Source: an uncultured Spirochaetales bacterium (lineage in GTDB: Bacteria; Myxococcota_A; UBA9160; SMWR01). Taken from it: a DNA stretch of 64,000 nt. The stretch spans positions 1,357-65,356 of the forward strand of contig CAYTJA010000088.1 of the NCBI GenBank assembly GCA_964437835.1. The letters are read 5' to 3'. Shown here one piece after another: positions 1 to 64,000 of the stretch. Both the position numbers and the translations under genes were made by a program. Numbering within the stretch: position 1 is the first letter of the stretch; each line of letters begins with the position of its first letter. The notes beneath the pieces were generated by a model that saw nothing but the letters and a program-made list of their open reading frames with translations, did no database searches and was not told the origin of the DNA.

Positions 1-2
1 GC

Positions 3-659
3 TGCTCCGAAGAGCTCGCGGCCGCGCCGGCGCAGCGCGGCGGCCCGATGAAGTACATCGACGACGCGGTGCGCGAATCCGGCGGCGCTCAGCTCGGCCG
101 CATCGAGTACTTCCAGCACAGCCACGCCGGGTTGCGCGCGTTCACGCATTCCGAGCTCGCGCTCGGGCTGGTCGAGCAGCTCTTCGGCGAGCCGGCGCTG
201 CTGTTCAAGGACAAGGTCAACTACAAGCTGCCGGGCGGCGCGCCCTTCGAGCCCCACCAGGACATCCAGGCGGGCTGGGGCAAGTACTGCGGCACCCACC
301 TCACGCTGGTCGCGCACCTCGACGCCGCGACGCCCGAGAACGGCTGCCTCGAGGTCGCGCGCGGCGCGCCGCGCCAGCAGCTGCTGGGCGAGAGCTGGCG
401 CCCGCTCGAGGCCGGCGGGCTGCGAGGTCTCGAATTCGTGCCCTGCCCGGCCGAGCCCGGCGAGCTGCTCTGCTTCGACTCGTACGTCCCGCACCGCTCG
501 GCGTCGAACCGCAGCGCGAGCCCGCGGCGGGTGCTCTATCTCACCTACAATCCACGCTCGCAAGGCGATCACTACGAGCGCTACTTCGCCGACAAGCGGG
601 CGGCCTATCCGCCCGACGCCGAGCGAGAGCCGGGCCGAACCTATCGCTATCGGGTGTAG
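3..659 (+). CDS. Fe(II)/2-oxoglutarate dioxygenase, phytanoyl-CoA dioxygenase (PhyH)-like; 5' end cut by window edge
   Basis: The frame is open from the window edge through the listed ATG at 48, so the gene probably starts upstream. It has an H-x-D iron ligand element (HQD) and a distal His (SYVPHRS) with PhyH-like spacing, and GC3-rich codons. The stop lies 4 nt before the next start. Confidence 0.7.
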   Translation, partial: CSEELAAAPAQRGGPMKYIDDAVRESGGAQLGRIEYFQHSHAGLRAFTHSELALGLVEQLFGEPALLFKDKVNYKLPGGAPFEPHQDIQAGWGKYCGTHLTLVAHLDAATPENGCLEVARGAPRQQLLGESWRPLEAGGLRGLEFVPCPAEPGELLCFDSYVPHRSASNRSASPRRVLYLTYNPRSQGDHYERYFADKRAAYPPDAEREPGRTYRYRV

Positions 660-663
660 CGCG

Positions 664-2316
664 ATGCCGCAATCACAGGACTACGAGCGCGGCAGCGCGG
701 GTCGCGTGCAGGGCGCGACGGCCGCCGGGCGGCTGCGCGCGCTGCTCGCGTCCGCGCAGCCCGAGTACCTGCTCGAGGCGCACAACGCGCTCTCCGCGAA
801 GATCGCCGAAGAGGCCGGCATGGCCGGCATCTGGGCCAGCTCGCTCACGCTCTCGGCCTCCTTCGGCCTGCGCGACAACAGCGAGCTCACGATGACGCAG
901 GCGCTCGAAGTGCTCGAGGCGATGACGGCGCGCGTCGAGATCCCGATCCTCTTCGACGGCGACACCGGCTACGGGCAGTTCAGCCATTTCCAGCATCTCG
1001 TGTACAAGCTCGAATCGAGATCGGTGGCCGGCGTCTGCATCGAGGATAAGCGCTTCCCGAAGACGAACTCCTTCCTGCGCTCCGAGGAGCAGGAGCTCGT
1101 CAGTGTCGACGAGTTCTGCGGCAAGCTGCGCGCGGGCGCCGACGCGCGCCGCGATGCGGACTTCGTGCTCGTCGCGCGGACCGAAGCCCTGATCACGGGG
1201 CTCCCGCTCGCAGAGGCGCTCTCTCGCGCCGAACGCTATGCCGAGGCCGGGGCCGACGCGATCCTCGTCCACTCGAAGGCGTCGACCTTCGCGCCGCTGC
1301 AGGAGTTCATGGCGAGCTGGAGCGGCAGGGTTCCGGTGGTCTGCGTTCCGACCACCTACTACGGGACGCCCCCCGAGAGCTTCGCGCGCGCGGGCATCTC
1401 GCTGGTGATCTGGGCCAATCACATGATGCGGGCCGGCGTCGCAGCGATGCAGCGCGTGGCCGCGCGCTTGGCCGCCGCGCAGAGCGCCCGCGAAGTCGAA
1501 GACGAAATTGCACCGGTCGCGGAGCTGTTCCGGCTCCAGGACGAGCCTGGCCTCGCTGCCAGCGAGCAGCGCTATGCGGCCGCGCCGCCGCAGCGCGCGG
1601 TGATCCTCGCGGCGTCGCGCGGCGAAGGCCTGGACGAGCTCACGGCGCTGCGCCCGAAGTGCATGATCCCGATCGCCGGGCTCTCGCCGCTCGAGCGCCT
1701 GGTGCAGCACCTGCGCGCCGAGGGCGTGCGCGAGATCTGTGCGGTGCGCGGGTATCGGCCGGCGGCGGTCGAGCTTCCGGGCGTGCGCGGCATCGACAAT
1801 CCGCGCTGGCAGGAGACCGGGGAGATCGGCTCGCTGGCCGTCGCACTTGGCGAGCTCAGCGGCGAGGTCGTGATCGCCTACGGCGACGTGATCTTCAAGC
1901 GCTACGTGCTGCACGAGCTGCTCGCCTGCGACGCTCCGCTCGCGATCGTGGTCGACGCGTCTCGCTCCTTCGTCTCGCATAAGCAGCGGGTCGACCGCGC
2001 GGCGGTCTCGGGGCGGCCGGAGGCGACCTTCGACGAGCACGCGTATCAACTCCTCGACATCGGCCCCGAGCTCTCGGACGCGCAGGCCGACGGCCAGTGG
2101 ATCGGCCTGCTGCGCAGCCGGGGCAGCGGCACCCGAGCGCTCGCCGACGCGCTCCTGCGCCTGCTCGCACGCCCCGGGGGCGAGCGTTCCGACATGGCGT
2201 CGCTGCTGCGCGAGCTGCTCTCCTGCGGCGCGCAGATCCGCGTGCTCTACATCCACGGGGACTGGGTCGACATCAACAGCCTCGCCGACGTCGCGGCCGG
2301 GAACCTCGCGTCGTGA
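664..2316 (+). CDS. pepM: Phosphoenolpyruvate mutase fused to a C-terminal nucleotidyltransferase (PntC-like) domain
   Basis: The N-terminal ~300 aa have an ICL/PEP-mutase fold with the PEP-mutase-diagnostic EDKxxxxxNS motif (EDKRFPKTNS, nt 1042-1071). From about nt 1594 there is a MobA/GlmU-like NTP-transferase domain (AVILAASRGEGL...KCMIPIAG). It is one uninterrupted 550-aa ORF. Confidence 0.9.
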   Translation: MPQSQDYERGSAGRVQGATAAGRLRALLASAQPEYLLEAHNALSAKIAEEAGMAGIWASSLTLSASFGLRDNSELTMTQALEVLEAMTARVEIPILFDGDTGYGQFSHFQHLVYKLESRSVAGVCIEDKRFPKTNSFLRSEEQELVSVDEFCGKLRAGADARRDADFVLVARTEALITGLPLAEALSRAERYAEAGADAILVHSKASTFAPLQEFMASWSGRVPVVCVPTTYYGTPPESFARAGISLVIWANHMMRAGVAAMQRVAARLAAAQSAREVEDEIAPVAELFRLQDEPGLAASEQRYAAAPPQRAVILAASRGEGLDELTALRPKCMIPIAGLSPLERLVQHLRAEGVREICAVRGYRPAAVELPGVRGIDNPRWQETGEIGSLAVALGELSGEVVIAYGDVIFKRYVLHELLACDAPLAIVVDASRSFVSHKQRVDRAAVSGRPEATFDEHAYQLLDIGPELSDAQADGQWIGLLRSRGSGTRALADALLRLLARPGGERSDMASLLRELLSCGAQIRVLYIHGDWVDINSLADVAAGNLAS

Positions 2317-3101
2317 CGCGGCCCGGGGAGCCGTCGCGCGCAGAGGCCGCGGGGCCGCTGCGGGAAGCGGTGCTGCTCGCGGCGGGCGTCGGCTCGCGCC
2401 TCGGCACGCTGGCCGGAGTACTGCCGAAGGGGCTGATCGAGGTCGGCGGCGAGAGCCTCGTCGGCCGCTCGCTGCGGCTGCTGCGCGAGCGCGGGGTCAC
2501 GCGCTGCGTGCTCGTGACGGGCTACCGCGCGGAAGCCTATCGGGAGGCCTTCGGCTCGCTGCCGGGGGTCGAGTTCGCGCACAATCCGGACTACGCGCAG
2601 ACCGGCACGATGGCCTCGCTCGCGTGCGCGCTCGCACGCGTCGACGGGCCCTGCCTGCTGCTCGAGAGCGATCTGTATTACGAGGCGCGCGCGCTCGACG
2701 CGCTGCTCGCGTTCCCGCACGCCGATGCGATCCTCGCCTCGCAGGCGACCGGCGCCGGCGACGAAGTCTTCCTCGAGGCGAAGGACGGCCTGGTGGTGAG
2801 GCTCTCGAAGCAGCGCGACGCGATCGGCGAAGTCGCGGGCGAGCTCGTGGGCCTGTCACGGATCTCTCACGCACTGGGCCGGCGGCTGCTCGAGCTGAAC
2901 CGCGAACGGTGCCTCGCCTCGGGCCACGACCGCCTCAGCTACGACACCGACCTGCTCGACGCCGTGGCGCGGGAGCGAGAGATCTGGCTGCTCCGCGTTC
3001 CGGATCTGCTCTGGAGCGAGCTCGACGACGCGCGTCACTGGCAGCGGCTGCAGCGGGAAATCGCTCCGGCCATTGCGGCACGCGAGCGCGGGACGCGCTG
3101 A
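2313..3101 (+). CDS. Stand-alone nucleotidyltransferase (LicC/GlmU-like, alcohol- or sugar-phosphate cytidylyl/nucleotidyltransferase)
   Basis: The GTG at 2313 overlaps the upstream stop (GTGA). It carries the N-terminal nucleotide-binding signature LLAAGVGSRLG...LPKGLIEVGG. The ORF-track start at 2097 lies inside the previous gene and is rejected. Confidence 0.8.
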   Translation: MTRPGEPSRAEAAGPLREAVLLAAGVGSRLGTLAGVLPKGLIEVGGESLVGRSLRLLRERGVTRCVLVTGYRAEAYREAFGSLPGVEFAHNPDYAQTGTMASLACALARVDGPCLLLESDLYYEARALDALLAFPHADAILASQATGAGDEVFLEAKDGLVVRLSKQRDAIGEVAGELVGLSRISHALGRRLLELNRERCLASGHDRLSYDTDLLDAVAREREIWLLRVPDLLWSELDDARHWQRLQREIAPAIAARERGTR

Positions 3102-3117
3102 CCCCAGCCGAGACGCG

Positions 3118-4002
3118 ATGATCTTCCAGCTGCTGCTCGGCATCGCGCTGCTGTTCGCGCTCGGGGCGCTCTTCATCGGCGCTGCCCAGCTCACCGGCCG
3201 CATGCGGGGGTCTCGGGTCTGGAAGGCCTATGCCACCGAATTCGCGACCGTCGCGGTGGTCGTCTTGCCGGCCTGGCAGGGCGGGTTCTGGCTCTGCACG
3301 GCGCTGCTGCTGCTGGCGCTCTGCTGTGCGCGCGAGCTCTATGCGGTGCTCGCTCTCAGTGGAGATCGACCCGCGACGGCCGCCGGGCTCGCGCTGAACG
3401 CGCTCGCGGTGGGGCTCGGAGTCTCAGCGCCGATGGGTTTGGCCCCCGCACTCGCGGGGGTCGGCCTCGCGTTCGGCGTTCTCCGGTTGCCGCGGCTCTG
3501 GGCTCGGGCCCCCGTGCGCCGCGTCGGGAGCACGCTGCTCGGAGCGCTCTACCCAGGGCTCTGCGTCGGCTGTCTCGCTGCGCTTGCCCTACGTGAGGGT
3601 GGTTTCGGCTACGCGCTGTTTGCATTCGCGCTGGTAGAGATCAACGACTGCGTCGCCTTTCTGGTCGGCTCGAGCATCGGTCGGCGACAGCTGTTCCCAA
3701 ATCTGTCACCAAAGAAGACCCTCGCAGGAAGCGTCGCTGGTGCAGCTGCGGCTCTTATCGCTGCGAACATGTTCTCATTTCTTGTTCCGCAGCTCTCGGG
3801 CCCCGCTCGCTTCGGGGCCGGGCTGCTGCTGGCGGTCGGCGGACCTGCGGGGGACCTGCTCGCCTCCGCATTCAAGCGGCGGGCAGGGGTGAAGGATTTT
3901 GGAAACAGCGTTCCAGTCGCAGGAGGAATTCTCGACGTTTACGACTCATTCATTCTTGTTTCGCCGTTGCTCTACCTCTACCTTGGCGCGCTGAACGTGT
4001 AG
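3118..4002 (+). CDS. CdsA-like polytopic membrane enzyme (CTP_transf_1 / phosphatidate cytidylyltransferase family) with divergent signature
   Basis: Multiple hydrophobic segments. The C-terminal SAFKRRAGVKDFGNSVPVAGGILDVYDS resembles the CdsA signature (S-x-h-K-R-x4-K-D ... P-G-H-G-G-x2-D-R-x-D) but has HGG->AGG and DR->DV. The ATG at 3118 is the first ATG after the upstream stop, so the start is uncertain. Confidence 0.65.
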   Translation: MIFQLLLGIALLFALGALFIGAAQLTGRMRGSRVWKAYATEFATVAVVVLPAWQGGFWLCTALLLLALCCARELYAVLALSGDRPATAAGLALNALAVGLGVSAPMGLAPALAGVGLAFGVLRLPRLWARAPVRRVGSTLLGALYPGLCVGCLAALALREGGFGYALFAFALVEINDCVAFLVGSSIGRRQLFPNLSPKKTLAGSVAGAAAALIAANMFSFLVPQLSGPARFGAGLLLAVGGPAGDLLASAFKRRAGVKDFGNSVPVAGGILDVYDSFILVSPLLYLYLGALNV

Positions 4003-4028
4003 CCGGCCCCCTAGGAGATCGGATCCGC

Positions 4029-5597
4029 GTGCAATACATCCTTGCCCACGACCTCGGTACCTCGAGCAACAAGGCAGTTCTCACCACGGATCGCGGGGAG
4101 ATCGTCGCCGCGACCCAGGTAGCGTATCCGCTGATTTCGCCGCGGCCCGAGATCGCCGAACAGGATCCCGAGCACTGGTGGGAGGCGGTCGCGCGGGCGT
4201 CGCGCGACGTCATCGCGCAGGCGGGCATCGCTCCCGAAGACGTCGCTGCGCTCTGCTTCGCCGGCCAGATGCAGTGCACGCTGCCGGTCGACCGCGAAGG
4301 CCAGCCGCTGATGAACGCGATGATCTGGCTCGATTCGCGGGCGCAGCGGCAATCGCGAGAGATCACGCGCGGCTGGCCGAAGATCGAGGGCTACGGTGCC
4401 ATGCGGCTGTGGCGCTGGATCCGGCTCACGAATGGCGTGCCGACGCTCTCGGGCAAGGACCCGGTCGCGAAGATGCTCTGGCTGCGCGAGCAGCGACCCG
4501 ATCTGTGGCGGCGCGCTCACAAGCTGCTCGATGCGAAAGATTTCCTGCTCTACCGCTGCGCGGGGCGCTTCGTGACGTCCTGGGATTGCGGCAACACGAG
4601 CTGGCTGATGGATACGCGTCCGGGCCGGATCGGCTGGTCGGAGCCGTTGCTGCGGATGCTCGGCATCGACGTCGAGCGCCTGCCGACACTCGTCCCCGGA
4701 ACTGCACAGGTAGGTCCGCTGCTGCCGGCGGCGGCCACTGCGCTCGGAATCCCCGCGGGCGTCCCGGTCATCGCCGGCGCGGGTGACGTCGCGTCGATGG
4801 CGGTCGGCACCGGCACCGTGCGGGATGGCGCGGTGCACCTCGGAATCGGCACCAGCGCCTGGCTCGCAGCGCACGTCGATCATCGCACGCGCGATCTGCG
4901 CTCCTACATCGCTTCGATCTGCAGCGCCCATCCGGACCGCCAGCTGCTCGTCGCGCACCAGGAGACGGGAGGTGCCTGCATCGAGTGGCTGCGGCGCTCG
5001 CTCGGGCAGGCGATCAATTCCGGCCAGGGTCCGGCGACCTACAAGGACCTCGATGCAGTCGCCGAGCGTTATGAGCCGGGCGCCGGTGGCGTGCTCTTCT
5101 TGCCATGGCTGGCCGGCGAGTACGCGCCGGTCGACGACCCCTGGCTGCGCGGGGGCTTCGTGAACCTGGCACTCCGCCACGACGCAGGTCACATGGTTCG
5201 GGCCGTCTTCGAGGGGGTCGCGCTGAATGCCCGCTGGGCACTCGGCAAGCTCGAGCGCTTGCTCGGCGGTCCCGCGCGCTGCCTGCGCTTCGCCGGCGGC
5301 GGAGCCTCGAGCGAGCCCTGGTGCCAGATTCTCGCGGACGTCTGCGGGCGGGAGGTCGTGCAGTTCGATCGGCCGCAGTTTGCGGCCGCGCGCGGCGCGG
5401 CGCTGATCGCCGCGCACGCGCTCGGCAGGGTGCCGGATTTCGCGGAGATCGAGGAGCTCGTGCCCGGGCGCGCGCGCTACACCCCGCGCGCCGAGCTTCG
5501 CGAGCTCTACGACGAGCGCTTCGCGCTCTTCCTCGATTTCTACCGCCGCAATCGCAGCTTCTTCGAGCGCGCGAACGCGAGCCCCACGCCGGCGTCG

Positions 5598-5603
<6 letters not shown>
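4029..5603 (+). CDS. FGGY-family carbohydrate/polyol kinase (xylulokinase/glycerol-kinase-like)
   Basis: N-terminal ILAHDLGTSSNKAVL (actin-fold ATPase phosphate-1 motif), FGGY-typical length (524 aa) and a C-terminal GGGASSEPWCQILADV motif. An AGGAG SD lies 11 nt upstream of the GTG start. Confidence 0.85.
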
Positions 5604-6325
<722 letters not shown>

Positions 6326-6326
<1 letters not shown>

Positions 6327-7474
6327 CAGAAGAGCTCCGCGGGGTCGAGCAGCGCGAGCTTGCGCAGCGCGAAGATGCCGGCGGCGCTGCACATCCCGAA
6401 CGAGAGCACTGCGACGCCGAAGAGCGAGCTCCACGCGAAGTGCACCGGCAGCCCGGTCCACGCGCCGAGGCCCTGCTGCAGTGCGAGGCCCAGCAGGGCT
6501 GCCGGGAGCGAGCCCGCGAGCGATAGCAGCAGCGCCTGCGTCATCACGACGCGCGAGAGGAAGGGCCGGCCATAGCCCATCGCGACGAGCGTCGCGTACT
6601 CGCGCATGTGGTCGAGCACGTCGGTGTAGAGGATCTGGTAGCAGACGACGGTACCCGCGGCGAAGCCGAGCACGACGCCGACGAGCAGCACGATGCTGAT
6701 CGGCGTGCCGCGCTTCCAATACTCGAGGTCGCGCTGCATCAGGCCTGCGTGCGTGTAGACCTCGACGTCGTTCGGGAGCGCTGCGCGCAGCGCAGGCAGC
6801 AGCTCGTGAGCGCGAATGCCCGGCGCGACCCGCAACGCCGCGAGCTCGATCTGCTGCGCTGCCAAGGGGTCGAGCGCGAGCGCGGTCGCCTCGCCGACGA
6901 TCAGGTTGCCGTCGGCCTCGAAATCGCTGCCGAGCGAAAAGGTGCCGACGATCTCGATCGGGTGGCGCGCGAGCTGGCCGGGCCCCGCGACGAGCGGGCC
7001 GTAGCTGTTGCGCGAGCGCGCATCGATCAGGCCCGTCCAGGGCCGACGCAGCGCCTCCGCGGCCGCGGCGATGGCCGGCTCGCGGAAGATCGGATCCGGC
7101 GGCGCGAAGCCGATCACGCGGATCGGCCGCTCGGAGCCCGCGAGCGGATTCTTCCAGAACACGAGATCCAGCCAGAGTGGATAGGCCGCGGCAACGCCGG
7201 GCACCGACAGCGCCTGGTAGAGGCGCTCGCGCGGCATCGCGTTGCGCGCGAGGAAGGGGCGCTTCTCGCCGCTCATGACGATCAGATCCGCGTCGATCTG
7301 GCGCAGCAGCTCGAGCGAGCTGTCGAGCAGCGCGGCGCGAAACACCAGCTGCGCGATCATCAGCAACAGCGCGGCGCAGACCCCCGCGGCGCAGGCCGCG
7401 AGCCGCACGCGATCGTGGCGCAGCAGCGCGAGCGCCAGCCGGACCGCGACCCAGCGCTCGAACGCGGTGCGCAT
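6326..7474 (-). CDS. devC: ABC exporter permease, DevC family (FtsX/MacB-fold), copy 2
   Basis: An N-terminal TM helix, a large periplasmic region, then 3 C-terminal TM helices ending in ...DPAELF. It is paralogous to the upstream gene. The ATG at 7474 overlaps the upstream stop (ATGA). Confidence 0.85.
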
Positions 7475-8652
7475 CAGTAGAGCTCCGCCGGATCCGCGCG
7501 GCGCAACCGGCCCAGGCAGAGCAGCGCCGCCGCGACGGACATCGCGAGCGTCAGCGCGCCGACGCCCGCGACGAGGCCCGCGCTCATCGAGATCGGCAGC
7601 AGCGTCCAGTGCTGCACCAGCGCGAAGCTCCCGAGGGCCAGGCACAGCGCGGGGACGAAGCCCAGCGCGACCAGGATGCCCGCCTCGGCCAGCACGAAGC
7701 GCCGCAGCCTGGCGTGGCTGTAGCCCATGGCCTTGAGCGTCGCGAAGAGCGGCAGCTGATTGCGGATGTCGGTCGCGAGCACCTGGTGCAGCACGACGAG
7801 CCCAACCGCGAAGCCCGCGAACGCGCCCATGCCGAAGATGTTGCCGACGGCCGTGTTCTCGACCCAGTGGCGGATCTGGAGCCGGGAGAGCTCGTCGCGC
7901 GTCAACACCAGCAGGTCCGGCGGCAGCAGCCGGGTCAGCTCCGCGGCGGCCGCGCGCGGCTCCGCACCGGGGCGAAGTTTGATCAGGCCGAGCTGCGCGC
8001 GGTCCAGGGGATGGCCCGCGAAATAGCGCGAGAAGGCGTCGTCCGAGAGCAACAGCGAGCCGTCGCCGAGGAAGCCGACACCGAGCGAATAGCGGCCCAC
8101 GACGACCGCGGCCTGCTCGCGCAGCTCGACGCGCCCCGCTGGATCGAGGGGGCCGCAGACGCTCTGCGTCCGCGTATCGAGCAGCAGCGCGTCGGAGGCC
8201 GCGAGTGCGGGCAGCTGCTCCGCCAGACCCGGAACGCGCAGCGGCGCTCCGGCGTCGAGCGGAAAACCGAGCGCGAACAATTTGCAGTGCTCGCCGGAAA
8301 CCGGATCGCGCCAGCGCGCATAGCGCAGGTACAGCGGGCGCGCGCTCGCGACTGCGGGCACGGCCAGCGCCTGGAACAGCCGCGCGCGGTCGATCTCGTC
8401 GGCCTCGGAGAGATGCACGAAGCGCGGCGAGACGAGCACGAGATCGGCGTCGAGGTGCGACGGAATTGCGGTCGCGGTGCGTACGACCGCGCGGTAGAAG
8501 CCGAGCTGCAGGAAGATCACCAGGATCGAGAACGCGATTCCGGCCGCGGCGACCGCGCTGCGCAGCTTCTGGTGCGCGACCAGGCGCCACGCGAAGGCGA
8601 CGCGTCGCGGCACCCGCGCGGGCAGGGACGCGCTGCGGGAAGCGTCCGTCAC
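7474..8652 (-). CDS. devC: ABC exporter permease, DevC family (FtsX/MacB-fold), copy 1
   Basis: AFAWRLVAHQKLRSAVAAAGIAFSILVIFLQLGF N-terminus typical of DevC; the C-terminus ends in ...DPAELY. The GTG at 8652 overlaps the DevB stop (GTGA). It is in frame with the listed ORF, and the longer listed form is rejected. Confidence 0.8.
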   Translation of the reverse strand: MTDASRSASLPARVPRRVAFAWRLVAHQKLRSAVAAAGIAFSILVIFLQLGFYRAVVRTATAIPSHLDADLVLVSPRFVHLSEADEIDRARLFQALAVPAVASARPLYLRYARWRDPVSGEHCKLFALGFPLDAGAPLRVPGLAEQLPALAASDALLLDTRTQSVCGPLDPAGRVELREQAAVVVGRYSLGVGFLGDGSLLLSDDAFSRYFAGHPLDRAQLGLIKLRPGAEPRAAAAELTRLLPPDLLVLTRDELSRLQIRHWVENTAVGNIFGMGAFAGFAVGLVVLHQVLATDIRNQLPLFATLKAMGYSHARLRRFVLAEAGILVALGFVPALCLALGSFALVQHWTLLPISMSAGLVAGVGALTLAMSVAAALLCLGRLRRADPAELY

Positions 8653-9641
8653 TCTCCGACGAAGAGGCGCACCTGGCCCTCGAGGTTCGTGAAGCGCGCG
8701 GCGCGCTCGCTCTGCGTCAGGCGCACGCGCACTTCGAAGACGCGCAGTCCGCGCGGAGCGCTCGGATCCTCCCCGAAGATGCGGTTGTCGTAGATCGCGG
8801 CGCCGATGTCTTCGACGACGCCCTCGACGCCCTCGGGCAGGGCCGCACTCGTGAACAGCGCGCGCTGGCCGACCCTGACGTGGCGGATGTCGTTCGCGTG
8901 CACTTCGGCCACGGCCATCATCTGGCGCGTCTCCCCGAGATGCACCAACGGCTGGGCCCCCGCGCGCTCGCCAGGCCGCAGCGAGAGCTTCAGGACTTCG
9001 GCGTCGAGCGGGGCGTAGATGTGCGCCTGCGCGAGCAGCACCTCGGCGCGCTTTACAGTGTTGTCTGCGCTGCGGCGCTCGAGCTCGAGGCTGCCCTCGA
9101 GGCGCGAGAGCGAGGCGCGGGCTTCGGCCAGCGACTCGGAGGCGACACGCGCGCGCAGCTCGGCGTCGCGGAATTCCTGGCCGGTCATGAAGCCCTGTAC
9201 CGACAAGCCGCGCTGGCGTTCGACCTCGGCCATCGCGTGTGCGCGCTCGGCCTCGCCGCTGCGCACGCGCGCGCGCTGGGCCTGGAGGTCGAAGGGCAAC
9301 AGCTCGACGCGCTCGCGCGCGAGGCGCGCGGCCTCGAGCTCGGCCTCGCGCGCAGCCGCGGATGCGAAGGTCAGCAGCAGCTGACCCCGCTGCACGCGCT
9401 CGCCCTCGCGCACGTGGAGCTCGGAGACGACGTCGTCGATCGGCGCGCCGAGGCGCACGACGCGGCTCGCGGGCTCGAGCCGCGCGAGCGCGACGACGCT
9501 CTCGCGCGCCGGCTCCGCAGTGGGTGCAGCCACCGCCTCCGAGCGGCCGCGCTGCGACGGCAGCCACGCGGCGAAGAGCGCCGCCGCGCAACCGGCGCTG
9601 ATGAAGCATGCGACGCGCGAAGGTTTCATGCGATTGGGCAT
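8649..9641 (-). CDS. devB: HlyD-type membrane fusion protein, DevB family
   Basis: Signal/anchor segment, a barrel-sandwich hybrid region (VSELHVREGERVQRGQLL), a long coiled-coil hairpin, then a beta-barrel domain. It lies immediately upstream of the DevC/DevA genes. Alternative start ATG 9629. Confidence 0.85.
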   Translation of the reverse strand: MPNRMKPSRVACFISAGCAAALFAAWLPSQRGRSEAVAAPTAEPARESVVALARLEPASRVVRLGAPIDDVVSELHVREGERVQRGQLLLTFASAAAREAELEAARLARERVELLPFDLQAQRARVRSGEAERAHAMAEVERQRGLSVQGFMTGQEFRDAELRARVASESLAEARASLSRLEGSLELERRSADNTVKRAEVLLAQAHIYAPLDAEVLKLSLRPGERAGAQPLVHLGETRQMMAVAEVHANDIRHVRVGQRALFTSAALPEGVEGVVEDIGAAIYDNRIFGEDPSAPRGLRVFEVRVRLTQSERAARFTNLEGQVRLFVGE

Positions 9642-9642
9642 G

Positions 9643-10380
9643 CTACCGCGCCGCGAGATCGCGGAGCAGGTCGAGCTCCACGTACGCGAAGACCCCGCAC
9701 ACGTAGACGGCCATCGCGAGCAGCAGCCAATCCATCCCGCCGAAGGCTCCGGCGGCGGCGATGCCGAAGATGTAGAGGTTCTCGAGGCCGGAGAGCGCGA
9801 TCAGCGCGAGCCGTTTCAGCCCGAGCGGCCCGGCCGGCTGTACCGCGTGCGGCTGCGCGCGCGCGAAATGCTGCTCGGCGTGGTCGCGGCTCAGGCGGTT
9901 CAGCAGCACCAGCAGCGGCAGCGCGGTCGCGATCTCGAGCGCGTACTCGCCGAAGAGTCCGCCGCCGCGCTGCTCGGCGAGGATGCCGACCGAAACGAAG
10001 ACCAGGATCCAGTAGAGCTGGCCGATCACGAGATCGAGCATCTGACCGTAGGCGCTGCTGCGGCCCGTCGCACGCGCGAGGTTGCCGTCCACGCAGTCGA
10101 GGATCTGGCAGGCGAAGCCCACGCCGAATACGAGCCAGTGCGCTCGCTCGCCGCCGAAGACGGCCGCGAGCGGCAGGCAGAGCGAGAGCGCGAGGGAGAG
10201 CCACGTCACGCCGGCGGGTGTGAAGCCCGCTCGCGCGAAGAGCGGGGTGACCCAGAACGAGAGCGGCCGGAACAGCAGCAGCGCGGGCAGCTCTCCCGAG
10301 AGCTCTTCCCAGCGTTTGTCGGCACCGTAGGAGCGGCGCACGTCTGCGACCGTCAGGCGCTTCGGTCCGGCGGCTCCCAT
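9643..10380 (-). CDS. CDP-alcohol phosphatidyltransferase family protein (divergent motif)
   Basis: Polytopic membrane protein carrying DCVDGNLARATGRSSAYGQMLDLVIG (nt 10021-10098). This matches D-x2-D-G-x2-A-R-x8-G-x3-D-x3-D except that the final Asp is Gly. ATG 10380 was chosen. The stop is 1 nt from the devB start. Confidence 0.75.
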   Translation of the reverse strand: MGAAGPKRLTVADVRRSYGADKRWEELSGELPALLLFRPLSFWVTPLFARAGFTPAGVTWLSLALSLCLPLAAVFGGERAHWLVFGVGFACQILDCVDGNLARATGRSSAYGQMLDLVIGQLYWILVFVSVGILAEQRGGGLFGEYALEIATALPLLVLLNRLSRDHAEQHFARAQPHAVQPAGPLGLKRLALIALSGLENLYIFGIAAAGAFGGMDWLLLAMAVYVCGVFAYVELDLLRDLAAR

Positions 10381-10686
10381 CAGAGCGGCGTGTGCTGGCG
10401 CGCGGGCATCGGGGCCGAAGGGTAGCCAGCGGGTGGGCCGCGTCGCACAGGAGCCTGAGCTCCGCTGCGCCGGGCAACGCGATCGTGGACGCCGGCACCC
10501 ACCAGCCGCGACAGCCCGGCTGGATGCCGTCTCCGAACGTCGACTGCGCCGAGGCTCGGTCTCCCGCGCCGCAGCGCTGGCGGAAGACCCGCGGGTATGG
10601 AGCCGCTCCATGGGCACGCCCGGCGCAAACGCGAGCCGCATTCGGGTCGGATACACCGGTGTTACACTTTCGGCCGAGGTCGCTCG

Positions 10687-10908
10687 ATGCCTACTGCGAA
10701 GAAGCGTATCAACATCACCGTCGATGACGAGGTGTACGAAGCTCTCGAGCGCTTGTCTGCGGAGCGCAATCAGCCGGTCGCCGGCGTGAGCCTCAGCTTG
10801 ATCGAACAGGCCCTCGAATACCAGGAAGACGTCTACTTCTCGCGAGTCGCTGACGAGCGATTGAATCGGAAGCAGAAACGCGTGCCCCACCCGAAGGCCT
10901 GGGGGTGA
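10687..10908 (+). CDS. Ribbon-helix-helix (CopG/RelB-type) antitoxin
   Basis: 73 aa. The KRINITVDDEVYEALERLS N-terminus is typical of an RHH beta-strand plus helix. It overlaps the toxin start. The palindrome ACACCGGTGT (10653-10662) 25 nt upstream is a candidate operator. GC3 is lower than in neighbouring genes. Confidence 0.75.
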   Translation: MPTAKKRINITVDDEVYEALERLSAERNQPVAGVSLSLIEQALEYQEDVYFSRVADERLNRKQKRVPHPKAWG

Positions 10909-11168
10909 TGTATCGCACCGAGAACCTCGCGACCGTGGCCGAGGAGGATATCCCGAAGCTCACCAAGTCCGTCCGCAACCAGGTCAAGGCCGCGATAGAG
11001 AAGAGGCTGGGCGCGTATCCCATCGAGTTCGGTAAGCCGCTTCGATACAGCTTGAAAGGCGCTCGACGTCTGCGTGTCGGAGACTGGCGAGTGATCTACA
11101 AGATCGAACGTTCTGGCGTCGTTCTCGTGCTGAAGATCGGGCATCGACGGGAAATCTACGAGGGGTGA
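10905..11168 (+). CDS. relE: RelE/StbE (RelE/ParE superfamily) type II toxin
   Basis: 87 aa. The C-terminal RLRVGDWRVIYKIE...VVLVLKIGHRREIY is typical of RelE/StbE. Its start (GTG 10905 or ATG 10908) overlaps the antitoxin stop. Confidence 0.8.
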   Translation: MMYRTENLATVAEEDIPKLTKSVRNQVKAAIEKRLGAYPIEFGKPLRYSLKGARRLRVGDWRVIYKIERSGVVLVLKIGHRREIYEG

Positions 11169-11274
11169 GTGCCTAGGACGAATCGTGCGACCATCCTAGG
11201 TCTGACCACGGGGAGACGGACGACTCCAGCGGGCATATCCACCGGCGTGCGACGCACTGTTCGACGCACGTGAG

Positions 11275-12087
11275 TTGAAACCTCTGAGCGCCGCGTTCCT
11301 GCCCCGGCACACCCGGCATCGAAGCACCGTAGCGGCTTCCAGCGCATCGCTCTCGGCGACTCGGAAGCGCTTCACGCGCGCGAGCGGGGCGAAGCTCACG
11401 CTCGCGCTGCTCGCCGCGGCCGCGGCCGGCGCCGAGCCGCGCGAGCGTGCGCTGCCCGAGCCGGGCCCCGGGAGCTGGCGGGCGCTCGAGTTCCCGCGGA
11501 TTCCGAAGCACACGCACTACGAGCGCGTGCAGGACGCAGGCCTCGAGGTGCTGCGCGCCCACAGCGAGTGCGCGGCCTCTGGGCTGCTGATTCCGCTCGA
11601 GGGCATCGATCTCGCGCAGACGCCGCGCCTGCGCTGGCGCTGGAAGGTCTCGCTCCCGCTCGAGGCCCGCGCGAACGAGCGCGAGAAGGCAGGCGACGAC
11701 TTCGCCGCGCGCGTCTATGTCGCCTTCGCGTTCGAGCCGGAGCGCGCGAGCCTGCTCGAGCGAGCGCGCCACCGCGTCGCCGCGTCGCTCTACGGCGAAG
11801 AGATGCCGGGCGTTGCACTCAACTACGTCTGGTCGCGGCGCGAGCCCGCCGGCAGCCACTGGGACAACCCCTTCATCGCGAGCAGCCTGATGATCTCGCT
11901 CGGCCCGGGCGCGCCCGGCGCCTGGCGCGACGCCGACGTCGACGTGCTCGCGGACTACCGCAGGCTCCTCGGCGGCGAGCCGCCGCAAGCGCTCTTTGTC
12001 GCATTGATGACGGACAGTGACAACAGCTGCTCGCGCACGCAGGCGAGCTATGCGGCATTCCGGCTGGTCGGATCCGCAGCGAACTGA
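11275..12087 (+). CDS. DUF3047-like secreted protein
   Basis: A hydrophobic signal-like segment (LTLALLAAAAAGA) followed by a domain with RLRWRWKV...EKAGDDFAARVYVAF, which I recognise as DUF3047-like. The family assignment is from memory only, and the start is uncertain. Confidence 0.6.
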   Translation: MKPLSAAFLPRHTRHRSTVAASSASLSATRKRFTRASGAKLTLALLAAAAAGAEPRERALPEPGPGSWRALEFPRIPKHTHYERVQDAGLEVLRAHSECAASGLLIPLEGIDLAQTPRLRWRWKVSLPLEARANEREKAGDDFAARVYVAFAFEPERASLLERARHRVAASLYGEEMPGVALNYVWSRREPAGSHWDNPFIASSLMISLGPGAPGAWRDADVDVLADYRRLLGGEPPQALFVALMTDSDNSCSRTQASYAAFRLVGSAAN

Positions 12088-12185
12088 GCGGGCTGACGGC
12101 TCTCGAAGCGGAAGCCCTGGCGAGACGCAGGGAGATCTCTACTCGCATCTCGCGATGTCGCCGGGCGCGAAGCGCAGAGCGGGCG

Positions 12186-12353
12186 ATGTTCGCTGATGCG
12201 GTCGTCGAGCTCGCCCGCGCCCTCCGCGACGTCGACGACATCGAGTCGATTCTCGAATCCGGGGTGACGCTCGACGAGAGCTACGTCGCGCATTGGGCCG
12301 CGCTCTGGGAGGTCGAGGAGCGCTGGGCCGCCCTGCGATCGCAGCGCCGCTGA
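12186..12353 (+). CDS. Small hypothetical protein (55 aa), acidic/helical
   Basis: Not in the ORF track (<60 aa). It runs from ATG to TGA with the same strong GC3 bias as real genes (MFADAVVELARALRDVDDIESILESGVTLDESYVAHWAALWEVEERWAALRSQRR) and fills the DUF3047-uvrA gap. I recognised no homology. Confidence 0.3.
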   Translation: MFADAVVELARALRDVDDIESILESGVTLDESYVAHWAALWEVEERWAALRSQRR

Positions 12354-12372
12354 GGGCGCTCCGCCGGGCCGC

Positions 12373-15195
12373 CTACGCGCGAGAGGGCTCCAGCACGCCG
12401 CGCAGCGCGCGCCCGGTGTGGCTCGCCTCGCAGCGCGCGACCTCTTCCGGCGTGCCCTCGACGACGATCTGCCCGCCACCTGCGCCGCCTTCGGGGCCGA
12501 GGTCGATCACCCAGTCTGCGCTCTTGATCACGTCCGGGTGGTGCTCGATCACGAGCACGCTGTTGCCGCCGTCGACGAGGCGGGTGAGCACTTCGAGCAG
12601 CTTCGCGACGTCGCCGAAGTGCAGCCCCGTGGTCGGCTCGTCGAGCAGGTAGAGGGTGCGGCCGGTCGCGCGGCGCGAGAGCTCGCGCGCGAGCTTGATG
12701 CGCTGCGCCTCGCCGCCCGAGAGCGTCGTCGCGGGCTGGCCGAGGTGCAGATAGTCGAGGCCGACCTCGTGCAGCGTGCGCAGCGGGCGCGCGATCTGCG
12801 GCACGTTCTCGAGCAGCGTCAGCGCGGCTTCGACCGGGAGCTCGAGCAGCTCTGCGATGCTCAGGCCCTTGTAGCGGATCTCGAGGGTCTCGCGGTTGTA
12901 GCGCCGGCCGCCACAGGCTTCGCAGCGCACGTAGAGATCCGGCAGGAAGTGCATCTCGATGCGCAGGATGCCGTCGCCCTGGCAGGACTCACAGCGCCCG
13001 CCCTTCAGGTTGAAGGAAAATCGGCCCGGCGTGTAGCCGCGCACGCGCGCCTCGGGCACCTGGCTCATCAGCTCGCGAATCGCGTCGAAGACGCCGGTGT
13101 AGGTCGCGGCGTTGCTGCGCGGCGTGCGGCCGATCGGCGACTGGTCGACGTCGATCACCTTGTCGATCTGCTCGAGGCCCGAGAGGCGCGCGAAGCGGCC
13201 CGGCGGCTCGGCCGCGCCGTGCAGGCGCGCGGCGAGCGCGCGGTAGAGTGTGTCGTTGATCAGCGTCGACTTGCCCGAGCCCGAGACGCCCGTGACGACG
13301 GTCAAGACGCCGAGCGGCACGCGCAGCGTGATGTCCTTCAGATTGTGCTCGCTGCAGCCGCTGAGCGTGAGCGCACGCGGGCCGGGCTTGCGGCGCCGCG
13401 GCGGCACCGGAATGCGCTTGCGGCCCGAGAGATAGGCGCCCGTCGGCGAGGCCTCGTTCGCGGAGATCTCCGCCGGCGTGCCTTCGGCGATTACGGCGCC
13501 GCCGTGCACGCCGGCGCCGGGGCCCATGTCGATCACCCAGTCCGCGGAGCGGATCGTCTCCTCGTCGTGCTCGACCACGAGCAGCGAATTTCCGGCGTCG
13601 CGCAGGCGAAACAGGCTCTCGAGCAGGCGCCGGTTGTCGCGCGGGTGCAGGCCGATCGAGGGCTCGTCGAGGATGTAGAGCACACCCATCAGGCTGGAGC
13701 CGACCTGCGTCGCGAGGCGGATGCGCTGGCCCTCGCCGCCCGAGAGCGTGGCGGCCGCGCGGTCGAGCGTGAGGTAGCCGAGGCCGACGTCCGCGAGGAA
13801 GCGCAGCCGGTTCTGGATCTCGGTCTGGATGCGCTGCGCGATCGCCTGCCGCGCGGGCGGGAGTGCCAGCGTCTCGAAGAAGCGCCGCGCGTCGCCTACC
13901 GAGAGCGCCGAGAGCTCCGCGATCGAGTGCCCTGCGATCTTCACGCCGAGCGCTTCGACGCGCAGCCGCGAGCCGCTGCAGCTCGGGCAGGGCGAGGCAC
14001 TGCGGAAGCGCGCGAGGCCATCCGCGGCGTCGTCCGCCGCGGCTTCGTCGCGGCGCGCGAGCTCGGCCATCACGCCGTCGAAGCGCCGCGCGAGCGGCTG
14101 ATCGCTGCCCGGGACCGGCAGCGGAATCAGCTCCTCGGCGCCGAACAGGATCGCGTCGCGCGCGAGCTTCGGGAGCTCGCTCCAGGGAGTGTCGAGATCG
14201 ACACCGAAATGCGTCGCGAGTGCCTCGAGCAGCATCGCGTAATAGCGCGGCGCGCTGCGTCCGCTCCACGGCGCGATCGCCTTGCGCAGCGGCAGCGAGG
14301 GATCCGACACCACGCGCCCGGCGTCGAGGGTCTCGGCGATGCCCAGGCCGCCGCAGGCCGGGCACGCGCCGTGCGGGTTGTTGAACGAGAAGCTGCGCGG
14401 CTCGATCTCGGGGTAGGAGATTCCGCACTTCGAGCAGGCCGCGCGCTCGGAGAGCTGCCACTCCTGCTGGCCCGGCCCGACGTCGATGCAGATCCTGCCG
14501 TCCGCGAGCCCGACCGCCGTCTCGATCGACTCGGCCACGCGCGAGCGCGCGGAGTCCTTGACCGCGATGCGGTCGACCAGCAGCTCGATCGTGTGCTTGC
14601 GGCGCTTGTCGAGCTGGATCTCCTGGCCGAGCTCGACCAATGCGCCATCGACGCGCGCGCGCACGAAGCCCTGGCGCTGCCAGGCCTCGAGCTCGCGCCG
14701 GTACTCGCCCTTGCGGTCGCGCACGGCGGGCGCGAAGACCTGCACGCGCGTGCCCTCGGGCAGCGCGAGCACGCGGTCGCTCATCTGCTGGATCGTCTGG
14801 CTCTCGATCTCGCGCCCGCACTTCCAGCAGTGCGGCAGACCCGCGCGCGCGAAGAGCAGGCGCAGGTAGTCGTGGATCTCGGTGATCGTGCCGACGGTCG
14901 AGCGCGGGTTGCGGCCGACCGTCTTCTGCTCGATCGCGATCGCCGGCGAGAGCCCGTCGATCGAATCGCAGTCCGGCTTGTTCAGCTGCTCGAGGAACTG
15001 CCGCGCGTAGGCCGAGAGCGATTCGACGTAGCGGCGCTGTCCCTCGGCGTAGAGCGTGTCGAAGGCCAGCGAGGATTTGCCCGAGCCCGAGGGCCCGGTG
15101 ACGACGACGAGCTGGTCGCGCGGGATGCGCAGCTCGAGGTTGCGCAGGTTGTGCTCGCGGGCGCCGCGGACGTGGATGCAGGACGCACCGCTCAC
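12373..15195 (-). CDS. uvrA: Excinuclease ABC subunit A
   Basis: Canonical N-terminus [55 protein letters not shown], two ABC modules and zinc-finger Cys clusters. The GTG at 15195 is preceded by GAAGG-N7. The in-frame upstream repeat region contains no ATG/GTG/TTG codon in this frame. Confidence 0.95.
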
Positions 15196-15197
15196 TT

Positions 15198-15401
15198 GTT
15201 GACCTTCGCTCGCCTGCGGCTCGCTGCGCGCGGCAGGGCCGCTTGCGGGTTGACCTTCGCGCGATTGCGGCTCGCTGCGCGTGACGGGGCGGCTTGCGTG
15301 TTGAGCTTCGCGCGCCTGTGGCTCGCTGTGCGCAGCGGAGCCGCTTGCGTGATGAGCCTCGTATGCCTGCGGCTCACTGTGAGCGGCATGACCGCTCGAG
15401 G
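15198..15401 (-). repeat. 4 tandem copies of a 51-bp GC-rich leader repeat (family shared with loci at 35.1, 50.4 and 62.5 kb)
   Basis: Unit starts at 15198, 15249, 15300 and 15351 (period exactly 51). The repeat fills the SurA-like/uvrA spacer. The uvrA-proximal unit ends in GAAGGTCAACAA followed directly by the GTG start. Confidence 0.95.
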
Positions 15402-15418
15402 GGGAAGGGTTGCAGGCT

Positions 15419-16516
15419 TCAGCGCGGGGTGCGCTCCGCGGGCTCCGCGAGCGCGAAGCTGCCGCGGCGCTCGATGAAGGTGTTGCTGCGCAACTTCTCG
15501 AGCCAGATCTGATACTCCTGCACCTCGAGCACGCCGCGGATTTCGCGCTCGAGCATCGGGCGCGCGACTTCGTAGCTGACTGGCGCGTATTCCTGCCGGT
15601 CGACGAGCTGGAGCAGGGTGCAGGCGCCCGGGAGCTCGACCACGGGCGAGAGATCGCCGGGCGAGAGCCCAGCAATGACCTCGCTCATCCAAATCGCGAG
15701 CTCGGCCGCGAGGATCCAGCCGAGGTCGCCGCCGCGCTCGGGCGCGACGCTGCTCAGCTCCGCGGCGACGGCCTCGAAGCGCTCGCCGGCGGCGACGCGC
15801 GCGGCCGCGGTCGCGACGAGCGCACAGGCGTCGTCCTTGCTGCGGCCCGGCCCGTCGCCGTAGGGCACCAGCAGCTGACGCAGGTGCACCTGGTCGCCGC
15901 CGGTCGGCTGATTCCCGTAGCGCTCGTCGAAGAGGCGCTTCACGGCGTCCTCCTCGACCCGGATCTTCGGGCCGACCACGGCCGAGACGATGCGGCTGCG
16001 CTCGATCTCGCGCCGCAGCTGCGCGCGGTAGTCGGCGAGCGAAAGCCCCTGCTCCTCGACGTTCGCGATCAGCTCCTCGCGGCTGCGGTTGTTCTCCTTC
16101 GCGATCGCGTCGATCGCCTGGTCGACGTCGACATCGCTGGCCGCGAGCTCGGCCTGGGCGACGACGCCCTCGAGCATGCGCCATTCGATCATGCGCTCGA
16201 GCGCCTCGGAGCGGATCGCGGCGAGGTCGTCATCGCCCGCGCCGCGCTGGCGCAGGTCGGCTTCCATGGGCGCGACCATGCCCATCACCTCCGACACCAG
16301 CACGACCTTGGTGCCGACCTGGGCGGCGATGCCGTCGATCAGCTCTTCCGCGGCGCGCGCTGTGCCGGGCGCGAGTGCCGAGGCGATGCCAACGCAGAGC
16401 CCCGCCGTGGTGCACGCGGCGGCGCTGGCCACACGCGCCGAAGACCGGAAGGTCCTGCCGCGCGCGGAGCACGGGGGCGGGAGCGCGCGCTGCGGGCGCC
16501 GCGGGAAGCGCATCAT
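15419..16516 (-). CDS. SurA-like periplasmic chaperone / parvulin-type peptidyl-prolyl isomerase
   Basis: Signal peptide, a SurA N-terminal-like domain (IDGIAAQVGTKVVLVSEV...), then a PPIC-type rotamase segment (VHLRQLLV...GGDLGWI...). Confidence 0.8.
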   Translation of the reverse strand: MMRFPRRPQRALPPPCSARGRTFRSSARVASAAACTTAGLCVGIASALAPGTARAAEELIDGIAAQVGTKVVLVSEVMGMVAPMEADLRQRGAGDDDLAAIRSEALERMIEWRMLEGVVAQAELAASDVDVDQAIDAIAKENNRSREELIANVEEQGLSLADYRAQLRREIERSRIVSAVVGPKIRVEEDAVKRLFDERYGNQPTGGDQVHLRQLLVPYGDGPGRSKDDACALVATAAARVAAGERFEAVAAELSSVAPERGGDLGWILAAELAIWMSEVIAGLSPGDLSPVVELPGACTLLQLVDRQEYAPVSYEVARPMLEREIRGVLEVQEYQIWLEKLRSNTFIERRGSFALAEPAERTPR

Positions 16517-16571
16517 GAGCCGGGAGCTTAGCCTGGCGGGTCCCGAGTGGCTCGGGATCGCGGTTTCCTGA

Positions 16572-18140
16572 CTACACCACGTGGCTGTCGCGGCCGCTCC
16601 AGTGCGCGTCGCGCAGTTGGCGCTTCAGGATCTTGCCGAGCTCGTTGCGCGGCAGCACGTCGACCCATGCCAGCGAGCGCGGGATCTTGTAGCCCGCCAG
16701 CTGCTCGCGCAGGAAGGCGCCGATCTCTTCCAGCGAGGGTCGGCCCGAGCTGCGGCTGACGAGGACCGCGTGCACGCTCTCGCCCCACTCCCGGTCCGGA
16801 ACCCCGAAGACCGCGGCCTCGGCGATCTGGGGATGGCGCGTGAGTGCGCTCTCGACCTCGGCCGGGTAGATGTTCACGCCGCCCGACACGATCATGTCGA
16901 CCTTGCGATCGCAGATGTAGACATAGCCGTCCGCATCGCGGTAGGCGATGTCGCCCGAGGTGTAATAGCCCTCGCGGCTCACGGCAGCGAACGCATCGGG
17001 ATCCCGGTGGTAGGACGTGAAGGCCCCCGGAGAGCGCGCGTACAGCTCTCCGGGCACGAAGGGCTCGGCTACCTCGTTTCCGCCGGCGTCGAAGAGCTTG
17101 ATCTCCACGCCCGGCGAGGCCTTGCCGCAGGAGCCCGGCCGCGAGAGCTGGCCCTCGGGGTGCATCAGGGTCACGCCGCCGAGCTCCGAGGAGCCGTAGA
17201 CCTCGAATAGTGAATTCCCGCCGAAATCACGCACGTAGTCCTGCTTGAGCGCGTAGGGCCAGGCCGCGGCGCTGCCCAGCACATAGCGCAGGCTCGAGCA
17301 GTCGTAGCGCGCCTTGACCTCGCTAGGCAGGTCGCAGATGCGTCTCATCGGCGTCGGCGCGCAGGTCGTACACGTCACCCGGTAGCTGGCGACCAGCCGC
17401 AGCCACTCCTCGGGATCGAAGTTCCGCAGCACCACGACCGTGTTGCCGAGTCGGTGCGCCAGCGAGAGCCAGCCCCCGGGTCCCGAGTGATACAGCGGCC
17501 CGGTCGTGATGTAGACGTCGCCCGGTACCGCGGCGATCGCGTCCAGCAACGCCTGCCCCTGCGCGGGGTTGCCCGGCGCCTCTCGCACCGCCCCCTTGGG
17601 CAGCCCGGTCGTGCCCGAGGTGTAGACCATCAGCGCGGCGAAGAAGCCGGCCGGAAGCGGCGCCGGCTCGGACGCCGAAGCCTGCTTCAAGAGCGGCTCC
17701 ACGCTGAGCATCCGCGGCCCGGGCGGACCGTCGAAGACCAACACCTCGCGCAGCTTCCGCATCCGGGGTCGCAGCTCAGCGAAGAGGTCGGCGTACTCGG
17801 CATCGATCACGCCGACCACGGCCTCGGAGTGGTTGACGACATGCGCGGCCTCTTCGCCTGCGAAGCGGTAGCTCATGGGTACCGCGGTGGCGCCCAGCTT
17901 GCGCGCCGCGTGGATGATGCGAATCACGCCGGGCGAGTTGCGCCCACACCAGAGCAGGCGGTCCCCGGGCGCGACGCCGATCCCGCTCAGTGTGTTCGCG
18001 AGCCGGTTCACCTGCTCATTCAGCTCGGCGAAGGACCACCGGGTGAGTGCTACGCCCGGGCGATCGTCGATCACGGCGATTCGACCCGGATCGGCCGCGG
18101 CTCGTTCCGCGAGAAAATCCACAGGTCCTGCGACGCTCAT
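16572..18140 (-). CDS. AMP-dependent acyl-CoA synthetase/ligase
   Basis: AMP-binding motif MVYTSGTTGLPKG, plus YGSSELGG, a GDIAYRDADGYVYICDRKVDMI hinge and a C-terminal GKILKRQLR. An AGGAGG SD lies 5 nt upstream of ATG 18140. The listed 949-aa ORF is a false extension. Confidence 0.9.
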   Translation of the reverse strand: MSVAGPVDFLAERAAADPGRIAVIDDRPGVALTRWSFAELNEQVNRLANTLSGIGVAPGDRLLWCGRNSPGVIRIIHAARKLGATAVPMSYRFAGEEAAHVVNHSEAVVGVIDAEYADLFAELRPRMRKLREVLVFDGPPGPRMLSVEPLLKQASASEPAPLPAGFFAALMVYTSGTTGLPKGAVREAPGNPAQGQALLDAIAAVPGDVYITTGPLYHSGPGGWLSLAHRLGNTVVVLRNFDPEEWLRLVASYRVTCTTCAPTPMRRICDLPSEVKARYDCSSLRYVLGSAAAWPYALKQDYVRDFGGNSLFEVYGSSELGGVTLMHPEGQLSRPGSCGKASPGVEIKLFDAGGNEVAEPFVPGELYARSPGAFTSYHRDPDAFAAVSREGYYTSGDIAYRDADGYVYICDRKVDMIVSGGVNIYPAEVESALTRHPQIAEAAVFGVPDREWGESVHAVLVSRSSGRPSLEEIGAFLREQLAGYKIPRSLAWVDVLPRNELGKILKRQLRDAHWSGRDSHVV

Positions 18141-18214
18141 GTCTGCCCTCCTGATCGGGGGAACCCGGGCGGCTGCGTCACGCGACGCCTGGCCGCGCTG
18201 CGACGCGCGTTGCG

Positions 18215-20653
18215 CTACCCGGTCAGCGCAGGAACACCGATCGGTGTCGAAGCCACCAGGCCCAGGGCTTCGAGCTCGGCGATTTCCTCGTCGCCGAGGC
18301 CAGCGACCTCGCGCAGGATGGCCAGGTTGTCCGCCCCGAAATCCGGCGCGAGCCGCCGGACGCAGCGGCCCGCGCCGGCGGGCCGCCACTCCCAGCCGTG
18401 CATGCTCCACGCGCCGCCGGCCGGGTGCTCCACCCGTTCGTAATATCCGCGCGAGCGCAGCTGCGGGTCTTCGAGCAGCTCGTCCATGCGTTGCACGGGC
18501 GCTGCGGGCACGCCCTCGGCCAGGCAGCGCTGGAAGATCTCGGTCTTCGAATGCAGGCGCGTCCACGCCGAGAGCCGCTGATCGATCTCCTCGCAGCGCG
18601 CCCAGCGCGCCTCGGAGCTCGCCAGGGCTGCGTCGCGCGCCCATTCCGGGTCTTGCATCGCGCGCTGCAAGCCTCGCCACTGCGCGTCGGTCTCGACGGC
18701 GATCGCGATCCATTCGTCGTCTCCGGCGCAGGCATAGGCGCCGTGCGGCGCGCAGCCCTCGCGGCGGTTGCCCTGCTGCTGCGGCTCCAGGCCAGAGTGA
18801 CTCCACTCGACGAAGGCCTCGCCGATCATCGCGACCAACACGTCGAACTGCGAGAGGTCGACGTGCTGGCCCCGGCCGCTGCGGCGCCGGTGCAGCAGCG
18901 CAGCGAACGCGGCGGCGGCCGCCGCGATCGCTGCGACCGGGTCGCCATAGGCGTATCCGGTCGCCTGCTGCGGGCGCCCGTCCCCAAAGCCCGTCAGGCT
19001 CGCGAGTCCGGACAGCTGCTCCATCACCGGCCCGTAGCCGGGGCGCTCGCGCTCGGGACCGGTCTGTCCGAAGGCCGCCATGCTGACGAGGATCACGTCC
19101 TCGCGCTGCGCGCGCAGCCAGTCGTAGCCGATGCCCAGGCGGTCGAGCACGCCCGCGCGGTAGTTCTCGATCACGAGATCGGAGCGGCGCACCAGCGCCG
19201 CCAGCACCTCGCGCCCGCGCGGCTGCGAGAACTCCAGGCCGAGCGAGCGCTTGTTGCGGCTGTACTCCTGGAAGTAGGCGCAGGTATTCCACCAGTCCTG
19301 CTCGCGGCCCGGCCCCGGCGGAACCGCACAGCGGTTCATGTCCCAGCGGCTCGGAGCCTCGATCTTGATCACGTCGGCGCCCTGGTCCGCGAGCAACATC
19401 GCGGCGTAAGGACCTGCCCACACCTGTCCCAGATCGAGGACACGCACACCGTCGAGGGGCAGGCCCTTAGGAGCGCTCCGCCGAGGCTCGGGCCGAGGCG
19501 AAGCCTCGCCGCGTGCCGGCGCACCCAGCAGCTCGCGCGTGTCGGCGCCGCTCGGCGCTGCCGCTGCGCGGACCCACTCGTAGGCATCGCTGCGCCAGAG
19601 GCGCCCCGGCTGGAGCAGCTGCTTCGATCCCTCGAATGCTACGCGCGTGAAGAACTCGCGGTGGGCGAGCTGTGCCGACGCCGCCACCTCGCGAACCGAT
19701 CGCACGGCGCTGAGGGGCACTCGCGCGCTTCGGCCCAGGGCTTCGACCTCGGCGCAGCTGCGCTTGCGAAACCACGCCTCGAGCAGCGGAAACAGGATCG
19801 CCTCGTCCTGTTTGTTCCGCTCCATGAACGCCGCGCTGGCGGCGACTTCCGGCACGCCCATCGCCTCGGCCACGTGCGCGCGGTCGCGCGGCGTCGCGGA
19901 GAGGCCCGCCCAGCCGTCGGCCGTCTGGTAGAGGCGCCAGAGGATTCGCGGCCGCTGGCGCGGCAGCTTCACGCCGAGCTGGGAATAACGGCCCGTGTGG
20001 TGCCCGACGATGGCCGCGGCGACCTCGAAGGCCGCCACCTCGAGATCGCTGCCGGGCCCCGCCCAGAGTACGGTGAGCGCAGCCGCAAACGCGTGCAGGC
20101 CCGTCAGGTACTCCACCTGGTCGCCCCATTGGACGAGCGGCGGCCCGCCCGTGGTACCCGCGTGCCACATCAACCCGGAAAGCGCCGCGAGCGTGAAGGG
20201 GGTGAACGGGATCCCGGCATGCGGGCCGCCCCCGTCTCCGAACGGTGTCACCCGAACCCTCGGCAGGTCGGCGAGGCGATCCGGATCGAGGTTCCAGGTT
20301 CCGGCGCACCAGCCGGTTCCGTCGAGCACGAGATCGGCGCCCGCCAGCAGCGACTCGAGTCGCAGCCTTTCCTCGGCACTGCTCAGGTCCACGACGACGC
20401 TGCGCTTCGCCGTATCGAGATAGGCGTGCCGCGTTCCGCTCGCAGCCGCGCCGGGGCGCCGTGGCGTCCGCTCCCGCTGCGCGGGATCCCCTCCCTTCGG
20501 CTCGACGCGGATCACTTCGGCGCCGAGCCCCGCGAGCCACTTTCCCGCGAACGCGCAGGCGACGCCGCCCCCGAGCTCGATGACGCGCACACCCCGCAGC
20601 GGCCCGCCCAGGCCGGCTTCGCCTGCGCCCGCGGCAGACGCAGCGCGCTTCAC
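18215..20653 (-). CDS. Tandem fusion of two family III (CaiB/BaiF/Frc-type) CoA-transferase domains
   Basis: 812 aa. The second half has the canonical LDGVRVLDLGQVWAGPYAAMLLADQGADVIKIEAP N-terminal motif. The first half has a weaker version (LRGVRVIELGGGVACAFAGKWLAGLGAEVIRVEP). The GTG at 20653 overlaps the DUF35 stop. Confidence 0.8.
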   Translation of the reverse strand: MKRAASAAGAGEAGLGGPLRGVRVIELGGGVACAFAGKWLAGLGAEVIRVEPKGGDPAQRERTPRRPGAAASGTRHAYLDTAKRSVVVDLSSAEERLRLESLLAGADLVLDGTGWCAGTWNLDPDRLADLPRVRVTPFGDGGGPHAGIPFTPFTLAALSGLMWHAGTTGGPPLVQWGDQVEYLTGLHAFAAALTVLWAGPGSDLEVAAFEVAAAIVGHHTGRYSQLGVKLPRQRPRILWRLYQTADGWAGLSATPRDRAHVAEAMGVPEVAASAAFMERNKQDEAILFPLLEAWFRKRSCAEVEALGRSARVPLSAVRSVREVAASAQLAHREFFTRVAFEGSKQLLQPGRLWRSDAYEWVRAAAAPSGADTRELLGAPARGEASPRPEPRRSAPKGLPLDGVRVLDLGQVWAGPYAAMLLADQGADVIKIEAPSRWDMNRCAVPPGPGREQDWWNTCAYFQEYSRNKRSLGLEFSQPRGREVLAALVRRSDLVIENYRAGVLDRLGIGYDWLRAQREDVILVSMAAFGQTGPERERPGYGPVMEQLSGLASLTGFGDGRPQQATGYAYGDPVAAIAAAAAAFAALLHRRRSGRGQHVDLSQFDVLVAMIGEAFVEWSHSGLEPQQQGNRREGCAPHGAYACAGDDEWIAIAVETDAQWRGLQRAMQDPEWARDAALASSEARWARCEEIDQRLSAWTRLHSKTEIFQRCLAEGVPAAPVQRMDELLEDPQLRSRGYYERVEHPAGGAWSMHGWEWRPAGAGRCVRRLAPDFGADNLAILREVAGLGDEEIAELEALGLVASTPIGVPALTG

Positions 20654-21099
20654 GGAGCCCTCGCGGGGTCGGGGGTCGCGGCGGGTCTGAACAAGGGCAG
20701 GCTCAGCTCACTCGAGAGGTCTTCGAAGACCACGCAGACGGGCATCCCGATGCGAATGGAGTCGTTGGGGCAATCGATCAGATTCGAGACGATCCGGATG
20801 CCCTCTTCGAGCTCGACGAGAACGACGTTGTAGGGGACCTGATCGGCCCAGAACGGATGCAGCAGCTGGTGCACGATGGCGTAGCTGTAGATCGTGCCGC
20901 GCCCGGAAGCGGGCGCCCATTCGAATTCCAACGCATGACACTCGGGGCACATGGGCCTCGGGTCGTGGCGATAGGCCCTGCACTCGAGACACCTCTGGAG
21001 CACCAGGCGGTGATTCCTGGCGCCCTCCCAATAGCCTTGGGTGTCGGGAGTGGGATCCGGCCGCGGCCTGGTTGCCGCGGGTTCATTCGAAGCGGTCAT
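20650..21099 (-). CDS. DUF35 Zn-ribbon/OB-fold protein (thiolase partner, BbsA-like)
   Basis: CxxC...CxxC rubredoxin-like ribbon (CLECRAYRHDPRPMCPEC) followed by an OB-fold segment (GTIYSYAIVH). It lies directly downstream of an SCP-x-type thiolase, the usual pairing. Confidence 0.85.
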   Translation of the reverse strand: MTASNEPAATRPRPDPTPDTQGYWEGARNHRLVLQRCLECRAYRHDPRPMCPECHALEFEWAPASGRGTIYSYAIVHQLLHPFWADQVPYNVVLVELEEGIRIVSNLIDCPNDSIRIGMPVCVVFEDLSSELSLPLFRPAATPDPARAP

Positions 21100-21126
21100 G
21101 CAGAGGACCTCGCGTGGAAGGACGCT

Positions 21127-22320
21127 TCAGGACCGGCTCAGGATCAGCCCGCTGGTCGGTACCCCATCGGCGCTGGTGACCAGCACGTGCTCCGCATCTT
21201 CCACCTGGGAGGTCGAAGTGCCGCGGGTCTGGCGCACCGCCTCCACGATGTGATTGAAGCCGTGGATGTAGGCTTCGGCGACGAGTCCGCCGTGCGTGTT
21301 GACCGGCAATTCGCCGCCGAGTTCGATGCGGCCGCCTGCCACGAAGGGCCCCCCCTCCCCGGGCTTGCAGAACCCGAGGTCCTCGAGGCTCAGCAATACC
21401 AGCGGGCCGAAGTGGTCGTAGATCTGCGCGACGTCGATGTCGTCTCGACGCAGATCGGCCATTTCGAACAGGAAGTTCGCCATCTGGGCCGTCTCTTCCA
21501 TTCCCGTCAGGCGCTTCCGATTGTAGGCGGTGATCGGATACAGGTTCGGGCCGCCGGAACCCTGGGCCATCGCCCGGATGTACGAAGGGGCGTGGCGGAG
21601 ATCCCTGGCCCGCTCCGCAGTGGTGACCACGAGCGCACAGGCTCCATCCGTTTCGAGACAACAGTCGAAGAGCCGCAGCGGGTCCACGATCATCCGGGAG
21701 TCGAGATAGTCCTGCATCGTGATGGGCTTGCCGTAGAAGCGCGCCTGGGGATTGCGAGCGGCGTGTTTGCGCGCCGCGACTGCGATCGCTCCGAAATGCT
21801 CGTAGGTCGTTCCGAACTCGTGCATGTGGCGTCTGGCCCAGAACGAGGAGTAGTGCGCGGGAGTGAAGAAGCCGAAGGGAGCCAGGAAGGACGTGAATCC
21901 GGGAACCGGGGTGTCGAGGTCCTTGCGCGCCCGCTTCTTGTCGTATTGGCCGTAGCGGAATTCCGAGGAGCTGTTCAGCGCGCGGAAGCAGAGCGCGTAC
22001 TTCGCCATTCCCGTGGCCAGGGCGAGCGCCGCGTGCCCCACGACGCCGCATGCGGATCCACCACCGTGACCGACCGAACCGAGATGGCTGAGGTTCCGGA
22101 TCCCCAGGCCATTGATCATGGCGGCCTCGTCGACGGTCGTGGTCTGATAGGCCGGGATCGTGATGCAATCGATGTCGTGCGGCGAGATTCCCGCGTCTTT
22201 GCAGGCGGCGACGGACGCTTCGAGCGCCAACTGATATTCGCTCCTGCCCGAGCGGTTGGAGAACTCCGTACAGCCGATGCCCACGATGGCCGTCTGGTTC
22301 CGAAGCGCCCTGGCATCCAT
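21127..22320 (-). CDS. Thiolase-fold protein, SCP-x/lipid-transfer-protein type
   Basis: N-terminal TAIVGIGCTEFS, 397 aa, thiolase-like C-terminal NTHGGLVAEAYIHG. Paired with the DUF35 protein. Confidence 0.85.
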   Translation of the reverse strand: MDARALRNQTAIVGIGCTEFSNRSGRSEYQLALEASVAACKDAGISPHDIDCITIPAYQTTTVDEAAMINGLGIRNLSHLGSVGHGGGSACGVVGHAALALATGMAKYALCFRALNSSSEFRYGQYDKKRARKDLDTPVPGFTSFLAPFGFFTPAHYSSFWARRHMHEFGTTYEHFGAIAVAARKHAARNPQARFYGKPITMQDYLDSRMIVDPLRLFDCCLETDGACALVVTTAERARDLRHAPSYIRAMAQGSGGPNLYPITAYNRKRLTGMEETAQMANFLFEMADLRRDDIDVAQIYDHFGPLVLLSLEDLGFCKPGEGGPFVAGGRIELGGELPVNTHGGLVAEAYIHGFNHIVEAVRQTRGTSTSQVEDAEHVLVTSADGVPTSGLILSRS

Positions 22321-22417
22321 GGTCCCTCCTCGAGCGGTCGTCGTGCCGCTGCCGCGGCGCGCCGCAGCGTCGCGCGCAGCGGTGGTGGAGCAACCCCCCG
22401 CGCGCGTGGGTGGAAGT

Positions 22418-23599
22418 TCAGATGACTCCAGAGGCGCGCAGCTCGCACAGCCGTTCGGCGTCGAGGCCGAGCAGCGCCGCGAGCACCTGATCGGTGTGCG
22501 CGCCGGCCTCGGGCGCGGGCGCCGCCTCGAAGCGCTGGCCCGCGACGAGGATCGGCGGCCCCAGGCTGCGCAGCTTGCCGGCCACGGGATGCTCCTGTTC
22601 GAAGATCAGGCCTCGCGCGCGGAAGTGCGGGTCGTCGGCGAGATCCGCCGGATCGTTCACCGGCCCGCCGGGCACATTGTGCTCGATGAAGAATTTCACC
22701 CACTCCGCGCGCGTGCGCGTCGCGAAGATCCCGGCCAGGATGCCGCGCAGCTCTTCGTCGCCGCGGGCGTGCTCCGAGGCCTGCCGGTTCGGCGAGCGCG
22801 CGATCAGGTCTTCGCGCCCGATGCCCTCGCAGAAGCTGCGCCAGAACTTCCGCTCGCTGGCCTGGAAGATCACGAACTTGCCGTCGCTGCAGCGGTAGTA
22901 CTGGTAGCGGACGGACTCCTGCATCCCCTCGTACCGCGTCTCGACCTGGTTCAGCGCGGCGTCGATCTGCATGGCCTGCCAGGCCGCAGAGCAGTCCATC
23001 TGCGCGATTTCCAGCTTGCGTCCCACGCCGGTCCGCTGCGCGCGCACGAGTGCCGCGGCCACGCCTAGCGCGGCGTAGAGCGCGCCCGCGACGATGCCCA
23101 CCTGGGTGTTCTGCTGGATGTAGGGAACGCCGTCGGCCCGGAAGCCCGGCGGCGCCAAGCCCGCGTAGGCGTCGTAGGCCAGGCCGTGGGTCGCCAGCTC
23201 CCGGTAAGGCCCCGATTGCCCGGTGCCGTTCAGCGAGCAGTACACGATCGCCGGGTTGACCTCGCGCACGCGCTCGTAGCCGACGCCGTAGCGCTCGAGC
23301 GCTCCGGCGCGCAGCCCGTCGATCACCACCTGGGAACGCTCGGCCAGCTGCAGGAACAGCGCGCGCCCGGCGTCCTGATGCAGGTCGATCAGCACGCTCT
23401 GCTTGCCGCGGTTCCAGCGCAGGTGCAGCAGGCTGCGCCCGCCGAGGTGGCTGTTGCCGACGACGCGCACATAGTCGCCCTCGGGCGGCTGCTCGATCTT
23501 GATCACCTCGGCGCCGAGGTCGGCCAGGTGCATGCCCAGCGAGTCGGGCGAGAGCAGCGCCACCTCGAGCACGCGGATTCCGTCGAGCAGGTCGTACAT
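22418..23599 (-). CDS. Family III CoA-transferase (CaiB/BaiF family)
   Basis: LDGIRVLEVALLSPDSLGMHLADLGAEVIKIE N-terminal motif, ~393 aa. ATG 23599 was chosen, and the listed 491-aa form is a false extension. Confidence 0.85.
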   Translation of the reverse strand: MYDLLDGIRVLEVALLSPDSLGMHLADLGAEVIKIEQPPEGDYVRVVGNSHLGGRSLLHLRWNRGKQSVLIDLHQDAGRALFLQLAERSQVVIDGLRAGALERYGVGYERVREVNPAIVYCSLNGTGQSGPYRELATHGLAYDAYAGLAPPGFRADGVPYIQQNTQVGIVAGALYAALGVAAALVRAQRTGVGRKLEIAQMDCSAAWQAMQIDAALNQVETRYEGMQESVRYQYYRCSDGKFVIFQASERKFWRSFCEGIGREDLIARSPNRQASEHARGDEELRGILAGIFATRTRAEWVKFFIEHNVPGGPVNDPADLADDPHFRARGLIFEQEHPVAGKLRSLGPPILVAGQRFEAAPAPEAGAHTDQVLAALLGLDAERLCELRASGVI

Positions 23600-23712
23600 G
23601 TCAGATTGCCGTAGGCCGCATCGAAGTCTTTTCAGTTTACTCACAGCATGAGAGGCTGTACTAGAGGAATCGCGCTTCTTTGGGCGCGGAGCCGCCGCAG
23701 GAGGGATCCGCC

Positions 23713-24585
23713 GTGAAGTTCGGTTACACATTATTCGGGGTCCGTCCGACCGAGTACGCGGCCGTCGCGCAGCGCGCGGAGACCGCGGGTTTCGAGTCGG
23801 TCTGGATGCCCGAGCACCTGGTGTTCCCGGCGGAGCTGCCGGCAACCTACCCCTACTCGGAGACCGGCCTGCCCCCGGTCTATGCAGGTTCACCCCTCTA
23901 CGATCCGTGGGTGACCCTCGCGTACGTGGCCGCGAGCACGGAGCGGATCCGGCTCGGGAGCCACGTCTACATCCTGCCGCTGCGCCATCCGCTGGTGACC
24001 GCGCGCGCCTTCACCACCCTCGACGTGCTCTCGAACGGCCGCGCGATCCTCGGCGCAGGCGTCGGCTGGCTCGCCGAGGAGTTCGCCTTCGTCGGGGAAT
24101 CGTTCCAGAACCGCGGCAAGCGCAGCGACGAGATCATCGGGCTGCTGCGCAAGCTCTGGACCGAGAAGATCGTGCACCACGTGGGCCCCAGCTACGAGCT
24201 CGGCCCGCTGCGCTTCGAGCCCAAGCCGGTGCAGAAGCCGGGCCCACCGATCGAGATCGGCGGTACCAGCGACGCAGCCGTCGAGCGCGCGGCACGGCTC
24301 GGCGACGGCTGGCTCGCGACGGGCCCGCTCGAGCTCGACACCCTGGCCGCTCGCATCGAGCAGATCCACGCGCTTCGCCGCGAGCGGGGTCGGGCCGAGC
24401 TGCCCTTCGAGATCTCGATGGGCAACCGGCTGCCGCTCGACCGGAGCAGCGTGCAGCGCTATGCGGAAGTCGGCGTGACGCGCCTGATGCTCGGGCCGCC
24501 CTTCCCGGCAGACGGAAAGTTTACGCTCCGCTACTTGACTGACTTCATCGACCGCTGCGGCGACGAGGTCATCTCCAACGGCTGA
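23713..24585 (+). CDS. Luciferase-like monooxygenase (LLM) class flavin/F420-dependent oxidoreductase
   Basis: KFGYTLFG...AETAGFESVWMPEHLVFP...RIRLGSHVYILPLRHP...NGRAILGAGVGW is typical of LLM TIM-barrel oxidoreductases. The GTG at 23713 is preceded by GGAGGGA. Confidence 0.85.
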   Translation: MKFGYTLFGVRPTEYAAVAQRAETAGFESVWMPEHLVFPAELPATYPYSETGLPPVYAGSPLYDPWVTLAYVAASTERIRLGSHVYILPLRHPLVTARAFTTLDVLSNGRAILGAGVGWLAEEFAFVGESFQNRGKRSDEIIGLLRKLWTEKIVHHVGPSYELGPLRFEPKPVQKPGPPIEIGGTSDAAVERAARLGDGWLATGPLELDTLAARIEQIHALRRERGRAELPFEISMGNRLPLDRSSVQRYAEVGVTRLMLGPPFPADGKFTLRYLTDFIDRCGDEVISNG

Positions 24586-24676
24586 TCGGCAGGGCGCCTG
24601 TAGAACGCCCGCTGCGCGTTCCAGCGCCCGCGCGGTGGCGCGCGCGCGCGGCCAGCTTCACGCGACTGGATGTCGT

Positions 24677-24711
24677 TTGACAGGAGGCAAACGTGCGTCA
24701 TTATGACGCAC
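24677..24711 (+). promoter_or_regulatory. Putative sigma70-type promoter with overlapping palindromic operator for vapBC
   Basis: TTGACA (24677-24682), a 16-nt spacer, then CATTAT (24699-24704). A perfect 9+1+9 palindrome GTGCGTCAT-T-ATGACGCAC (24693-24711) overlaps the -10 element and ends at the ATG at 24712. Confidence 0.5.
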
Positions 24712-24957
24712 ATGCGCAGAGCGACGGTTCGTGAGGCTCAGCACAACCTTCCGAAGATCCTGCGGGCGGTGACCGACGGGGAGAGCGTCGAAATCACCCG
24801 CAGGAACCGGGTGGTGGCCCGGCTCGTGCCGGTGTCCCCTCGGCCTTCGCAGGGGCTCCCCGATTTCGTCGCTCGTGCCCGCGCCATCTGGGGCAGGCGC
24901 CCCGCTGGGCAGCCGACGAGCGCGACCGTGCTCGAGGCGCGCGACGAGCGACCGTGA
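24712..24957 (+). CDS. vapB: Phd/YefM-type antitoxin partner of VapC
   Basis: MRRATVREAQHNLPKILRAVTDGESVEITRRNRVVARLVP is a typical Phd/YefM-fold N-terminus. The stop overlaps the toxin GTG (GTGA). Alternative in-frame starts at 24703 and 24670. Confidence 0.75.
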   Translation: MRRATVREAQHNLPKILRAVTDGESVEITRRNRVVARLVPVSPRPSQGLPDFVARARAIWGRRPAGQPTSATVLEARDERP

Positions 24958-25394
24958 GCCTGTGGCTCGACACGAGTGTTCTCGTTTCCCTGTATGTGCC
25001 GGAGGCGAGGTCCGACCGCGTGGCACGGCTCGTAAGGCGCGTGGGCGAACCCATCCCCTTCTCTCGGCTGCATGAATTGGAATTCGTAAACGCGCTCCGA
25101 CTTCGCATGTTCCGCCGCGAAGCGAGGCCGAAGGCCGTGGACGCCACGCTCGCGCGCATCGCCGAGGATTTGCACGAGGGCGTGCTCCGGCGCTCCGAGA
25201 TCGAGTGGCCCGCAACCTTCGCGAAGGCCCTCGAGCTGGCGAACCGATTCACCCCCCGTGTCGGCTCCCGGTCGCTCGACCTGCTGCATGTGGCAGCGGC
25301 AATCCTGGCGCGCAGTGATCCCTTCGTGACCGCCGACCGCCGCCAGAGCACGGTCGCTCGCCAGGCCGGCTTGAGAACGACCCGGATCGCCTGA
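24954..25394 (+). CDS. vapC: PIN-domain toxin VapC
   Basis: LWLDTSVLVSLY (first acidic PIN residue) ... SLDLLHVAAA ... FVTADRRQ (distal acidic residues), 146 aa. Coupled to the upstream antitoxin. Confidence 0.85.
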   Translation: MSLWLDTSVLVSLYVPEARSDRVARLVRRVGEPIPFSRLHELEFVNALRLRMFRREARPKAVDATLARIAEDLHEGVLRRSEIEWPATFAKALELANRFTPRVGSRSLDLLHVAAAILARSDPFVTADRRQSTVARQAGLRTTRIA

Positions 25395-25492
25395 GCCGCG
25401 TACCTCGGGCTCGGGTGCCGCATGGGATGAGCAGGGAGTTGGCGCGGCGGCGGTCACGCCTAGCGCATCCGGGCTTGCCCTCGGATCTGGCC

Positions 25493-26575
25493 TCAGAATT
25501 CGATCGAGAGTCCAACCGTGGTGCGGAAGTCGTTGCTCTCCGGCTCGACGCCGGTGGTCCCCTGCGAGGGGTTCTCGATGCGATCCCAGGTGAAAGAGAC
25601 ATCGAGGTCGAGCGGTCCCCAGATTTCGAAGGAGAGCGTCGAGAGGCTGTGGTGGTTGGTGTTTCCGAGCTCGGTGACCACCAGCTGGAGCTGATAGCTG
25701 CTCTCGAACTCGATTCCGCGCCTCGGATCCATGTCGATCGAAGTGCTGAACAGCACGGCGGCGTTCTCACTGACGGCGCTCTGCGAAGCGGTGGAGGCGA
25801 AGCGCGTGTGCTGGAGGCCGGCACCCAGGGTCACGTCCCATTCGATCCGGGGGCGGTCGACGACCGTGTAGCCGAGGCCCGCGCCGGCCGTGATCCGGGT
25901 CTGGATGTTCTGGAATTCGTCGGTGTAGTACTCGAGCGACGGAACCGTCACGTAGAGGCGCCCCGTCAGGTAGAGATCGAAAGCCGACGTGACGCGGTGA
26001 TTGTTCGAGGTCTCGTCGCTCTCGACGCTGCTGAACCCGCCGTTGTATTCGTTTCGCAGGCGCGTGAGCGCCGTCTCCCTCAGGATCCGGGCCTGCCCGT
26101 CGAGGTCGAACTGATCCGTGTTGCCCTTGCGGGAGCTGAGGCCCAGGCTGAGCTTTCCCGACCAGTAGTCCCACTCGGAGCCCGTGCCCTCCGTGATCGC
26201 TTCGAGGTCACGGGAGGCGAACTCCACCACGTCGCCCTGCTCGGTGCGGATGCGGATGACGCCGCCCTGCAACTCCCCCGAGCCGCGCGCGAGCACGCGC
26301 CCGGTGAAGCGGAAGGTGTGAGGCCGCTGCAGGCGAAAGGCCGCCACGTCCTCCCAGTCGATTTCGAGGTCTTCGAGCTCCTTGCTGTCGAAGTTCAGCG
26401 ATTCGTCGCGCAGGCGCTCGAAGTCACCGCGCAGCCACTCTCCCGAAGTCAGCTCGAGCCAGTCGTCGGCGCCCGGCTCGGGCGGGGACGGCTGCCACGG
26501 TACAGTGGCGCCGTCCTGATTGGCGGCAGCCGCGGGCGCGTGGCATAGCGCGGCCGCCAGGGCGCAGGCCCGCAA
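25493..26575 (-). CDS. DUF481-like outer-membrane beta-barrel protein
   Basis: Alternating beta-strand pattern with a terminal ...VGLSIEF (C-terminal Phe typical of OMPs). WSGKLSLGLSSRKGNTDQ resembles DUF481. A signal-like LRACALAAALCHAPAAAA segment is present. The start is uncertain: TTG 26575 is chosen provisionally because no in-frame ATG/GTG lies just upstream. Confidence 0.6.
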   Translation of the reverse strand: MRACALAAALCHAPAAAANQDGATVPWQPSPPEPGADDWLELTSGEWLRGDFERLRDESLNFDSKELEDLEIDWEDVAAFRLQRPHTFRFTGRVLARGSGELQGGVIRIRTEQGDVVEFASRDLEAITEGTGSEWDYWSGKLSLGLSSRKGNTDQFDLDGQARILRETALTRLRNEYNGGFSSVESDETSNNHRVTSAFDLYLTGRLYVTVPSLEYYTDEFQNIQTRITAGAGLGYTVVDRPRIEWDVTLGAGLQHTRFASTASQSAVSENAAVLFSTSIDMDPRRGIEFESSYQLQLVVTELGNTNHHSLSTLSFEIWGPLDLDVSFTWDRIENPSQGTTGVEPESNDFRTTVGLSIEF

Positions 26576-26912
26576 CCCGGCGCTGCCGGCGCAGATCCAC
26601 CGCTCGAGAAGCGGCGCGCGCCCCGAAGCAGTCCGGCGCGATTTGCTAGTTCTGCCATGGGGGGAGATTCGCCAGCACCGCGCTGGCCATCTGGAAGAGA
26701 GCTGGGCTCCGAGCAGCACAGCGCGCGGATCTCTTCCGAGGGGCTCCTGCACGCGGGCCGAGGATCGGTGGCCGGCGCTGGCAGCGCAAGGCCGCCGCGG
26801 CGCAGCAGAGGGCCCGCGCTTGCCGCGGCCTCCCCACGGCTGGCTGCTCACCCTCCGCGCCCCCTCACTCGCTGCAACGCTTCCCATCTGCCCACGGCTC
26901 CGGCGCTTCGAC

Positions 26913-28742
26913 CTATCGGGCGCCCCCGCCCGTGCCGGATGCGCGCGCCGGCGTCGCGGAGAGCGGCTCGATCCCCGCGCGTACGAGCCACTCGGAGCGC
27001 ACTGCGATGAACGAGTTCGCCGCGACGGCGCCGCCCGGAAACCACTCCGATCCGGTCACGACGTTGCCCCATTGCAGGTCGACGGCGGTGAAGCCCAGCG
27101 CAGCGAGCTCCGAGATCCGCTCCGGAGGCCACCACCACAGGTCGAAGAGCAGGTCGGGCTCCGGAAGGCCGCAGCGCTTGCGAGCCGCAGGTAGCTGCTT
27201 CAGGAACTGCAGCGAGCTGACTGCCAGACCGCCCGAGGTTCTGCGCGCGCGCGCGTAGACCGGGCAATCCACGACCGAGCGCTCGACGAGACCCGCGTAG
27301 TCCACGAAGTGGAAGCGCCCGAAGGACGCGCGCGCGAGGTGATAGGGCACGATTCCCATCTGCAGGCTCGCGATCACGACCGGAACCTGCTTGTGCGCAG
27401 CGATGCGCTGCGCGAGCTGCTGCAGGCGGCCGATCACCGCGAGATCGCGCAGATTGGGCCGCGAGCGCCGCTCGAACCAGCCGAGTTTCCGGCCGAGCAG
27501 CGTATCGGGCAGCTCGGGCCGCACCCAGATCGGGAGGCTGGTCGACTCGCGCGCCGCGAAGCGCAGCGTGTCTGCGACTCCGATCGCGGCGAGCAGGGCG
27601 ACGGCTGCGGCGAAGCTGCGCCTCCCGCGCAGGATGCCGTCGAGGCCAACCGCTGCGAGCGCGAGCGAGAGCGGCATGAACATCGCGAAGAAACGCCCAC
27701 CTTCCATCCAGTCCCCGGTGCCGAGCACGAAGGCCGCGCAGGCGCCGAAGCACAGCAGCGCGAGTCGAGGCGCCGGGTCCGGCAGCGCTCCGCGCAGCGC
27801 CCGCCGCGCGAGGCGGGCACAGCCCAGGGCCGCGAGCAGCGCGAGGAACAGCATCCAGGGATGCGAGGCGACGCACCACGCGTAGTACGCGAGTCCCTGC
27901 TGCAGGGACGCCCAGGCGAGGCCTGCGGACTTCGCGTAGACGGGCTGCGGGAGCAGCCGCCCGAAATACAGCCAGCGGAAGCCGAGCAACAGCGCGGTCT
28001 CGAGCGCGGCGACGAGCGCGAGCTGCGCGAGTCGCCGCAGCTGCGAGTCGCTGCCTTCGCGCGCTCGGGCGCCGCCGCGCGCGCGATCCAAGAGCGCCCA
28101 TCCGAGCACTCCGAGCAGCGCGCAGCCAGCGAGGATCGGGCCCTCGGGTCGCACCAGCAGCAGCAGCGCCGTCGCGAGGGACGCGCGCGCGAGGCCCGCG
28201 CGCGTCGCCGCAGCCGCGCCGAGCCAATCGCTCCAGCTCGCGAGCACGGCCAGCAGCGAAACTGCGACGAGCGGCGTCTCGATCCCGCCGAAACACCAGT
28301 AGACGAAGTACGCGTTCGTCGCGAGCAGCAGCGCGCTGGCCCATCCTGCCCGTTCGGTCGCGAGGGCCCGGCCGAGCCGAAACGCGAGCGGGACCGCACA
28401 CCCCCCGATCGCGAGCATCGCGACATGCCCGAGCGCGACCGGCTCGAGCATGCGCGCGCTCGCCAGCCGCAGGGCGGCGATCAGCAGCGTGGCCAGCAGG
28501 CTCGAGCTCTGCTCGACGCGCTCGCCATTGTAGTTCCAGAGCTCGCCGTACTCCGAGAGACTGAACGCGCTCCAGTAGAGGATGTGCGCGTCGTCGCGCC
28601 CGGCGGCGGGGAAGAGCGCGAAGCCCTGCAGCAGCAGCAGAGCGGCGGGCGCGAGCGGCGCGGCGCGGCGCAGCCGGCTGCGGCGGTCGCGGGCTGCGCG
28701 GCGCGCGACTTCCGGCTGCGACTCCGGGGGCCGGAGCGGCAC
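26913..28742 (-). CDS. Large polytopic membrane protein, GT-C-like (putative lipid-linked glycosyl/arabinosyl-type transferase)
   Basis: About 12 hydrophobic segments with an acidic DD in the first predicted loop (AGRDDAHILYWSAF), then a ~230-aa soluble C-terminal domain. The GTG at 28742 shares 1 nt with the gpmI stop. The function call is weak. Confidence 0.5.
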   Translation of the reverse strand: MPLRPPESQPEVARRAARDRRSRLRRAAPLAPAALLLLQGFALFPAAGRDDAHILYWSAFSLSEYGELWNYNGERVEQSSSLLATLLIAALRLASARMLEPVALGHVAMLAIGGCAVPLAFRLGRALATERAGWASALLLATNAYFVYWCFGGIETPLVAVSLLAVLASWSDWLGAAAATRAGLARASLATALLLLVRPEGPILAGCALLGVLGWALLDRARGGARAREGSDSQLRRLAQLALVAALETALLLGFRWLYFGRLLPQPVYAKSAGLAWASLQQGLAYYAWCVASHPWMLFLALLAALGCARLARRALRGALPDPAPRLALLCFGACAAFVLGTGDWMEGGRFFAMFMPLSLALAAVGLDGILRGRRSFAAAVALLAAIGVADTLRFAARESTSLPIWVRPELPDTLLGRKLGWFERRSRPNLRDLAVIGRLQQLAQRIAAHKQVPVVIASLQMGIVPYHLARASFGRFHFVDYAGLVERSVVDCPVYARARRTSGGLAVSSLQFLKQLPAARKRCGLPEPDLLFDLWWWPPERISELAALGFTAVDLQWGNVVTGSEWFPGGAVAANSFIAVRSEWLVRAGIEPLSATPARASGTGGGAR

Positions 28743-30271
28743 TAGCCGATCAGCGATCGCCCGGTCATCTCGGCCGGCCTCGGGATCTCCATCAGCTGGA
28801 GCACGGTCGGCGCGAGGTCTGCGAGGCCGCCGTCGCGGAGCACCCGGCCGGGCGAATCGGCGGCGATCCAGAGCAGCGGAACCGGATTCGTCGTGTGCGC
28901 CGTGTGGGGCTCGCCGGTCGCGGGGTCGAGCATCTGCTCGCAGTTGCCGTGGTCGGCCGTGATCAGCGCGCAGCCGCCGCGCGCGAGCAACGCCTCGCAG
29001 ATCTGCTCGAGCCCCTTGTCGATCGTCTCGACGGCTTTGACAGCGGCGTCGAGCACGCCCGTGTGGCCGACCATATCCGGGTTGGCGTAGTTGAGCAGGA
29101 TGAAGGCGTAGTCTCCGTTGCGGATCCGCTCGACCACGGTCTCCGTGACCTGATAGGCGCTCATCTCGGGCTTGTGGTCGTAGGTCGCGACATCGCGCGG
29201 GGAGGGGATCAGCACGCGTTCCTCGCCGGGAAAGGGCGCTTCGACGCCGCCGTTGAAGAAGAAGGTCACGTGCGCGTATTTCTCGGTTTCGGCGATGCGC
29301 AGCTGCGGCAGCTCGAGCTCGGCCAGCACCTCGGCGAGGATCTGGCGCGGCCTGTTCGGTGTGAATACGACAGGCAGTCCGAATTCCGCGTCGTACTCCG
29401 TCAGGCACACGAACGCGGCAAGGCGCGGGGGGCGCTCGCGCCAGCTGCCGGCGTCCATGCGGCCGGGCAATGCGCCGGTCAGCGCGTTCGTGATCTGGCG
29501 CGCGCGGTCGGCGCGGTAGTTGAAAAAGAAGCAGACGTCGCCGTCGGCGATGGCCGCGCCTCCGGAGACGACGGTAGGCTGCACGAACTCGTCCGTCTCG
29601 CCGCGCGCGTAGGCCGCGCGCAGCGCGGCGACCGCGTCGGGAGCCTGCTGGCCGCGGCGCAGCACGAGCGCCGCGTAGGCGCGCCCGATGCGGTCCCAGC
29701 GGTTGTCGCGGTCCATCGCGAAATAGCGGCCGCTGACGGTTGCGATCTGGCCGCCCGCGCGCGCGACGACGGGCAGCAGCTGCTCGACATAGCGCAGCCC
29801 CGAAGCGGGTGGTGTATCGCGCCCGTCGAGGAACGCGTGCACGACCGTCCGGATGCCGCGCTCGCGGCAGAAGTCGAGGATCGCGTAGAGATGTTCCTGG
29901 TGACTGTGCACGCCGCCGTCCGAGACGAGGCCGAGCAGGTGCAGGCGTCCGCCGCTCTGCGCGAGCTTCGCGAGCGCATCCTGCAGCGCCGGATTTCGCG
30001 CCAGCTCGCCGCGCGCCAGCGCGCTCGTGATGCGCGTCAGGTCCATCTCGATGATGCGGCCCGCACCCATCGTCATGTGGCCGACTTCGGAGTTTCCCAT
30101 CTGGCCCGGCGGGAGGCCTACGGCTTCGCCCGAGGTCTCGACCTTCGCGTAGGGGTACTGGCGCCGCGCGCGGTCCAGGAAGGGGGTGTGCGCGAGTGCG
30201 GTTGCATCGCTGGGGCCGGCATCCCCGATCCCGAATCCATCCAGCACGATCAGCATCACCGGCTGCGTCAT
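28742..30271 (-). CDS. gpmI: 2,3-bisphosphoglycerate-independent phosphoglycerate mutase
   Basis: MLIVLDGFG...PGQMGNSEVGHMTMGAGR... and C-terminal ITADHGNCE motifs. 509 aa. Confidence 0.95.
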   Translation of the reverse strand: MTQPVMLIVLDGFGIGDAGPSDATALAHTPFLDRARRQYPYAKVETSGEAVGLPPGQMGNSEVGHMTMGAGRIIEMDLTRITSALARGELARNPALQDALAKLAQSGGRLHLLGLVSDGGVHSHQEHLYAILDFCRERGIRTVVHAFLDGRDTPPASGLRYVEQLLPVVARAGGQIATVSGRYFAMDRDNRWDRIGRAYAALVLRRGQQAPDAVAALRAAYARGETDEFVQPTVVSGGAAIADGDVCFFFNYRADRARQITNALTGALPGRMDAGSWRERPPRLAAFVCLTEYDAEFGLPVVFTPNRPRQILAEVLAELELPQLRIAETEKYAHVTFFFNGGVEAPFPGEERVLIPSPRDVATYDHKPEMSAYQVTETVVERIRNGDYAFILLNYANPDMVGHTGVLDAAVKAVETIDKGLEQICEALLARGGCALITADHGNCEQMLDPATGEPHTAHTTNPVPLLWIAADSPGRVLRDGGLADLAPTVLQLMEIPRPAEMTGRSLIG

Positions 30272-30756
30272 CGCTGCAGGGCTCCCCGCTCTGCGGCCTC
30301 CGCTTCCGCGACACTCGGCAGCCGCAGCTCGGTCGCGTCGCTCCAGAGCCGCTCGAGGTCGTAGTGCTCGCGCACGTCTTCCTGGAACACGTGCACGATC
30401 AGGTCGCCGAAGTCGAGCAGGATCCAGCGGCCCTCCTCGTAGCCCTCGTGGCCGAGCGGCTGCTCGCCGGTCTCGGCGAGCGCGTGCTTCACTGCGTCGG
30501 CAATCGCGCGCACCTGGCGGTCCGAGCCGCCGGTCGCGAGCACGAAGGTGTCGGCATAGGAAGTCAGCTCGCGCACGTCGAAGGCGACGAGCTTTTGCGC
30601 CTTGCGCTCGAGCGCCGCACGCGCGGCGCGGTCTGCGCGCGCGAGCTGTGCCTCGGGGGTCGGCCCGCCGGTCGGGCGCGGCTGCGCACTGCGCGCGGCC
30701 GCATTTCTGGGCGTCGGGATCGGCTCCCTATTCTGAATGCGTCGACCCGGTGTCAT
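30268..30756 (-). CDS. rsfS: Ribosome silencing factor RsfS (iojap-like)
   Basis: KLVAFDVRELTSYADTFVLATGGSDRQVRAIADAV...WILLDFGDLIVHVFQEDVREHYDLERLW. ATGA overlaps at both ends. Confidence 0.9.
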   Translation of the reverse strand: MTPGRRIQNREPIPTPRNAAARSAQPRPTGGPTPEAQLARADRAARAALERKAQKLVAFDVRELTSYADTFVLATGGSDRQVRAIADAVKHALAETGEQPLGHEGYEEGRWILLDFGDLIVHVFQEDVREHYDLERLWSDATELRLPSVAEAEAAERGALQR

Positions 30757-31466
30757 GCGTAGACCCCACTGCGCTCCACGGCAACCCGCACGGCTTCCGG
30801 GAGCAGATAGCGCACCGAGCGCCCCTGCCGCAGGCGCGCTCGGATCTCGGAGGCGGAGATGTCGAGTGCGGCGATCTCGACCAGGCAGAGTTCGGTACCG
30901 GCCGCGCGGTGCCGCCCGCGCTGCCCGCCCGGCTCGAGTTCGACATCGCCGCGCAGCGGCTCGGGCAGCCAGTCCGCGAGGGTGCCCGTCCGGGCCGGCG
31001 GGCGAGACATCACCGCGAAGTGCGCGAGCTCGAGCAGCTGGCGCGGCTGCTTCCAGCTGCCGAGCTCGGCGAAGGCGTCCTGGCCGATCACGAAGGTCGG
31101 GAGCTCCGGTGCCGTCTGGCGGCCGATCTCGCGCAGCGTGTCGACCGTGTAGGACGCGCCCTGGCGCGCGAGCTCGAGCTCGTCGACCTCGAAGCGAGGA
31201 TTGTCGGCCACAGCCGCGCGCACCCAGGCGAGGCGCGCGTGTGCGGGCGCGAGTGGCCCCGACTCCGCAATGCCGGCCGGCGCGCCCGCGTGCGCAGCGT
31301 GGTCGCCCTTGTGTGGAGGCACTGCGCAGGGCACGAAGAGCATTCGATCGAGCTCGAGGCGCTCGGCGATCTCTTCGGCCGCGCGCAGGTGCCCCAGATG
31401 GATCGGGTTGAAGGTGCCGCCGTAGATTCCGATGCGCCGGCCGGCGCGGCTCGTGTGCGCGCTCAT
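30753..31466 (-). CDS. nadD: Nicotinate-nucleotide adenylyltransferase
   Basis: IGIYGGTFNPIHLGHL (HxGH motif) ... ISASEIRARL (ISSTxxR-like motif). The ATG at 31466 overlaps the proA stop. Confidence 0.9.
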   Translation of the reverse strand: MSAHTSRAGRRIGIYGGTFNPIHLGHLRAAEEIAERLELDRMLFVPCAVPPHKGDHAAHAGAPAGIAESGPLAPAHARLAWVRAAVADNPRFEVDELELARQGASYTVDTLREIGRQTAPELPTFVIGQDAFAELGSWKQPRQLLELAHFAVMSRPPARTGTLADWLPEPLRGDVELEPGGQRGRHRAAGTELCLVEIAALDISASEIRARLRQGRSVRYLLPEAVRVAVERSGVYA

Positions 31467-32719
31467 TCGCGGAGCTGGCCGTCCCCGTAGAGCACGAACT
31501 TGAGCGCCGTCAGTCCCTGCAGGCCCATCGGGCCGTAGGCGTGCAGCTTCGAGGTCGAAATGCCGATCTCGGCGCCGAGTCCGAGGCGCTGGCCGTCGGC
31601 GAATGCGGTCGAGCAGTTGACGCCGACGGTCGACGAATTCACGCGCCGCAGGAACTGCTGGGCGTTCGCATAGCTCTCGGTGACGATGATCTCGGTGTGA
31701 GAGGAGCCGTAATGACGGATGTGCGCGATCGCGGCCTCGAGGTCGTCGACCACGCGCACCGCGAGGATCGGGCCGAGGAACTCCTCGTACCAGTCTTGTT
31801 CGCTCGCGGGGAGCGCCGAGCCGAAGGCGGCGCGCACGGCGTCGTCCCCGCGGATCTCGATGCCTGCTTCGCCCAGCGCCTTCAGCACGTCGGGCAGCAG
31901 GCGCGCGGCGGCGTCGCGGTGTACGAGCAGCGTCTCGAGCCCGTTGCAGACCGCCATCTGCCGGACCTTCGAGTCGAGCACGATGCGCCGACCCATCTCG
32001 AGATCCGCGCTCGCGTCCAGGAACACGTGACACACGCCGGCGTCGTGCTTGATGACCGGGATGCGAGATTTCTCGGTGACCGCGCGGATCAGGCCCGGCC
32101 CGCCGCGCGGAATGATCAGATCGATGAATTCGTCGAGCACGAGCAGATGCTCGATCACCGCACGATCCGTGACGGGCACGACCGCGACCGCAGCCTCGGG
32201 CAGGCCCGTCTCCCGGGCCGCGCGCCGGAGCGATGCGGCGAGCGCGAGATTCGAGTGGATCGCCTCCGAGCCGCCGCGCAGGATCACGCAGTTGCCGGCC
32301 TTGACGCAGAGCGCGGCGGCGTCGACGGTGACGTTCGGCCGCGACTCATAGACCATGCCGATCACGCCGAGCGGAATCCGCATGCGCCCGACGCGCAGCC
32401 CGTTCGGGCGCACCCAGATCGACTCGATGCCGCCCACCGGATCGGGAAGGGCCGCGACCTCGCGCAGGCCGCGCAGCATGTCTTGCCACTTGCCGCCCGC
32501 GAGCTCGAGGCGCTTGCGCATCGGCTCGGCCACGCCCGCGGCAGCCGCGGCCTCGAGGTCGCGGCGATTCGCCGCGAGGATCTGCTCGCGATCCTGCTCG
32601 AGGCACTCGGCGGAGCGCAGCAGCCAGGCGTCCTTCTCGAGCGAGCCGAGCTCCGACATGCGCAGGCAGGCGTCGCGCGCCTGCCGCGCGATCTCGCGCG
32701 TCTGCTCTGCGAGGTTCAT
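31463..32719 (-). CDS. proA: Gamma-glutamyl phosphate reductase
   Basis: 418 aa, aldehyde-dehydrogenase fold. Typical ...ILAANRRDLEAA... and ...GSSHTEIIVTES...VNCSTAFADG motifs. Confidence 0.95.
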   Translation of the reverse strand: MNLAEQTREIARQARDACLRMSELGSLEKDAWLLRSAECLEQDREQILAANRRDLEAAAAAGVAEPMRKRLELAGGKWQDMLRGLREVAALPDPVGGIESIWVRPNGLRVGRMRIPLGVIGMVYESRPNVTVDAAALCVKAGNCVILRGGSEAIHSNLALAASLRRAARETGLPEAAVAVVPVTDRAVIEHLLVLDEFIDLIIPRGGPGLIRAVTEKSRIPVIKHDAGVCHVFLDASADLEMGRRIVLDSKVRQMAVCNGLETLLVHRDAAARLLPDVLKALGEAGIEIRGDDAVRAAFGSALPASEQDWYEEFLGPILAVRVVDDLEAAIAHIRHYGSSHTEIIVTESYANAQQFLRRVNSSTVGVNCSTAFADGQRLGLGAEIGISTSKLHAYGPMGLQGLTALKFVLYGDGQLRE

Positions 32720-32751
32720 GAGATTGCTCCTGTCCGATGCCCTGCGTTCGG

Positions 32752-35231
<2,480 letters not shown>

Positions 35232-35288
35232 CTTGCCTCTGACGCGCCCTGGTCGGGCCGAGAAAGAACGTGCGCGCCCCGGGTCGGG

Positions 35289-35537
35289 CTACGCAAGGAC
35301 CTGCGCGACCACGCGACCCCGGGAGCGGCCGTAGCTCACCTTGCCGTCGATCAGCGCGAAGAGCGTGTAGTCACGGCCGAGGCCGACGTTGCGACCCGGG
35401 TGGATCTGGGTGCCGCGCTGGCGCACCAGGATCGAGCCGGCGCTCACCTGCTCGCCGCCGAAAATCTTCATGCCACGGCGCTGCCCGTGGCTGTCGCGCC
35501 CGTTGCGGGAGCTTCCCTGCCCTTTCTTGTGTGCCAT
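35289..35537 (-). CDS. rpmA: 50S ribosomal protein L27
   Basis: [31 protein letters not shown]... is a canonical L27 N-terminus. Confidence 0.97.
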
Positions 35538-35540
35538 GGC

Positions 35541-35851
35541 CTAACCCTCGATCGCGTCGACGCGAATTTCGGTGTAGAACTGCCGGTGACCCTGCTTGCG
35601 CCGGTAGTTGTTGCGCCGCTTGACCTTGAAGAGCGTGAGCTTCGGGCCGCGTGCCTGCGCGGTGATCGTGCCGAGCACGCGCGCGCCCGCGAGCGTGGGC
35701 GTGCCCACCTTCGCGTCGCCTTCGCCTGCCACGAGCAGCACATCTCCGAGCTCGACGCTGTCTCCCACCTGGCCGGGGAGCTTCTCGACGCGCACGCGCT
35801 TGCCGGGCTCGACGCGCAGCTGCTTGCTGCCGGTGCGGACTACCGCGTACA

Positions 35852-35852
<1 letters not shown>
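35541..35852 (-). CDS. rplU: 50S ribosomal protein L21
   Basis: MYAVVRTGSKQLRVEPG...KRRNNYRRKQGHRQ. It lies directly upstream of rpmA. Confidence 0.97.
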
Positions 35853-37735
<1,883 letters not shown>

Positions 37736-38176
37736 GGGATTCTGCCTCCGGCGTTGGCGCGCCAGACCGTCGCGGGATCCAGTGATCGCAGACTGTCGAT
37801 TCACGCGCCGGAGCCGGGCCCCGGCGCAGCGGCGGGGCTCAGGGCGGGCTGGACGCTCCAGTCAGAAGCACCAGCTGGACGGGACCGCATCGACGGGTCC
37901 CGAAAATCCTCACGAACGGGCTGACTCGCACAGGAAGTCGCTCTTTCAGTGCGGTTCCGCCGGGCGGCCCAGGCTCACAGAGCTCGAATCTCGAACTCCG
38001 CCGAATGCCCGCAGCTACCACTTCCGTCGCCCGCTGGCCCGGTGAACTTTTCGACCGGGACCGGCTGTCGAGTCCTCCCCGGTAGCTGCCCCGCCACCCG
38101 TCAGGCACTCGATCCCGAGCTGTCGGAAGTCGCGTGTCCGCTCCGCGGACCGCACAAAAACCTAGACTCAGATCTT
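37736..38176 (-). promoter_or_regulatory. Structured ~440-nt spacer between divergent RNase E/G and selA (candidate RNase E/G 5' leader)
   Basis: Seen in sequence: a 7-bp hairpin (37880-37902), a near-palindrome GAGCTCGA-ATC-TCGAACTC (37980-37998), and a 9-bp long-range stem GCAGCTACC/GGTAGCTGC (38011-38019 / 38081-38089) enclosing the hairpin CCCGGT-N10-ACCGGG (38038-38059). The strand and function are inferred. Confidence 0.3.
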
Positions 38177-39598
38177 ATGAGCCCGTTCCGCGAGCGCAAG
38201 CCGGACGCCCGGCGCCACCTGCCGGCGGTCGATCGGCTGGCCGATACCGTCGCCGCGACTGCGGCGGAGCTACCGCGCTGGGCGGTGCTGCGTGCGGTCC
38301 GCGAGGTCCTGACCCGAGTTCGCACAGCGGGGGGCCTGGATCCGCATACCGCGGCCGAACATATCGAAAAAGTCCCGCTAGAACAGGAACTTGCCACGCA
38401 CGCACGTGAGCGCGCGCGGGTGCTCGCGCGGGTGCGGCCGCGGGCCGTAATCAATGCGACCGGAATCGCATTGCATACGAATCTCGGCCGCGCGCCCCTC
38501 GCGCCGGGCGCGATTGCAGCCGCGGTCGAGGCCGCCGGATTTTCGGACCTCGAGCTCGATCTGGAGAGCGGGGCGCGGGATTCACGCGAGGCTGCGGTCG
38601 CAGAGCGCCTCTGCCTGCTGTCGGGCGCGGAGGCCGCCCATGCGGTCAACAACAACGCAGCTGCGCTGTTCCTCGCGCTGGATACGATCGCCGCGGGCCG
38701 CGAGGTGATCGTCTCGCGCGGCGAGCTGGTCGAGATCGGTGGCTCGTTCCGGGTTCCCGAGATCATGTCGCGCGCGCGCGTCCGGCTGGTCGAGGTCGGC
38801 ACGACGAATCGCACTCGTTGCGAGGACTACGCGGCCGCGATCGGTCCGGAGACGGGTCTGCTGCTCAAGGTCCACCGCAGTAACTTCGAGCTGCGCGGCT
38901 TCGTCGCCGAGGCATCGCTGTCCGAGCTCGCGGAGCTCGGCCGCGCGCGCGGGCTGCCCGTGGTCGAGGATCTCGGCAGTGGAACGCTGTTGGATTTGCG
39001 GGATCGCGGTTTCCCGGCCGAATCCTACGTCCCCGCACGGCTGAAGCTCGGTGCAGACCTCGTCTGCTTCTCTGGCGACAAGCTCCTCGGGGGACCGCAG
39101 GCAGGCATCCTGCTCGGGACGGCCGAACGTGTCGCTGCATTGGCGCGCAACCCGCTGGCTCGCGCACTGCGCCTGGATAAGCTGACACTGGCCGCCCTCG
39201 ACTGGACCCTCGGGGCATACCTCGACGGCAGCGCAGAGCGCGAGATTCCGCTGCTCCGGATGCTGCTCGCGGCGCCCGAGCAGCTCGAGCGCCGCGCGCA
39301 GAGCCTCTCGGCGCGCCTCGCGGACGCTGCGGCGGGGCGCCTCGCGCTCTCGGTGCGGCCGGAGCGTGCGGAGATCGGGGGAGGGACGCTCCCTGGCGTC
39401 GCGCTCGACACCTGGGTCGTCGCGCTCGAAGCCCCCGGAGGCGCCGAGGCGCTCGCCAGGCGCCTGCGCGCCGCTCCCATGCCCGTCGTCGCGCGGATCC
39501 GCGACGATCGCGTGCTGCTCGACCTCCGGACGCTTTCCGAGGCGGACGAGACCGCGCTCGTCTCGAGCCTGAAGGCCGCGCTAGATGCAGCCGGATAG
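38177..39598 (+). CDS. selA: L-seryl-tRNA(Sec) selenium transferase
   Basis: VINATGIALHTNLGRAPL...VNNNAAALFLAL...VSRGELVEIGGSFRVPEIM...FSGDKLLGGPQAGIL (PLP-lysine motif). ATG 38177 was chosen, and the listed upstream extension is rejected. Confidence 0.9.
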   Translation: MSPFRERKPDARRHLPAVDRLADTVAATAAELPRWAVLRAVREVLTRVRTAGGLDPHTAAEHIEKVPLEQELATHARERARVLARVRPRAVINATGIALHTNLGRAPLAPGAIAAAVEAAGFSDLELDLESGARDSREAAVAERLCLLSGAEAAHAVNNNAAALFLALDTIAAGREVIVSRGELVEIGGSFRVPEIMSRARVRLVEVGTTNRTRCEDYAAAIGPETGLLLKVHRSNFELRGFVAEASLSELAELGRARGLPVVEDLGSGTLLDLRDRGFPAESYVPARLKLGADLVCFSGDKLLGGPQAGILLGTAERVAALARNPLARALRLDKLTLAALDWTLGAYLDGSAEREIPLLRMLLAAPEQLERRAQSLSARLADAAAGRLALSVRPERAEIGGGTLPGVALDTWVVALEAPGGAEALARRLRAAPMPVVARIRDDRVLLDLRTLSEADETALVSSLKAALDAAG

Positions 39599-39658
39599 GA
39601 TTTCTCGACGGGGGCTGGCGCTCGGACGCAACTTCCGGGCTAACATGGTGTCTCGACG

Positions 39659-40258
39659 GTGATGCTGAACTCCAGTGTTCTGGTTCTGAACCGCTCTTTC
39701 TTGCCGGTCCATGTGACTTCGGTGCGGCGCGCTTTCGCCCTGATCTTCCAGGACGTCGCAAGAGCCGTGAACGAAAACTATGAGACCTTCGACTTCGAGG
39801 CCTGGATGCTCCTGCCGGCGGAGGCAGCCGAGACGATTGGAACGCCCCGCGGGCGGATTCGCGTGCCGCGCGTGATCGCGCTCCCGGGCTTCGACCGCGT
39901 CCCGCGCCGCAGCGTGCGCTACAGCCGCATGAACGTACTCGCGCGCGACAAGTTCACCTGTCAGTACTGCGGCGAGCGCCCGCACCGATCGCTGCTCAAT
40001 CTCGACCACGTCGTGCCGCGCGCGCTCGGTGGCAGGACGACCTGGGAGAACGTCGTCTGCAGCTGCGTCGAATGCAATCGGCGCAAGGGCGGCCGCACGC
40101 CCGAGCAGGCGAAGCTGCGGCTCCAGAGGCACCCGGAGCGCCCACACTGGATGCCGCTCTTCAGCCTCGGGCGTCAGTCGGGGCAACAAGCGGCGTGGCG
40201 GCCCTTTCTGGGGGTCGTCGACGGCGGGGTGAGAAGCCATTCACCCGGGAGCGACTAG
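39659..40258 (+). CDS. HNH endonuclease-domain protein
   Basis: CQYCGER...LNLDHVVPRALGGRTTWENVVCSCVECNRRKG (HNH with a Cys4 zinc site). Confidence 0.85.
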   Translation: MMLNSSVLVLNRSFLPVHVTSVRRAFALIFQDVARAVNENYETFDFEAWMLLPAEAAETIGTPRGRIRVPRVIALPGFDRVPRRSVRYSRMNVLARDKFTCQYCGERPHRSLLNLDHVVPRALGGRTTWENVVCSCVECNRRKGGRTPEQAKLRLQRHPERPHWMPLFSLGRQSGQQAAWRPFLGVVDGGVRSHSPGSD

Positions 40259-40312
40259 CGCGGTACTGCGCGACATGAACTAGACCGAGAGAGGCGAAGG
40301 GGGGTGTCTCTC

Positions 40313-41293
40313 ATGGCCGCAATCTACACGAGCGATGGATCCGATCGGATCATGCGCGGGCGCGCCGCCCACGTGATCCCATTCGGCGGCGGCAAGGGCG
40401 GGGTCGGGAAGACTTTCCTCGTGGCGAACCTCGCGGCGTCACTCGCGCGCGCGGGCTACAAGGTCGTAGCCGTCGACGCCGATCTCGAAGGTGCGAATCT
40501 CCACACCTGCCTCGGGGTGCGCGAGCCCCCCTGCAGTCTGTCGGACTACGTCGCCCAGCGTCAGGACGACGTCGCAAAGCTGGTGCTCGATACGCAGATC
40601 CCGCATCTCTCGATCCTCGCGGGGACACACGCCAACGCGTCGGCGCCGCAGCCGTCGCAGCAGCGGCGCATCGAGCTGCTCGCGGCGCTGCGGCGGCTCA
40701 AGGCCGATTTCGTGCTGATCGACCTCGGCGCCGGCACGCACCCCGCGGTGATGGACTACTTCATGGTCGGCGACGACGGCGTGCTGGTGATCGCGCCCGA
40801 GCCGACCTCGGTCGAGAACGCGTACGCGTTCTTGCGCGCGGCGTTCTATCGCCGGCTGCGGCTCGCGATGCTCTCGCTCGAAGGGCGCAAGCTCGTGACG
40901 CTCGCGATGGACCAGCGCAACGAGCGCGGCATCCGCACACCCTTCGATCTGCTGCGCGAGATCGAGCTCGCGGATCCCGAGGAGGGGGCGCGCTTCGCGG
41001 AGACGATGCGCGCGTTCCGACCTCAGCTCGTGATCAACGAGGCGCGCACCGCCGACGACATCCGCCTCGGATTCTCGATCCGCAGCGTGTGCCGAAAATA
41101 CTTCGGGATCGAAGCCGATTATCTCGGTTACGTGAACCACGACGAAGCCGCACTGCGCGCCGCCCGCGCTCGGGAGCTGGTCGTGCTGGCGAGCCCGAAG
41201 AGCGACGCCGCGATCTACGTGGAGCGCATGGCGCGCAAGCTCGCGCAGCAGCGAACGGCGCAGGTGGGCGCGGCAATGGAGCAGCCTGCATGA
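40313..41293 (+). CDS. MinD/ParA-family P-loop ATPase
   Basis: Deviant Walker A GGGKGGVGKT and a Walker B-like FVLIDLGAG. The ATG at 40313 has a purine-rich SD (AAGGGGGG) ~10 nt upstream. Alternative starts GTG 40304 and ATG 40352. Confidence 0.8.
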   Translation: MAAIYTSDGSDRIMRGRAAHVIPFGGGKGGVGKTFLVANLAASLARAGYKVVAVDADLEGANLHTCLGVREPPCSLSDYVAQRQDDVAKLVLDTQIPHLSILAGTHANASAPQPSQQRRIELLAALRRLKADFVLIDLGAGTHPAVMDYFMVGDDGVLVIAPEPTSVENAYAFLRAAFYRRLRLAMLSLEGRKLVTLAMDQRNERGIRTPFDLLREIELADPEEGARFAETMRAFRPQLVINEARTADDIRLGFSIRSVCRKYFGIEADYLGYVNHDEAALRAARARELVVLASPKSDAAIYVERMARKLAQQRTAQVGAAMEQPA

Positions 41294-41934
41294 AGCCTTT
41301 CTGGGAGCTCGACCACTATGGGGTGCTCGAGACGAGCCGGAGCGCGAGCGGATCCGAGCTCGAGCGCGCCTATCGCCTGGCGCTCTTGACCTACTCCGAC
41401 GACTCGTTGGCCGGCTACTCGCTCTTCGGCGAGGGCGATGCAGCGGCGCTGCGAGACCGCATCGAGACGGCCTATCGGGTGCTCTCGACTCTCGACGCAC
41501 GCCGGCTCTACGATGCCTCGCTCGCCGCGGGCGAGCCGGAGCCGGCCGAGTTCGAGCCGGCGGTCGTTCCGGCGCTGCGCGCCGAGCCTTTGCCCGCGCC
41601 AGGGCTCTCGCCGCCGCGCGCCCGGAGCCCGATTCCAGCTCAGTTGTTCGAAGAGGAAGACGAGCGCGGAGACTACAACGGCGCACGCCTGCGCCGCGCC
41701 CGGCTGCGCCGTGGCCTCGAGATCCAGAAGATCGCCGAGCTTACGAAGGTGAGCCCGCACAACCTCCAGCTGATCGAGGAGGAGCGCTACGGCGCGCTGC
41801 CCGCGGCCGTCTATGTGCGCGGCTTCGTGCAGGCCTACGCGGACTGCCTCGGCCTGGACGGCCGCGCCGTCGCGCGCAGCTACCTGCAGGGCTTCGAAAC
41901 CGCCCGCCGCGAAAGCCCGAAGCAGCGCCGCTAG
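41290..41934 (+). CDS. J-like domain (no HPD) fused to a RodZ-type helix-turn-helix domain
   Basis: The ATG overlaps the upstream stop (ATGA). N-terminal DHYGVLETSRSASGSELERAYRLALLTYSDDS is J-domain-like, with YSD in place of HPD. C-terminal LRRARLRRGLEIQKIAELTKVSPHNLQLIEEERYGALPAAVYVRGFVQAYADCLGLD matches the cytoplasmic HTH of RodZ. No TM segment. Confidence 0.7.
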   Translation: MKPFWELDHYGVLETSRSASGSELERAYRLALLTYSDDSLAGYSLFGEGDAAALRDRIETAYRVLSTLDARRLYDASLAAGEPEPAEFEPAVVPALRAEPLPAPGLSPPRARSPIPAQLFEEEDERGDYNGARLRRARLRRGLEIQKIAELTKVSPHNLQLIEEERYGALPAAVYVRGFVQAYADCLGLDGRAVARSYLQGFETARRESPKQRR

Positions 41935-42026
41935 CACGGACCGGAGCGGTCGCAGGGACGGCCCGATGCTCCCAGGCAGCCTTGCATGGCTACGGGCTTG
42001 CCCGAGAGAATCCGAGCCTCCCTACA

Positions 42027-42992
42027 ATGGCCTGCGTGCCGGCGATTGCTCGCGGCGAGGGGGCTCCAGTGCTCGAGTTCGTGGTCGGGGAGGACGCGGA
42101 GATGCAGCGCCTCGATCAGGCGCTCGCGGCTGCCGCCGGTGTGACGCGCTCGCAGGCGCGCCGCTGGATCGACGCGCGCCGTGTGCGACTCAACGGTGCC
42201 GATTGCCGCGCGAGTCAAAAGCTGCATGCCGGCGACCGCATCGACGCCGATCCGCCCGAAGCGATTCCCGCGCCGCAGGGCGCAGAGCCGCTCGAACTCG
42301 CGGTGATCCACGAGGACGCCGACTTGATCGTCGTCGACAAGCCGGCCGGGATGGTCGTGCATCCTGCGCCCGGCCACAGCAGCGGAACACTCGTGAACGC
42401 GCTCCTGTACCACTGCCGCACGCTCGCCGGCGTCGGCGGCGTGCTGCGGCCGGGTATCGTGCATCGGCTCGACCGTGGCACTTCCGGCGTGATGGTCGCT
42501 GCCAAGAGCGACGTCGCGCACCAGGCCCTCGCCGAGCAGTTCCGCGACCACTCGATCGAGCGACTGTATCTGGCCTTCGCGCGCGGGCTGCCCAAACAGG
42601 ACACGGGACGTGTCGACTGGCCGATCGGGCGCCACCCGCGCGACGGCAAGCGCATGAGCGTGCACACGCGACACGGCCGCGAGGCGCACTCGGCGTGGCT
42701 CGTGCGCGAGCGCTTCCCGGCCGCGGGTGTCTCGCTGCTCGAGGTGCGGCCAGAGACCGGCCGCACGCACCAGATTCGCGTTCACCTCGCAGCCTCGGGC
42801 CTTCCGCTGCTCGGGGATCCGGTCTACGGGCGCGCTTCGGGCGGGCCGCTGCTCGCGCGGCCGGCTCTGCACGCCGCGCGGCTCGACTTCACACACCCGC
42901 GCAGTGGAGCGCGGCTTCGCTTCGAGTCGCCGCTCGCGCCGGATCTGGGCGCGCTGCTCGTCTCGCTGCGCGAAGGCAGCGCGCGCCGATGA
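42027..42992 (+). CDS. rluD: 23S rRNA pseudouridine synthase, RluA family with S4 domain (RluD-type)
   Basis: S4-like N-terminus (RLDQALAAAAGVTRSQARRWI), the catalytic HRLDRGTSGVMVAAKS motif, and GRTHQIRVHL. The start is uncertain (ATG 42027, GTG 42069, ATG 42102). Confidence 0.85.
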   Translation: MACVPAIARGEGAPVLEFVVGEDAEMQRLDQALAAAAGVTRSQARRWIDARRVRLNGADCRASQKLHAGDRIDADPPEAIPAPQGAEPLELAVIHEDADLIVVDKPAGMVVHPAPGHSSGTLVNALLYHCRTLAGVGGVLRPGIVHRLDRGTSGVMVAAKSDVAHQALAEQFRDHSIERLYLAFARGLPKQDTGRVDWPIGRHPRDGKRMSVHTRHGREAHSAWLVRERFPAAGVSLLEVRPETGRTHQIRVHLAASGLPLLGDPVYGRASGGPLLARPALHAARLDFTHPRSGARLRFESPLAPDLGALLVSLREGSARR

Positions 42993-43690
42993 GCGCGAGT
43001 GCCGAGGCACTGCGGCATCCGCTGCTCGAATCGCCGGTGGTGCCGCACGGCTTCGGCGTGCGTGGCGCGCCCGAGCCGCAGGGCGCGCTGCGCCCGCAGC
43101 AGGTGCACGGCCGCGACGTCGTGCGCGCCGAGCAGCTCGGCGCGGGCGAACGCCCCCGCGCCGATGCGATCGTCTCGTCGCGTCCCGGCCTTCCGATCGC
43201 CGTCGTCACGGCAGACTGCGTGCCGATCCTCGTGGCCGCGAGCGGCGGGCGCGCGGTGGCCGCGATCCACGCCGGTTGGCGCGGCCTCGCCGTGGGGGTG
43301 CTCGAAGCCGGCCTCGACATGTTAGGCAACGCCGTGCCGGGCGGCAGCACTTGCGCCGCGGAGTGGATCGCCGTCATCGGGCCCCACATCGGCCCCTGTT
43401 GTTACGAAGTGGACGAGCCCGTGCTCGACGCGCTCGCGAGCCGTTACAGTGGCGAGCTCGCGCGCTGTCTGCGGCCGTCGCGGCCCGGTCACGCGTTCCT
43501 GGATCTCGGTGAGCTCGCGCGCTGCACGCTGCTGCGCGCCGGCCTCCGCTTCCTCAACGTGGGGGCGATTCCAGGCGCGTGCACTCGCTGCGATGCCGAG
43601 CGCTTCCACTCGTTCCGCCGCGATGGTCCCGCTGCCGGGCGCCTGCTGCATTTCATCGCGGCCCGGTCCGAGGCGCCAGAACAGGGTTGA
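42989..43690 (+). CDS. pgeF: YfiH/PgeF family (laccase-domain, purine nucleoside/peptidoglycan-editing) protein
   Basis: VVTADCVPILV...AAIHAGWRG...CCYEV...CTRCDAERFHSFRRDG. The ATG overlaps the rluD stop (ATGA). Confidence 0.88.
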   Translation: MSASAEALRHPLLESPVVPHGFGVRGAPEPQGALRPQQVHGRDVVRAEQLGAGERPRADAIVSSRPGLPIAVVTADCVPILVAASGGRAVAAIHAGWRGLAVGVLEAGLDMLGNAVPGGSTCAAEWIAVIGPHIGPCCYEVDEPVLDALASRYSGELARCLRPSRPGHAFLDLGELARCTLLRAGLRFLNVGAIPGACTRCDAERFHSFRRDGPAAGRLLHFIAARSEAPEQG

Positions 43691-43715
43691 CACGCCCAAA
43701 CCTCCCGCATAGGAT
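43687..43715 (+). promoter_or_regulatory. Near-consensus sigma70-type promoter at the head of the 525-nt rho upstream region
   Basis: TTGACA (43687-43692, overlapping the pgeF stop), a 17-nt spacer, then TAGGAT (43710-43715). Confidence 0.45.
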
Positions 43716-44120
43716 TTCGACGATTCCAAAGCAGCTGTGCCGCGGCCTGTAGAGGCCATCCCAGGCGAGCCCTGGAACCACGGAGTCGGTACGCCTCGAA
43801 GCTGCGGGCGCCGCCGATACGGGGTCACCCCCGATCCCGAACGAGCCTGACCGCCGAGCATCGACCCCTTGGGGTCTCTCAGCCGAGGCAGGGCGCAGAT
43901 TTCCAATCAACTTTTTTTGCAGGGGATCCGAAGCTAGAGGAAACACAGGGCTCCATCAGATCGCGCTCGTGGACCGGTCTCTGCCAGGCCGCCCATCCCC
44001 CGGGCCAAAGCTCTGCACGTGCCGCGTGCAGCGCAGCGCCCCCGCGGCTCCACCGCAGATTCGGGCTCGAGAGCGATTCCCCCGCCTGACTCCCGATTTC
44101 CCTGGGAATGACTCACGCGA

Positions 44121-44200
44121 CACAGCTTCTTCCAACCACACTCATTGATTCGAATCCAACCTCACACCCCGTAACGATCCCAGCGATCGCGAATCAACTG
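44121..44200 (+). promoter_or_regulatory. C-rich/G-poor, low-GC leader segment immediately upstream of rho (rut-like)
   Basis: In CACAGCTTCTTCCAACCACACTCATTGATTCGAATCCAACCTCACACCCCGTAACGATCCC my hand count gives roughly 25 C against 5 G. This is very atypical for the window. Confidence 0.4.
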
Positions 44201-44214
44201 GAAAGCGAGACACC

Positions 44215-45765
44215 GTGACTAGCCAGCGAATCCCGGAAGCCAATTCCCAGCCCGGCCCTGGAGCAGGGGGCCCCGCTGGCGGAAATCGCTCGCGCCGCGG
44301 CCGCGGCCGCCGCTCGCGCGGAGGCAATGGACGCGACCCGCGCGACCCGCGCGATCCCCGCGATTCCCACGATCCCCGCGATTCCCACGATCTCCGCGAT
44401 TCCCGCGATCCGCGCGATTCCCGCGATCCGCGCAGGCTGCGGATGGACTATCCGGAAGACGATTCGCTCGACGACTTCGTCGACCGCGGCGACGACGAAG
44501 ACGACACCACCGAAAAGCTCCACGTCAACGACCTCAAGGCACGGTCGATGCAGGACCTCACCGACCTGGCAGAGTCCCTGCTGGTCGAGAACGCCGCCGG
44601 CAAGCGCAAGCAGGATCTGATCTTCGAGATCCTGAAGGCGCAGACCGCCAAGCAGGGCAAGATCTACGCGGAGGGCGTGCTCGAGACCCTGCCGGACGGC
44701 TTCGGCTTCATGCGCGCGCCGGACCAGAACTACCTCGCCGGTCCCGACGACATCTACGTCTCGCCGTCGCAGATCCGCCGCTTCAACCTGCGTACCGGCG
44801 ACACCGTCGTGGGTCAGATCCGACCTCCGAAGGAGGGAGAGCGTTATTTCGCGCTGCTGAAGGTCAAGTCCATCAACTTCGAGGCGCCCGAGAAAGCGCG
44901 CCACAAGATCCTGTTCGACAACCTGACGCCGCTGTATCCCCAGGTGAAGTTCAACCTGGAGGCGCGCACGGGCGGAGTGACCACCCGCATCATCGACCTG
45001 ATCTCTCCGATCGGTAAGGGACAGCGCGCGTTGATCAATTCGCCGCCCAAGGCCGGCAAGACGATGATCCTGAAGGACATCGCGAACGCGATCGTCGAGA
45101 ACCACCCCGAGGTCTACCTGATCGTGCTGCTGATCGACGAGCGGCCCGAAGAGGTGACCGACATGAAGCGCAACGTGAAGGCCGAGGTCGTGTCCTCGAC
45201 CTTCGACGAGCCGGCCACGCGCCACGTGCAGGTTGCCGACATGGTGATCGAGAAGGCCAAACGCCTGGTCGAGCATCAGCGAGACGTAGTGATCCTGCTC
45301 GATTCGATCACGCGCCTGGCGCGCGCCCACAACACCGTGGTGCCGCATTCGGGCAAGATCCTCTCGGGTGGCGTCGACTCGAACGCGATGCACAAGCCGA
45401 AGCGCTTCTTCGGCGCGGCGCGCAACGTCGAGGAGGGCGGCAGCCTCACGATCGTGGGCACCGCACTGATCGACACCGGCTCGCGCATGGACGAGGTGAT
45501 CTTCGAGGAGTTCAAGGGCACCGGAAACAGCGAGCTCGTGCTAGACCGCAAGCTCGCCGACCGGCGCACCTACCCGGCGATCGACATCAACCGCTCGGCG
45601 ACGCGGCGCGAAGAGCTGCTGCTTCCCGAGAAGACGCTGAACCGCATGTACATCCTGCGCAAGGTGTTGCAGCCGCTCTCACCGGTCGACTCGATGGAAT
45701 TCCTGCTGGAAAAGATCAAGGCGACGGACACCAACCAGGAGTTCCTGGAGTCGATGAATTCGTGA
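44215..45765 (+). CDS. rho: Transcription termination factor Rho with an N-terminal R/G/D-rich extension
   Basis: Canonical Rho from [21 protein letters not shown] (N-terminal helix bundle), through GFGFMR and the CSD-like RNA-binding domain, P-loop PPKAGKT, and the Q/R loops, to the C-terminus. GTG 44215 gives a 116-aa extension. The alternative ATG 44443 would leave the repeat region untranslated. Confidence 0.93.
44332..44430 (+). repeat. 11 tandem 9-bp units (CGCGAYYCN; 18-bp higher-order period) inside the rho 5' region
   Basis: CGCGACCCG x2, then alternating CGCGATTCC / CACGATCCC / CGCGATCCG units. In the rho frame they read [33 protein letters not shown]. Confidence 0.95.
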
Positions 45766-45786
45766 CCCCAGGCCGCTCGGCTCGGA

Positions 45787-46866
45787 ATGCCTGTGTCGGA
45801 GCTCCTCGACAAGATCGAAGTCTTCGAGCAGCGGGCGAACCGACTCGAGGAACAGCTCGCAGATCCCGCCATCGCGACGCAGGCCGGCGAATACGCGCGG
45901 CTCGCGAAGGAGCTTGCGGCGCTGCGCCCGGCCGCGCACTGCGCCGCGCGCTACCGCCGTTTCCTTTCGGAGCAGGCGAGCGCGCGCGCGATGCTGGCCG
46001 AGCCCGACGCCGAGCTGCGCGAGCTCGCGAAAGTCGAGCTGCGCGAGCTCGAGGCGCGGGAGCCCGAGCTCGAGCGCGAGCTGCGCGGGCACCTCATCCC
46101 GCGCGATCCGAACGACCAGAAGAGCGCGATCCTCGAGATCCGGGCCGGCACAGGCGGCGACGAGGCCTCGCTATTCGCGATGGAATTGTTTCGCATGTAC
46201 ACGCGTTATGCCGAGCGGCAGGGCTGGAAGGTCGAGCCGCTCTCGCTCTCCGAGAGCGAGGCCGGCGGGATCAAGGAAGTCGTCGCCGGTGTCTCCGGCC
46301 TGGGCGCCTTCAGCCGGCTCAAGTACGAGCGAGGCGTGCACCGCGTGCAGCGCGTGCCAGCGACCGAGAGCCAGGGCCGTATCCACACCTCGACCGTCAC
46401 GGTCGCGGTGCTGCCCGAGGCCGAAGAAGTCGACATCCAGATCGATCCGAAAGATCTGCGCGTCGACGTCTTCCGTTCCTCGGGCCCGGGTGGCCAGAGC
46501 GTGAACACGACAGACTCCGCCGTGCGCATCACCCATATTCCGACGAACGTCGTGGTGCAGTGCCAGGACGAGGAGTCGCAGCACAAGAACAAGGCGCGCG
46601 CGATGAAGATCCTGCGCTCGCGCCTGCTCGAGGCCGAGCAGGCGCGGGTAGACGCGGTGCGCGCGAACGAGCGCCGCTCGCAGGTAGGCCACGGCGAGCG
46701 CAGCGAGAAGATCCGCACCTACAACTATCCGCAGTCGCGGGTGACCGATCACCGGGCCGGCGTCACGCTGCACCAGCTCGAGAAGATCGTGCAGGGCGAT
46801 CTGGATCCGATCCTCGACGCCGTCCACGTCCACATGACTTCGCAGGCGCTCGGAGAGAAGCGATGA
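45787..46866 (+). CDS. prfA: Peptide chain release factor 1
   Basis: The PAT tripeptide ([14 protein letters not shown]) marks RF1, and the GGQ motif is present ([12 protein letters not shown]). Confidence 0.97.
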
Positions 46867-47780
46867 ACGGGGATCCGCCGCTCGCGGACCTTCGCGGTGT
46901 TGCGGAGCGGGCGGAGAAGCAGAGCTGGACGCTGCTCGAGCTGCTGCGCTGGACCACGGCGCATTTCGAGGCGCGCGGAATCGAGAGCGCGCGGCTCGAC
47001 GCGGAGTGCCTGCTCGCGGGCGCGCTCGGAGTCGACCGGCTGCGCCTCTACCTCGATTTCGAGAAGCCGGTGCTGCCGGAAGAGCGGGCTGTGTACCGCG
47101 AGCTGGTGCGGCGCCGCGCGGGCGCGCGTGTGCCCGTGGCCCAGCTGCTCGGCCGCAAGGAATTCTGGTCCCTCGACCTCGCGATCACCCCGGACGTCCT
47201 GGTGCCGCGGCCCGAGACCGAGGTTCTGGTGCAGGCGACGCTCGATACGCTGCCCGACCGCGCTGCCCCCGTGCGAGTGCTCGATGTGGGAACTGGATCG
47301 GGGGCAATCGCCCTCGCTCTGGCCCGCGAACTCCCAGCGGCTTTGATTACGGCCACCGATATCTGCGAAAAAGCGCTGGAGGTTGCGCGCTCGAATGCCG
47401 ATCAGCTGCGGCATGCAGATCGAATCGAGCTCCTGTGCGGGCGCAGCTACGAGCCGACAGCCGGCCGCCGCTTCGACCGGGTGGTTTCAAACCCACCGTA
47501 CCTGGCGGACTCGGAGCGGGGGGAGCTGGCGCCGGAGCTGTGCCACGAGCCCCCGGGCGCGTTGTTCGCAGGCGTGGAGGGCCTCGACGTGCTGAACGAG
47601 CTGGTTTCGGGAGCCGCCGCGATGCTCGAGCCCGGCGGCTGGCTGCTCGTCGAGCTGGCCCCGCAGCAGGCTCCCGGAATCGCAGTACGCTGCCGCGCCG
47701 CAGGGGCGGAAAGCGTGCAGATCCACCGCGACCTGGCCGCTCGGCCGCGCGTCGTGGCGGCACGCTTCGGAGGTCGCTAG
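46863..47780 (+). CDS. prmC: Release-factor glutamine N5-methyltransferase
   Basis: The ATG overlaps the prfA stop (ATGA). SAM motif [13 protein letters not shown] and catalytic NPPY (VVSNPPYL). Confidence 0.92.
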
Positions 47781-47783
47781 CGC

Positions 47784-49043
47784 ATGGATCGGATCGTCGT
47801 GACCGGCGGGGTTCCGCTCGCGGGCGAGGTTGCGGTCTCGGGTTCGAAGAACTCGACGCTCGCGCTGATGGCCGCTGCACTGCTGGGCAGCGGCGAGACC
47901 CGGCTGCGCAACGTCCCGCGCCTGCGCGACACGCTGGGCATGCTCGAGCTGATCCGCGCGCTCGGCGTCCGTGCGGACTGGGACCCGGAAGATCCCCACT
48001 GCGTGCGCATCGACGCGCGCCGCATCACGAACCCCGTGGCTCCCTACGAGCTCGTGCGCAAGATGCGCGCGTCGTTCATGGTGCTGGGCCCGCTGCTCGC
48101 GCGCTGCGGACACGCGCGCGTGTCCGAGCCCGGCGGCTGCGCGATCGGCGTCCGGCCGGTGGACCAGCACCTGAAGGGGCTCGAGGCGCTCGGCGGCAAG
48201 ATCCGGCTCGACCACGGCTACGTCGAAGCTACGAGTCACGGCCTGCGCGGCGGCTCGGTGGCCTTCGACGTGACGACCGTGAACGGCACGCAGAACGTCA
48301 TGATGGCGGCGACGCTCGCGGACGGCGAGACGGTGCTCGAGAACGCCGCGCGCGAGCCCGAGGTCGTCGAGCTCGCGTCGGTGCTGCTCAAGATGGGCGC
48401 CGAGGTGATCGGCGCCGGCACCGACCGCATCGTCGTGCGCGGCGTGCGCTCGCTGCGCGGCGTACAGCATCACGTCGCGGGCGATCGCATCGAGGCCGGC
48501 ACGCTGCTCGCCGCGGGCATCGCGACTCGCGGCAGGGTCACGCTGCGCGGCATCGACAGTGCGCTGCTCGAATCTACGCTCGACAAGCTGCGCGAGCTCG
48601 GCGCCGAGATCGAGAGCGGACCCGACTGGCTGCGCGCGCAGATGGCCACCTCGCCGCGCGGGATCCGCGTCGTGACAGCGCCCTTCCCGGGCTACCCGAC
48701 CGACATGCAGGCGCAGATCATGGCCGTGCTGTGTCTCGCCCAGGGCTCCTCGGTGATCGAGGAGCGCGTGTTCGAGAACCGCTTCATGCACGTGCCGGAG
48801 CTGCTGCGCCTGGGTGCGGATATCCAGGTCTCCGGGCGCGCGGCCCACATCCATGGCCGATTGCACCTGCAGGGGGCGCCCGTGATGGCCACGGATCTGC
48901 GGGCCTCCGCCGGGCTCGTCGTCGCCGCGCTCGCGGCCGAAGGCGAGACGGTCGTGAACCGCGTCTACCACATCGATCGGGGTTACGAGCGAATCGAAGA
49001 GAAACTCTCCCATCTGGGAGCTCGGATCCGACGCGAGGGATGA
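47784..49043 (+). CDS. murA: UDP-N-acetylglucosamine 1-carboxyvinyltransferase
   Basis: [34 protein letters not shown]..., 419 aa, with the EPSP-synthase-like fold pattern throughout. Confidence 0.96.
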
Positions 49044-50443
49044 ACATGGCGAGTCGAAACGCGAAGAGCCCGAAGCCGAAGGCTGCCGCGGGCAAGCTGA
49101 CCATTCCGCTGCTCAAGACGGACGAGGCAGGCTTTGCCGCGGCCTTCCACAGCTTGTGCAATCGGCGCATCCACGACGCAGGGGAAGTCGAACAAAGCGT
49201 GCGCGAGATCATCTCCGACGTGCGCCGCCGCGGCGACGCTGCGGTCTTCGAGTACACCCGCCGCTTCGACGCTGCGAAGCTCGAGCGGCTGGAGCTCAAG
49301 CAGGACGAGTGGGACGCGGGGATCGAGCTCGTGGATCCGGCCGACCGCGCGGCGCTCGGCAAGGCCGAGATGCGCGTGCGCGCGTTCCACCGCAAGCGCA
49401 TCCCGTCGAGCTGGGAAGTGCGGGAGGAGGGGGGCGGCATGCTCGGCTACCGGCTGCGCCAGCTCGAGCGCGTCGGCATCTACGTGCCCGGCGGTACCGC
49501 GCTGTATCCGTCGAGCGTGATCATGAACGCGGTTCCGGCTTCGGTGGTCGAGGTGCCGGAGATCGTGATGGCGACGCCGCCCGGTCCCGACGGGCGGATT
49601 CGGCCCGAGGTGCTGGTCGCGGCCCGCATGGCCGGCGTGCACAGGATCTTCAAGATGGGCGGCGCCCAGGCGATCGCCGCGCTCGCCTACGGAACCGAGT
49701 CGGTGCCGCGGGTCGACAAGATCGTGGGCCCCGGAAACGTGTATGTGGCGACTGCGAAACGCCTTGTCTTCGGCGAGGTCGCGATCGACGGGGAAGCCGG
49801 CCCGAGCGAGGTCGTGGTCGTGGCCGACAAGAGCGCGACACCGGCGTGGGTCGCGGCCGACCTGATCTCCCAGGCCGAGCACGACGAGCTCGCGAGCGCG
49901 ATCCTGATCACCCCGGTCAAGGCCCTCGCGGCCAAGGTTCTCGAGCAGCTGAATAAGCAGCTGGAGGGCCTCGCGCGGGCGAAAATCGCGCGCAAGGCGC
50001 TCCAGACCCGGGGCGCGATCATCGTCGCGCGAGATCTCGCCGAGTGCCTGGCGCTGGCCAACGACTTCGCGCCCGAGCACCTGGTTCTGGCCATGGATGA
50101 TGCCGAAGCGCGCTCCAAGCCGGTCAAGAACGCGGGCGCGATCTTTCTCGGGCACTACACTCCGGTGGCCGTAGGCGACTATCTGGCGGGTCCGAACCAC
50201 GTGCTGCCCACGGGCGGGACGGCGCGCTTCTTCTCTCCGCTCGGAGTCGACGACTTCCTGAAGCGGACCAGCATCGTCCGCTTCGAGCCGCCGAAGCTGC
50301 GCGAGCTCGGCTTGGACGTGATGCGGCTTGCCGAGCTCGAGGGGCTGACCGGCCACGGCAAGTCGGTCGATCTGCGGCTGCAGAAGATCCGCCGCGCGCG
50401 CCGCGAGCGCGAAGCGGCCCGCGAAGCCGAGCTGGAGCTCTGA
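49040..50443 (+). CDS. hisD: Histidinol dehydrogenase
   Basis: GIYVPGGTALYPSSVIMNAVPA...IVGPGNVYVATAKR...QAEHDE...GDYLAGPNHVLPT. The ATG at 49040 overlaps the murA stop (alternative ATG 49046). Confidence 0.95.
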   Translation: MNMASRNAKSPKPKAAAGKLTIPLLKTDEAGFAAAFHSLCNRRIHDAGEVEQSVREIISDVRRRGDAAVFEYTRRFDAAKLERLELKQDEWDAGIELVDPADRAALGKAEMRVRAFHRKRIPSSWEVREEGGGMLGYRLRQLERVGIYVPGGTALYPSSVIMNAVPASVVEVPEIVMATPPGPDGRIRPEVLVAARMAGVHRIFKMGGAQAIAALAYGTESVPRVDKIVGPGNVYVATAKRLVFGEVAIDGEAGPSEVVVVADKSATPAWVAADLISQAEHDELASAILITPVKALAAKVLEQLNKQLEGLARAKIARKALQTRGAIIVARDLAECLALANDFAPEHLVLAMDDAEARSKPVKNAGAIFLGHYTPVAVGDYLAGPNHVLPTGGTARFFSPLGVDDFLKRTSIVRFEPPKLRELGLDVMRLAELEGLTGHGKSVDLRLQKIRRARREREAAREAELEL

Positions 50444-50444
50444 C

Positions 50445-50605
50445 GCAAGGGGCCCTGCCCCGCGCAGTGAGCCGAAGGCGAACGAAGATCGTGAGGCTTG
50501 CAAGGGGCCCTGCCCCGCGCAGTGAGCCGAAGGCGAACGAAGATCACGAGGCTTGCAAGGGGTCATTCCCCGCGCAGTGAGCCGAAGGCGAACGAAGGTC
50601 ATGAG
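50445..50605 (+). repeat. 3 tandem copies of a 55-bp GC-rich leader repeat (same family as 15198-15401, opposite window strand, same orientation relative to the downstream gene)
   Basis: GCAAGGGG unit starts at 50445, 50500 and 50555 (period 55). The repeat fills the hisD-hisB spacer. The last unit ends in GAAGGTCATGAG, followed directly by the hisB ATG. Confidence 0.95.
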
Positions 50606-51205
50606 ATGAGCGCGGAGCGAAAACGCAGCGCCTCCGTGGTGCGTTCCACCAAGGAGACCCAGATCCAGGTCGAGCTCGATCTGGACGGGCGCGGGGACTA
50701 TCAGATCGCGACGGGCATCGCGTTCTTCGATCACATGCTCGAGTCCTTCGCGCGCCACGGGCTCTTCGACCTGCGTATCTCCGCAAAGGGCGATCTCAGC
50801 GTCGACACCCATCACACGGTCGAGGACGTCGGGATCACGCTGGGCCAGGCCCTGCGCGAGGCGCTCGGGAACGCGTCCGGGATCCGGCGCTACGGAAGCT
50901 GCGGGCTGCCGATGGCGGAGTCGAAGGTCGAGGTGTCGGTCGATGTGTCCAACCGGCCCTATCTCGTATACCGCGTCGAGCTCGGCAACGACCGCATCGG
51001 AAATTTCGACGCGACGCTGACGGAGGACTTCCTCTACGCCTTCTCGCAGAACGCCGGGCTCGATCTGCACGTGGAGCTCCGCTACGGCAAGAATCCGCAC
51101 CACATTGTCGAGGCGGTCTTCAAGGGCGTGGCGCGCGCGCTGCGCGAGGCTCTCGAACTCGACCCGCGCCAGCGCGGACTGCCCACCGTCAAGGGCGCGC
51201 TGTAG
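50606..51205 (+). CDS. hisB: Imidazoleglycerol-phosphate dehydratase
   Basis: SVVRSTKETQIQVELDLDGRG...FFDHMLESFARHG...DTHHTVEDVGI...NPHHIVEAVFKG. The ATG at 50606 is preceded by GAAGG-N7. Confidence 0.95.
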   Translation: MSAERKRSASVVRSTKETQIQVELDLDGRGDYQIATGIAFFDHMLESFARHGLFDLRISAKGDLSVDTHHTVEDVGITLGQALREALGNASGIRRYGSCGLPMAESKVEVSVDVSNRPYLVYRVELGNDRIGNFDATLTEDFLYAFSQNAGLDLHVELRYGKNPHHIVEAVFKGVARALREALELDPRQRGLPTVKGAL

Positions 51206-51237
51206 CCGGAGCGCAGCCGCCCGCGAAAGCCCCCCGA

Positions 51238-51882
51238 ATGTCCTCCCCCCGCATCGCGCTCGTCGACCATGGATCCGGCAATCTGCGCAGCGTCGCGAAG
51301 GCGCTCGCGCGTTCGGGTCTGGATCCGGAGATCACGGCCGACCCGCAGCGCCTGCTCGCGAGTCGGGCGGTCGTGGTGCCGGGCGTCGGCGCGTTTGCCG
51401 ATGCGGTCGCGAACCTCGGAAAGAGCGGCCTCGCCGACGCACTGTTGCGCTGCATCGAGAGCGGCAAGCCCTACCTCGGGCTCTGCCTCGGGCTCCAGGT
51501 GCTCTTCGAGGAGGGCGACGAGCACGGCGTGACGCCGGGTCTGGGACTCTTTCGCGGCCGCGTCGAGCGCTTCCCCGATCGCGACGCTGCGGGCGCGCTG
51601 CTGCGCGTGCCGCAGATCGGCTGGAACCGCGTGCACTTCTCGGGCGCGCACCCAATGCTCGCGCGCCTGCCGGCGGCCGACGATTTCTACTTCGTGCACT
51701 CGTACCGCGCCGTGCCACGCGATGCGGAGCTGGTCGTCGGCCGTGCCGACTACGGCGCTCCCTTCGCCGCGGCGGTGGCAAGCGCAAACGTCTTCGCGGT
51801 GCAGTTTCATCCGGAGAAGAGCCAGCGAGCCGGCAAGCGCCTGCTCGACGCCTTCGCCGCGTGGGTCGCGGAGTCGGGCTGA
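51238..51882 (+). CDS. hisH: Imidazole glycerol phosphate synthase, glutamine amidotransferase subunit
   Basis: IALVDHGSGNLRSV...PGVGAF...GLCLGLQVLF (catalytic Cys)...FHPEKS. Confidence 0.95.
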   Translation: MSSPRIALVDHGSGNLRSVAKALARSGLDPEITADPQRLLASRAVVVPGVGAFADAVANLGKSGLADALLRCIESGKPYLGLCLGLQVLFEEGDEHGVTPGLGLFRGRVERFPDRDAAGALLRVPQIGWNRVHFSGAHPMLARLPAADDFYFVHSYRAVPRDAELVVGRADYGAPFAAAVASANVFAVQFHPEKSQRAGKRLLDAFAAWVAESG

Positions 51883-52676
51883 TGCCGGCGACTGCGGCCG
51901 GAGCAGGCGTGGGGCGCAACGTCGATCGCGGCAACCGCGGCTTCGAGGTCATCCCGGCGATCGACCTGCTCGAGGGCCGCTGTGTGCGGCTGGCCCAGGG
52001 CGACTATCAGCGCGCCACAATCTACGGCGAGGACCCCGCGGCGGTTGCGGCGGGCTTCGCCGCGTACGCGATCTCGCGCCTGCACGTGGTCGATCTCGAC
52101 GGCGCGCGCGCGGGCAAGCCCCTGAACTCGGCGGCGGTCGCGGCGATCGCGGCGCGCGTGCGGCCGCTGCCGGTGCAGGTCGGCGGTGGGATCCGCAGCC
52201 TCGCCGATGTCGCCGCAAGGCTCGAAGTCGGTGTCGAGCGCGTGATCCTCGGCACCGTCGCGCTGCGCGACCCGGAGCTCGTGAAGCGCGCTGCGCGATT
52301 GTACCCGGGCCGAATCGCGGTCGGGATCGACGCGCGCGACGGGCGCGTGGCCGTCGAGGGCTGGCTCGAGGCGAGCGAAGCTTCGGCCGTCGAGATCGCG
52401 CGCCGCTTCGAGGACGCCGGCGTCGCTGCACTGATCCACACCGACATCGCGCGCGACGGCATGCTCTCGGGGCCGAATCTCGAGGCCACGCGGGCGGTCG
52501 CGCTCGCGGTCGCGATTCCGGTGATCGTCTCGGGCGGCGTTTCGTGCGACGACGACCTCGTCGCCGCGGCGCGGCTGCGGAGCTCGGGCATCGCGGGCGC
52601 GATCGTCGGGCGGGCCCTCTACACCGGCGCGGTCGACCTCGCGCGCGCGTTGGCGCGCGTCGCGGCGGAGGCCTAG
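51882..52676 (+). CDS. hisA: 1-(5-phosphoribosyl)-5-[(5-phosphoribosylamino)methylideneamino]imidazole-4-carboxamide isomerase
   Basis: [20 protein letters not shown]...VQVGGGIRS...[15 protein letters not shown]...VIVSGGV. The ATG at 51882 shares 1 nt with the hisH stop (alternative GTG 51909). Confidence 0.93.
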
Positions 52677-52680
52677 CTCG

Positions 52681-53472
52681 GTGTTGTGGAAGCGCATCAT
52701 CCCCTGTCTCGATGTCGACAAGGGCCGCGTGGTCAAAGGCGTCCAGTACCTGGACCACGTCGACGCAGGCGACCCGGTCGAGGTTGCCAAGCGCTACGAC
52801 GAACAGGAAGCCGACGAGATCACCTTCCTCGACATCAGCGCGAGCCACGAGGGCCGGCGCACGCTCTTCGAGGTCGTGAGCCGCACGGCCGAAAGCGTGT
52901 TCATGCCGCTCACGGTCGGAGGCGGCGTGCGCTCGCTGCAGGACATCCGCGACCTCTTGAACGCGGGCGCCGACAAAGTCTCGATCATGACCGCGGCGGT
53001 GCAGAACCCGGACCTGGTCGGCGAGGCCGCGCTCAAGATCGGCAGCGCGAACCTCGTGGTCGCGCTGGACGTGCGCCGCCGCGAGGGCGCGGAGGCCTGG
53101 GAGGTCTGCACCCACGGAGGCCGCCGGCCCACCGGCATCGACGCGGTCGAATGGGCGAGCCGGATGGCGCGGGCTGGCGCCGGGGAACTCCTGGTCACGA
53201 GCATGGATCGGGATGGAACGAAGCGGGGCTACGACCTCCCACTCCTGCGCGAGATCACGGCTGCGGTCTCGATTCCGGTGATCGCTTCGGGAGGCGGGGG
53301 GAGTGCCGAGGACATGGCCGCAGCGCTTTCGGACGCCGAAGACGGCGGCCACGCCCAGGCCGCGCTCGCGGCTTCCATCTTTCACTTCCGCGAGACTACG
53401 GTCCCACAGGTAAAGCGACGCTTGATCGAGCTCGGGATCCCGTTGCGTCAACCATCGGTTGATGCCCGCTAG
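52681..53472 (+). CDS. hisF: Imidazole glycerol phosphate synthase, cyclase subunit
   Basis: [18 protein letters not shown]...DEITFLDI...[10 protein letters not shown]...VIASGGGG. Confidence 0.96.
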
Positions 53473-53790
53473 GGCCTGCGCTAGCGTGCTCTTCAGGCGC
53501 TGCGGAGCGCGAAAAAGATCATAGAAAAAAAGGGGTTACCCGCTCGTGCCCGGCGCGGCAAGCGGGCCTGGAAGCGGCCGAGGGCGGGGCGTGGATCGAT
53601 CGGATCGAGGCCGATCGAGACCACATCGAAAGAATTCGAACGGAACGGGTTGGCACCGAACGGGATGCGACCCGAACCGAGTCGGACCGAGCGGGTTCGA
53701 AGGGACCGAACGAGATCGAATCGAGAGATCGAATCGAGGACTTGGAGCGCGCCTTCGCGAGCCGTCCTCCAGCGAGGAGAGCGAGCCTGC

Positions 53791-53988
53791 ATGCCGGTGA
53801 TCAAGCTTCGCGATAACGAGCCCTTCGAAGTGGCGATGCGCCGCTTCAAGAAGCAGTGCGAGAAGGCCGGCGTGCTGTCCGAGCTCAAGCGCCGCGAGTA
53901 CTACGACAAGCCGAGTGTCCGAAGGAAGAAGAAGGCCGCGGCCTCGCGCAAGCGCGCGCTCAAGAAGGCCCGGAGGATGACGCGCTGA
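53791..53988 (+). CDS. rpsU: 30S ribosomal protein S21
   Basis: [57 protein letters not shown] ~10 nt upstream. It heads the classical rpsU-dnaG-rpoD arrangement. Confidence 0.95.
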
Positions 53989-54006
53989 GGAGTCGCCCCC
54001 GCGCGG

Positions 54007-55851
54007 GTGCGCGGGGGGTTGGGTCGGGTTCAGGTGGTCGGCGACTGGCCATCGGGTCCGGGGGCGCGCTTGGGTCGAATCCCCGATGAAGTCATCCAGC
54101 AGCTCCGCGATCGGGTCGACATCGTCGATCTGATCGGCCGCTTCGTGACGCTCAAGCGCGCTGGGCGCAGCTACAAAGGTCTGTGTCCCTTCCACCAGGA
54201 AAAGACCCCTTCCTTCCACGTCAATCCGGATCGCCAGGCCTTCTACTGCTTCGGCTGCCAGGAGGGCGGCAATGCGATCAGCTTCTTGATGAAGGTCGAG
54301 AACCTGACCTTCCCGGAAGCCGCGCGCGTGCTGGCCAAGGAGATCGGCATCGAGATCCCCGAGACCGACGGCTCGGCTGAAAACGGGGCGGATCGGCTCT
54401 TCGACGCGCTCGAGCTCGCACAGGATTGCTACCGCGCCGCACTCGCCGCACCCGGCAATCCCGGCGCCCATTATCTCGAACAGCGCGGCATCGATGCCGC
54501 GACGATCCAGCGCTTCGGGATCGGCTTCGCGCCGGATCGCTGGGATACGCTCGTCACCGCGCTGCGCCAGCGCGAGCTTCCGGTAGAGATCGGCGAGCGC
54601 GCGGGCCTGCTCTCGGCGCGCGAGCGCGGCGGGCACTACGACCGTCTGCGCGGGCGCGTGACCTTCCCGATCCGCGACGTTCGCGGCCGCGTGATCGGCT
54701 TCGGCGGCCGGGCAATCGCAGCGGGCCAGGATCCGAAGTACCTGAACACCCCCGAGACCCCGATCTTCCGCAAGCGCGAGAGCTTCTACGGCTTCCCGCT
54801 CGCGCTCGAGCCGATCCGGCGCCGCGACCGCGCGGTAGTCGTGGAGGGCTATTTCGATCTCGTCGCGCTGCACCGCGCCGGCATCGAACACGTGCTGGCG
54901 ACCTGCGGTACGTCGCTCACGCTCGAGCACGCGCGCAACCTGCGCCGGCGCTGCCGGGACGTCGTCCTGCTCTTCGACGGCGACGAAGCCGGCCAGCGCG
55001 CGATGCAGCGCTCGCTCGAGGTCTTACTGCCCGAAGGTCTGCGCGTGCGCGCGGCGTTGCTGCCGGGCGGCCTGGATCCGGATGACTTCCTCCGCGATCA
55101 CGGCGCGGACGCGCTGCGGGCACTCGTGGACGGCGCACAGCCCGCCCTCGATCAGGTGCTGCGCCGGGCCGCGAGCCGCGGAATTGCGACTCCCTGGGAG
55201 AAGGCCGACGCCGTCGCCGCGGTGGCCCCGCTCGTCGCGCTGATTCCTTCCGCGGTCGAGCGCGCGGAGTTCGTGCGGCAGCTCGCGCTCGCAGTTGGGA
55301 GCGAGGCCGTGCACGTCGAGGCCGCCGTGCGCAGCGCGGCCGCGGGCGCCTCGGGCGAGGGGCCGCGGGAGGCCCTGCCGCCGGCTCCGGCGCGCAGGGC
55401 GCTGGACACCCCGGAAGAGCGCAACCTGCGCCGTATAGCTCAGTGCCTGCTGGATTTTCCGTTCCTGGCTGCCGAAATCGAGCTCGCTCTGTTGAGCGAT
55501 TTGCTGCCGGCCGACCACCCTCTCCTGGACGTGGTGAAGTTGCTGATGTGCGAGGACCTACGCGCGAGCGATGCTCTGGAGCGTGCGGTGGCTGGCCTGC
55601 GTCCGGAGGCCGCCGCGCTGTTGCGGGGTCTCGCGGCGGAGGGCATCGAAATCGACCTGGCCGGGGCGCAGCGAATCCTCGTAGACACTGAATTCTGGCT
55701 GCGCCGGCGCGCAGCGAAGCGGCGACAGCGAGAGCTGACGCAGCAGCTGCGCGAGCCCGGCGCCGACATCTCGCGCGTGCTGCGCGAAAAGGAAGCCCTG
55801 GTCCCCATTTCCCGCGGGCTCTCCGGTCCTCCCGGAGCGCCGCAGCCGTGA
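54007..55851 (+). CDS. dnaG: DNA primase
   Basis: Zinc finger CPFHQEKTPSFHVNPDRQAFYCFGC, then the TOPRIM region (VVVEGYFDLVAL...LLFDGDEAGQRA). The start is uncertain (GTG 54007 or TTG 54070, just before RIPDEVIQQL). Confidence 0.93.
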   Translation: MRGGLGRVQVVGDWPSGPGARLGRIPDEVIQQLRDRVDIVDLIGRFVTLKRAGRSYKGLCPFHQEKTPSFHVNPDRQAFYCFGCQEGGNAISFLMKVENLTFPEAARVLAKEIGIEIPETDGSAENGADRLFDALELAQDCYRAALAAPGNPGAHYLEQRGIDAATIQRFGIGFAPDRWDTLVTALRQRELPVEIGERAGLLSARERGGHYDRLRGRVTFPIRDVRGRVIGFGGRAIAAGQDPKYLNTPETPIFRKRESFYGFPLALEPIRRRDRAVVVEGYFDLVALHRAGIEHVLATCGTSLTLEHARNLRRRCRDVVLLFDGDEAGQRAMQRSLEVLLPEGLRVRAALLPGGLDPDDFLRDHGADALRALVDGAQPALDQVLRRAASRGIATPWEKADAVAAVAPLVALIPSAVERAEFVRQLALAVGSEAVHVEAAVRSAAAGASGEGPREALPPAPARRALDTPEERNLRRIAQCLLDFPFLAAEIELALLSDLLPADHPLLDVVKLLMCEDLRASDALERAVAGLRPEAAALLRGLAAEGIEIDLAGAQRILVDTEFWLRRRAAKRRQRELTQQLREPGADISRVLREKEALVPISRGLSGPPGAPQP

Positions 55852-55890
55852 TCGCAAACCCATGAGCTGAGGTCTAGGAGCACACCCCCC

Positions 55891-57741
<1,851 letters not shown>

Positions 57742-57795
57742 CCCCGAGCGGAGAGGCCCGTCCCCGGGTCGAGGGCCGTCCCTGGGTGGGTGGCT

Positions 57796-59151
57796 TCAGG
57801 CCGGCGGGGGGACCTTGCCTAGCCAGGCGGAGTAGTCACCCTCGTAGCCGACCTGCTGCTGCCGCTCGCATACGCGCTGGCGCACGCGCGCGAGCGCGTC
57901 CTGCGCGATCCGCGCCTGCTGCGTGATCTGCGCGGCGATCGCGTGCCCCTCCGCGCGGGCCGCCGCGTGTGCACCTGCCGAGCTGCCTTCTTCTCCGGCG
58001 TGCCCATTGGGGCCGAGGCCGAGGAAGGCCTCGCTGATCTTCGCCGTGAGGCTGCGCGCGTGCTTGCGCGACGCGACGATGTTGCCCTTGCCGGTCACGA
58101 CGTTTCCGGCCGAGAACACGGTCGGATACTCGGCGAGGCGCCCGAGCTCCCAATCGCTGAATGCGAACAGCTCGCCCTGCATCGGAATGCCCGGGATCGG
58201 CTCCGGGATGCTGCCGATCGAGCTGATCACATAACATCCTCGGCGCTCGAACGTCTCTTCCGTCGGGAGGATCTTGCCGCCCTCCGCGCGCGTGCGCCGG
58301 AAACGCAGGCCCACCAGGCGTCCCTGCTCGACGATCAATTCCTCCGGCATGCACAGCGGCTCGATGTCGAAGCCGTATTTCTCCATCGCCTTCTCGAGCA
58401 GCTTCTTGCGGCTGCCGCGCACCTTCGCGGCGCGCTCGGGCGTCGCGTCCTCGGGGATCTCGGCCAGCGGCATGTCCTCTTGGCGCCGGCGGTAGTAGAT
58501 CGTGCAGCCCGCGAGGCCGAGATCGGAGATCTTCAACCCGTGGCCGGCCAGGATCTTCGGGATGCCCTTGGTCTCGAGCTCGAGCATTGTCGCCGCGATG
58601 CCGCGCTCGCGCAGCTTCTGCTGCGTCGTCTCGAGCATCAGCGCCTTCGCGACGTCGATCGACGCGAGGCCCCCACCGACGACGATCGCGCCGTCCATCG
58701 GCACGAAGCGCGGTCCGTCGTAGTTCGGGTCCTCGGCGTGGTTGAACCAGATGATGAAAGGATTCTGGTAGATCAGGCCCTTGCCGAGGAACGCATCGGC
58801 GCCCTCGACCGGAAGCGGGCGGTCGCGCCAGGCACCGCAGGCCAGCACCACGCCGCTGAAGCCCCAGTCGCGCGCGAGCGCGGTGAAGTCGACGTCGCGC
58901 CCGATGCGCGTGAGCGGAAGGAAGTGCACGCCGGGCAACGAGAGGCGCTCTCCGATCGCCTCGTATTCCTTGTTGCGGAGTGCGACGTGCCAGCGCGGAA
59001 GCCCGTCTTCGATCTTCCCGAAGGGCCGGGCATTCTGTTCGAAGACCACGACTTCGACGCCCTGCTCGGCGAGGGCGCCGGCCACCTCGGCACCCGCGAC
59101 GGCGCCCCCGATGACCGCGACGCAATGGGACGGAGACGCGTGCTGTGACAT
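57796..59151 (-). CDS. FAD/NAD(P)-binding oxidoreductase (glutamate-synthase small-subunit / FprA-like)
   Basis: N-terminal dinucleotide fold [29 protein letters not shown], a second [10 protein letters not shown] fold, and a C-terminal [13 protein letters not shown]. Confidence 0.75.
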
Positions 59152-59199
59152 CGAAGGGCATCATACCAGGAGCGCGCGCGCAGAGGCTACGCTCCGCGT

Positions 59200-61149
59200 G
59201 TGCTGCGTAATGCCGGCATTCCGGCGGCCTTGTGTCTGCTCGTGGCTGGTGTCTTCGCCCAGGTGCGAAACCACGCATTCGTCCACTACGACGACGACTA
59301 CTACATCCTCGACAACGCGGTGCTGAAGCAGGGCCTCTCGGCCGAGACGGCCTGGCACTGGCTGATTACGCCTTTCGCGACCAACTGGACGCCGCTCTCC
59401 TCGCTCTCGATGCAGCTCGATTTCGAGCTCTACGAGCTGGAGCCGCGCGGCTGGCTGCTCACGAACGTGGCCCTCCACGCGGCCTCGACGCTGCTGCTCT
59501 TCGCGGCGCTGCGCCGCTTGACCGCTTCGACCTGGCGCAGCGCCTTTTGCGCGGCGCTCTTCGGCATCCACCCGCTGCACGTCGAGTCGGTGGCCTGGGC
59601 CTCGGAGCGCAAGGACGTGCTCGCGGGGCTGTGTTTCATGCTCGGCCTCGTCGGGTATTCGCGCTACGCCGAGCGACCCGGAGCGGCGCGCTACCTCGTG
59701 GCTGCTGGCGCACAGGCGCTGGGCCTGCTCGCGAAGCCCACGCTCGTGACTCTGCCCTGCGTGCTGCTCTTGCTCGACTTCTGGCCGCTCGGGCGCTGGC
59801 AGCGCCTCGGCGCGCGTCGCGTCGCGCTCGAGAAGCTCCCACTATTCGCACTCGTCGCCGCTGCGAGTGCGGTGACCTACTGGGTCCAACTGGACCAGGG
59901 TGCGATGCCGCTGCACGCGCCTCCGCTCTTCGAGCGCGCGCAGAACGCGGTCGACTCGTACACCGCCTATCTCTTCCAGAGCTTCTGGCCTACACGGCTG
60001 GCCTGCTTCTACCCGTATCCGCGCGACGCCGGCAGCGCGCTCGACCTCGCCGCGCGCCTGGGCTTGCTCGGCGGCATCAGTGCCGTGGCGCTCGCATGCG
60101 CGCGGACGCGCGGCTACCTCTTCGTCGGCTGGTTCTGGTTCCTCGGCATGCTCGTGCCGATGCTCGGCCTGGTGCAGGTGGGGCTGCAGGCGCGGGCGGA
60201 CCGCTACACCTACCTGCCGCAGATCGGGCTTGCGATCGCGGTCGCATGGGGCGCCTGCGATCTCGCGGCCGGTCGTGTGCGCGCGCGGCGCATCGCGGCG
60301 GGTCTCGCCGCGGCCGCGCTGTTGCTGCTCGCGTTCGTGGCGCAGCGGCAGGTCGGAGTCTGGCGCGACACGCTCTCGCTATTCACGCACGCGGCACACG
60401 TCACCGAGGGAAACTACCTCGCCTGGAAGGTGATCGGAGACGAACACGTGCGCGCCGGCCGGAGCTCGGAGGCCGAGGCGGCCTATCAGAAGAGCATCGA
60501 GCTCAAGGCGGATTACTCGCTGAGCCACTTCGAGTACGCGACGCTGCTCCGCGAACAGGGGCGCGCGGAGCAGGCGCTGCGCCACCTGCGCTGGGTCGCA
60601 AAATCGGATCCCGAGCACGAGCGCGTCTTCGGGGCGCTCGGGTCGCTGCGGGTGGAGCAGGGCGACTTCGCAGCCGCGCTGCCGCCGCTGCGGCGCGCGT
60701 TGGCCCAGAAGCGCGCGGCCGAGCCGGCAGTGCGAGCGCTGCTGCTCGGCTACCTCGCGACGGCGGAGGTCGGCCTCGGCGAGATCGCGGCGGGGGCCGG
60801 TCATTACCGCGAGAGCCTGGCGGCCGATCCCGAGTACAGCCCCTCTGCGCTGAGCCTGGCGCTGCTGATCGCGGGCGATCCCTCGCTCGGAAGCCCGGAG
60901 GAAGCCACCGCGCTGGTGCAGGGCGCGCTGCTGCGCGCGCAGGGAGACAGCCGCCAGATCCGCCTCGTGCTCGCGATGGTCGAGGCGGCAGCGGGGCGGC
61001 GCGAGCGGGCGCTCGAGGTCGCGGAAGCAGTCGCGCTCGAGTCCGATGCCGCTGCGGACGCCGAGCTCGCGGGCCGTGCGCGTGCGCTGCTGCAGCAGCT
61101 CGCGCGCGAGCCTCGGCACACCCCACAGAGGCAGCCGGCGCCTCGCTGA
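59200..61149 (+). CDS. TMTC-like GT-C membrane protein with C-terminal TPR repeats (putative protein O-mannosyl/glycosyl transferase)
   Basis: Polytopic N-terminal half with YDDDYYI and the DUF1736-like IHPLHVESVAWASERKDVLAGL. The C-terminal ~250 aa are TPR-like (AEAAYQKSIELKADYSLSHFEYATLLREQGRAEQA...). GTG start. Confidence 0.7.
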   Translation: MLRNAGIPAALCLLVAGVFAQVRNHAFVHYDDDYYILDNAVLKQGLSAETAWHWLITPFATNWTPLSSLSMQLDFELYELEPRGWLLTNVALHAASTLLLFAALRRLTASTWRSAFCAALFGIHPLHVESVAWASERKDVLAGLCFMLGLVGYSRYAERPGAARYLVAAGAQALGLLAKPTLVTLPCVLLLLDFWPLGRWQRLGARRVALEKLPLFALVAAASAVTYWVQLDQGAMPLHAPPLFERAQNAVDSYTAYLFQSFWPTRLACFYPYPRDAGSALDLAARLGLLGGISAVALACARTRGYLFVGWFWFLGMLVPMLGLVQVGLQARADRYTYLPQIGLAIAVAWGACDLAAGRVRARRIAAGLAAAALLLLAFVAQRQVGVWRDTLSLFTHAAHVTEGNYLAWKVIGDEHVRAGRSSEAEAAYQKSIELKADYSLSHFEYATLLREQGRAEQALRHLRWVAKSDPEHERVFGALGSLRVEQGDFAAALPPLRRALAQKRAAEPAVRALLLGYLATAEVGLGEIAAGAGHYRESLAADPEYSPSALSLALLIAGDPSLGSPEEATALVQGALLRAQGDSRQIRLVLAMVEAAAGRRERALEVAEAVALESDAAADAELAGRARALLQQLAREPRHTPQRQPAPR

Positions 61150-61163
61150 GGGCGCACGCACGA

Positions 61164-61643
61164 ATGCCGGAGACGCGAGCCGAAGCACTGATGCAGCGCG
61201 CGATCGAGGCCGCGAGGCGCGGGATCGCCGCGGGCCAGAGCCCCTTCGGCTGCGCGATCGAGATCGGCGGGAAGCTCGTCGCGGTCGAACACAACCGCGT
61301 GCTGCTGACCACGGACATCACGGCCCACGCCGAGGTGAGCGCGCTGCGCGCGGCTTGCAAGGCGATCTCGAACATCCACCTCGAGGGCGCGCTCGTGGCG
61401 AGTACGACGGAGCCCTGCCCGATGTGTATGGCCGCGCTGCACTGGGCGCGGGTCGACGCCGTCGTCTACGGCGCGACGATCGCCGACGCGGCGCAGGCCG
61501 GCTTCAACGAGCTCACGCTGCCCGCGCAGGAGCTCTTGCGCGCCGGCGGCAGCGCGGTGCGCCTCGAGGGCGGCCTGCTCGCCGAGGAGTGCCGGCAGCT
61601 CTTCGCGGAGTGGATGCGCCGGCCGGGATTCCGGCCCTACTGA
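61164..61643 (+). CDS. CMP/dCMP-type zinc deaminase (guanine/tRNA-adenosine deaminase-like)
   Basis: HAE (TAHAEVSAL) and PCPMC zinc-binding motifs, 159 aa. Confidence 0.8.
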   Translation: MPETRAEALMQRAIEAARRGIAAGQSPFGCAIEIGGKLVAVEHNRVLLTTDITAHAEVSALRAACKAISNIHLEGALVASTTEPCPMCMAALHWARVDAVVYGATIADAAQAGFNELTLPAQELLRAGGSAVRLEGGLLAEECRQLFAEWMRRPGFRPY

Positions 61644-61668
61644 CCCCGCACCTCGGCGGCCGCTCTGC

Positions 61669-62421
61669 TCAGCGACTGCCGTGCTCGACGATGCGCTCGT
61701 GCAGCTGCACCGGCGCGGGCGCCTTGCGGCCGAGGCGCAGATTCAGCGACTCGACGAAGACCGAGAAGCCCATCGCCGAGTAGAGGTAGCCCTTCGGCAC
61801 GTGTTGTTCGAAGCCGTCCGCGACCAGCGCGGTTCCGATCAGCAGCAGGAACGAGAGCGCGAGCACCTTGAGCGTCGGGTGCTGATCCACGAATTCGCTG
61901 ATCGGCTTTGCGACGAAGAGCATCAGCGCGACGGACAGCACGACGGCGCAGACCATCACTCCGACCTGCTGCGCCATGCCGACCGCGGTGATCACCGAAT
62001 CGAGCGAGAAGACCATGTCGAGCAGCATGATCTGCACGATCACGCTGCGGAACGTAGGCCGCGCCTGGACCGAGATCTCGCTCTCCGAGCCCTCGAGCTT
62101 CTGGTGGATCTCGAGCGTAGCCTTCGCGATCAGGAAGAGACCGCCGAGGATCAGGATCAGATCGCGGCCCGAGATTTCGTTTCCGATCACGCTGAAGAGC
62201 GGGCTCGTGAGCCGCACGATCCACGACAGCGACAACAACAGTCCGATGCGCATCAGCATCGCGAGCAGCAGCCCCACGCGGCGCGCTCGTTCGCGCTGCT
62301 CGAGCTGCAACTTTCCGGCCAGGATCGAGATGAAGATGATGTTGTCGATGCCGAGCACGAGCTCGAGCGCGGTCAGCGTCACGAGCGCGACCCAGGCCGA
62401 CGGATCCGCGAGCCAGTTCAT
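61669..62421 (-). CDS. TerC-family integral membrane protein
   Basis: ALELVLGIDNIIFISIL and the second LLDMVFSLDSVITAVG repeat typical of TerC/YkoY/Alx. The ATG at 62421 is preceded by GGAGG-N5. The listed longer ORF is rejected. Confidence 0.88.
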   Translation of the reverse strand: MNWLADPSAWVALVTLTALELVLGIDNIIFISILAGKLQLEQRERARRVGLLLAMLMRIGLLLSLSWIVRLTSPLFSVIGNEISGRDLILILGGLFLIAKATLEIHQKLEGSESEISVQARPTFRSVIVQIMLLDMVFSLDSVITAVGMAQQVGVMVCAVVLSVALMLFVAKPISEFVDQHPTLKVLALSFLLLIGTALVADGFEQHVPKGYLYSAMGFSVFVESLNLRLGRKAPAPVQLHERIVEHGSR

Positions 62422-62542
62422 GCCCACCTCCAGCGCGCCGATCCTATCGCCGCACGCGCCGCGCTGCCGGCACGCCGGCGGCGGCTGCGGCAGAATCCCG
62501 GGTGCAGATCCAACGAGGCTCCGGCACAGACCGACGAGACAT

Positions 62543-62590
62543 GCAAGCCGACGAAGTCGGCGCGCAGCGAGGCGCAGCCGAGCGAAGCGG
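62543..62590 (+). repeat. Single copy of the GC-rich leader repeat family, 48 nt upstream of the CYTH/CHAD gene
   Basis: GCAAG-CCGAC-GAA-GTCGG-CGCGCAGCGAGGCGCAGCCGAGCGAAGCGG aligns with the sense units at the uvrA and hisB loci. It is followed by an 8-bp hairpin GGTCCGGG-CTGCG-CCCGGACC (62594-62614). Confidence 0.75.
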
Positions 62591-62637
62591 GGTGGTCCGG
62601 GCTGCGCCCGGACCGGGACCACAAGGCAAGGAGTGCG

Positions 62638-64000
62638 ATGAGCCGCAGCCTGGGAATCCTCCGCTTCCGAACCGGTGTGCCGCTGCCCCGCGCGCGCCTG
62701 GCGCAGTGTCTGGGCCCCGGCTTTCGACTCGGTGCGGTCGAGCAGCACCGGACCTCGCGCATCTACCTCGACACCGTCGACGGCCGCCTGAAGCGGGCCG
62801 GCCGTCTGCTCTCGAGTGAGCGCGGTCCGCGCGGCGCGACCCTGGTGCTGGTGGATCTCACGGAGAAAGAGCGGGGATCGCCGGAGGCTCTCGAGCTGTC
62901 GATCGCGCCGCGCTTCGCGGCCCAGCTTCCCGAGGGGCGCCTAGCAAAGAAGCTGCGCAAGCTCGCCGGCGTGCGGGCGCTCTTGCCACGGCTTCGCGTC
63001 GAGTCCGACGAGGAACTGGTGCCCGTGCTGGACGAGCGCGACCTGCGGGTCGCCTGGATCGTCCAGGAGCAGGGTGGCATCCACGCTTCCGACAGCAATC
63101 GAAAAACTCCGCTGCCTGCAGTGCTCGAGTTGCGCGAAGTTCCCGATCAGCAGCGCGCCTTTCGCGCGCTCGAGCGGAGACTCGAGCGGCTCGGTCTCGA
63201 GCCCGAAGAGCGCAGCTCGATCGCGGAGGCACTCGGCGCGCTGGCGAAATCTCCACGCCGAGCGGCGCCGCGCGCGGACGCCGTACTGGATCCGGAGGCG
63301 CCTGCCGCAGCCACGGCCGGGCCGATCCTGCTGCCGCTCCTCGCCGCGATGGCCGAGCACGAAGAAGGGACGCGGCTCGACCTCGATCCCGAGTGCTTGC
63401 ACGATTTCCGGGTCGCGCTGCGGCGCACGCGCTCCGCCGCGAAGCTGCTGCGGCCCTATCTCCCGCCGGAGGCGGAGACCCTGTGCGACGAGCTTCGCTG
63501 GTTCGCCCGGCTCACGAGTCCGGTGCGGGATGCGGATGTCCGGCTGCTGCGCCTGATCGCATTCCGGGACGCATTGCCCGAAGGCCTCTGGCCCGGACTC
63601 GCGTCGATCGCGAGCCACGTGCGGGAGCAGCGCCAGGAGCTGCGCTGCGCGCTCGAGGCGGCCCTCGAGGAGCCCCGCTATCGCGCGCTGATGCGCGGCT
63701 GGCACAAGCTGCTCGAACAGGTACCGGCAGCGGGCGCCCGAGCGTCGACTCGCGAACTGGCGCTGTCCAGCCTCGAGAGATTGCATGGGCGCGCGCTCAA
63801 GTCCGCTCGCCGCTACACGAAGGGCTGCGAGACGAGCGAGCTTCACGAGTTGCGCCTGCGCTGCAAGGATCTGCGCTATGCGATCGAAATGTTTCGCAGC
63901 TTGTTCGCCGAGAAGCGGGTCGATCGGGCGCTGCGCTCGCTGGCCCTGCTGCAGGACGACCTCGGAGACTTCCACGACTGCGAGCTGCAGATCGCCGAAC
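62638..64000 (+). CDS. CYTH-like plus CHAD domain protein; 3' end cut by window edge
   Basis: Missing from the ORF track because it has no stop in the window. ATG 62638 with AAGGAG 5 nt upstream. My own translation gives CHAD hallmarks (ECLHDFRVALRRTRSAAKLLRPYL; LHELRLRCKDLRYAIEMFRSLF) after an N-terminal CYTH-like region (SRIYLDTVDGRLKRAG). Confidence 0.8.
   Translation, partial: MSRSLGILRFRTGVPLPRARLAQCLGPGFRLGAVEQHRTSRIYLDTVDGRLKRAGRLLSSERGPRGATLVLVDLTEKERGSPEALELSIAPRFAAQLPEGRLAKKLRKLAGVRALLPRLRVESDEELVPVLDERDLRVAWIVQEQGGIHASDSNRKTPLPAVLELREVPDQQRAFRALERRLERLGLEPEERSSIAEALGALAKSPRRAAPRADAVLDPEAPAAATAGPILLPLLAAMAEHEEGTRLDLDPECLHDFRVALRRTRSAAKLLRPYLPPEAETLCDELRWFARLTSPVRDADVRLLRLIAFRDALPEGLWPGLASIASHVREQRQELRCALEAALEEPRYRALMRGWHKLLEQVPAAGARASTRELALSSLERLHGRALKSARRYTKGCETSELHELRLRCKDLRYAIEMFRSLFAEKRVDRALRSLALLQDDLGDFHDCELQIAE

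Follow-up and report, generated by a model that had tools for sequence, protein, structure and literature searches.

Gene content and organisation of the locus

The DNA analysed here (the window, 64 kb in total) comes from an uncultured diderm bacterium, probably of the Myxococcota type. Two converging operons lie at its start, and the coordinates and domains of their ten genes, as given in a preliminary description made from the sequence alone, were borne out by Pfam and NCBIfam profile searches (Table 1). The window holds most of a conserved cluster of about 14 kb, which starts about 3 kb upstream of nt 1, where genes encoding a GNAT protein, a PIP-synthase-like CDP-alcohol phosphotransferase and a GT4 protein were found. 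The PhyH gene is truncated at its 5' end by the window edge (the complete gene encodes 251 amino acids in L001). Reading frames are intact in all genes, and dN/dS values for eleven genes, calculated against the orthologues of the related locus L082, range from 0.26 to 0.56.

Table 1. Genes of the two converging operons, with their position in the window and the supporting profile
Product	Position (nt)	Strand	Profile or domain
PhyH-family Fe(II)/2OG dioxygenase, PhnY*-like (PhyH)	3-659	+	Pfam PhyH, E 2e-16
PEP mutase + divergent NTP_transf_3 fusion (PepM)	664-2316	+	PEP_mutase, E 3.5e-60
Stand-alone PntC-type cytidylyltransferase (NTP2)	2313-3101	+	NTP_transf_3
CdsA-like polytopic protein	3118-4002	+	CTP_transf_1, E 9e-46
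FGGY-family sugar/polyol kinase, xylulokinase-like	4029-5603	+	FGGY_N + FGGY_C
DevA-like ABC ATPase	5598-6326	-	best model DevA, TIGR02982
DevC-like FtsX/MacB-type permease, paralogue 2 (DevC2)	6326-7474	-	best model DevC, TIGR01185
DevC-like FtsX/MacB-type permease, paralogue 1 (DevC1)	7474-8652	-	TIGR01185; FtsX + MacB_PCD
DevB-family membrane-fusion adaptor	8649-9641	-	TIGR02971
CDP-alcohol phosphotransferase-family protein (CDP-OH)	9643-10380	-	CDP-OH_P_transf, Pfam PF01066

Gene junctions are tight. The GTGA overlaps between the PepM and NTP2 genes and between devB and the first devC, as well as the 1-nt gap separating the CDP-OH gene from devB, are as previously described, but the two junctions reported as ATGA, which flank DevC2 on both sides, read TGATG with a 1-nt overlap. 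From the CDP-OH gene through devB and both devC genes to devA, the genes are translationally coupled. At the point of convergence, the stop codons of the FGGY kinase and DevA genes share 6 nt (CTATAG).

Conservation of the two operons

At least five further lineages carry both converging operons in linked form; their proteins are 40-80 % identical, and the gene order is rearranged. PepM with its fused NTP domain, the second NTP transferase, the CdsA-like protein, the FGGY kinase, the CDP-OH protein and the DevBCA-like exporter co-occur in L082/L083, L164, L003 and L004; the same gene set minus PepM occurs in L168/L172, and L172 is otherwise complete while having neither PepM, Ppd nor AEPT. The CDP-OH and FGGY genes change position and strand between lineages. 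As the operons have remained linked at this level of identity despite such rearrangement, we consider them to be one unit, in agreement with the earlier proposal of a single system. Among 84 sources of PepM fusions, homologues of the CdsA-like protein, FGGY kinase, DevB and DevC occur only in the clade of the window, and the CDP-OH subfamily occurs in 47.

PEP mutase and the steps that follow it

The fusion protein comprises a PEP mutase part (residues ~24-294) and an NTP_transf_3 part (residues ~310-550). The diagnostic mutase motif EDKxxxxxNS is present as EDKRFPKTNS (residues 127-136, nt 1042-1071), and the protein scores above the curated equivalog cutoff of TIGR02320 (335.7 bits vs 319.55), whereas the sister families fall below theirs, i.e. 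phosphonopyruvate hydrolase (229.4 vs 374.4) and methylisocitrate lyase (125.5 vs 354.4). Both results support the predicted identity as PEP mutase. Its 80 % identity to the L082 orthologue, with a dN/dS of 0.31, indicates purifying selection.

The absence of ppd and of an aminotransferase gene, noted previously, was confirmed by tblastn and Pfam searches over the whole 64 kb, in which PalB-, FrbC- and VlpB-type enzymes were not found either. These enzymes were likewise not found among the upstream genes of L082 and L083, and the same searches detected neither Ppd nor AEPT in these two loci. The suggestion that ppd or an AEP transaminase gene might lie upstream of nt 1 did not hold; that region carries the three genes named above. 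Ppd and AEPT are both present in L164 and L004, Ppd is present in L002/L003, and Ppd adjoins the PepM fusion in 73 of 80 genome loci; with both enzymes absent here, the route onward from phosphonopyruvate is presumed only. Known early enzymes are lacking from about 13 % of ppm neighbourhoods (PMC8942020).

The best NCBIfam model for the PhyH protein is the methylphosphonate hydroxylase PhnY* (NF052437; E 6.6e-42). The protein shares with these phosphonate alpha-hydroxylases the fold and the HxD...H iron triad, and its 2OG-binding Arg is conserved, but PhnY* is catabolic and the full-length score (143.8 bits) lies far under the cutoff of 500. The PhyH orthogroup (42-76 % identity) occurs both with and without Ppd. 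PhyH lies beside PepM-NTP in three Ppd-less lineages (the group of the window, L082 and L083; L167; L072) and in only about 3 of the 73 Ppd-containing loci (Fisher p 0.008-0.04, phylogeny ignored).

Two nucleotidyltransferases

NTP2 aligns over its full length with the characterised AEP cytidylyltransferase Tde-PntC (Tde1415, PDB 6PD1/6PD2; E 1.6e-35 to 6PD1). It matches the PntC signature GxG(T/S)Rx4-8PK with R15 and K25, and it further has K153 and the amine-contact positions, E104 being kept and E196 replaced by Asp, as in LicC, so that position 196 stays acidic. Tde-PntC is fused to AEPT, whereas NTP2 stands alone. The NTP domain fused to PepM in the same cluster shares few of these residues: it retains K25, whereas Tyr, Ala and Pro stand at the positions of E104, E196 and K153, and the Arg is displaced by three positions. 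The same divergent residues recur in L082, L164, L003, L167 and Nostoc. The earlier assignment of CMP-AEP synthesis to the fused domain therefore needs correction, the AEP-contact residues of characterised PntC being missing from it and present in NTP2.

Candidate lipid-pathway proteins

Substrates of several proteins are guesses, since the CdsA-like protein, the FGGY kinase, DevA and DevC all score below equivalog cutoffs. The CdsA-like protein reaches 59.5 bits with PRK11624 (cutoff 385) and aligns with TmCdsA (4Q2G) across its C-terminal half only. The FGGY kinase, whose best PDB match is E. coli xylulokinase (2ITM, E 6e-56), scores 316.3 bits with the XylB equivalog (cutoff 380.25). The top scores of the upstream CDP-alcohol phosphotransferase are with archaetidylinositol-phosphate and PIP synthases; as PIP-type synthases use CDP-DAG and an alcohol-phosphate, such an enzyme is consistent with the presence of CdsA-like and kinase genes.

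The second CDP-alcohol transferase candidate, linked to DevB, is less canonical. Its membership of the family stands (35.2 bits against a PF01066 gathering score of 22), but the full catalytic signature does not. The eight residues of the CDP-AP signature, D1xxD2GxxAR...GxxxD3xxxD4, have been called absolutely conserved; D4 is the presumed catalytic base, and a D93N substitution almost abolishes the activity of M. tuberculosis PIP synthase (MtPIPS) (PMC4634129). Here the motif is DCVDGNLARATGRSSAYGQMLDLVIG (nt 10021-10098), in which the D4 position is Gly (codon GGC, 10021-10023). D4 is likewise missing from L082, L164 and L168/L172, and 11 of 14 close homologues lack it too. With D4 lost, the protein may still act as a transferase, though a non-canonical one, or it may instead serve the pump as a partner that binds a CDP/CMP ligand.

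The closest solved structures, with weak similarity, are the Kennedy-type cholinephosphotransferase 1 (8ERO, E 5.6e-4) and CEPT1 (8GYW). In CEPT1 the proposed base is a His beside D3, and a D158A mutant keeps about 15 % activity; the protein of the window has neither that His nor D4. The Kennedy-type enzymes and the eukaryotic CMP-AEP:diacylglycerol phosphonolipid route likewise transfer a CMP/CDP-activated head group to a lipid alcohol.

A DevBCA-like exporter

The exporter had been described as DevBCA-type. DevB passes its family cutoff (TIGR02971, 168.7 bits vs 129), but DevA (TIGR02982, 271.6 vs 295.8) and both DevC proteins (TIGR01185, 269.2 for paralogue 2 and 245.5 for paralogue 1 vs 290.35) fall below the curated cutoffs of their best-scoring models, so 'DevBCA-like' is the correct name. 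With DevBCA-HgdD, the heterocyst-glycolipid exporter of Anabaena, the window shares the DevB adaptor, the FtsX and MacB periplasmic domains and the tight operon; unlike that cyanobacterial system, it belongs to a host that is not a cyanobacterium, and its operon is headed by a CDP-alcohol-transferase-family gene. The two DevC paralogues are ~33-35 % identical to each other and the pair is kept in L082, L003, L004 and L168/L172. Two distinct permeases, LolC and LolE, are likewise found in LolCDE, within the wider MacAB/LolCDE type VII ABC family. The scanned stretches of the window revealed no outer-membrane factor and gave no match to the OEP proteins of L003/L082; an OEP gene adjoins the cluster only in L003/L004/L005.

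Proposed function and alternative readings

On balance, and with moderate confidence, we read the cluster as a candidate system for the synthesis and export of a phosphonate-headed envelope lipid, each step being proposed from homology and conserved gene linkage. PepM would form phosphonopyruvate, which Ppd and AEPT, presumed to be unlinked in the window lineage, would convert to 2-aminoethylphosphonate (AEP). The PhnY*-like dioxygenase may then hydroxylate C1 to give 1-hydroxy-AEP, and NTP2 would provide the CMP-phosphonate. In parallel, the CdsA-like protein, the FGGY kinase and the PIP-synthase-like transferase could build a phosphatidyl-(polyol-phosphate) lipid, which the GT4 and GNAT proteins may decorate. 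The CDP-OH protein would attach or hand over the phosphonyl head group, and DevB-DevC1/DevC2-DevA, acting as a mechanotransmission pump of the MacB/LolCDE type, would lift the completed lipid out of the inner membrane and pass it outward. The preliminary description had reached a similar reading, which remains reasonable because the CDP-OH subfamily is paired in Burkholderia with an MprF-type lipid-translocator domain, making a lipid product and its translocation plausible; it is weakened by the variable occurrence of PepM, the missing Ppd and AEPT, the loss of D4 in the CDP-OH protein, the several scores below equivalog cutoffs, the lack of an outer-membrane factor in the scanned stretches and the glycan-related GT2, Stealth and Wzy neighbours of relatives.

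The product might instead be a phosphonate-decorated glycan or a polymer anchored to lipid (phosphonoglycan), or else a soluble phosphodiester that a membrane CDP-alcohol phosphotransferase would make in the manner of DIPP synthase; the MacB-type pump would then secrete it. We regard this as unlikely, while acknowledging several observations that fit it: GT4 genes in all relatives; in L168/L172, genes for GT2, Stealth (hexose-1-phosphoryl transferase family) and sulfatase-family proteins; Wzy_C beside distant D4-less CDP-OH homologues; the PepM-NTP, PhyH and PntC trio of L167, which is coupled to Wza/YjbH polysaccharide export; weak scores of both NTP2 and the CDP-OH protein with the model for bifunctional IPCT/DIPPS; and the description of most PntC clusters as glycan-tailoring by Rice et al. 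The lipid-biosynthetic CdsA-like and PIP-synthase-like genes are nevertheless kept in every member, among solved structures the CDP-OH protein is closest to a cholinephosphotransferase that uses DAG, Burkholderia relatives carry the lipid-translocator domain, and no Wzx, Wzy or Wza gene is present in the window.

A phosphate-based head group, e.g. phosphoethanolamine or another amino-alcohol phosphate, would make PepM an accessory, recently acquired or decaying enzyme of little effect in the absence of Ppd and AEPT. The L172 cluster, complete without the three enzymes, indicates that the conserved core needs no C-P synthesis within the cluster and that a phosphate ester might in principle serve as its substrate; PntC-type enzymes are moreover close to LicC, with which NTP2 shares the Asp at position 196. 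We judge this reading improbable, as PepM is intact, above its equivalog cutoff and under purifying selection, the best curated match of PhyH is a phosphonate alpha-hydroxylase, which requires a C-H next to phosphorus, and the Ppd-containing L164, L003 and L004 show that the ancestral cluster made phosphonates.

A route independent of Ppd is also conceivable, in which the PhnY*-like dioxygenase would act on phosphonopyruvate or the fused NTP domain would make CMP-phosphonopyruvate; such irreversible trapping within the cluster would dispense with a decarboxylase or transaminase. The association of PhyH with Ppd-less lineages, the ppm neighbourhoods with no known early enzyme (PMC8942020) and the lack of the two Glu contacts to the AEP amine in the fused domain, compatible with a non-amine substrate, agree with it. 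Against this, orthologous PhyH proteins (42-47 % identity) accompany Ppd and AEPT in L073 and L077 and occur without PepM in L172, the 2OG-binding Arg and iron triad of PhyH are ordinary, the divergence of the fused domain is identical in Ppd-containing clusters, Nostoc included, and the amine-contact residues kept in NTP2 favour an aminophosphonate. We hold this route to be quite improbable. Chance convergence of an unrelated phosphonate operon and an efflux pump, to which the opposite strands and a fruitless search for a shared regulatory signal might point, is hardly credible and effectively refuted by synteny, the linkage having persisted through the rearrangements described above and the CDP-OH orthologue swapping between the PepM operon (L002-L004) and the dev operon (window).

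Relation to a published phosphonolipid family

The combination of parts is less isolated than first supposed: the preliminary description knew of no characterised bacterial pathway of this kind, and the cluster proves to branch from a phosphonolipid family already published as 'Group 1 / Burkholderiales_CDP-OH'. That family is a prediction, with no product characterised (Yu et al. 2013; Li & Horsman 2022, PMC8942020), and is predicted to make a 1-hydroxy-AEP phosphonolipid (PMC8942020). As a lipid head group in bacteria, 1-hydroxy-AEP is already known from the sphingophosphonolipid of Bacteriovorax stolpii (PMC8942020), whose cluster belongs to another gene-cluster family than that of the window.

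Shared features are the Ppm-NTP_transf_3 fusion, a second PntC, a 2OG oxygenase, the 'D(C/H)(V/T)DG' CDP-OH subfamily and the joining of head-group chemistry to a membrane translocation component. The Group 1 core differs in having Ppd and AEPT, and its oxygenase is HalD-like rather than PhyH/PhnY*-like (HalD-like proteins occur in 37 loci, none of them in the clade of the window). The CDP-OH protein of the window differs by its missing D4, and a DevBCA-like tripartite ABC pump takes the place of the MprF-TM-like translocator gene of the Burkholderia core. The CdsA-like protein, FGGY kinase, PIP-synthase-like transferase, GT4 and GNAT are additions to the Group 1 set. The novelty of this locus is thus a Myxococcota-type variant with extra genes and a DevBCA-like pump, built on a core logic already published as a prediction.

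Gene content and organization of the cluster

Since the G+C content of the window is about 70 %, reading frames were chosen by third-position GC (GC3) and then checked against profile libraries. The ten genes of the preliminary description were all present, with the domains that it had reported (Table). The first domain of the fused protein PepM-NTP was classed as a PEP mutase: it contains the motif EDKRFPKTNS and reached 335.7 bits against the PEP-mutase equivalog TIGR02320 (cutoff 319.55), and the models for phosphonopyruvate hydrolase and methylisocitrate lyase gave much lower scores.

Translational coupling links the genes of the minus-strand operon. The 1-nt gap between the genes of the CDP-alcohol phosphotransferase-family protein (CDP-OH) and DevB and the GTGA overlap that follows were as described, but the last two junctions are TGATG and not ATGA. 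The exporter had been assigned to the DevBCA type; DevB passed its family cutoff, but DevA and DevC fell below theirs, the Dev models still being their best match, so that “DevBCA-like” is the accurate term. No terminator-like hairpin was found between the convergent FGGY and DevA genes. Judged by GC3, the interval between the CDP-OH and DUF3047 genes contains no convincing reading frame. Rfam and promoter/terminator scans found nothing, with no Rfam match in this interval, where the promoters of the two units presumably lie.

Features of the window and of the loci retrieved for comparison
Sequence	Positions	Strand	Feature	Remarks
Window	3-659	+	PhyH	PhnY*-like dioxygenase
Window	664-2316	+	PepM-NTP	PEP mutase fused to NTP_transf_3
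Window	1597-2313		Fused NTP_transf_3 domain
Window	2313-3101	+	NTP2	Stand-alone, PntC-type
Window	3118-4002	+	CdsA-like
Window	4029-5603	+	FGGY kinase
Window	5598-5603		FGGY/DevA overlap	6 nt; palindrome CTATAG common to both stop codons
Window	10380-5598	-	CDP-OH, DevB, DevC, DevC, DevA	Operon
Window	10021-10098		CDP-OH signature	DCVDGNLARATGRSSAYGQMLDLVIG
Window	10381-11274		CDP-OH start codon to divergent DUF3047 gene	~0.9 kb
Window	12373-15675		UvrA-like paralogue, 1100 aa	Adjoins SurA-like gene
Window	15419-16516		SurA-like chaperone gene	Adjoins UvrA-like paralogue
Window	16572-23599		Acyl-CoA ligase, doubled family-III CoA-transferase (812 aa), ChsH2-like OB-fold protein, thiolase-like protein, second CoA-transferase	Similar to genes for the degradation of steroid or bile-acid side chains
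Window	26913-28451	-	512-aa ORF	Strong coding GC3; no Pfam match
L031 (Burkholderia lata)	8693-9982		MprF-type LPG_synthase_TM (lipid flippase-like) gene	Between oxygenase and PntC
L167 (other Ppd-less cluster)	10001-19449		PepM-NTP, DIP2-like AMP-binding enzyme, PhyH, YjbH, PntC, Wza-type polysaccharide export
L168	10710-11681		Stealth-family gene (hexose-1-phosphoryl transferase type)	Between D4-less CDP-OH and devB
L172	18415-19386		Stealth-family gene (same type)	Between D4-less CDP-OH and devB
L172	8433-9998		PhyH directly followed by PntC-type NTP2
L172	1-5854		KS, Ketoacyl-synt_2, Lip_A acyltransferase, halogenase-like flavoprotein	Directly upstream of PepM-less cluster; typical of aryl-polyene-type lipid synthesis

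Conservation and genomic context

To delimit the system, 80 genome loci with PepM-NTP fusions were retrieved and searched with the window proteins by tblastn and iterated HMMs. In this initial search, homologues of the CdsA-like, FGGY, DevB and DevC proteins occurred only in the window's clade, i.e. loci L002-L005, L082 and L083, most of them from MAGs with a Myxococcota or Deltaproteobacteria label; the clade was later extended by L164 and L168/L172. The gene set is linked throughout the clade at 40-80 % identity and its order varies. The CDP-OH gene heads the dev operon in the window, L082, L164 and L168/L172, and lies in the PepM operon, after the CdsA-like gene, in L002-L004; the FGGY gene is inverted too in L003 and L004, with the DevBCA-like genes next, and the stretch recovered for L002 had neither FGGY nor Dev genes. 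As the set stays linked though its order changes, chance juxtaposition of the phosphonate and dev operons is excluded, and the earlier view of the two operons as one system is upheld. None of the eleven genes is disrupted, and their dN/dS between the window and L082 is 0.26-0.56. A metagenome scan with alignment patterns of the CdsA-like protein was uninformative: the patterns fitted CdsA proteins in general and, among the matches listed, only L084 was a true relative.

The genes for phosphonopyruvate decarboxylase (Ppd) and AEP transaminase (AEPT; AEP, 2-aminoethylphosphonate) had been suggested as possibly lying upstream of nt 1. The identical Logan contig L001, which adds 1.3 kb there, instead completes the PhyH gene (251 aa) and places a GT4 glycosyltransferase upstream of it. 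The layout of the window recurs in its two closest relatives, L082 and L083 (80-83 % identity in PepM): one arm reads GNAT (Eis-like), a 207-aa CDP-OH, GT4, PhyH, PepM-NTP, NTP2, CdsA-like and FGGY, the FGGY end converging on DevA, DevC, DevC, DevB and CDP-OH. The cluster start visible in these loci is the GNAT gene, beyond which lie unrelated efflux genes. The upstream 207-aa protein has a complete CDP-alcohol phosphotransferase (CDP-AP) signature and scored best as an archaetidylinositol-phosphate or PIP synthase, enzymes that join CDP-diacylglycerol and an alcohol-phosphate.

Downstream of nt 10380, the window continues with DUF3047, UvrA-like, SurA and CoA-metabolism genes, then core housekeeping genes. 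The UvrA-like/SurA-like pair also flanks the cluster in L168 (72.7 % identity) and thus marks a stable chromosomal site.

Relation to the predicted phosphonolipid family

The preliminary description knew of no characterised bacterial pathway with this combination of genes; the core idea is already in print as a prediction, in the form of the “Burkholderiales_CDP-OH” family of Li & Horsman (PMC8942020). This family corresponds to Group 1 of the phosphonolipids in Yu et al. 2013, and 318 of 882 ppm neighbourhoods belong to it. Its seven-gene core (Ppm-PntC, Ppd, AEPT, a 2OG oxygenase, a second PntC and two phospholipid genes) is predicted to yield a 1-hydroxy-AEP lipid, and the family was never characterised (PMC8942020). 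We reconstructed this core in Nostoc (L060) and Burkholderia lata as CDP-OH, HalD-like oxygenase, PntC, Ppm-PntC, Ppd and AEPT, with an MprF-type LPG_synthase_TM protein in addition in Burkholderia. The DevB-linked CDP-OH of the window falls in the same CDP-AP subfamily as these core proteins, a subfamily found in 47 of 84 sources. The window cluster is thus a branch of this predicted family. Unlike the published core, however, the window has a non-homologous, PhyH-type oxygenase (the HalD type occurred in 37 loci, none of them in the window's clade) and extra lipid and glycolipid genes. Whereas Burkholderia has the flippase-like LPG_synthase_TM protein, the window's clade has the DevBCA-like pump, and by analogy the two would fill the same role. 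Our literature search found no paper connecting DevBCA with phosphonate clusters.

Early steps of the pathway

Ppd adjoins PepM-NTP in 73 of the 80 genome loci and AEPT in 60; within the window's clade L164 and L004 have both, and L002, L003 and L005 have Ppd. The PepM stop codon of the window overlaps the NTP2 start, leaving no room for a further gene. No Ppd, AEPT, PalB-, FrbC- or VlpB-type gene was found in the 64-kb window or upstream in L082/L083. Searching the window by tblastn with the Ppd, AEPT and 2-Hacid_dh proteins of relatives gave no match to Ppd, AEPT or a VlpB-like reductase, and Pfam scans of 30 further window genes for early enzymes returned housekeeping functions only. As ~13 % of ppm neighbourhoods are without any known early enzyme (PMC8942020), this gap is unusual, not unique.

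NTP2 matched the characterised AEP cytidylyltransferase Tde-PntC (E 1.6e-35) and retains R15, K25, K153 and E104, with an Asp at position 196. The match and these residues argue that its substrate is still an aminophosphonate, and hence that the genes for Ppd and AEPT probably lie elsewhere in the genome. The domain fused to PepM differs: K25 is kept, the equivalents of E104, E196 and K153 are missing and the Arg is shifted, with the same losses in every lineage examined (Nostoc, L082, L164, L003 and L167). As E104 and E196 contact AEP in Tde-PntC, the substrate of the fused domain may not be AEP. Published AEP cytidylyltransferase activity was assayed on stand-alone or AEPT-fused PntCs; the claim that the PepM fusion makes CMP-AEP is thus an extrapolation, and the stand-alone NTP2 is the better candidate.

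PhyH was considered as a possible replacement for Ppd. Among curated models it matched that of the phosphonate hydroxylase PhnY* best (E 6.6e-42), with a score below the cutoff. Specificity for Ppd-less clusters was not supported: its orthogroup occurs beside Ppd and AEPT in L073 and L077, without Ppd in L167 and without PepM in L172. The PhnY* match and this distribution fit an alpha-hydroxylase of AEP better than a Ppd replacement; given a weak statistical association between PhyH presence and Ppd absence, a Ppd-independent route retains a low probability. The PhyH and PntC proteins of L167 are orthologous to those of the window (49 % identity each).

PepM as a variable module

L172, of the same lineage as L168, is syntenic with the window through the SurA and UvrA-like genes. 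One arm of its cluster reads PIP-synthase-like CDP-OH, GT4, PhyH, NTP2, GT2, CdsA-like and FGGY, the FGGY end converging on DevA, DevC, DevC, DevB, Stealth and a CDP-OH devoid of the fourth Asp (D4) of the CDP-AP signature; no PepM, Ppd or AEPT gene was found in it. A soluble sulfatase-family gene lies upstream in this PepM-less lineage. The clade thus shows three states, i.e. PepM with Ppd (with or without AEPT), PepM only (window) and neither, which suggests that the conserved core is the machinery of lipid head-group assembly and export and that the C-P supply genes are variable. The latter presumably come and go since they can sit elsewhere in the genome. The PepM-less L172 lowers the weight of the missing ppd, and some members of the clade may use a phosphate ester instead.

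The CDP-alcohol transferase lacking D4

The signature of the DevB-linked CDP-OH has Gly at D4, which has been described as one of eight absolutely conserved CDP-AP residues and as the presumed catalytic base; in M. tuberculosis PIP synthase (MtPIPS), D93N nearly abolished activity and left binding unaffected (PMC4634129, PMC6506517). Human CEPT1, whose family is the closest solved one, kept ~15 % activity in D158A and its proposed base is a His next to D3 (PMC10156783), but this His is absent from the window protein. Gly at D4 also occurs in L082, L164, L168/L172 and in 11 of 14 close homologues (with Glu at D3 as well in two), and the L002-L004 orthologues, which do not adjoin devB, have Asp: the D4 change goes with devB linkage. 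An exhaustive search of the “DCVDGN..AR” CDP-AP subfamily (proteins P0141-P0288) showed D4 to be missing in 56 of 143 scorable 50 %-identity representatives (41 Gly, 8 Ser and 5 Thr among the replacements). These fell into at least four separate blocks in a neighbor-joining ordering, which points to a recurrent and tolerated loss.

A decaying pseudogene was rejected given the dN/dS of 0.40, the conservation of the change down to 52 % identity and the repeated losses. A tie between the loss of D4 and that of Ppd was also rejected, L164 having Ppd, AEPT and still Gly. The DevB-linked CDP-OH may be a non-canonical transferase, or it may bind a ligand as a partner of the pump.

Predicted function and significance

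We hold with moderate confidence that the most likely function of the cluster is to make a phosphonate-bearing envelope lipid or glycolipid that would be exported by a MacB/LolCDE-type pump. The chief rival readings are a product of glycan type, one based on phosphate, for which the PepM-less L172 speaks, and a Ppd-independent route. We consider improbable the bolder scheme in which the phosphonate would be made without Ppd, phosphonopyruvate being trapped in-cluster by the PhnY*-like dioxygenase or the fused NTP domain, and in which the D4-less CDP-OH, coupled in translation to DevB, would act as a non-canonical transferase or as a cargo-loading subunit of a MacB-type lipid exporter. If true, C-P biosynthesis would have a new branch point among its early steps, and the large CDP-AP clade without the “invariant” Asp would have a new role.

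The CDP-OH phosphonolipid family accounts for roughly one third of catalogued bacterial ppm neighbourhoods, yet for none of its members has a lipid product, a transferase activity or a route of transport been demonstrated. The Myxococcota-type variant offers specific, testable leads. Its DevBCA-like pump is a concrete candidate for the export of a phosphonolipid or phosphonoglycolipid in bacteria. Its loci with PepM, Ppd and AEPT, with PepM only and without PepM form a natural comparative series that can separate the genes making the head group from those building or moving the lipid. Finally, the large D4-less group of CDP-alcohol phosphotransferase homologues raises an enzymology question that extends well beyond this locus.

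Follow-up and report, generated by a model that had tools for sequence, protein, structure and literature searches.

The four tandem 51-bp units that precede uvrA are most plausibly (at a probability of about 60%) a local head-to-tail cluster of a non-autonomous intergenic repeat of the REP/MIRU type, which would be spread in trans and would survive where its tail keeps the next gene translated. The units are lineage-specific insertions and not a conserved regulator of uvrA. The repeat family is apparently undescribed and clade-specific within the uncultured Myxococcota; the genomes of this clade are extrapolated to carry hundreds of copies each. Its non-coding units of about 45-60 nt start with GCAA, which is followed by a hypervariable hairpin (H1), the linker GCGCA, a second hairpin (H2), GAAG and a short, purine-rich and often Shine-Dalgarno-like tail; in many family members, optional third modules are present after the core.

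Repeat units in the window

In the window, i.e., the whole 64-kb stretch of DNA analysed, nine solid units at four loci were detected with a profile HMM and, likewise, with a covariance model (15196-15399, four units, minus strand; 50445-50605, three units, plus strand; 62543-62595, plus strand; 32734-32784, minus strand). The units and their surroundings are as follows:

12373-15195, minus: coding region of uvrA, which begins with the GTG at 15195-15193 (Pfam UvrA_inter and UvrA_DNA-bind; start aligned with relatives)
15196-15246, minus: uvrA-array unit 4, perfect family consensus (75.2 bits, the best match of the window; 0 mismatches to the core)
15247-15297, minus: uvrA-array unit 3 (54.8 bits)
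15298-15348, minus: uvrA-array unit 2 (62.8 bits)
15349-15399, minus: uvrA-array unit 1, distal and degenerate (covariance model, 35.1 bits)
15400-15418, minus: non-repeat rest of the surA-uvrA spacer
15419-16516, minus: upstream, co-directional gene of a SurA-like peptidyl-prolyl isomerase (P0001, 100% identical; Pfam SurA_N and Rotamase)
32720-32733, minus: tail after the proB-proA unit, CATCGGACAGGAGCAATCTC
32734-32784, minus: single unit between proB and proA (63.8 bits)
50445-50499, plus: hisB-array unit 1 (55 nt), which begins 1 nt past the hisD stop codon (TGA 50441-50443) (69.9 bits)
50500-50554, plus: hisB-array unit 2, 96% identity to unit 1 (covariance model)
50555-50605, plus: hisB-array unit 3, H1 = GGGG-TCATT-CCCC (covariance model)
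62543-62595, plus: lone unit between two divergent genes, a TerC-family gene (minus) and a CHAD gene (plus) (51.5 bits)
62596-62632, plus: extra GC-rich hairpin module after the CHAD-upstream unit, GGTCCGGGC-TGC-GCCCGGACC

The 4 x 51 bp array at 15196-15399 lies on the minus strand, the sense strand of uvrA, and spans the region from 20 nt past the stop codon of the SurA-like gene (TGA 15421-15419) to the base preceding the uvrA GTG. Tandem Repeats Finder reported a period of 51 at 15197-15396 (3.9 copies, 78% matches, no indels), in agreement with a sequence-only reading of this DNA, which had described four 51-bp units and whose quoted first-unit sequence is present on the minus strand. At a tolerance of three mismatches, the window contains four matches to the 27-nt core GCGCAGCGAGCCGCAGGCGAGCGAAGG, whereas 100 shuffles contain none. 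A Logan contig terminates within the uvrA array.

At hisB, Tandem Repeats Finder gave a period of 55 (50445-50605, 2.9 copies, 93% matches). Both models also agree with the earlier assignment of the three units in front of hisB and the unit in front of the CHAD gene, which is supported by Pfam, to the same type; the CHAD-upstream unit carries GCCGAC-GAA-GTCGGC as H1 and a GGC/GCC variant of H2. The repeat is not a CRISPR array, as was already argued: the units of the arrays follow each other without unique spacers, and the periods of 51 and 55 equal the unit length. The copy between proB and proA was absent from the earlier list. The proB reading frame now ends inside this copy at a TAG (32754-32752) in the H2 loop, and an AGGAG (32731-32727) is located 7 nt upstream of the proA ATG (32719). 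The tail CATC[A/G]GACAGGAGC is common to this copy and a copy between dnaG and rpoD at another collected locus, L118. A further, degenerate copy, which had been proposed at 35110-35231 upstream of obg, is rejected as a member: it is another direct repeat, of 2 x 61 nt (35079-35200), and the covariance model gives it 6.7 bits at an E value of about 10. A 23.7-bit match at 58031-58067 was taken as chance, because it lies within a coding sequence and has no H2.

The units of the uvrA array differ in their state of preservation. Unit 1 has GAGCGG-TCATG-CCGCTC as H1 and an H2 without the tandem G.A; unit 2 has GCGGC-TCC-GCTGC with one G.T pair as H1 and an A20>C exchange in H2; unit 3, the unit previously described as having no obvious hairpin, has lost H1 and carries a mutated 3' arm of H2 (GGC>ATC). 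In unit 4, H1 (15242-15230) and H2 (15224-15208) are followed by GAAGG (15207-15203), 7 nt and the uvrA GTG, as stated by the sequence-only reading. With 35, 63, 55 and 75 bits from the distal to the proximal unit, the three distal units are decaying and the proximal unit is intact, which is the opposite of what is expected for a selected leader (35-63 bits for units 1-3 against 75 bits for unit 4).

The hisB array ends with the same arrangement (GAAGG at 50594-50598, N7, ATG at 50606), at a spacing identical to that at uvrA. In both arrays, the last unit is thus fused to the start codon and is the only candidate ribosome-binding site, and the last unit of the uvrA array appears to supply this site; however, no more than four nucleotides of GAAGG (AAGG) match the usual anti-Shine-Dalgarno sequence. 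No ATG, GTG or TTG is found in the uvrA frame across the array, which upholds the view that it is not translated in this frame. A different frame contains an ORF of 65 codons, which starts from an ATG (15389-15387) in the loop of unit 1, extends across all four units of 17 codons each and ends at a TGA overlapping the uvrA GTG (GTGA). At hisB, a two-codon ORF (ATG-AGA-TGA) overlaps the hisB ATG (ATGA), and locus L053 has an ATGA arrangement like that of hisB. These overlaps would fit a translated spacer of the MIRU type, in which a short ORF within the array delivers ribosomes to the next gene via a -4 stop/start overlap, as was proposed for MIRUs (PMC12548453). However, the hisB array is closed by stop codons in all three frames, and the periods found in the family (45, 51, 53, 55, 57, 59, 71, 83 and others) are not restricted to multiples of three. 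The ATG in the uvrA array lies inside a hairpin and has no Shine-Dalgarno sequence, Pfam contains no family for the 65-amino acid product, and the core is free of T, so that all frames are open by composition alone. A translated spacer is very improbable as the explanation of the repeat.

Two hairpins maintained by compensatory changes

H2 is a near-invariant hairpin of 17 nt with the consensus 5'-G-Y-G-A-G-N-C-[GNA]-G-N-C-G-A-R-C-3', in which five Watson-Crick pairs are arranged around a tandem G.A. C-GNA-G forms the loop of every H2, and the loop base varies freely. The sequence of H1, in contrast, is free provided that pairing is kept: the stems of the family copies fall into 34 distinct sequences, GNA makes up 52 of 69 triloops, and the mini-hairpin GCGNAGC (GCGAAGC or GCGGAGC) constitutes H1 in 23 copies. 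In the 5' motif GCAAG, a G at position -1 (100 of 103 copies) is followed by an invariant CAAG.

Both variable pairs of H2, which together with the loop base were wildcards in the scan pattern, covary. Y7-R21 is C-G in 127 cases and T-A in 23 cases without a single mismatch, and N11-N17 is C-G in 86 and G-C in 56 cases with six mismatches. Overall, 98.8% of the cells are paired, compared to 82.5% in shuffles and 11-36% when the partners are slid. Thus, the two-hairpin structure is maintained through compensatory changes, and the hairpins listed by the sequence-only reading, whose stems differ in a complementary manner, are present. Neither single units nor whole arrays fold with a significantly better energy than shuffled controls (z-scores from -1.5 to +0.9). 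The nearest-neighbour minimum-energy fold favours an alternative pairing of H2, which is contradicted by the covariation. Nearly all stem pairs are Watson-Crick pairs; the exceptions among about 1300 cells include 10 G.T and 4 C.A, a ratio that is not clearly strand-asymmetric and not decisive for discriminating between RNA and DNA or between the strands.

The core is near-invariant over 26 bp across many species; this seeming invariance is partly an effect of ascertainment, because the loci were gathered with an exact core pattern. IHF or gyrase bind the BIMEs of E. coli, and the invariant core and the extragenic location of the copies would suit a double-stranded DNA site for a nucleoid or topology protein, for which the hairpin potential would be incidental. 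However, the two variable positions of the core change solely as complementary intrastrand pairs, which an asymmetric duplex site does not need, H1 conserves pairing rather than sequence, and a bias in gene orientation (see below) would not be expected, which makes a duplex site highly improbable.

The compensatory stem changes of H1 and H2 and the invariant tandem G.A also speak for a selected RNA element of polycistronic mRNAs, whose hairpins, located behind the stop codon, would serve as a 3'-exonuclease barrier, a processing site or a protein-binding module and would be kept for their benefit to the expression of the flanking genes. Some REPs of E. coli were shown to act as 3'-exonuclease barriers or processing sites. 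Promoter-like or terminator-like sites (a hairpin with a T run) were not found at the uvrA and hisB arrays; the lack of a terminator-like T run is in line with an RNA element, since read-through is expected. On the other hand, G.U wobble is almost absent and shows no clear strand asymmetry (10 vs. 4), the distal uvrA units are decaying, and no RNA family is matched: Rfam 15 gave 0 matches at the gathering score over the whole window and, under permissive settings, a best sub-threshold match of 20.6 bits against a cut-off of 58.6. A tRNA/tmRNA scan of the window found nothing.

Both loop motifs are exceptionally stable in single-stranded DNA, too. Mini-hairpins of the GCGNAGC type are extraordinarily stable as DNA (PMC13037366); according to a review, these motifs have a Tm of 76.5 C, are resistant to nucleases and are present at single-strand replication initiation sites (PMC13037366; PMC3201870).

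Placement, gain and loss of copies

An exact-pattern scan identified at least 114 loci, nearly all of which are located in about 40 uncultured Myxococcota MAGs, and the covariance model (R1) gave 174 + 28 matches in the collected loci. Viral contigs contain two matches only, which therefore do not suggest a phage link. Sites carry one to four units, which follow each other directly or with further repeat modules in between. Among the 150 best matches, all 35 neighbouring pairs within 300 nt are on the same strand (head-to-tail), and none is on opposite strands.

Copies were shown to prefer spacers after stop codons, the median distance from the preceding stop codon being 26 nt. Between co-directional genes, 46 copies are in sense and 18 in antisense orientation (2.6:1, p = 6e-4; about 28% antisense); convergent spacers contain 18 copies and divergent spacers eight. 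Over the whole family, a location before a start codon is just as frequent as one behind a stop codon or between convergent genes. A start codon is located at most 20 nt downstream of 10 of 43 sense copies but of none of 16 antisense copies (p = 0.049), and starts 5-9 nt after GAAG are weakly enriched (8 of 47), all according to gene calls in the MAG loci by a home-made codon-bias caller. The fusion of a TAG stop codon to the 5' end (TAGCAAG) was considered as a defining feature and rejected; it occurs in 12 of 118 copies, and TAG accounts for 38% of the stop codons in these genomes. The GC skew of the window gave no usable signal to separate a replication bias from a transcription bias.

The sense bias, the short distance to the preceding stop codon and the rarity of copies in divergent, promoter-containing spacers (8 vs. 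18 convergent) are in favour of the selected RNA element described above; however, 18 of 64 copies between co-directional genes are antisense, and the same operon junctions are free of copies in the nearest relatives. All in all, such an element is possible but rather unlikely.

Comparison with these relatives shows, as judged from filled and empty sites, that copies were gained and lost at surA-uvrA, hisD-hisB, proB-proA and dnaG-rpoD. The surA-uvrA spacer has 223 nt in the window and 34 and 19 element-free nt in relatives whose SurA is 82% and 75% identical. The hisD-hisB spacer has 162 nt in the window and 35-41 element-free nt with an AGGAG of its own in relatives with an 87-88% identical HisB. 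At proB-proA, the window and a relative with 95% identity carry a copy, and the site is empty in L127; in a relative with 81% identity, the two genes overlap by ATGA. Conversely, a relative (L118) has a copy between dnaG and rpoD, and the window has none; the sequence of the window at this site (TGAGGTCTAGGAGC) could be a deletion scar instead of a never-occupied site. Because orthologous spacers lack the element and the dnaG-rpoD copy of L118 has no counterpart in the window, the repeat is considered to be gained and lost rather than a conserved leader.

This largely refutes a cis-regulatory structured leader, i.e., a riboregulator controlling uvrA, hisB, CHAD and obg, as the uvrA, hisB and proA sites are empty in the nearest relatives. 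Every true copy in the window faces its downstream gene, as the sequence-only reading had observed, and two copies are fused to a start codon with identical GAAGG-N7 spacing, both of which would suit a leader. In the family, however, the constant orientation does not hold (of 97 copies, only 60 point towards the downstream gene, against 37 that do not; 18 are in convergent spacers), the downstream genes are functionally unrelated, the number of units per site varies from one to four, and the proposed obg copy is not a member. Regulation of this kind is thus very improbable. Of the alternative offered earlier, a structured leader or a REP-like element, the structured, interspersed, REP-like part with its compensatory stems stands and the leader part does not. 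Over the family, a sense bias (46:18) is retained, yet 18 antisense and 18 convergent copies depart from a uniform orientation. The suggested mobility is probable, or the element was at least repeatedly gained and lost.

Mode of spread and comparison with known repeats

Hallmarks of transposition were searched for in the collected loci. Flanking direct repeats of at least 7 bp are no commoner than in permuted flanks, and duplications of 2-4 bp are possible; two long target-site duplications (GGCTCTAG in L020 and TCATGCGC in L004) look convincing singly, but the overall distribution equals that of permuted flanks. Terminal inverted repeats are absent, with no complementarity between the two ends (GCAAG... 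and ...GAAG-tail), and transposition is therefore deduced from the presence and absence of copies alone. Between oppositely oriented copies, the genes inspected in 8-kb MAG pieces are housekeeping genes only and include no transposase.

We propose that a trans-acting activity, which recognizes the conserved H2 and the linkers, spreads the element, possibly on single-stranded DNA, and that the element is carried passively on operon mRNA. At tight operon junctions, it would persist chiefly where it is oriented such that its GAAGG/AGGAG tail maintains the translation of the following gene; in places, a short ORF with a -4 overlap may also maintain this translation. The element would be tolerated at such junctions because its tail carries translation signals.

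A bolder reading, which is doubtful, is that the repeat represents a novel type of mobile DNA, which relies on hairpins of single-stranded DNA. Two extraordinarily stable GNA-triloop mini-hairpins would be combined with three related linkers (GCAA, GCGCA, GAAG) serving as recognition or cleavage sites of an enzyme, e.g., an HUH or primase-like enzyme, and strictly head-to-tail integration without target duplication would occur at the stop/start junctions of operons, with the element bringing its own stop and Shine-Dalgarno signals. H1 would be rewritten at each copying event, e.g., via intrastrand template switching, which would explain the 34 different, perfectly paired H1 stems beside an invariant H2. 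The combination of a hypervariable paired H1 with an invariant tandem-G.A H2 is unusual and could point to a specific recognition protein.

An easily searchable and well-defined repeat family (covariance model R1) is added to a phylum without REP-like elements in the literature searched; the publications searched for myxobacterial REP-like repeats contained nothing relevant. The repeat explains assembly breaks in these MAGs, such as the contig end in the uvrA array, and annotators should consider that the 3' end of proB and the candidate ribosome-binding sites that precede uvrA, hisB and proA are repeat-derived in this lineage. The family also offers a natural test bed for the spread of hairpin elements without a linked transposase and for the tolerance of insertions in tightly coupled operons.

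The loops of the d(GCGNAGC) and C-GNA-G mini-hairpins recur in H1 (literally in 23 copies) and H2, and stable tandem G.A pairs in a Y-GA-R context correspond to the internal 5'-YGAG/CGAR-3' motif of H2. In contrast to the repeat, these DNA motifs are structural motifs and not genetic elements, and no interspersed repeat built from d(GCGNAGC)/C-GNA-G motifs is described in the literature searched. The Correia MITEs of Neisseria and the pneumococcal BOX elements resemble the repeat as small, non-autonomous, modular intergenic donors of expression signals; however, the repeat is much shorter and has neither terminal inverted repeats nor an excess of flanking direct repeats.

REPs carry a GTAG-type tetranucleotide 5' of their palindrome. 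REPs and REPINs, which are associated with RAYT transposases (Y1 HUH) in Enterobacteria and Pseudomonas, are likewise short, extragenic, high-copy, non-coding, hairpin-forming and lineage-specific, and a conserved short motif is located directly 5' of the REP hairpin, as is GCAA(G) in the repeat, although this motif is GCAAG and not of the GTAG type. REPs have no target-site duplication, and a long one was not found in the repeat either; in both, a hypervariable segment (H1 in the repeat) retains only its ability to pair: no two spacers of the SBW25 REPINs are identical, and all form hairpins (PMC3337134). REPINs and BIMEs, however, are inverted doublets, whereas the repeat has 0 inverted and 35 head-to-tail pairs; the sequences are unrelated, and the repeat unit contains two hairpins, one of which is invariant with a tandem G.A.

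MIRUs are units of 40-100 bp, which occur singly or head-to-tail, in variable copy number per site and oriented with the genes in spacers of housekeeping operons, as does the repeat at surA-uvrA, hisD-hisB and proB-proA; in the family, this orientation is only a bias (46:18, with many copies in convergent spacers). They differ in the phylum of their host, and the repeat, in turn, has a defined, covarying two-hairpin structure and, at hisB, an array that cannot be translated through. Like the repeat, MIRUs are found at start codons with signals by which the next gene is kept translated, including a -4 stop/start overlap (PMC12548453). The survivorship of the repeat at operon junctions would thus resemble that proposed for the mycobacterial MIRUs.

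Repeat units in the window

A profile HMM and a covariance model, the latter run on the window without filters, both identify the same nine units, which lie at four sites:

15399-15196, minus strand: uvrA array, four head-to-tail 51-nt units
50445-50605, plus strand: hisB array, three units
62543-62595, plus strand: single unit upstream of the CHAD gene
32734-32784, minus strand: single proB-proA unit

The sequence-only reading, which had described four 51-nt units at uvrA, three 55-nt units at hisB and a copy upstream of the CHAD gene, was essentially right. Both models recovered these units, and the two arrays were also reported by Tandem Repeats Finder (uvrA: period 51, 3.9 copies, 78% matches, no indels; 50445-50605: period 55, 2.9 copies, 93% matches). 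It had overlooked the proB-proA copy, and its degenerate copy upstream of obg (35110-35231) is recognised by neither model (6.7 bits, E ~10). The latter turns out to be a direct repeat of another family (2 x 61 nt, 35079-35200, 77% identical), which on the obg-sense strand carries GCAAG and GAGCCGAAAG in the order of the two-hairpin family; judged from this order, a very remote relationship is conceivable. A 23.7-bit match at 58031-58067 was rejected as a family copy; it lies inside coding sequence and is devoid of the second hairpin.

On the minus strand, the spacer of the uvrA array is bounded by the TGA of the SurA-like gene (15421-15419) and the GTG of uvrA (15195-15193), and consists, in uvrA sense, of 19 non-repeat bases followed by the four units. 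In the window, which has a G+C content of 70%, the 27-nt core taken from the uvrA-proximal unit is matched four times with at most three mismatches, versus none in 100 shuffles. From distal to proximal, the uvrA units score 35, 63, 55 and 75 bits in the covariance model, and the second hairpin, elsewhere invariant, is mutated in the distal three; pairwise identity among the hisB units is 90-96%. Pfam confirmed uvrA, the CHAD gene and a divergent TerC-family gene (61669-62427, minus strand), which shares the spacer 62428-62637 with the CHAD-upstream copy. A yybP-ykoY riboswitch is common at TerC genes; Rfam detected none in this spacer. Assemblies are broken by the arrays; a 1674-bp short-read contig identical to the window (Logan SRR9952630) ends inside the fourth uvrA unit.

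Further repeats comprise a 2 x 31-nt repeat (35243-35307) and about 11 tandem copies of the 9-nt CGCGATCCC (44332-44433; alternatively an 18-nt period with 88% matches), which either immediately precede the ORF 44443-45765 or lie at its 5' end. A 38-nt tandem repeat with nested 9- and 18-nt periods (28642-28720; 2.1 copies, 83% matches) lies in a long minus-strand ORF and is probably a coding low-complexity repeat.

Two hairpins maintained through complementary changes

An exact-pattern scan that covered a single genome for each species, wildcards being allowed at four core positions, revealed at least 114 family loci. Among the matches listed, nearly all stem from ~40 uncultured Myxococcota or 'Deltaproteobacteria' MAGs; only two matches were found among 2.9 million viral contigs. 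In 140 aligned copies, drawn from the matches listed, the unit consists of GCAA, a hypervariable first hairpin (H1) with a fixed first G and last C, GCGCA, the second hairpin (H2), GAAG and a weakly conserved, frequently Shine-Dalgarno-like tail (~NYCAYCRGG). No conserved sequence was found 5' of GCAAG in these copies. H2 has the consensus G-Y-G-A-G-N-C-[G-N-A]-G-N-C-G-A-R-C, in which five Watson-Crick pairs flank a tandem G.A/A.G and a C-GNA-G triloop closes the hairpin.

The H2 pair Y7-R21 is C-G in 127 copies, T-A in 23 and mismatched in none, the pair N11-N17 is C-G in 86 and G-C in 56 with six mismatches, and the loop base varies freely. Since both variable pairs are wildcards of the scan, this pairing test is unbiased. 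Compensatory stem changes, as claimed earlier, were borne out: across the whole model alignment, whose H1 portion was fitted to the model and hence leans its way, 98.8% of the paired cells are complementary versus 82.5% after shuffling and 11-36% with partners slid by one to three columns. An independent outside-in count identified in-register H1 stems of at least 2 bp in 94 of 120 copies; the stems come in 34 versions, lengths range from 7 to 31 nt, and the 69 triloops include 52 with GNA. H1 is literally GCGNAGC in 23 copies, a 'mini-hairpin DNA' for which melting at 76.5 C and nuclease resistance have been reported (PMC13037366). Within the window, GGGG/CCCC and GCGG/CCGC stems are each seen with CCT and TCAT[T/G] loops; the same pair is therefore swapped on two backgrounds. 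The family consists of structured non-coding units, whose two hairpins are maintained through complementary changes. Folding energies gave no such backing: nearest-neighbour folding does not single out the structures (z -1.5 to +0.9) and favours an H2 register at odds with the covariation, so that the structural support is comparative, not thermodynamic.

In a subfamily of six loci from the long-read MAG MFD09206.bin.2.206 and its relatives, H1 is missing, GCAAGTTTC abuts the core, and a complete Shine-Dalgarno sequence, the tail GAAGACCATAAGGAGG, stands immediately 5' of start codons. In another subfamily, of eleven loci, CAAGGAGGCCGAC-loop-GTCGGCC-GAC precedes the core, often with a long third module (...CCCGAGCGCGAGCGAATAGCGAGCGCGAAGG...) 3' of it, which makes the family a mosaic.

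Gain and loss at operon junctions

The comparison with the closest available relatives covered four orthologous junctions. The surA-uvrA spacer spans 223 nt in the window and 34 or 19 nt in relatives (SurA 82% and 75% identical), which have the same gene order and no element. The hisD-hisB spacer measures 162 nt in the window, i.e., one base and three units reaching the ATG, and 35-41 nt in relatives (HisB 87-88% identical), two of three with a native AGGAG. A relative at 81% identity has proB and proA overlapping by ATGA; another, at 95% identity, shares the proB-proA unit with the window. The TAG of the unit's H2 loop now ends ProB, whose last 10 codons and stop (32752-32784, minus strand; NCBI annotation P0241, 406 aa) are repeat-encoded; in element-free relatives, ProB is shorter by 8 residues, has an unrelated tail and is overlapped by proA. 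In the window, proA is preceded by AGGAG-N7 out of the repeat tail. The dnaG-rpoD spacer contains 1.5 units in one relative, and the window holds only TGAGGTCTAGGAGC. Operon junctions gain and lose units, and the element is not a conserved leader. The proposal of a leader does not hold, as the surA-uvrA and hisD-hisB junctions of relatives are empty and the family also occurs in antisense and convergent positions; that of a REP-like, structured and possibly mobile element stands, given pair covariation and gain and loss at junctions.

The uniform orientation relative to the downstream gene, also proposed earlier, holds in the window; across the family, it is reduced to a bias. A six-frame score over 300 nt on each side classified 46 clusters as co-directional sense, 18 as antisense (p = 6e-4), 18 as convergent and 8 as divergent; a gene caller based on codon bias, trained on the loci and independent of this score, gave 43, 16, 23 and 13, respectively. 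This bias is real, yet far short of the window's uniformity. The preceding stop lies at a median of 26 nt, and the element is a trailer of the upstream gene at least as much as a leader of the downstream gene. Units cluster head-to-tail: among the 150 best matches, neighbours at most 300 nt apart form 35 same-strand and no opposite-strand pairs, with periods of 45-220 nt and no multiple-of-three constraint. The next start codon is at most 20 nt away in 10 of 43 sense and 0 of 16 antisense copies (p = 0.049), and 8 of 47 downstream starts, including those of uvrA and hisB, lie 5-9 nt past GAAG. No sigma-70-like promoter or intrinsic terminator was found in the arrays.

Both window arrays finish in a -4 stop/start overlap, which speaks for translation of the array and its coupling to the next gene through this overlap. 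GTGA at uvrA closes a 65-codon ORF with its ATG in the unit-1 loop, and ATGA at hisB closes ATG-AGA-TGA (50601-50609). However, stops occur in all frames of the hisB array and the T-free core leaves frames open by mere composition; translated coupling is therefore a minor possibility. The 65-codon ORF (15192-15389, minus strand) is Arg/Ala-rich, spans the four units, overlaps the uvrA GTG with its TGA and has no match in Pfam. A tiny ORF, ATG-AG[C/G]-TGA, is conserved in the dnaG-rpoD spacer between the window (55862-55870) and a relative (locus L118, ~15065-15073); it and ATG-AGA-TGA may be translational-coupling devices.

Possible mechanism and relation to known repeats

The units could be copied by some trans-acting activity, whose targets would be the invariant H2 and three linkers related to one another, GCAA, GCGCA and GAAG. 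At tight junctions, whether a unit survives would depend on its tail allowing the following gene to be translated again, and such survivorship could generate the sense bias. The hairpins may act in RNA or in single-stranded DNA. Stem pairs are almost all Watson-Crick (G.T 10 versus C.A 4 in ~1300 cells), and no target duplication of at least 7 bp was found at the flanks; together with the DNA-stable loops, this is compatible with an HUH-type single-strand mechanism, but is not proof of it. Intrastrand template switching at quasi-palindromes can yield perfectly paired arms and could explain, with no need for RNA selection, why the H1 arms always differ. The same process would, however, be expected to wipe out the tandem G.A of H2 as well; as this is retained, H2 is either under selection or the recognised part.

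The element has no match in Rfam, and the open-access literature yielded no account of a myxobacterial repeat of this kind. It functions like REP/REPIN elements and MIRUs, but departs from defining features of the former and, it appears, of the latter. REPINs and BIMEs contain inverted doublets and GTAG, both absent here; strikingly common to REPINs and this family is a segment that is always different yet always a hairpin, as in Pseudomonas fluorescens SBW25, where the spacers all differ and every one forms a hairpin (PMC3337134). MIRUs have been proposed to 'insert themselves at start codons' and to carry an ORF coupled at -4, and the logic of survival by restored translation is proposed for them as for the present element (PMC12548453); their internal coupled ORF, however, does not appear to be general in this family. 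Unlike MITEs, the element has neither terminal inverted repeats nor a long target duplication, and the arrays are not CRISPR, as the sequence-only reading had stated, since they contain no spacers. The element is classed with the short interspersed intergenic hairpin repeats.

Follow-up and report, generated by a model that had tools for sequence, protein, structure and literature searches.

Type 2a Rho proteins are defined by initial regions that carry arginine-rich motifs and are predicted to be disordered, and the Rho proteins of Xanthomonas campestris and X. oryzae are examples (PMC11347177). According to that survey, these proteins have more than 25 aa before the Rho_N domain, nothing is inserted between Rho_N and the RNA-binding domain, and their initial regions show compositional bias, RxR-type arginine-rich motifs, predicted disorder, and species-variable length (PMC11347177). 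Repeated motif copies are also noted there in the initial regions of Xanthomonadales. The rho gene in the 64-kb stretch of DNA analyzed here (the window) encodes a protein that is similar in most of these respects. Its coding sequence (44215..45765, + strand, stop codon included) has a GTG start and specifies 516 aa, based on the ORF list, Pfam domains, and alignment of its start with those of relatives. The Pfam domains Rho_N (PF07498, residues 106–148, 52.6 bits), Rho_RNA_bind (PF07497, residues 153–226, 115.7 bits), and ATP-synt_ab (PF00006, residues 257–462, 99.1 bits) all scored above their cut-offs. This order of Rho_N, Rho RNA-binding (OB), and RecA-type ATPase domains places the protein in the Rho family, and it is 82–97% identical to annotated Rho proteins (full-length alignment A2). 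There are 105 residues before Rho_N from GTG 44215 (29 aa from ATG 44443), and no insertion longer than 25 aa lies between the end of Rho_N (residue 148) and the start of Rho_RNA_bind (residue 153). A conserved RxR-type arginine-rich motif can be read directly from the sequence at residues 25–35. This architecture agrees with that of Type 2a Rho proteins, whose initial region is a known kind of Rho variation; none of the features of the locus amounts to a new kind of system. Unlike the Xanthomonas proteins, the initial region here is of unrelated sequence and has an RGRGRR block, RDPR, and an acidic block instead of APA/QN motifs. Unlike in the Type 2a examples, its length varies by clean tandem amplification, in 9/18-nt units, of a single tripeptide. 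The clade is Myxococcota-like, and the survey sampled 12 Myxococcota species, whose Rho types are not described in the text searched (PMC11347177).

Disordered regions have been linked to RNA binding in other Rho proteins. Mycobacterium tuberculosis Rho requires its disordered insertion to engage structured Rut sites (PMC13650167), and the Arg-rich insertions of M. tuberculosis and Micrococcus luteus Rho raise RNA affinity (PMC13650167, PMC11347177). In B. thetaiotaomicron Rho, RNA-driven condensation is controlled by an interaction between basic and acidic motifs of the IDR (PMC13269538); the basic motifs are responsible for RNA binding and for condensation, and the acidic ones autoinhibit (PMC13269538; Krypotou et al., 2023, cited there). 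In the window, the initial region (residues 1–105, 44215..44529, + strand), recognized by protein conservation and codon positions, is putatively disordered, based on AF2 and composition. It consists, in order, of a Gly/Pro/Ser-rich head, a basic RGG-like block, RDx repeats, RRLR, and an acidic block. The basic Arg/Gly block (residues 24–39, 44284..44331, + strand, net charge +7) is the most conserved part of the extension, with R28, G29, and R32 invariant in alignment A1. The acidic block (residues 77–101, 44443..44517, + strand, net charge -11), recognized by conservation and charge, has ATG 44443 as its first codon, and its (D/E)(F/Y)PDD(E/D) motif and acidic run are conserved in the same alignment. 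Charge blocks along the extension are +7, -2, +3, and -11; the charged fraction is 0.45, and the hydrophobic fraction is 0.13 compared to 0.40 in the core. AF2 gave residues 1–98 a pLDDT of approximately 35 and no secondary structure, but the model was mediocre overall (mean pLDDT 55.8, 37-sequence alignment), so the low pLDDT is weak proof of disorder.

Like the M. tuberculosis and M. luteus regions, the extension is a putatively disordered Arg-rich region near the primary RNA-binding site in a high-GC organism. However, those regions are inserted between Rho_N and the OB fold (Type 2b/2c), are much longer (from approximately 150 aa upward), and are not tandem tripeptide repeats. Resemblance to the B. 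thetaiotaomicron IDR is in layout only, with short conserved motifs of opposite charge in one IDR; that IDR is a K/E-rich, prion-like insertion with demonstrated ppGpp control, whereas the region here is an N-terminal extension. Eukaryotic arginine-rich mixed-charge (RD/RE/RS) domains, such as those of NELF-E (the RD repeat) and U1-70K, are associated with RNA binding and condensate targeting. An alternating Arg/Asp low-complexity tract in RNA-processing or elongation factors is common to these proteins and the Rho described here, but this is resemblance only; there is no homology, and the bacterial tripeptide unit contains Pro/Ser.

The preliminary description offered two readings of the repeats at the 5' end of rho: a translated, disordered N-terminal extension, or an untranslated rut site in the leader of a protein that starts at ATG 44443. 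This ATG is indeed in frame just 3' of the array, and it and GTG 44215 are the only in-frame starts after the stop before 44149. Neither has a strong Shine-Dalgarno sequence, as had been observed (-4.9 kcal/mol at GTG and -2.6 at ATG, with a background mean of -3.3). The purine-rich candidate ribosome-binding region before GTG (GGAAAGCGAGACACC; 44194..44214, + strand), which forms the stronger anti-SD duplex, is kept in close relatives, and distant ones have purine-rich equivalents. GTG 44215 aligns with a conserved GTG/TTG start in 10 relatives. In all ten related lineages checked at the DNA level, the frame is open to the same GTG/TTG, and the start codon is non-ATG in these lineages and in the window. 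They include two that are annotated fully "short" (L177 and L179), two annotated from the internal Met (L083 and L085), and two annotated a few codons late (L081 and L088); the missing N-terminus is encoded upstream in six of six late-annotated relatives checked in this way. Start codons of the 58 homologues with the conserved N-terminus are GTG (34), ATG (20), and TTG (4). Met77, encoded by ATG 44443, is not conserved outside the closest clade, and most relatives have A, V, G, P, S, or other residues at this position. The database protein P0002 (NCBI-derived, 440 aa, 100% identical) is annotated from ATG 44443, and the annotation of three close relatives begins at the corresponding Met. Comparison with relatives suggests that the 440-aa protein is probably short by 76 N-terminal residues, its annotated start being too late. 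The basic block is absent from the annotation in 45 of 122 close homologues. Because of late annotated starts, Rho architecture surveys that use annotated proteins will report too few N-terminal initial regions in this clade. A second, shorter isoform may also arise by initiation at ATG 44443. The extension had been described as 116 aa in length; the corrected figures are 76 aa when counted to the ATG and 105 aa when counted to the Pfam Rho_N domain.

Comparison of rho 5' regions among relatives revealed conservation at the amino acid level, with repeat copy number that varies. At least 58 homologues have in common an N-terminus of the form [V/M/L]-S/T-x-Q/H-R...RRGRGRR-x-RGGNG-x-RDPR...(D/E)FPDD(E/D). 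The nucleotide alignment for the coding test consisted of the window and lineages L081, L083, and L085. Differences by codon position were 0.079/0.087/0.41 in the extension outside the repeat and 0.03/0.01/0.30 in the Rho core, and those in the leader were flat by codon phase (0.33/0.37/0.38, window versus L081/L083/L085). All 11 gap runs in the extension were multiples of three (3, 3, 3, 3, 3, 6, 6, 6, 45, 54, and 63), compared to three of 33 in the leader; unit-count differences were also always in frame, in agreement with the earlier statement that copy-number changes keep the frame. In an 18-residue block overlapping the basic block, the 57 codon pairs that differed among four lineages were all synonymous, with no non-synonymous pair; the same pairs read in the other two sense frames gave synonymous:non-synonymous counts of 0:57 and 5:52. 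These synonymous changes, together with position-3 periodicity and triplet-only indels, argue for purifying selection from GTG 44215. Translation of the repeats and purifying selection on the extension are strongly supported by these comparisons. GC3 is lower in the extension (0.73) than in the core (0.91), but low extension GC3 is common to 10 of 11 relatives and is thus no argument against coding. Two other open reading frames were considered and rejected. These are the +1-frame ORF at 44327–44620 ("AIPAIP...", high GC3) and a long antisense ORF at 44194–45393. Substitutions in the two alternative sense frames were almost all non-synonymous, and ORFs of this type are usual at 70% GC.

Tandem Repeats Finder (TRF) identified one array at 44332–44433 (+ strand), either with period 18 (5.7 copies, 88% matches, score 134) or with period 9 (11.3 copies, score 113), with zero indels. 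According to TRF, the unit table, and the counts in relatives, this 9/18-nt repeat encodes eleven (R/H)-D-(P/S/L) units and the first RRLR codon. The array was present where it had been placed, but the former end coordinate (44430) was 3 nt short. Eleven 9-nt units lie in the rho frame as described; nine of them match CGCGAYYCN exactly, and the other two start with CAC (His). The RGG-like 19-residue peptide reported directly before the repeats is present in the translated ORF. When the window was simulated 20 times with a first-order Markov model, TRF scores reached no more than 84, compared to 134 for the array, so the array is not due to chance. The 8-mer CGCGAYYC is not enriched across the window (51 observed, approximately 64 expected), and the non-random feature is the occurrence of nine exact copies, in register, at 9-nt spacing. 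Without window-wide enrichment, the 8-mer was rejected as a dispersed binding site common to the leader. The last eight units form four near-identical 18-nt double units, and this near-identity indicates that expansion of the array was probably recent. The array is C-rich and G-poor, as previously noted (C 49%, G 24.5%); its C-G value of 0.245 is at the 99.8th percentile among 100-nt windows, and its C>G bubble of 90 nt is the ninth-longest in the window. The reported preference for GAT was also evident, with Asp codons at GAT 9 : GAC 2 in the repeat versus GAT 2 : GAC 24 in the core. Both the C-richness and the GAT bias follow from the codons that were amplified (CGC-GAT-CCS/TCC) and do not reflect selection for an RNA signal.

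Copy number of the RD(P/S) unit varies among relatives. Most have one unit, L088 has none, and P0086, from another subclade and known as protein only, has two, possibly by an independent duplication. Sister lineages have four (L081/82), five (L083/84), or six (L085/86/87) units, compared to 11 in the window; the latter count comes from one contig of one metagenome-type assembly, and tandem repeats are prone to mis-counting, although 102 nt is short. Counts in the other lineages were identical across independent assemblies of the same lineage. The units of relatives sit at the same place and in the same frame as the window array, and they differ at synonymous Arg codons (CGT/CGG/AGA/AGG). Alignment A1 has conserved blocks with the insertion placed exactly at RDPR, and the distance between the basic-block core and the (D/E)(F/Y)P motif is 44 residues here compared to a median of 18. 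Throughout the wider clade, a single RDPR is kept. From this distribution, the single RDPR motif is taken to be ancestral, and the 11-unit array to be a lineage-specific in-frame amplification of it. Otherwise approximately 97% identical Rho proteins with 0, 4, 5, 6, and 11 tripeptide copies between the basic and acidic blocks form a natural series. They are a ready allelic set for relating IDR linker length and mixed charge to RNA capture, termination, and condensation. Among the matches listed from a reference-genome scan with the Rho core, one was a close relative (L001, which ends at a contig edge), and this extension was absent from the other 79 loci listed. The matches listed from a metagenome scan with the generic pattern [LMK]RKQDLIF were distant Rho genes that were uninformative for copy number. 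A homologue search with the extension alone gave one match, P0121, a low-complexity protein that is not a Rho, presumably due to composition filters that penalize this query.

Autogenous attenuation in the rho leader occurs in E. coli, in Salmonella with the sRNA SraL, in B. subtilis, and in Caulobacter (PMC11599450, PMC12360218). A rut descriptor quoted in PMC11347177 calls for a C>G bubble and at least six YC dimers at 9–13 nt spacing; we implemented it ourselves and computed the bubble over local windows of 31 nt. In the untranslated rho leader, a C-rich, G-poor tract at 44063..44193 (+ strand) has the composition and spacing of this descriptor and is a candidate rut, based on its bubble, its YC chain, and its conserved skew. 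It is the longest + strand C>G bubble in the window (131 nt), with a YC-N9-13 chain of nine. The C/G ratio in the 150 nt before the start is 1.35–2.18 at 11 of 11 loci (z 1.4–3.5). The repeat array has a C>G bubble (90 nt), but its longest YC-N9-13 chain is four, below the six required; it is also under coding constraint and downstream of the conserved GTG, and so does not qualify as untranslated RNA. We infer from these features that the leader tract is a better rut candidate than the array for rho autoregulation. In this high-GC lineage, the rho leader contains a candidate rut region that is conserved.

The best explanation, and a highly probable one from comparative evidence, is that the repeats are coding, that Rho starts at GTG 44215 with a 105-residue initial region predicted to be disordered, and that the RDP unit was amplified in frame. 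The initial region has a conserved layout in three parts: first comes a basic block (RRGRGRR-x-RGGNG), then the short motif RDPR, and last an acidic block ((D/E)FPDD...). In this genome, the 9-nt R-D-P unit is amplified to 11 in-frame copies. Replication slippage or unequal recombination is the likely cause, and the latest step would have involved the 18-nt double unit. RNA capture is suggested by the M. tuberculosis and M. luteus insertion data; by this analogy the basic block may increase affinity or avidity for RNA close to the primary RNA-binding crown, and this could help on GC-rich structured transcripts. The acidic block may be able to fold back onto the basic block and act there in autoinhibition or in the tuning of condensation, and the alternating-charge RDx array might set the reach and valence of this interaction. 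A further proposal, which we consider doubtful, is that the array is an evolvable "length dial" in an autoinhibited basic/acidic switch that retunes termination or condensation between lineages. If so, 9/18-nt slippage would alter the valence of the disordered arm with which Rho captures RNA and how far this arm reaches, four lineage-specific Ser and two His residues might add phospho- or pH-sensitivity, and C-rich repeat RNA might also reinforce Rho's autoregulatory loading zone.

Translation from ATG 44443, with the repeats acting as a periodic YC-rich rut in the 5' leader for autoregulation, would agree with the annotated starts of P0002 and three close relatives, the C excess and 90-nt bubble of the array, the low GC3 upstream of the ATG, and the leader attenuators that autoregulate rho in several bacteria (PMC11599450). 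It is nevertheless extremely improbable and already contradicted by the comparative data. Constraint on the peptide extends from GTG 44215 (57:0, differences concentrated at codon position 3, and indels in triplets only), at least 58 homologues keep the extension peptide, most relatives have another residue in place of Met at 44443, and the Shine-Dalgarno sequence is weaker at ATG than at GTG. Because the repeat is missing from most relatives, there is no conservation of a periodic rut, and the YC chain in the array is two short of the descriptor. Of the two readings in the preliminary description, this one falls, and the translated, putatively disordered extension stands, with a peptide conserved back to GTG, synonymous changes, triplet-only indels, and no AF2 structure in residues 1–98. 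Dual use has also to be weighed, in which the repeats are translated and their C-rich RNA, which follows closely on a weak GTG start and on the C>G tract of the leader, also extends the Rho-loading region of the leader. Poor rho initiation would then lead to early Rho termination in its own gene, and expansion would strengthen autoregulation in this lineage. The leader tract is the longest bubble in the window and is conserved at 11 of 11 loci, the array forms a second bubble of 90 nt located 140 nt downstream, and the start is non-ATG with a modest Shine-Dalgarno sequence in the window and non-ATG in 10 of 10 lineages. Matsumoto and colleagues are said to have described in 1986 that E. coli rho attenuators reach into the early coding region, which would favor dual use. 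Leader-based rho autoregulation is also established in other bacteria (PMC11599450). Even so, dual use is improbable: codons for R-D-P/S fully explain the C-richness, most relatives lack such a tract, the 9-nt period is a poor fit to the YC spacing descriptor, and the two bubbles are separated by G-rich sequence at 44215–44331 (C/G approximately 1.0).

Length changes are generally tolerated by disordered linkers, and the 11-copy array could have arisen by neutral slippage in such a linker, or by assembly error, with no functional consequence. Free variation in copy number among sister lineages (0, 4, 5, 6, and 11), near-identity of the newest units in DNA, and the presence of the 11-copy version on one contig only are consistent with this. 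We consider it possible but somewhat unlikely. The RDP units of relatives have diverged at synonymous sites while the peptide was kept, suggesting selection on the repeated peptide; a single RDPR is conserved across the wider clade, and counts are reproducible in independent assemblies of other lineages. This alternative concerns function only and is compatible with the preferred reading that the tract is translated.

An Rfam search of 43000–46000 had no matches, and a tRNA scan identified none. A conserved leader island at 43888–43980 was rejected as an RNA structure, as its consensus fold was weak (-7.8 kcal/mol) with one compensatory pair. A consensus scan located a candidate sigma-70-like promoter, TTGACA-N17-TAGGAT (43687..43715, + strand), at the end of the upstream pgeF-like gene, and the same element is present at six of 11 related loci. 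This candidate promoter implies a putative rho 5' UTR of approximately 490 nt. A long 5' UTR and a conserved C-rich, G-poor tract before the start codon are also features of autoregulated rho leaders; compared to those, the leader here has no Rfam match, and its candidate rut is the tract at 44063–44193 rather than the repeat array.

The rho gene is an open reading frame of 516 codons on the + strand (GTG 44215 to 45765), and its product is clearly Rho. It lies in a window of 70% GC in the order rluD-like, pgeF-like (Cu-oxidase_4), a 524-nt gap, rho, prfA, prmC, and murA-like, and this order is identical in all related contigs fetched, as far as each contig reaches. The nearest named relatives are uncultured "Myxococcales/Myxococcota/Deltaproteobacteria bacterium" assemblies. 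Pfam places Rho_N at residues 106-148, the RNA-binding domain at 153-226, and the ATPase at 257-462; because Rho_N begins at residue 106, residues 1-105 form an "initial region." In the NAR 2024 survey, Type 2a Rho is defined by an initial region of >25 aa ahead of Rho_N (PMC11347177), and the window protein has the domain order of Rho and the domain arrangement of Type 2a.

Tandem Repeats Finder located a single array without indels near the 5' end of rho (44332-44433, + strand), scoring 134 as an 18-nt unit (5.7 copies, 88% matches) and 113 as a 9-nt unit (11.3 copies). The top score among 20 Markov-simulated 64-kb windows was 84, and the array is more than a chance occurrence. It is in register with the rho frame, and eleven units read through. 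The preliminary description had reported eleven CGCGAYYCN units; eleven in-frame units are present, but only 9 of the 11 match exactly, and two begin with CAC. Its descriptions of the array as preferring GAT over GAC (Asp codons GAT 9 : GAC 2, versus 2 : 24 in the Rho core) and as C-rich and G-poor (49% C, 24.5% G) were accurate. The CGCGAYYC 8-mer occurs 51 times in the window, against about 64 expected, and is thus not enriched; only the tandem arrangement of its copies is unusual. On the minus strand, which is the rho template strand, the array creates a canonical G-quadruplex motif at 44337-44386 (G3+ tracts, 5-6 nt loops). The window holds five motifs of this type (three on the + strand, two on the - strand), and the one in the array is probably a by-product because relatives with fewer units do not share it. 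Other strong tandem arrays lie at 50445-50605 (55 nt x2.9, 93% matches, score 280), 15197-15396 (51 nt x3.9, score 225), and 28642-28720 (38/18 nt, score 107/70).

Two readings of the array had been proposed: that it is translated as part of a disordered N-terminal extension, or that translation starts at ATG 44443 and the repeats are an untranslated leader acting as a Rho-loading (rut) site. An in-frame ATG follows the array, as had been noted. This ATG and GTG 44215 are the sole in-frame start codons past the upstream stop; Shine-Dalgarno pairing is weak at both, also as described. Read in the rho frame, the core has a GC3 of 0.91 and 44215-44442 one of about 0.7, and the low value of the extension is found in 10 of 11 loci, so it is a regional property rather than a sign of non-coding DNA. 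Composition leaves the translation question undecided, and comparative evidence settles it. The same N-terminus is annotated in 58 of the best 120 homologues. In the N-terminal protein alignment (A1), this N-terminus runs from [V/M/L]-S/T-x-Q/H-R through a Gly/Ser-rich stretch, RRGRGRR-x-RGGNG, x-RDPR-K, and (D/E)(F/Y)PDD(E/D) to an acidic run into Rho_N. The GTG codon of the window and the following TSQR fit this pattern exactly. The start at 44443 is the one annotated for P0002, a homologous protein 100% identical to that of the window; a Met in this position is confined to the closest clade, the column elsewhere holding A, V, G, P, S, L, and others (A1).

Coding constraint was compared in a nucleotide alignment that starts at the end of pgeF, runs into rho, and includes the window and the three lineages nearest to it. 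The leader shows no periodicity in its differences (0.33/0.37/0.38 for the three phases), and only 3 of its 33 gap runs are multiples of three. From GTG, with the array excluded, the extension has phase differences of 0.079/0.087/0.41 (0.03/0.01/0.30 in the core), and the lengths of its 11 gap runs are all divisible by three (3,3,3,3,3,6,6,6,45,54,63). Within an 18-codon block of the extension, all 57 differing codon pairs are synonymous in the rho frame, versus synonymous : non-synonymous ratios of 0:57 and 5:52 in the other two frames. The conserved peptide, position-3 periodicity, triplet gaps, and synonymous-only block all favor a translated extension and place the start at GTG 44215 rather than at the clade-specific internal Met. 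These alignments lead us to conclude that GTG 44215 is the translation start and that the repeats are part of the protein; the 440-aa protein derived from NCBI most likely lacks its first 76 residues.

The rho frame was extended upstream in ten related lineages, among them loci annotated as fully "short" (L177, L179), from an internal Met (L083, L085), or a few codons late (L081, L088). In all ten, the frame continues uninterrupted to a start codon that aligns with 44215 (TTG in one, GTG in the rest) and encodes the extension; judged by these frames, annotated rho starts in this clade are unreliable. Among homologues with the conserved N-terminus, annotated starts are 34 GTG, 4 TTG, and 20 ATG, and all 11 loci examined at the DNA level, window included, start with GTG or TTG, so that the conserved start, as aligned, is usually non-ATG. 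Annotation without the basic block in 45 of 122 homologues probably reflects N-terminal truncation. A practical outcome is a start-codon correction for rho.

The comparison of rho 5' regions suggested in the preliminary description revealed conservation of the extension at the amino-acid level and in-frame variation in copy number. In most relatives, a single RDPR motif separates the basic block from the acidic block. The number of RDx units is 0 in L088, 1 in most relatives, 2 in P0086 (a protein from another subclade), 4 in L081/L082, 5 in L083/L084, 6 in L085/L086/L087, and 11 in the window, where a single assembly stands behind the count. Counts are always in frame and are equal between independent assemblies of one lineage. 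In sister lineages, R-D-P is kept and Arg codons have diverged synonymously (CGC, CGT, CGG, CGA, AGA, AGG), so the repeated peptide has been maintained for some time. The last eight units of the window are four near-identical 18-nt double units (CGCGATTCC + CRCGATCYS), which argues for recent expansion by slippage or unequal recombination. Amplification of this unit accounts directly for the GAT bias and C-richness of the array. The span between the basic-block core and the (D/E)(F/Y)P motif has a median of 18 residues in 67 relatives; in the window it is 44, the longest observed. The glycine run before the basic block (44254-44283 and its equivalent in L081, L083, and L085) also differs in length from one sister lineage to another through triplet indels (GGGGGGGG in L081 and L085, GGGGGAGGG in L083, a 10-residue version in the window); it is a second small length-variable tract within the same predicted disordered region.

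Disordered, arginine-rich, length-variable Rho N-terminal regions, some with repeated motifs, are already described (PMC11347177). Particular to this case are the basic/RDPR/acidic layout, conserved within a Myxococcota-like clade, and the clean series of tripeptide-repeat expansions among sister lineages, which offers a natural allelic series for IDR studies. The initial region consists of a Gly/Pro/Ser-rich part (residues 1-23, net charge 0), a basic block (24-39, +7), the RDx array (40-72, -2, 61% charged residues), a short stretch (73-76, +3), and an acidic block (77-101, -11), with a hydrophobic fraction of 0.13 versus 0.40 in the core. In an AF2 model built from a 37-sequence alignment, residues 1-98 have no secondary structure and a pLDDT of about 35, and helices begin at residue 104; with the mean pLDDT of the model as a whole at a mediocre 55.8, this supports disorder without proving it. 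In Mycobacterium tuberculosis Rho, a disordered insertion is required genome-wide for engaging structured Rut sites (PMC13650167). In Bacteroides thetaiotaomicron Rho, condensation is driven by short RNA-binding basic motifs in the IDR, and acidic motifs interact with these in an autoinhibitory manner (PMC13269538). By analogy, the conserved basic block would probably raise affinity for RNA in this genome of 70% GC, RNA and the acidic block may compete for the basic block, and the RDx array could set spacing and valence between the two. A distant gammaproteobacterial Rho (L073, Woeseia sp. MAG) has an in-frame basic-then-acidic N-terminal stretch upstream (NKGGGGNRRRRRRSPNG...DDDGNLEV), so similar extensions of this charge-block type may have had more than one origin.

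Rut descriptors (C>G bubble, YC-N9-13 chain) were computed with our own implementation. By C-G skew, the array ranks within the top 0.2% of the window, and it forms a 90-nt C>G bubble. As an untranslated rut site it was rejected: it lies in translated sequence, its longest YC-N9-13 chain is only 4, and it is absent from most relatives. The longest + strand bubble in the 64-kb window is in the leader directly before GTG (44063-44193), with a chain of 9. The 150 nt before the start have a C/G of 1.35-2.18 in all 11 loci, and their skew is among the most extreme windows in 9 of the 11. A sigma-70-like promoter match (TTGACA-N17-TAGGAT, 43687-43715) lies across the stop codon of the pgeF-like gene upstream, predicting a rho 5' UTR of about 490 nt; an equivalent element occurs in 6 of 11 related loci. 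Leader attenuators control rho autogenously in Escherichia coli, Salmonella, Bacillus subtilis, and Caulobacter (PMC11599450), which makes the leader at 44063-44193 a plausible candidate autoregulatory rut region; the array might at most add to it.

The leader is otherwise poorly conserved around an island at 43895-43970 (GATTTCCrATCAACTTTT...GCAGGGrATCCGAA...GATCGCGCTC) found in the window, L081, L083, L085, and partly L088. The weak consensus fold of the island (-7.8 kcal/mol, one compensatory pair) suggests a sequence-level site, which may bind a protein or sRNA or be a second promoter. Two more regions of extreme + strand C>G skew lie at 26816-26942 and about 55831-55980; the latter holds AGGAG...ATG followed by a Pro-rich reading and is possibly another low-complexity N-terminus.
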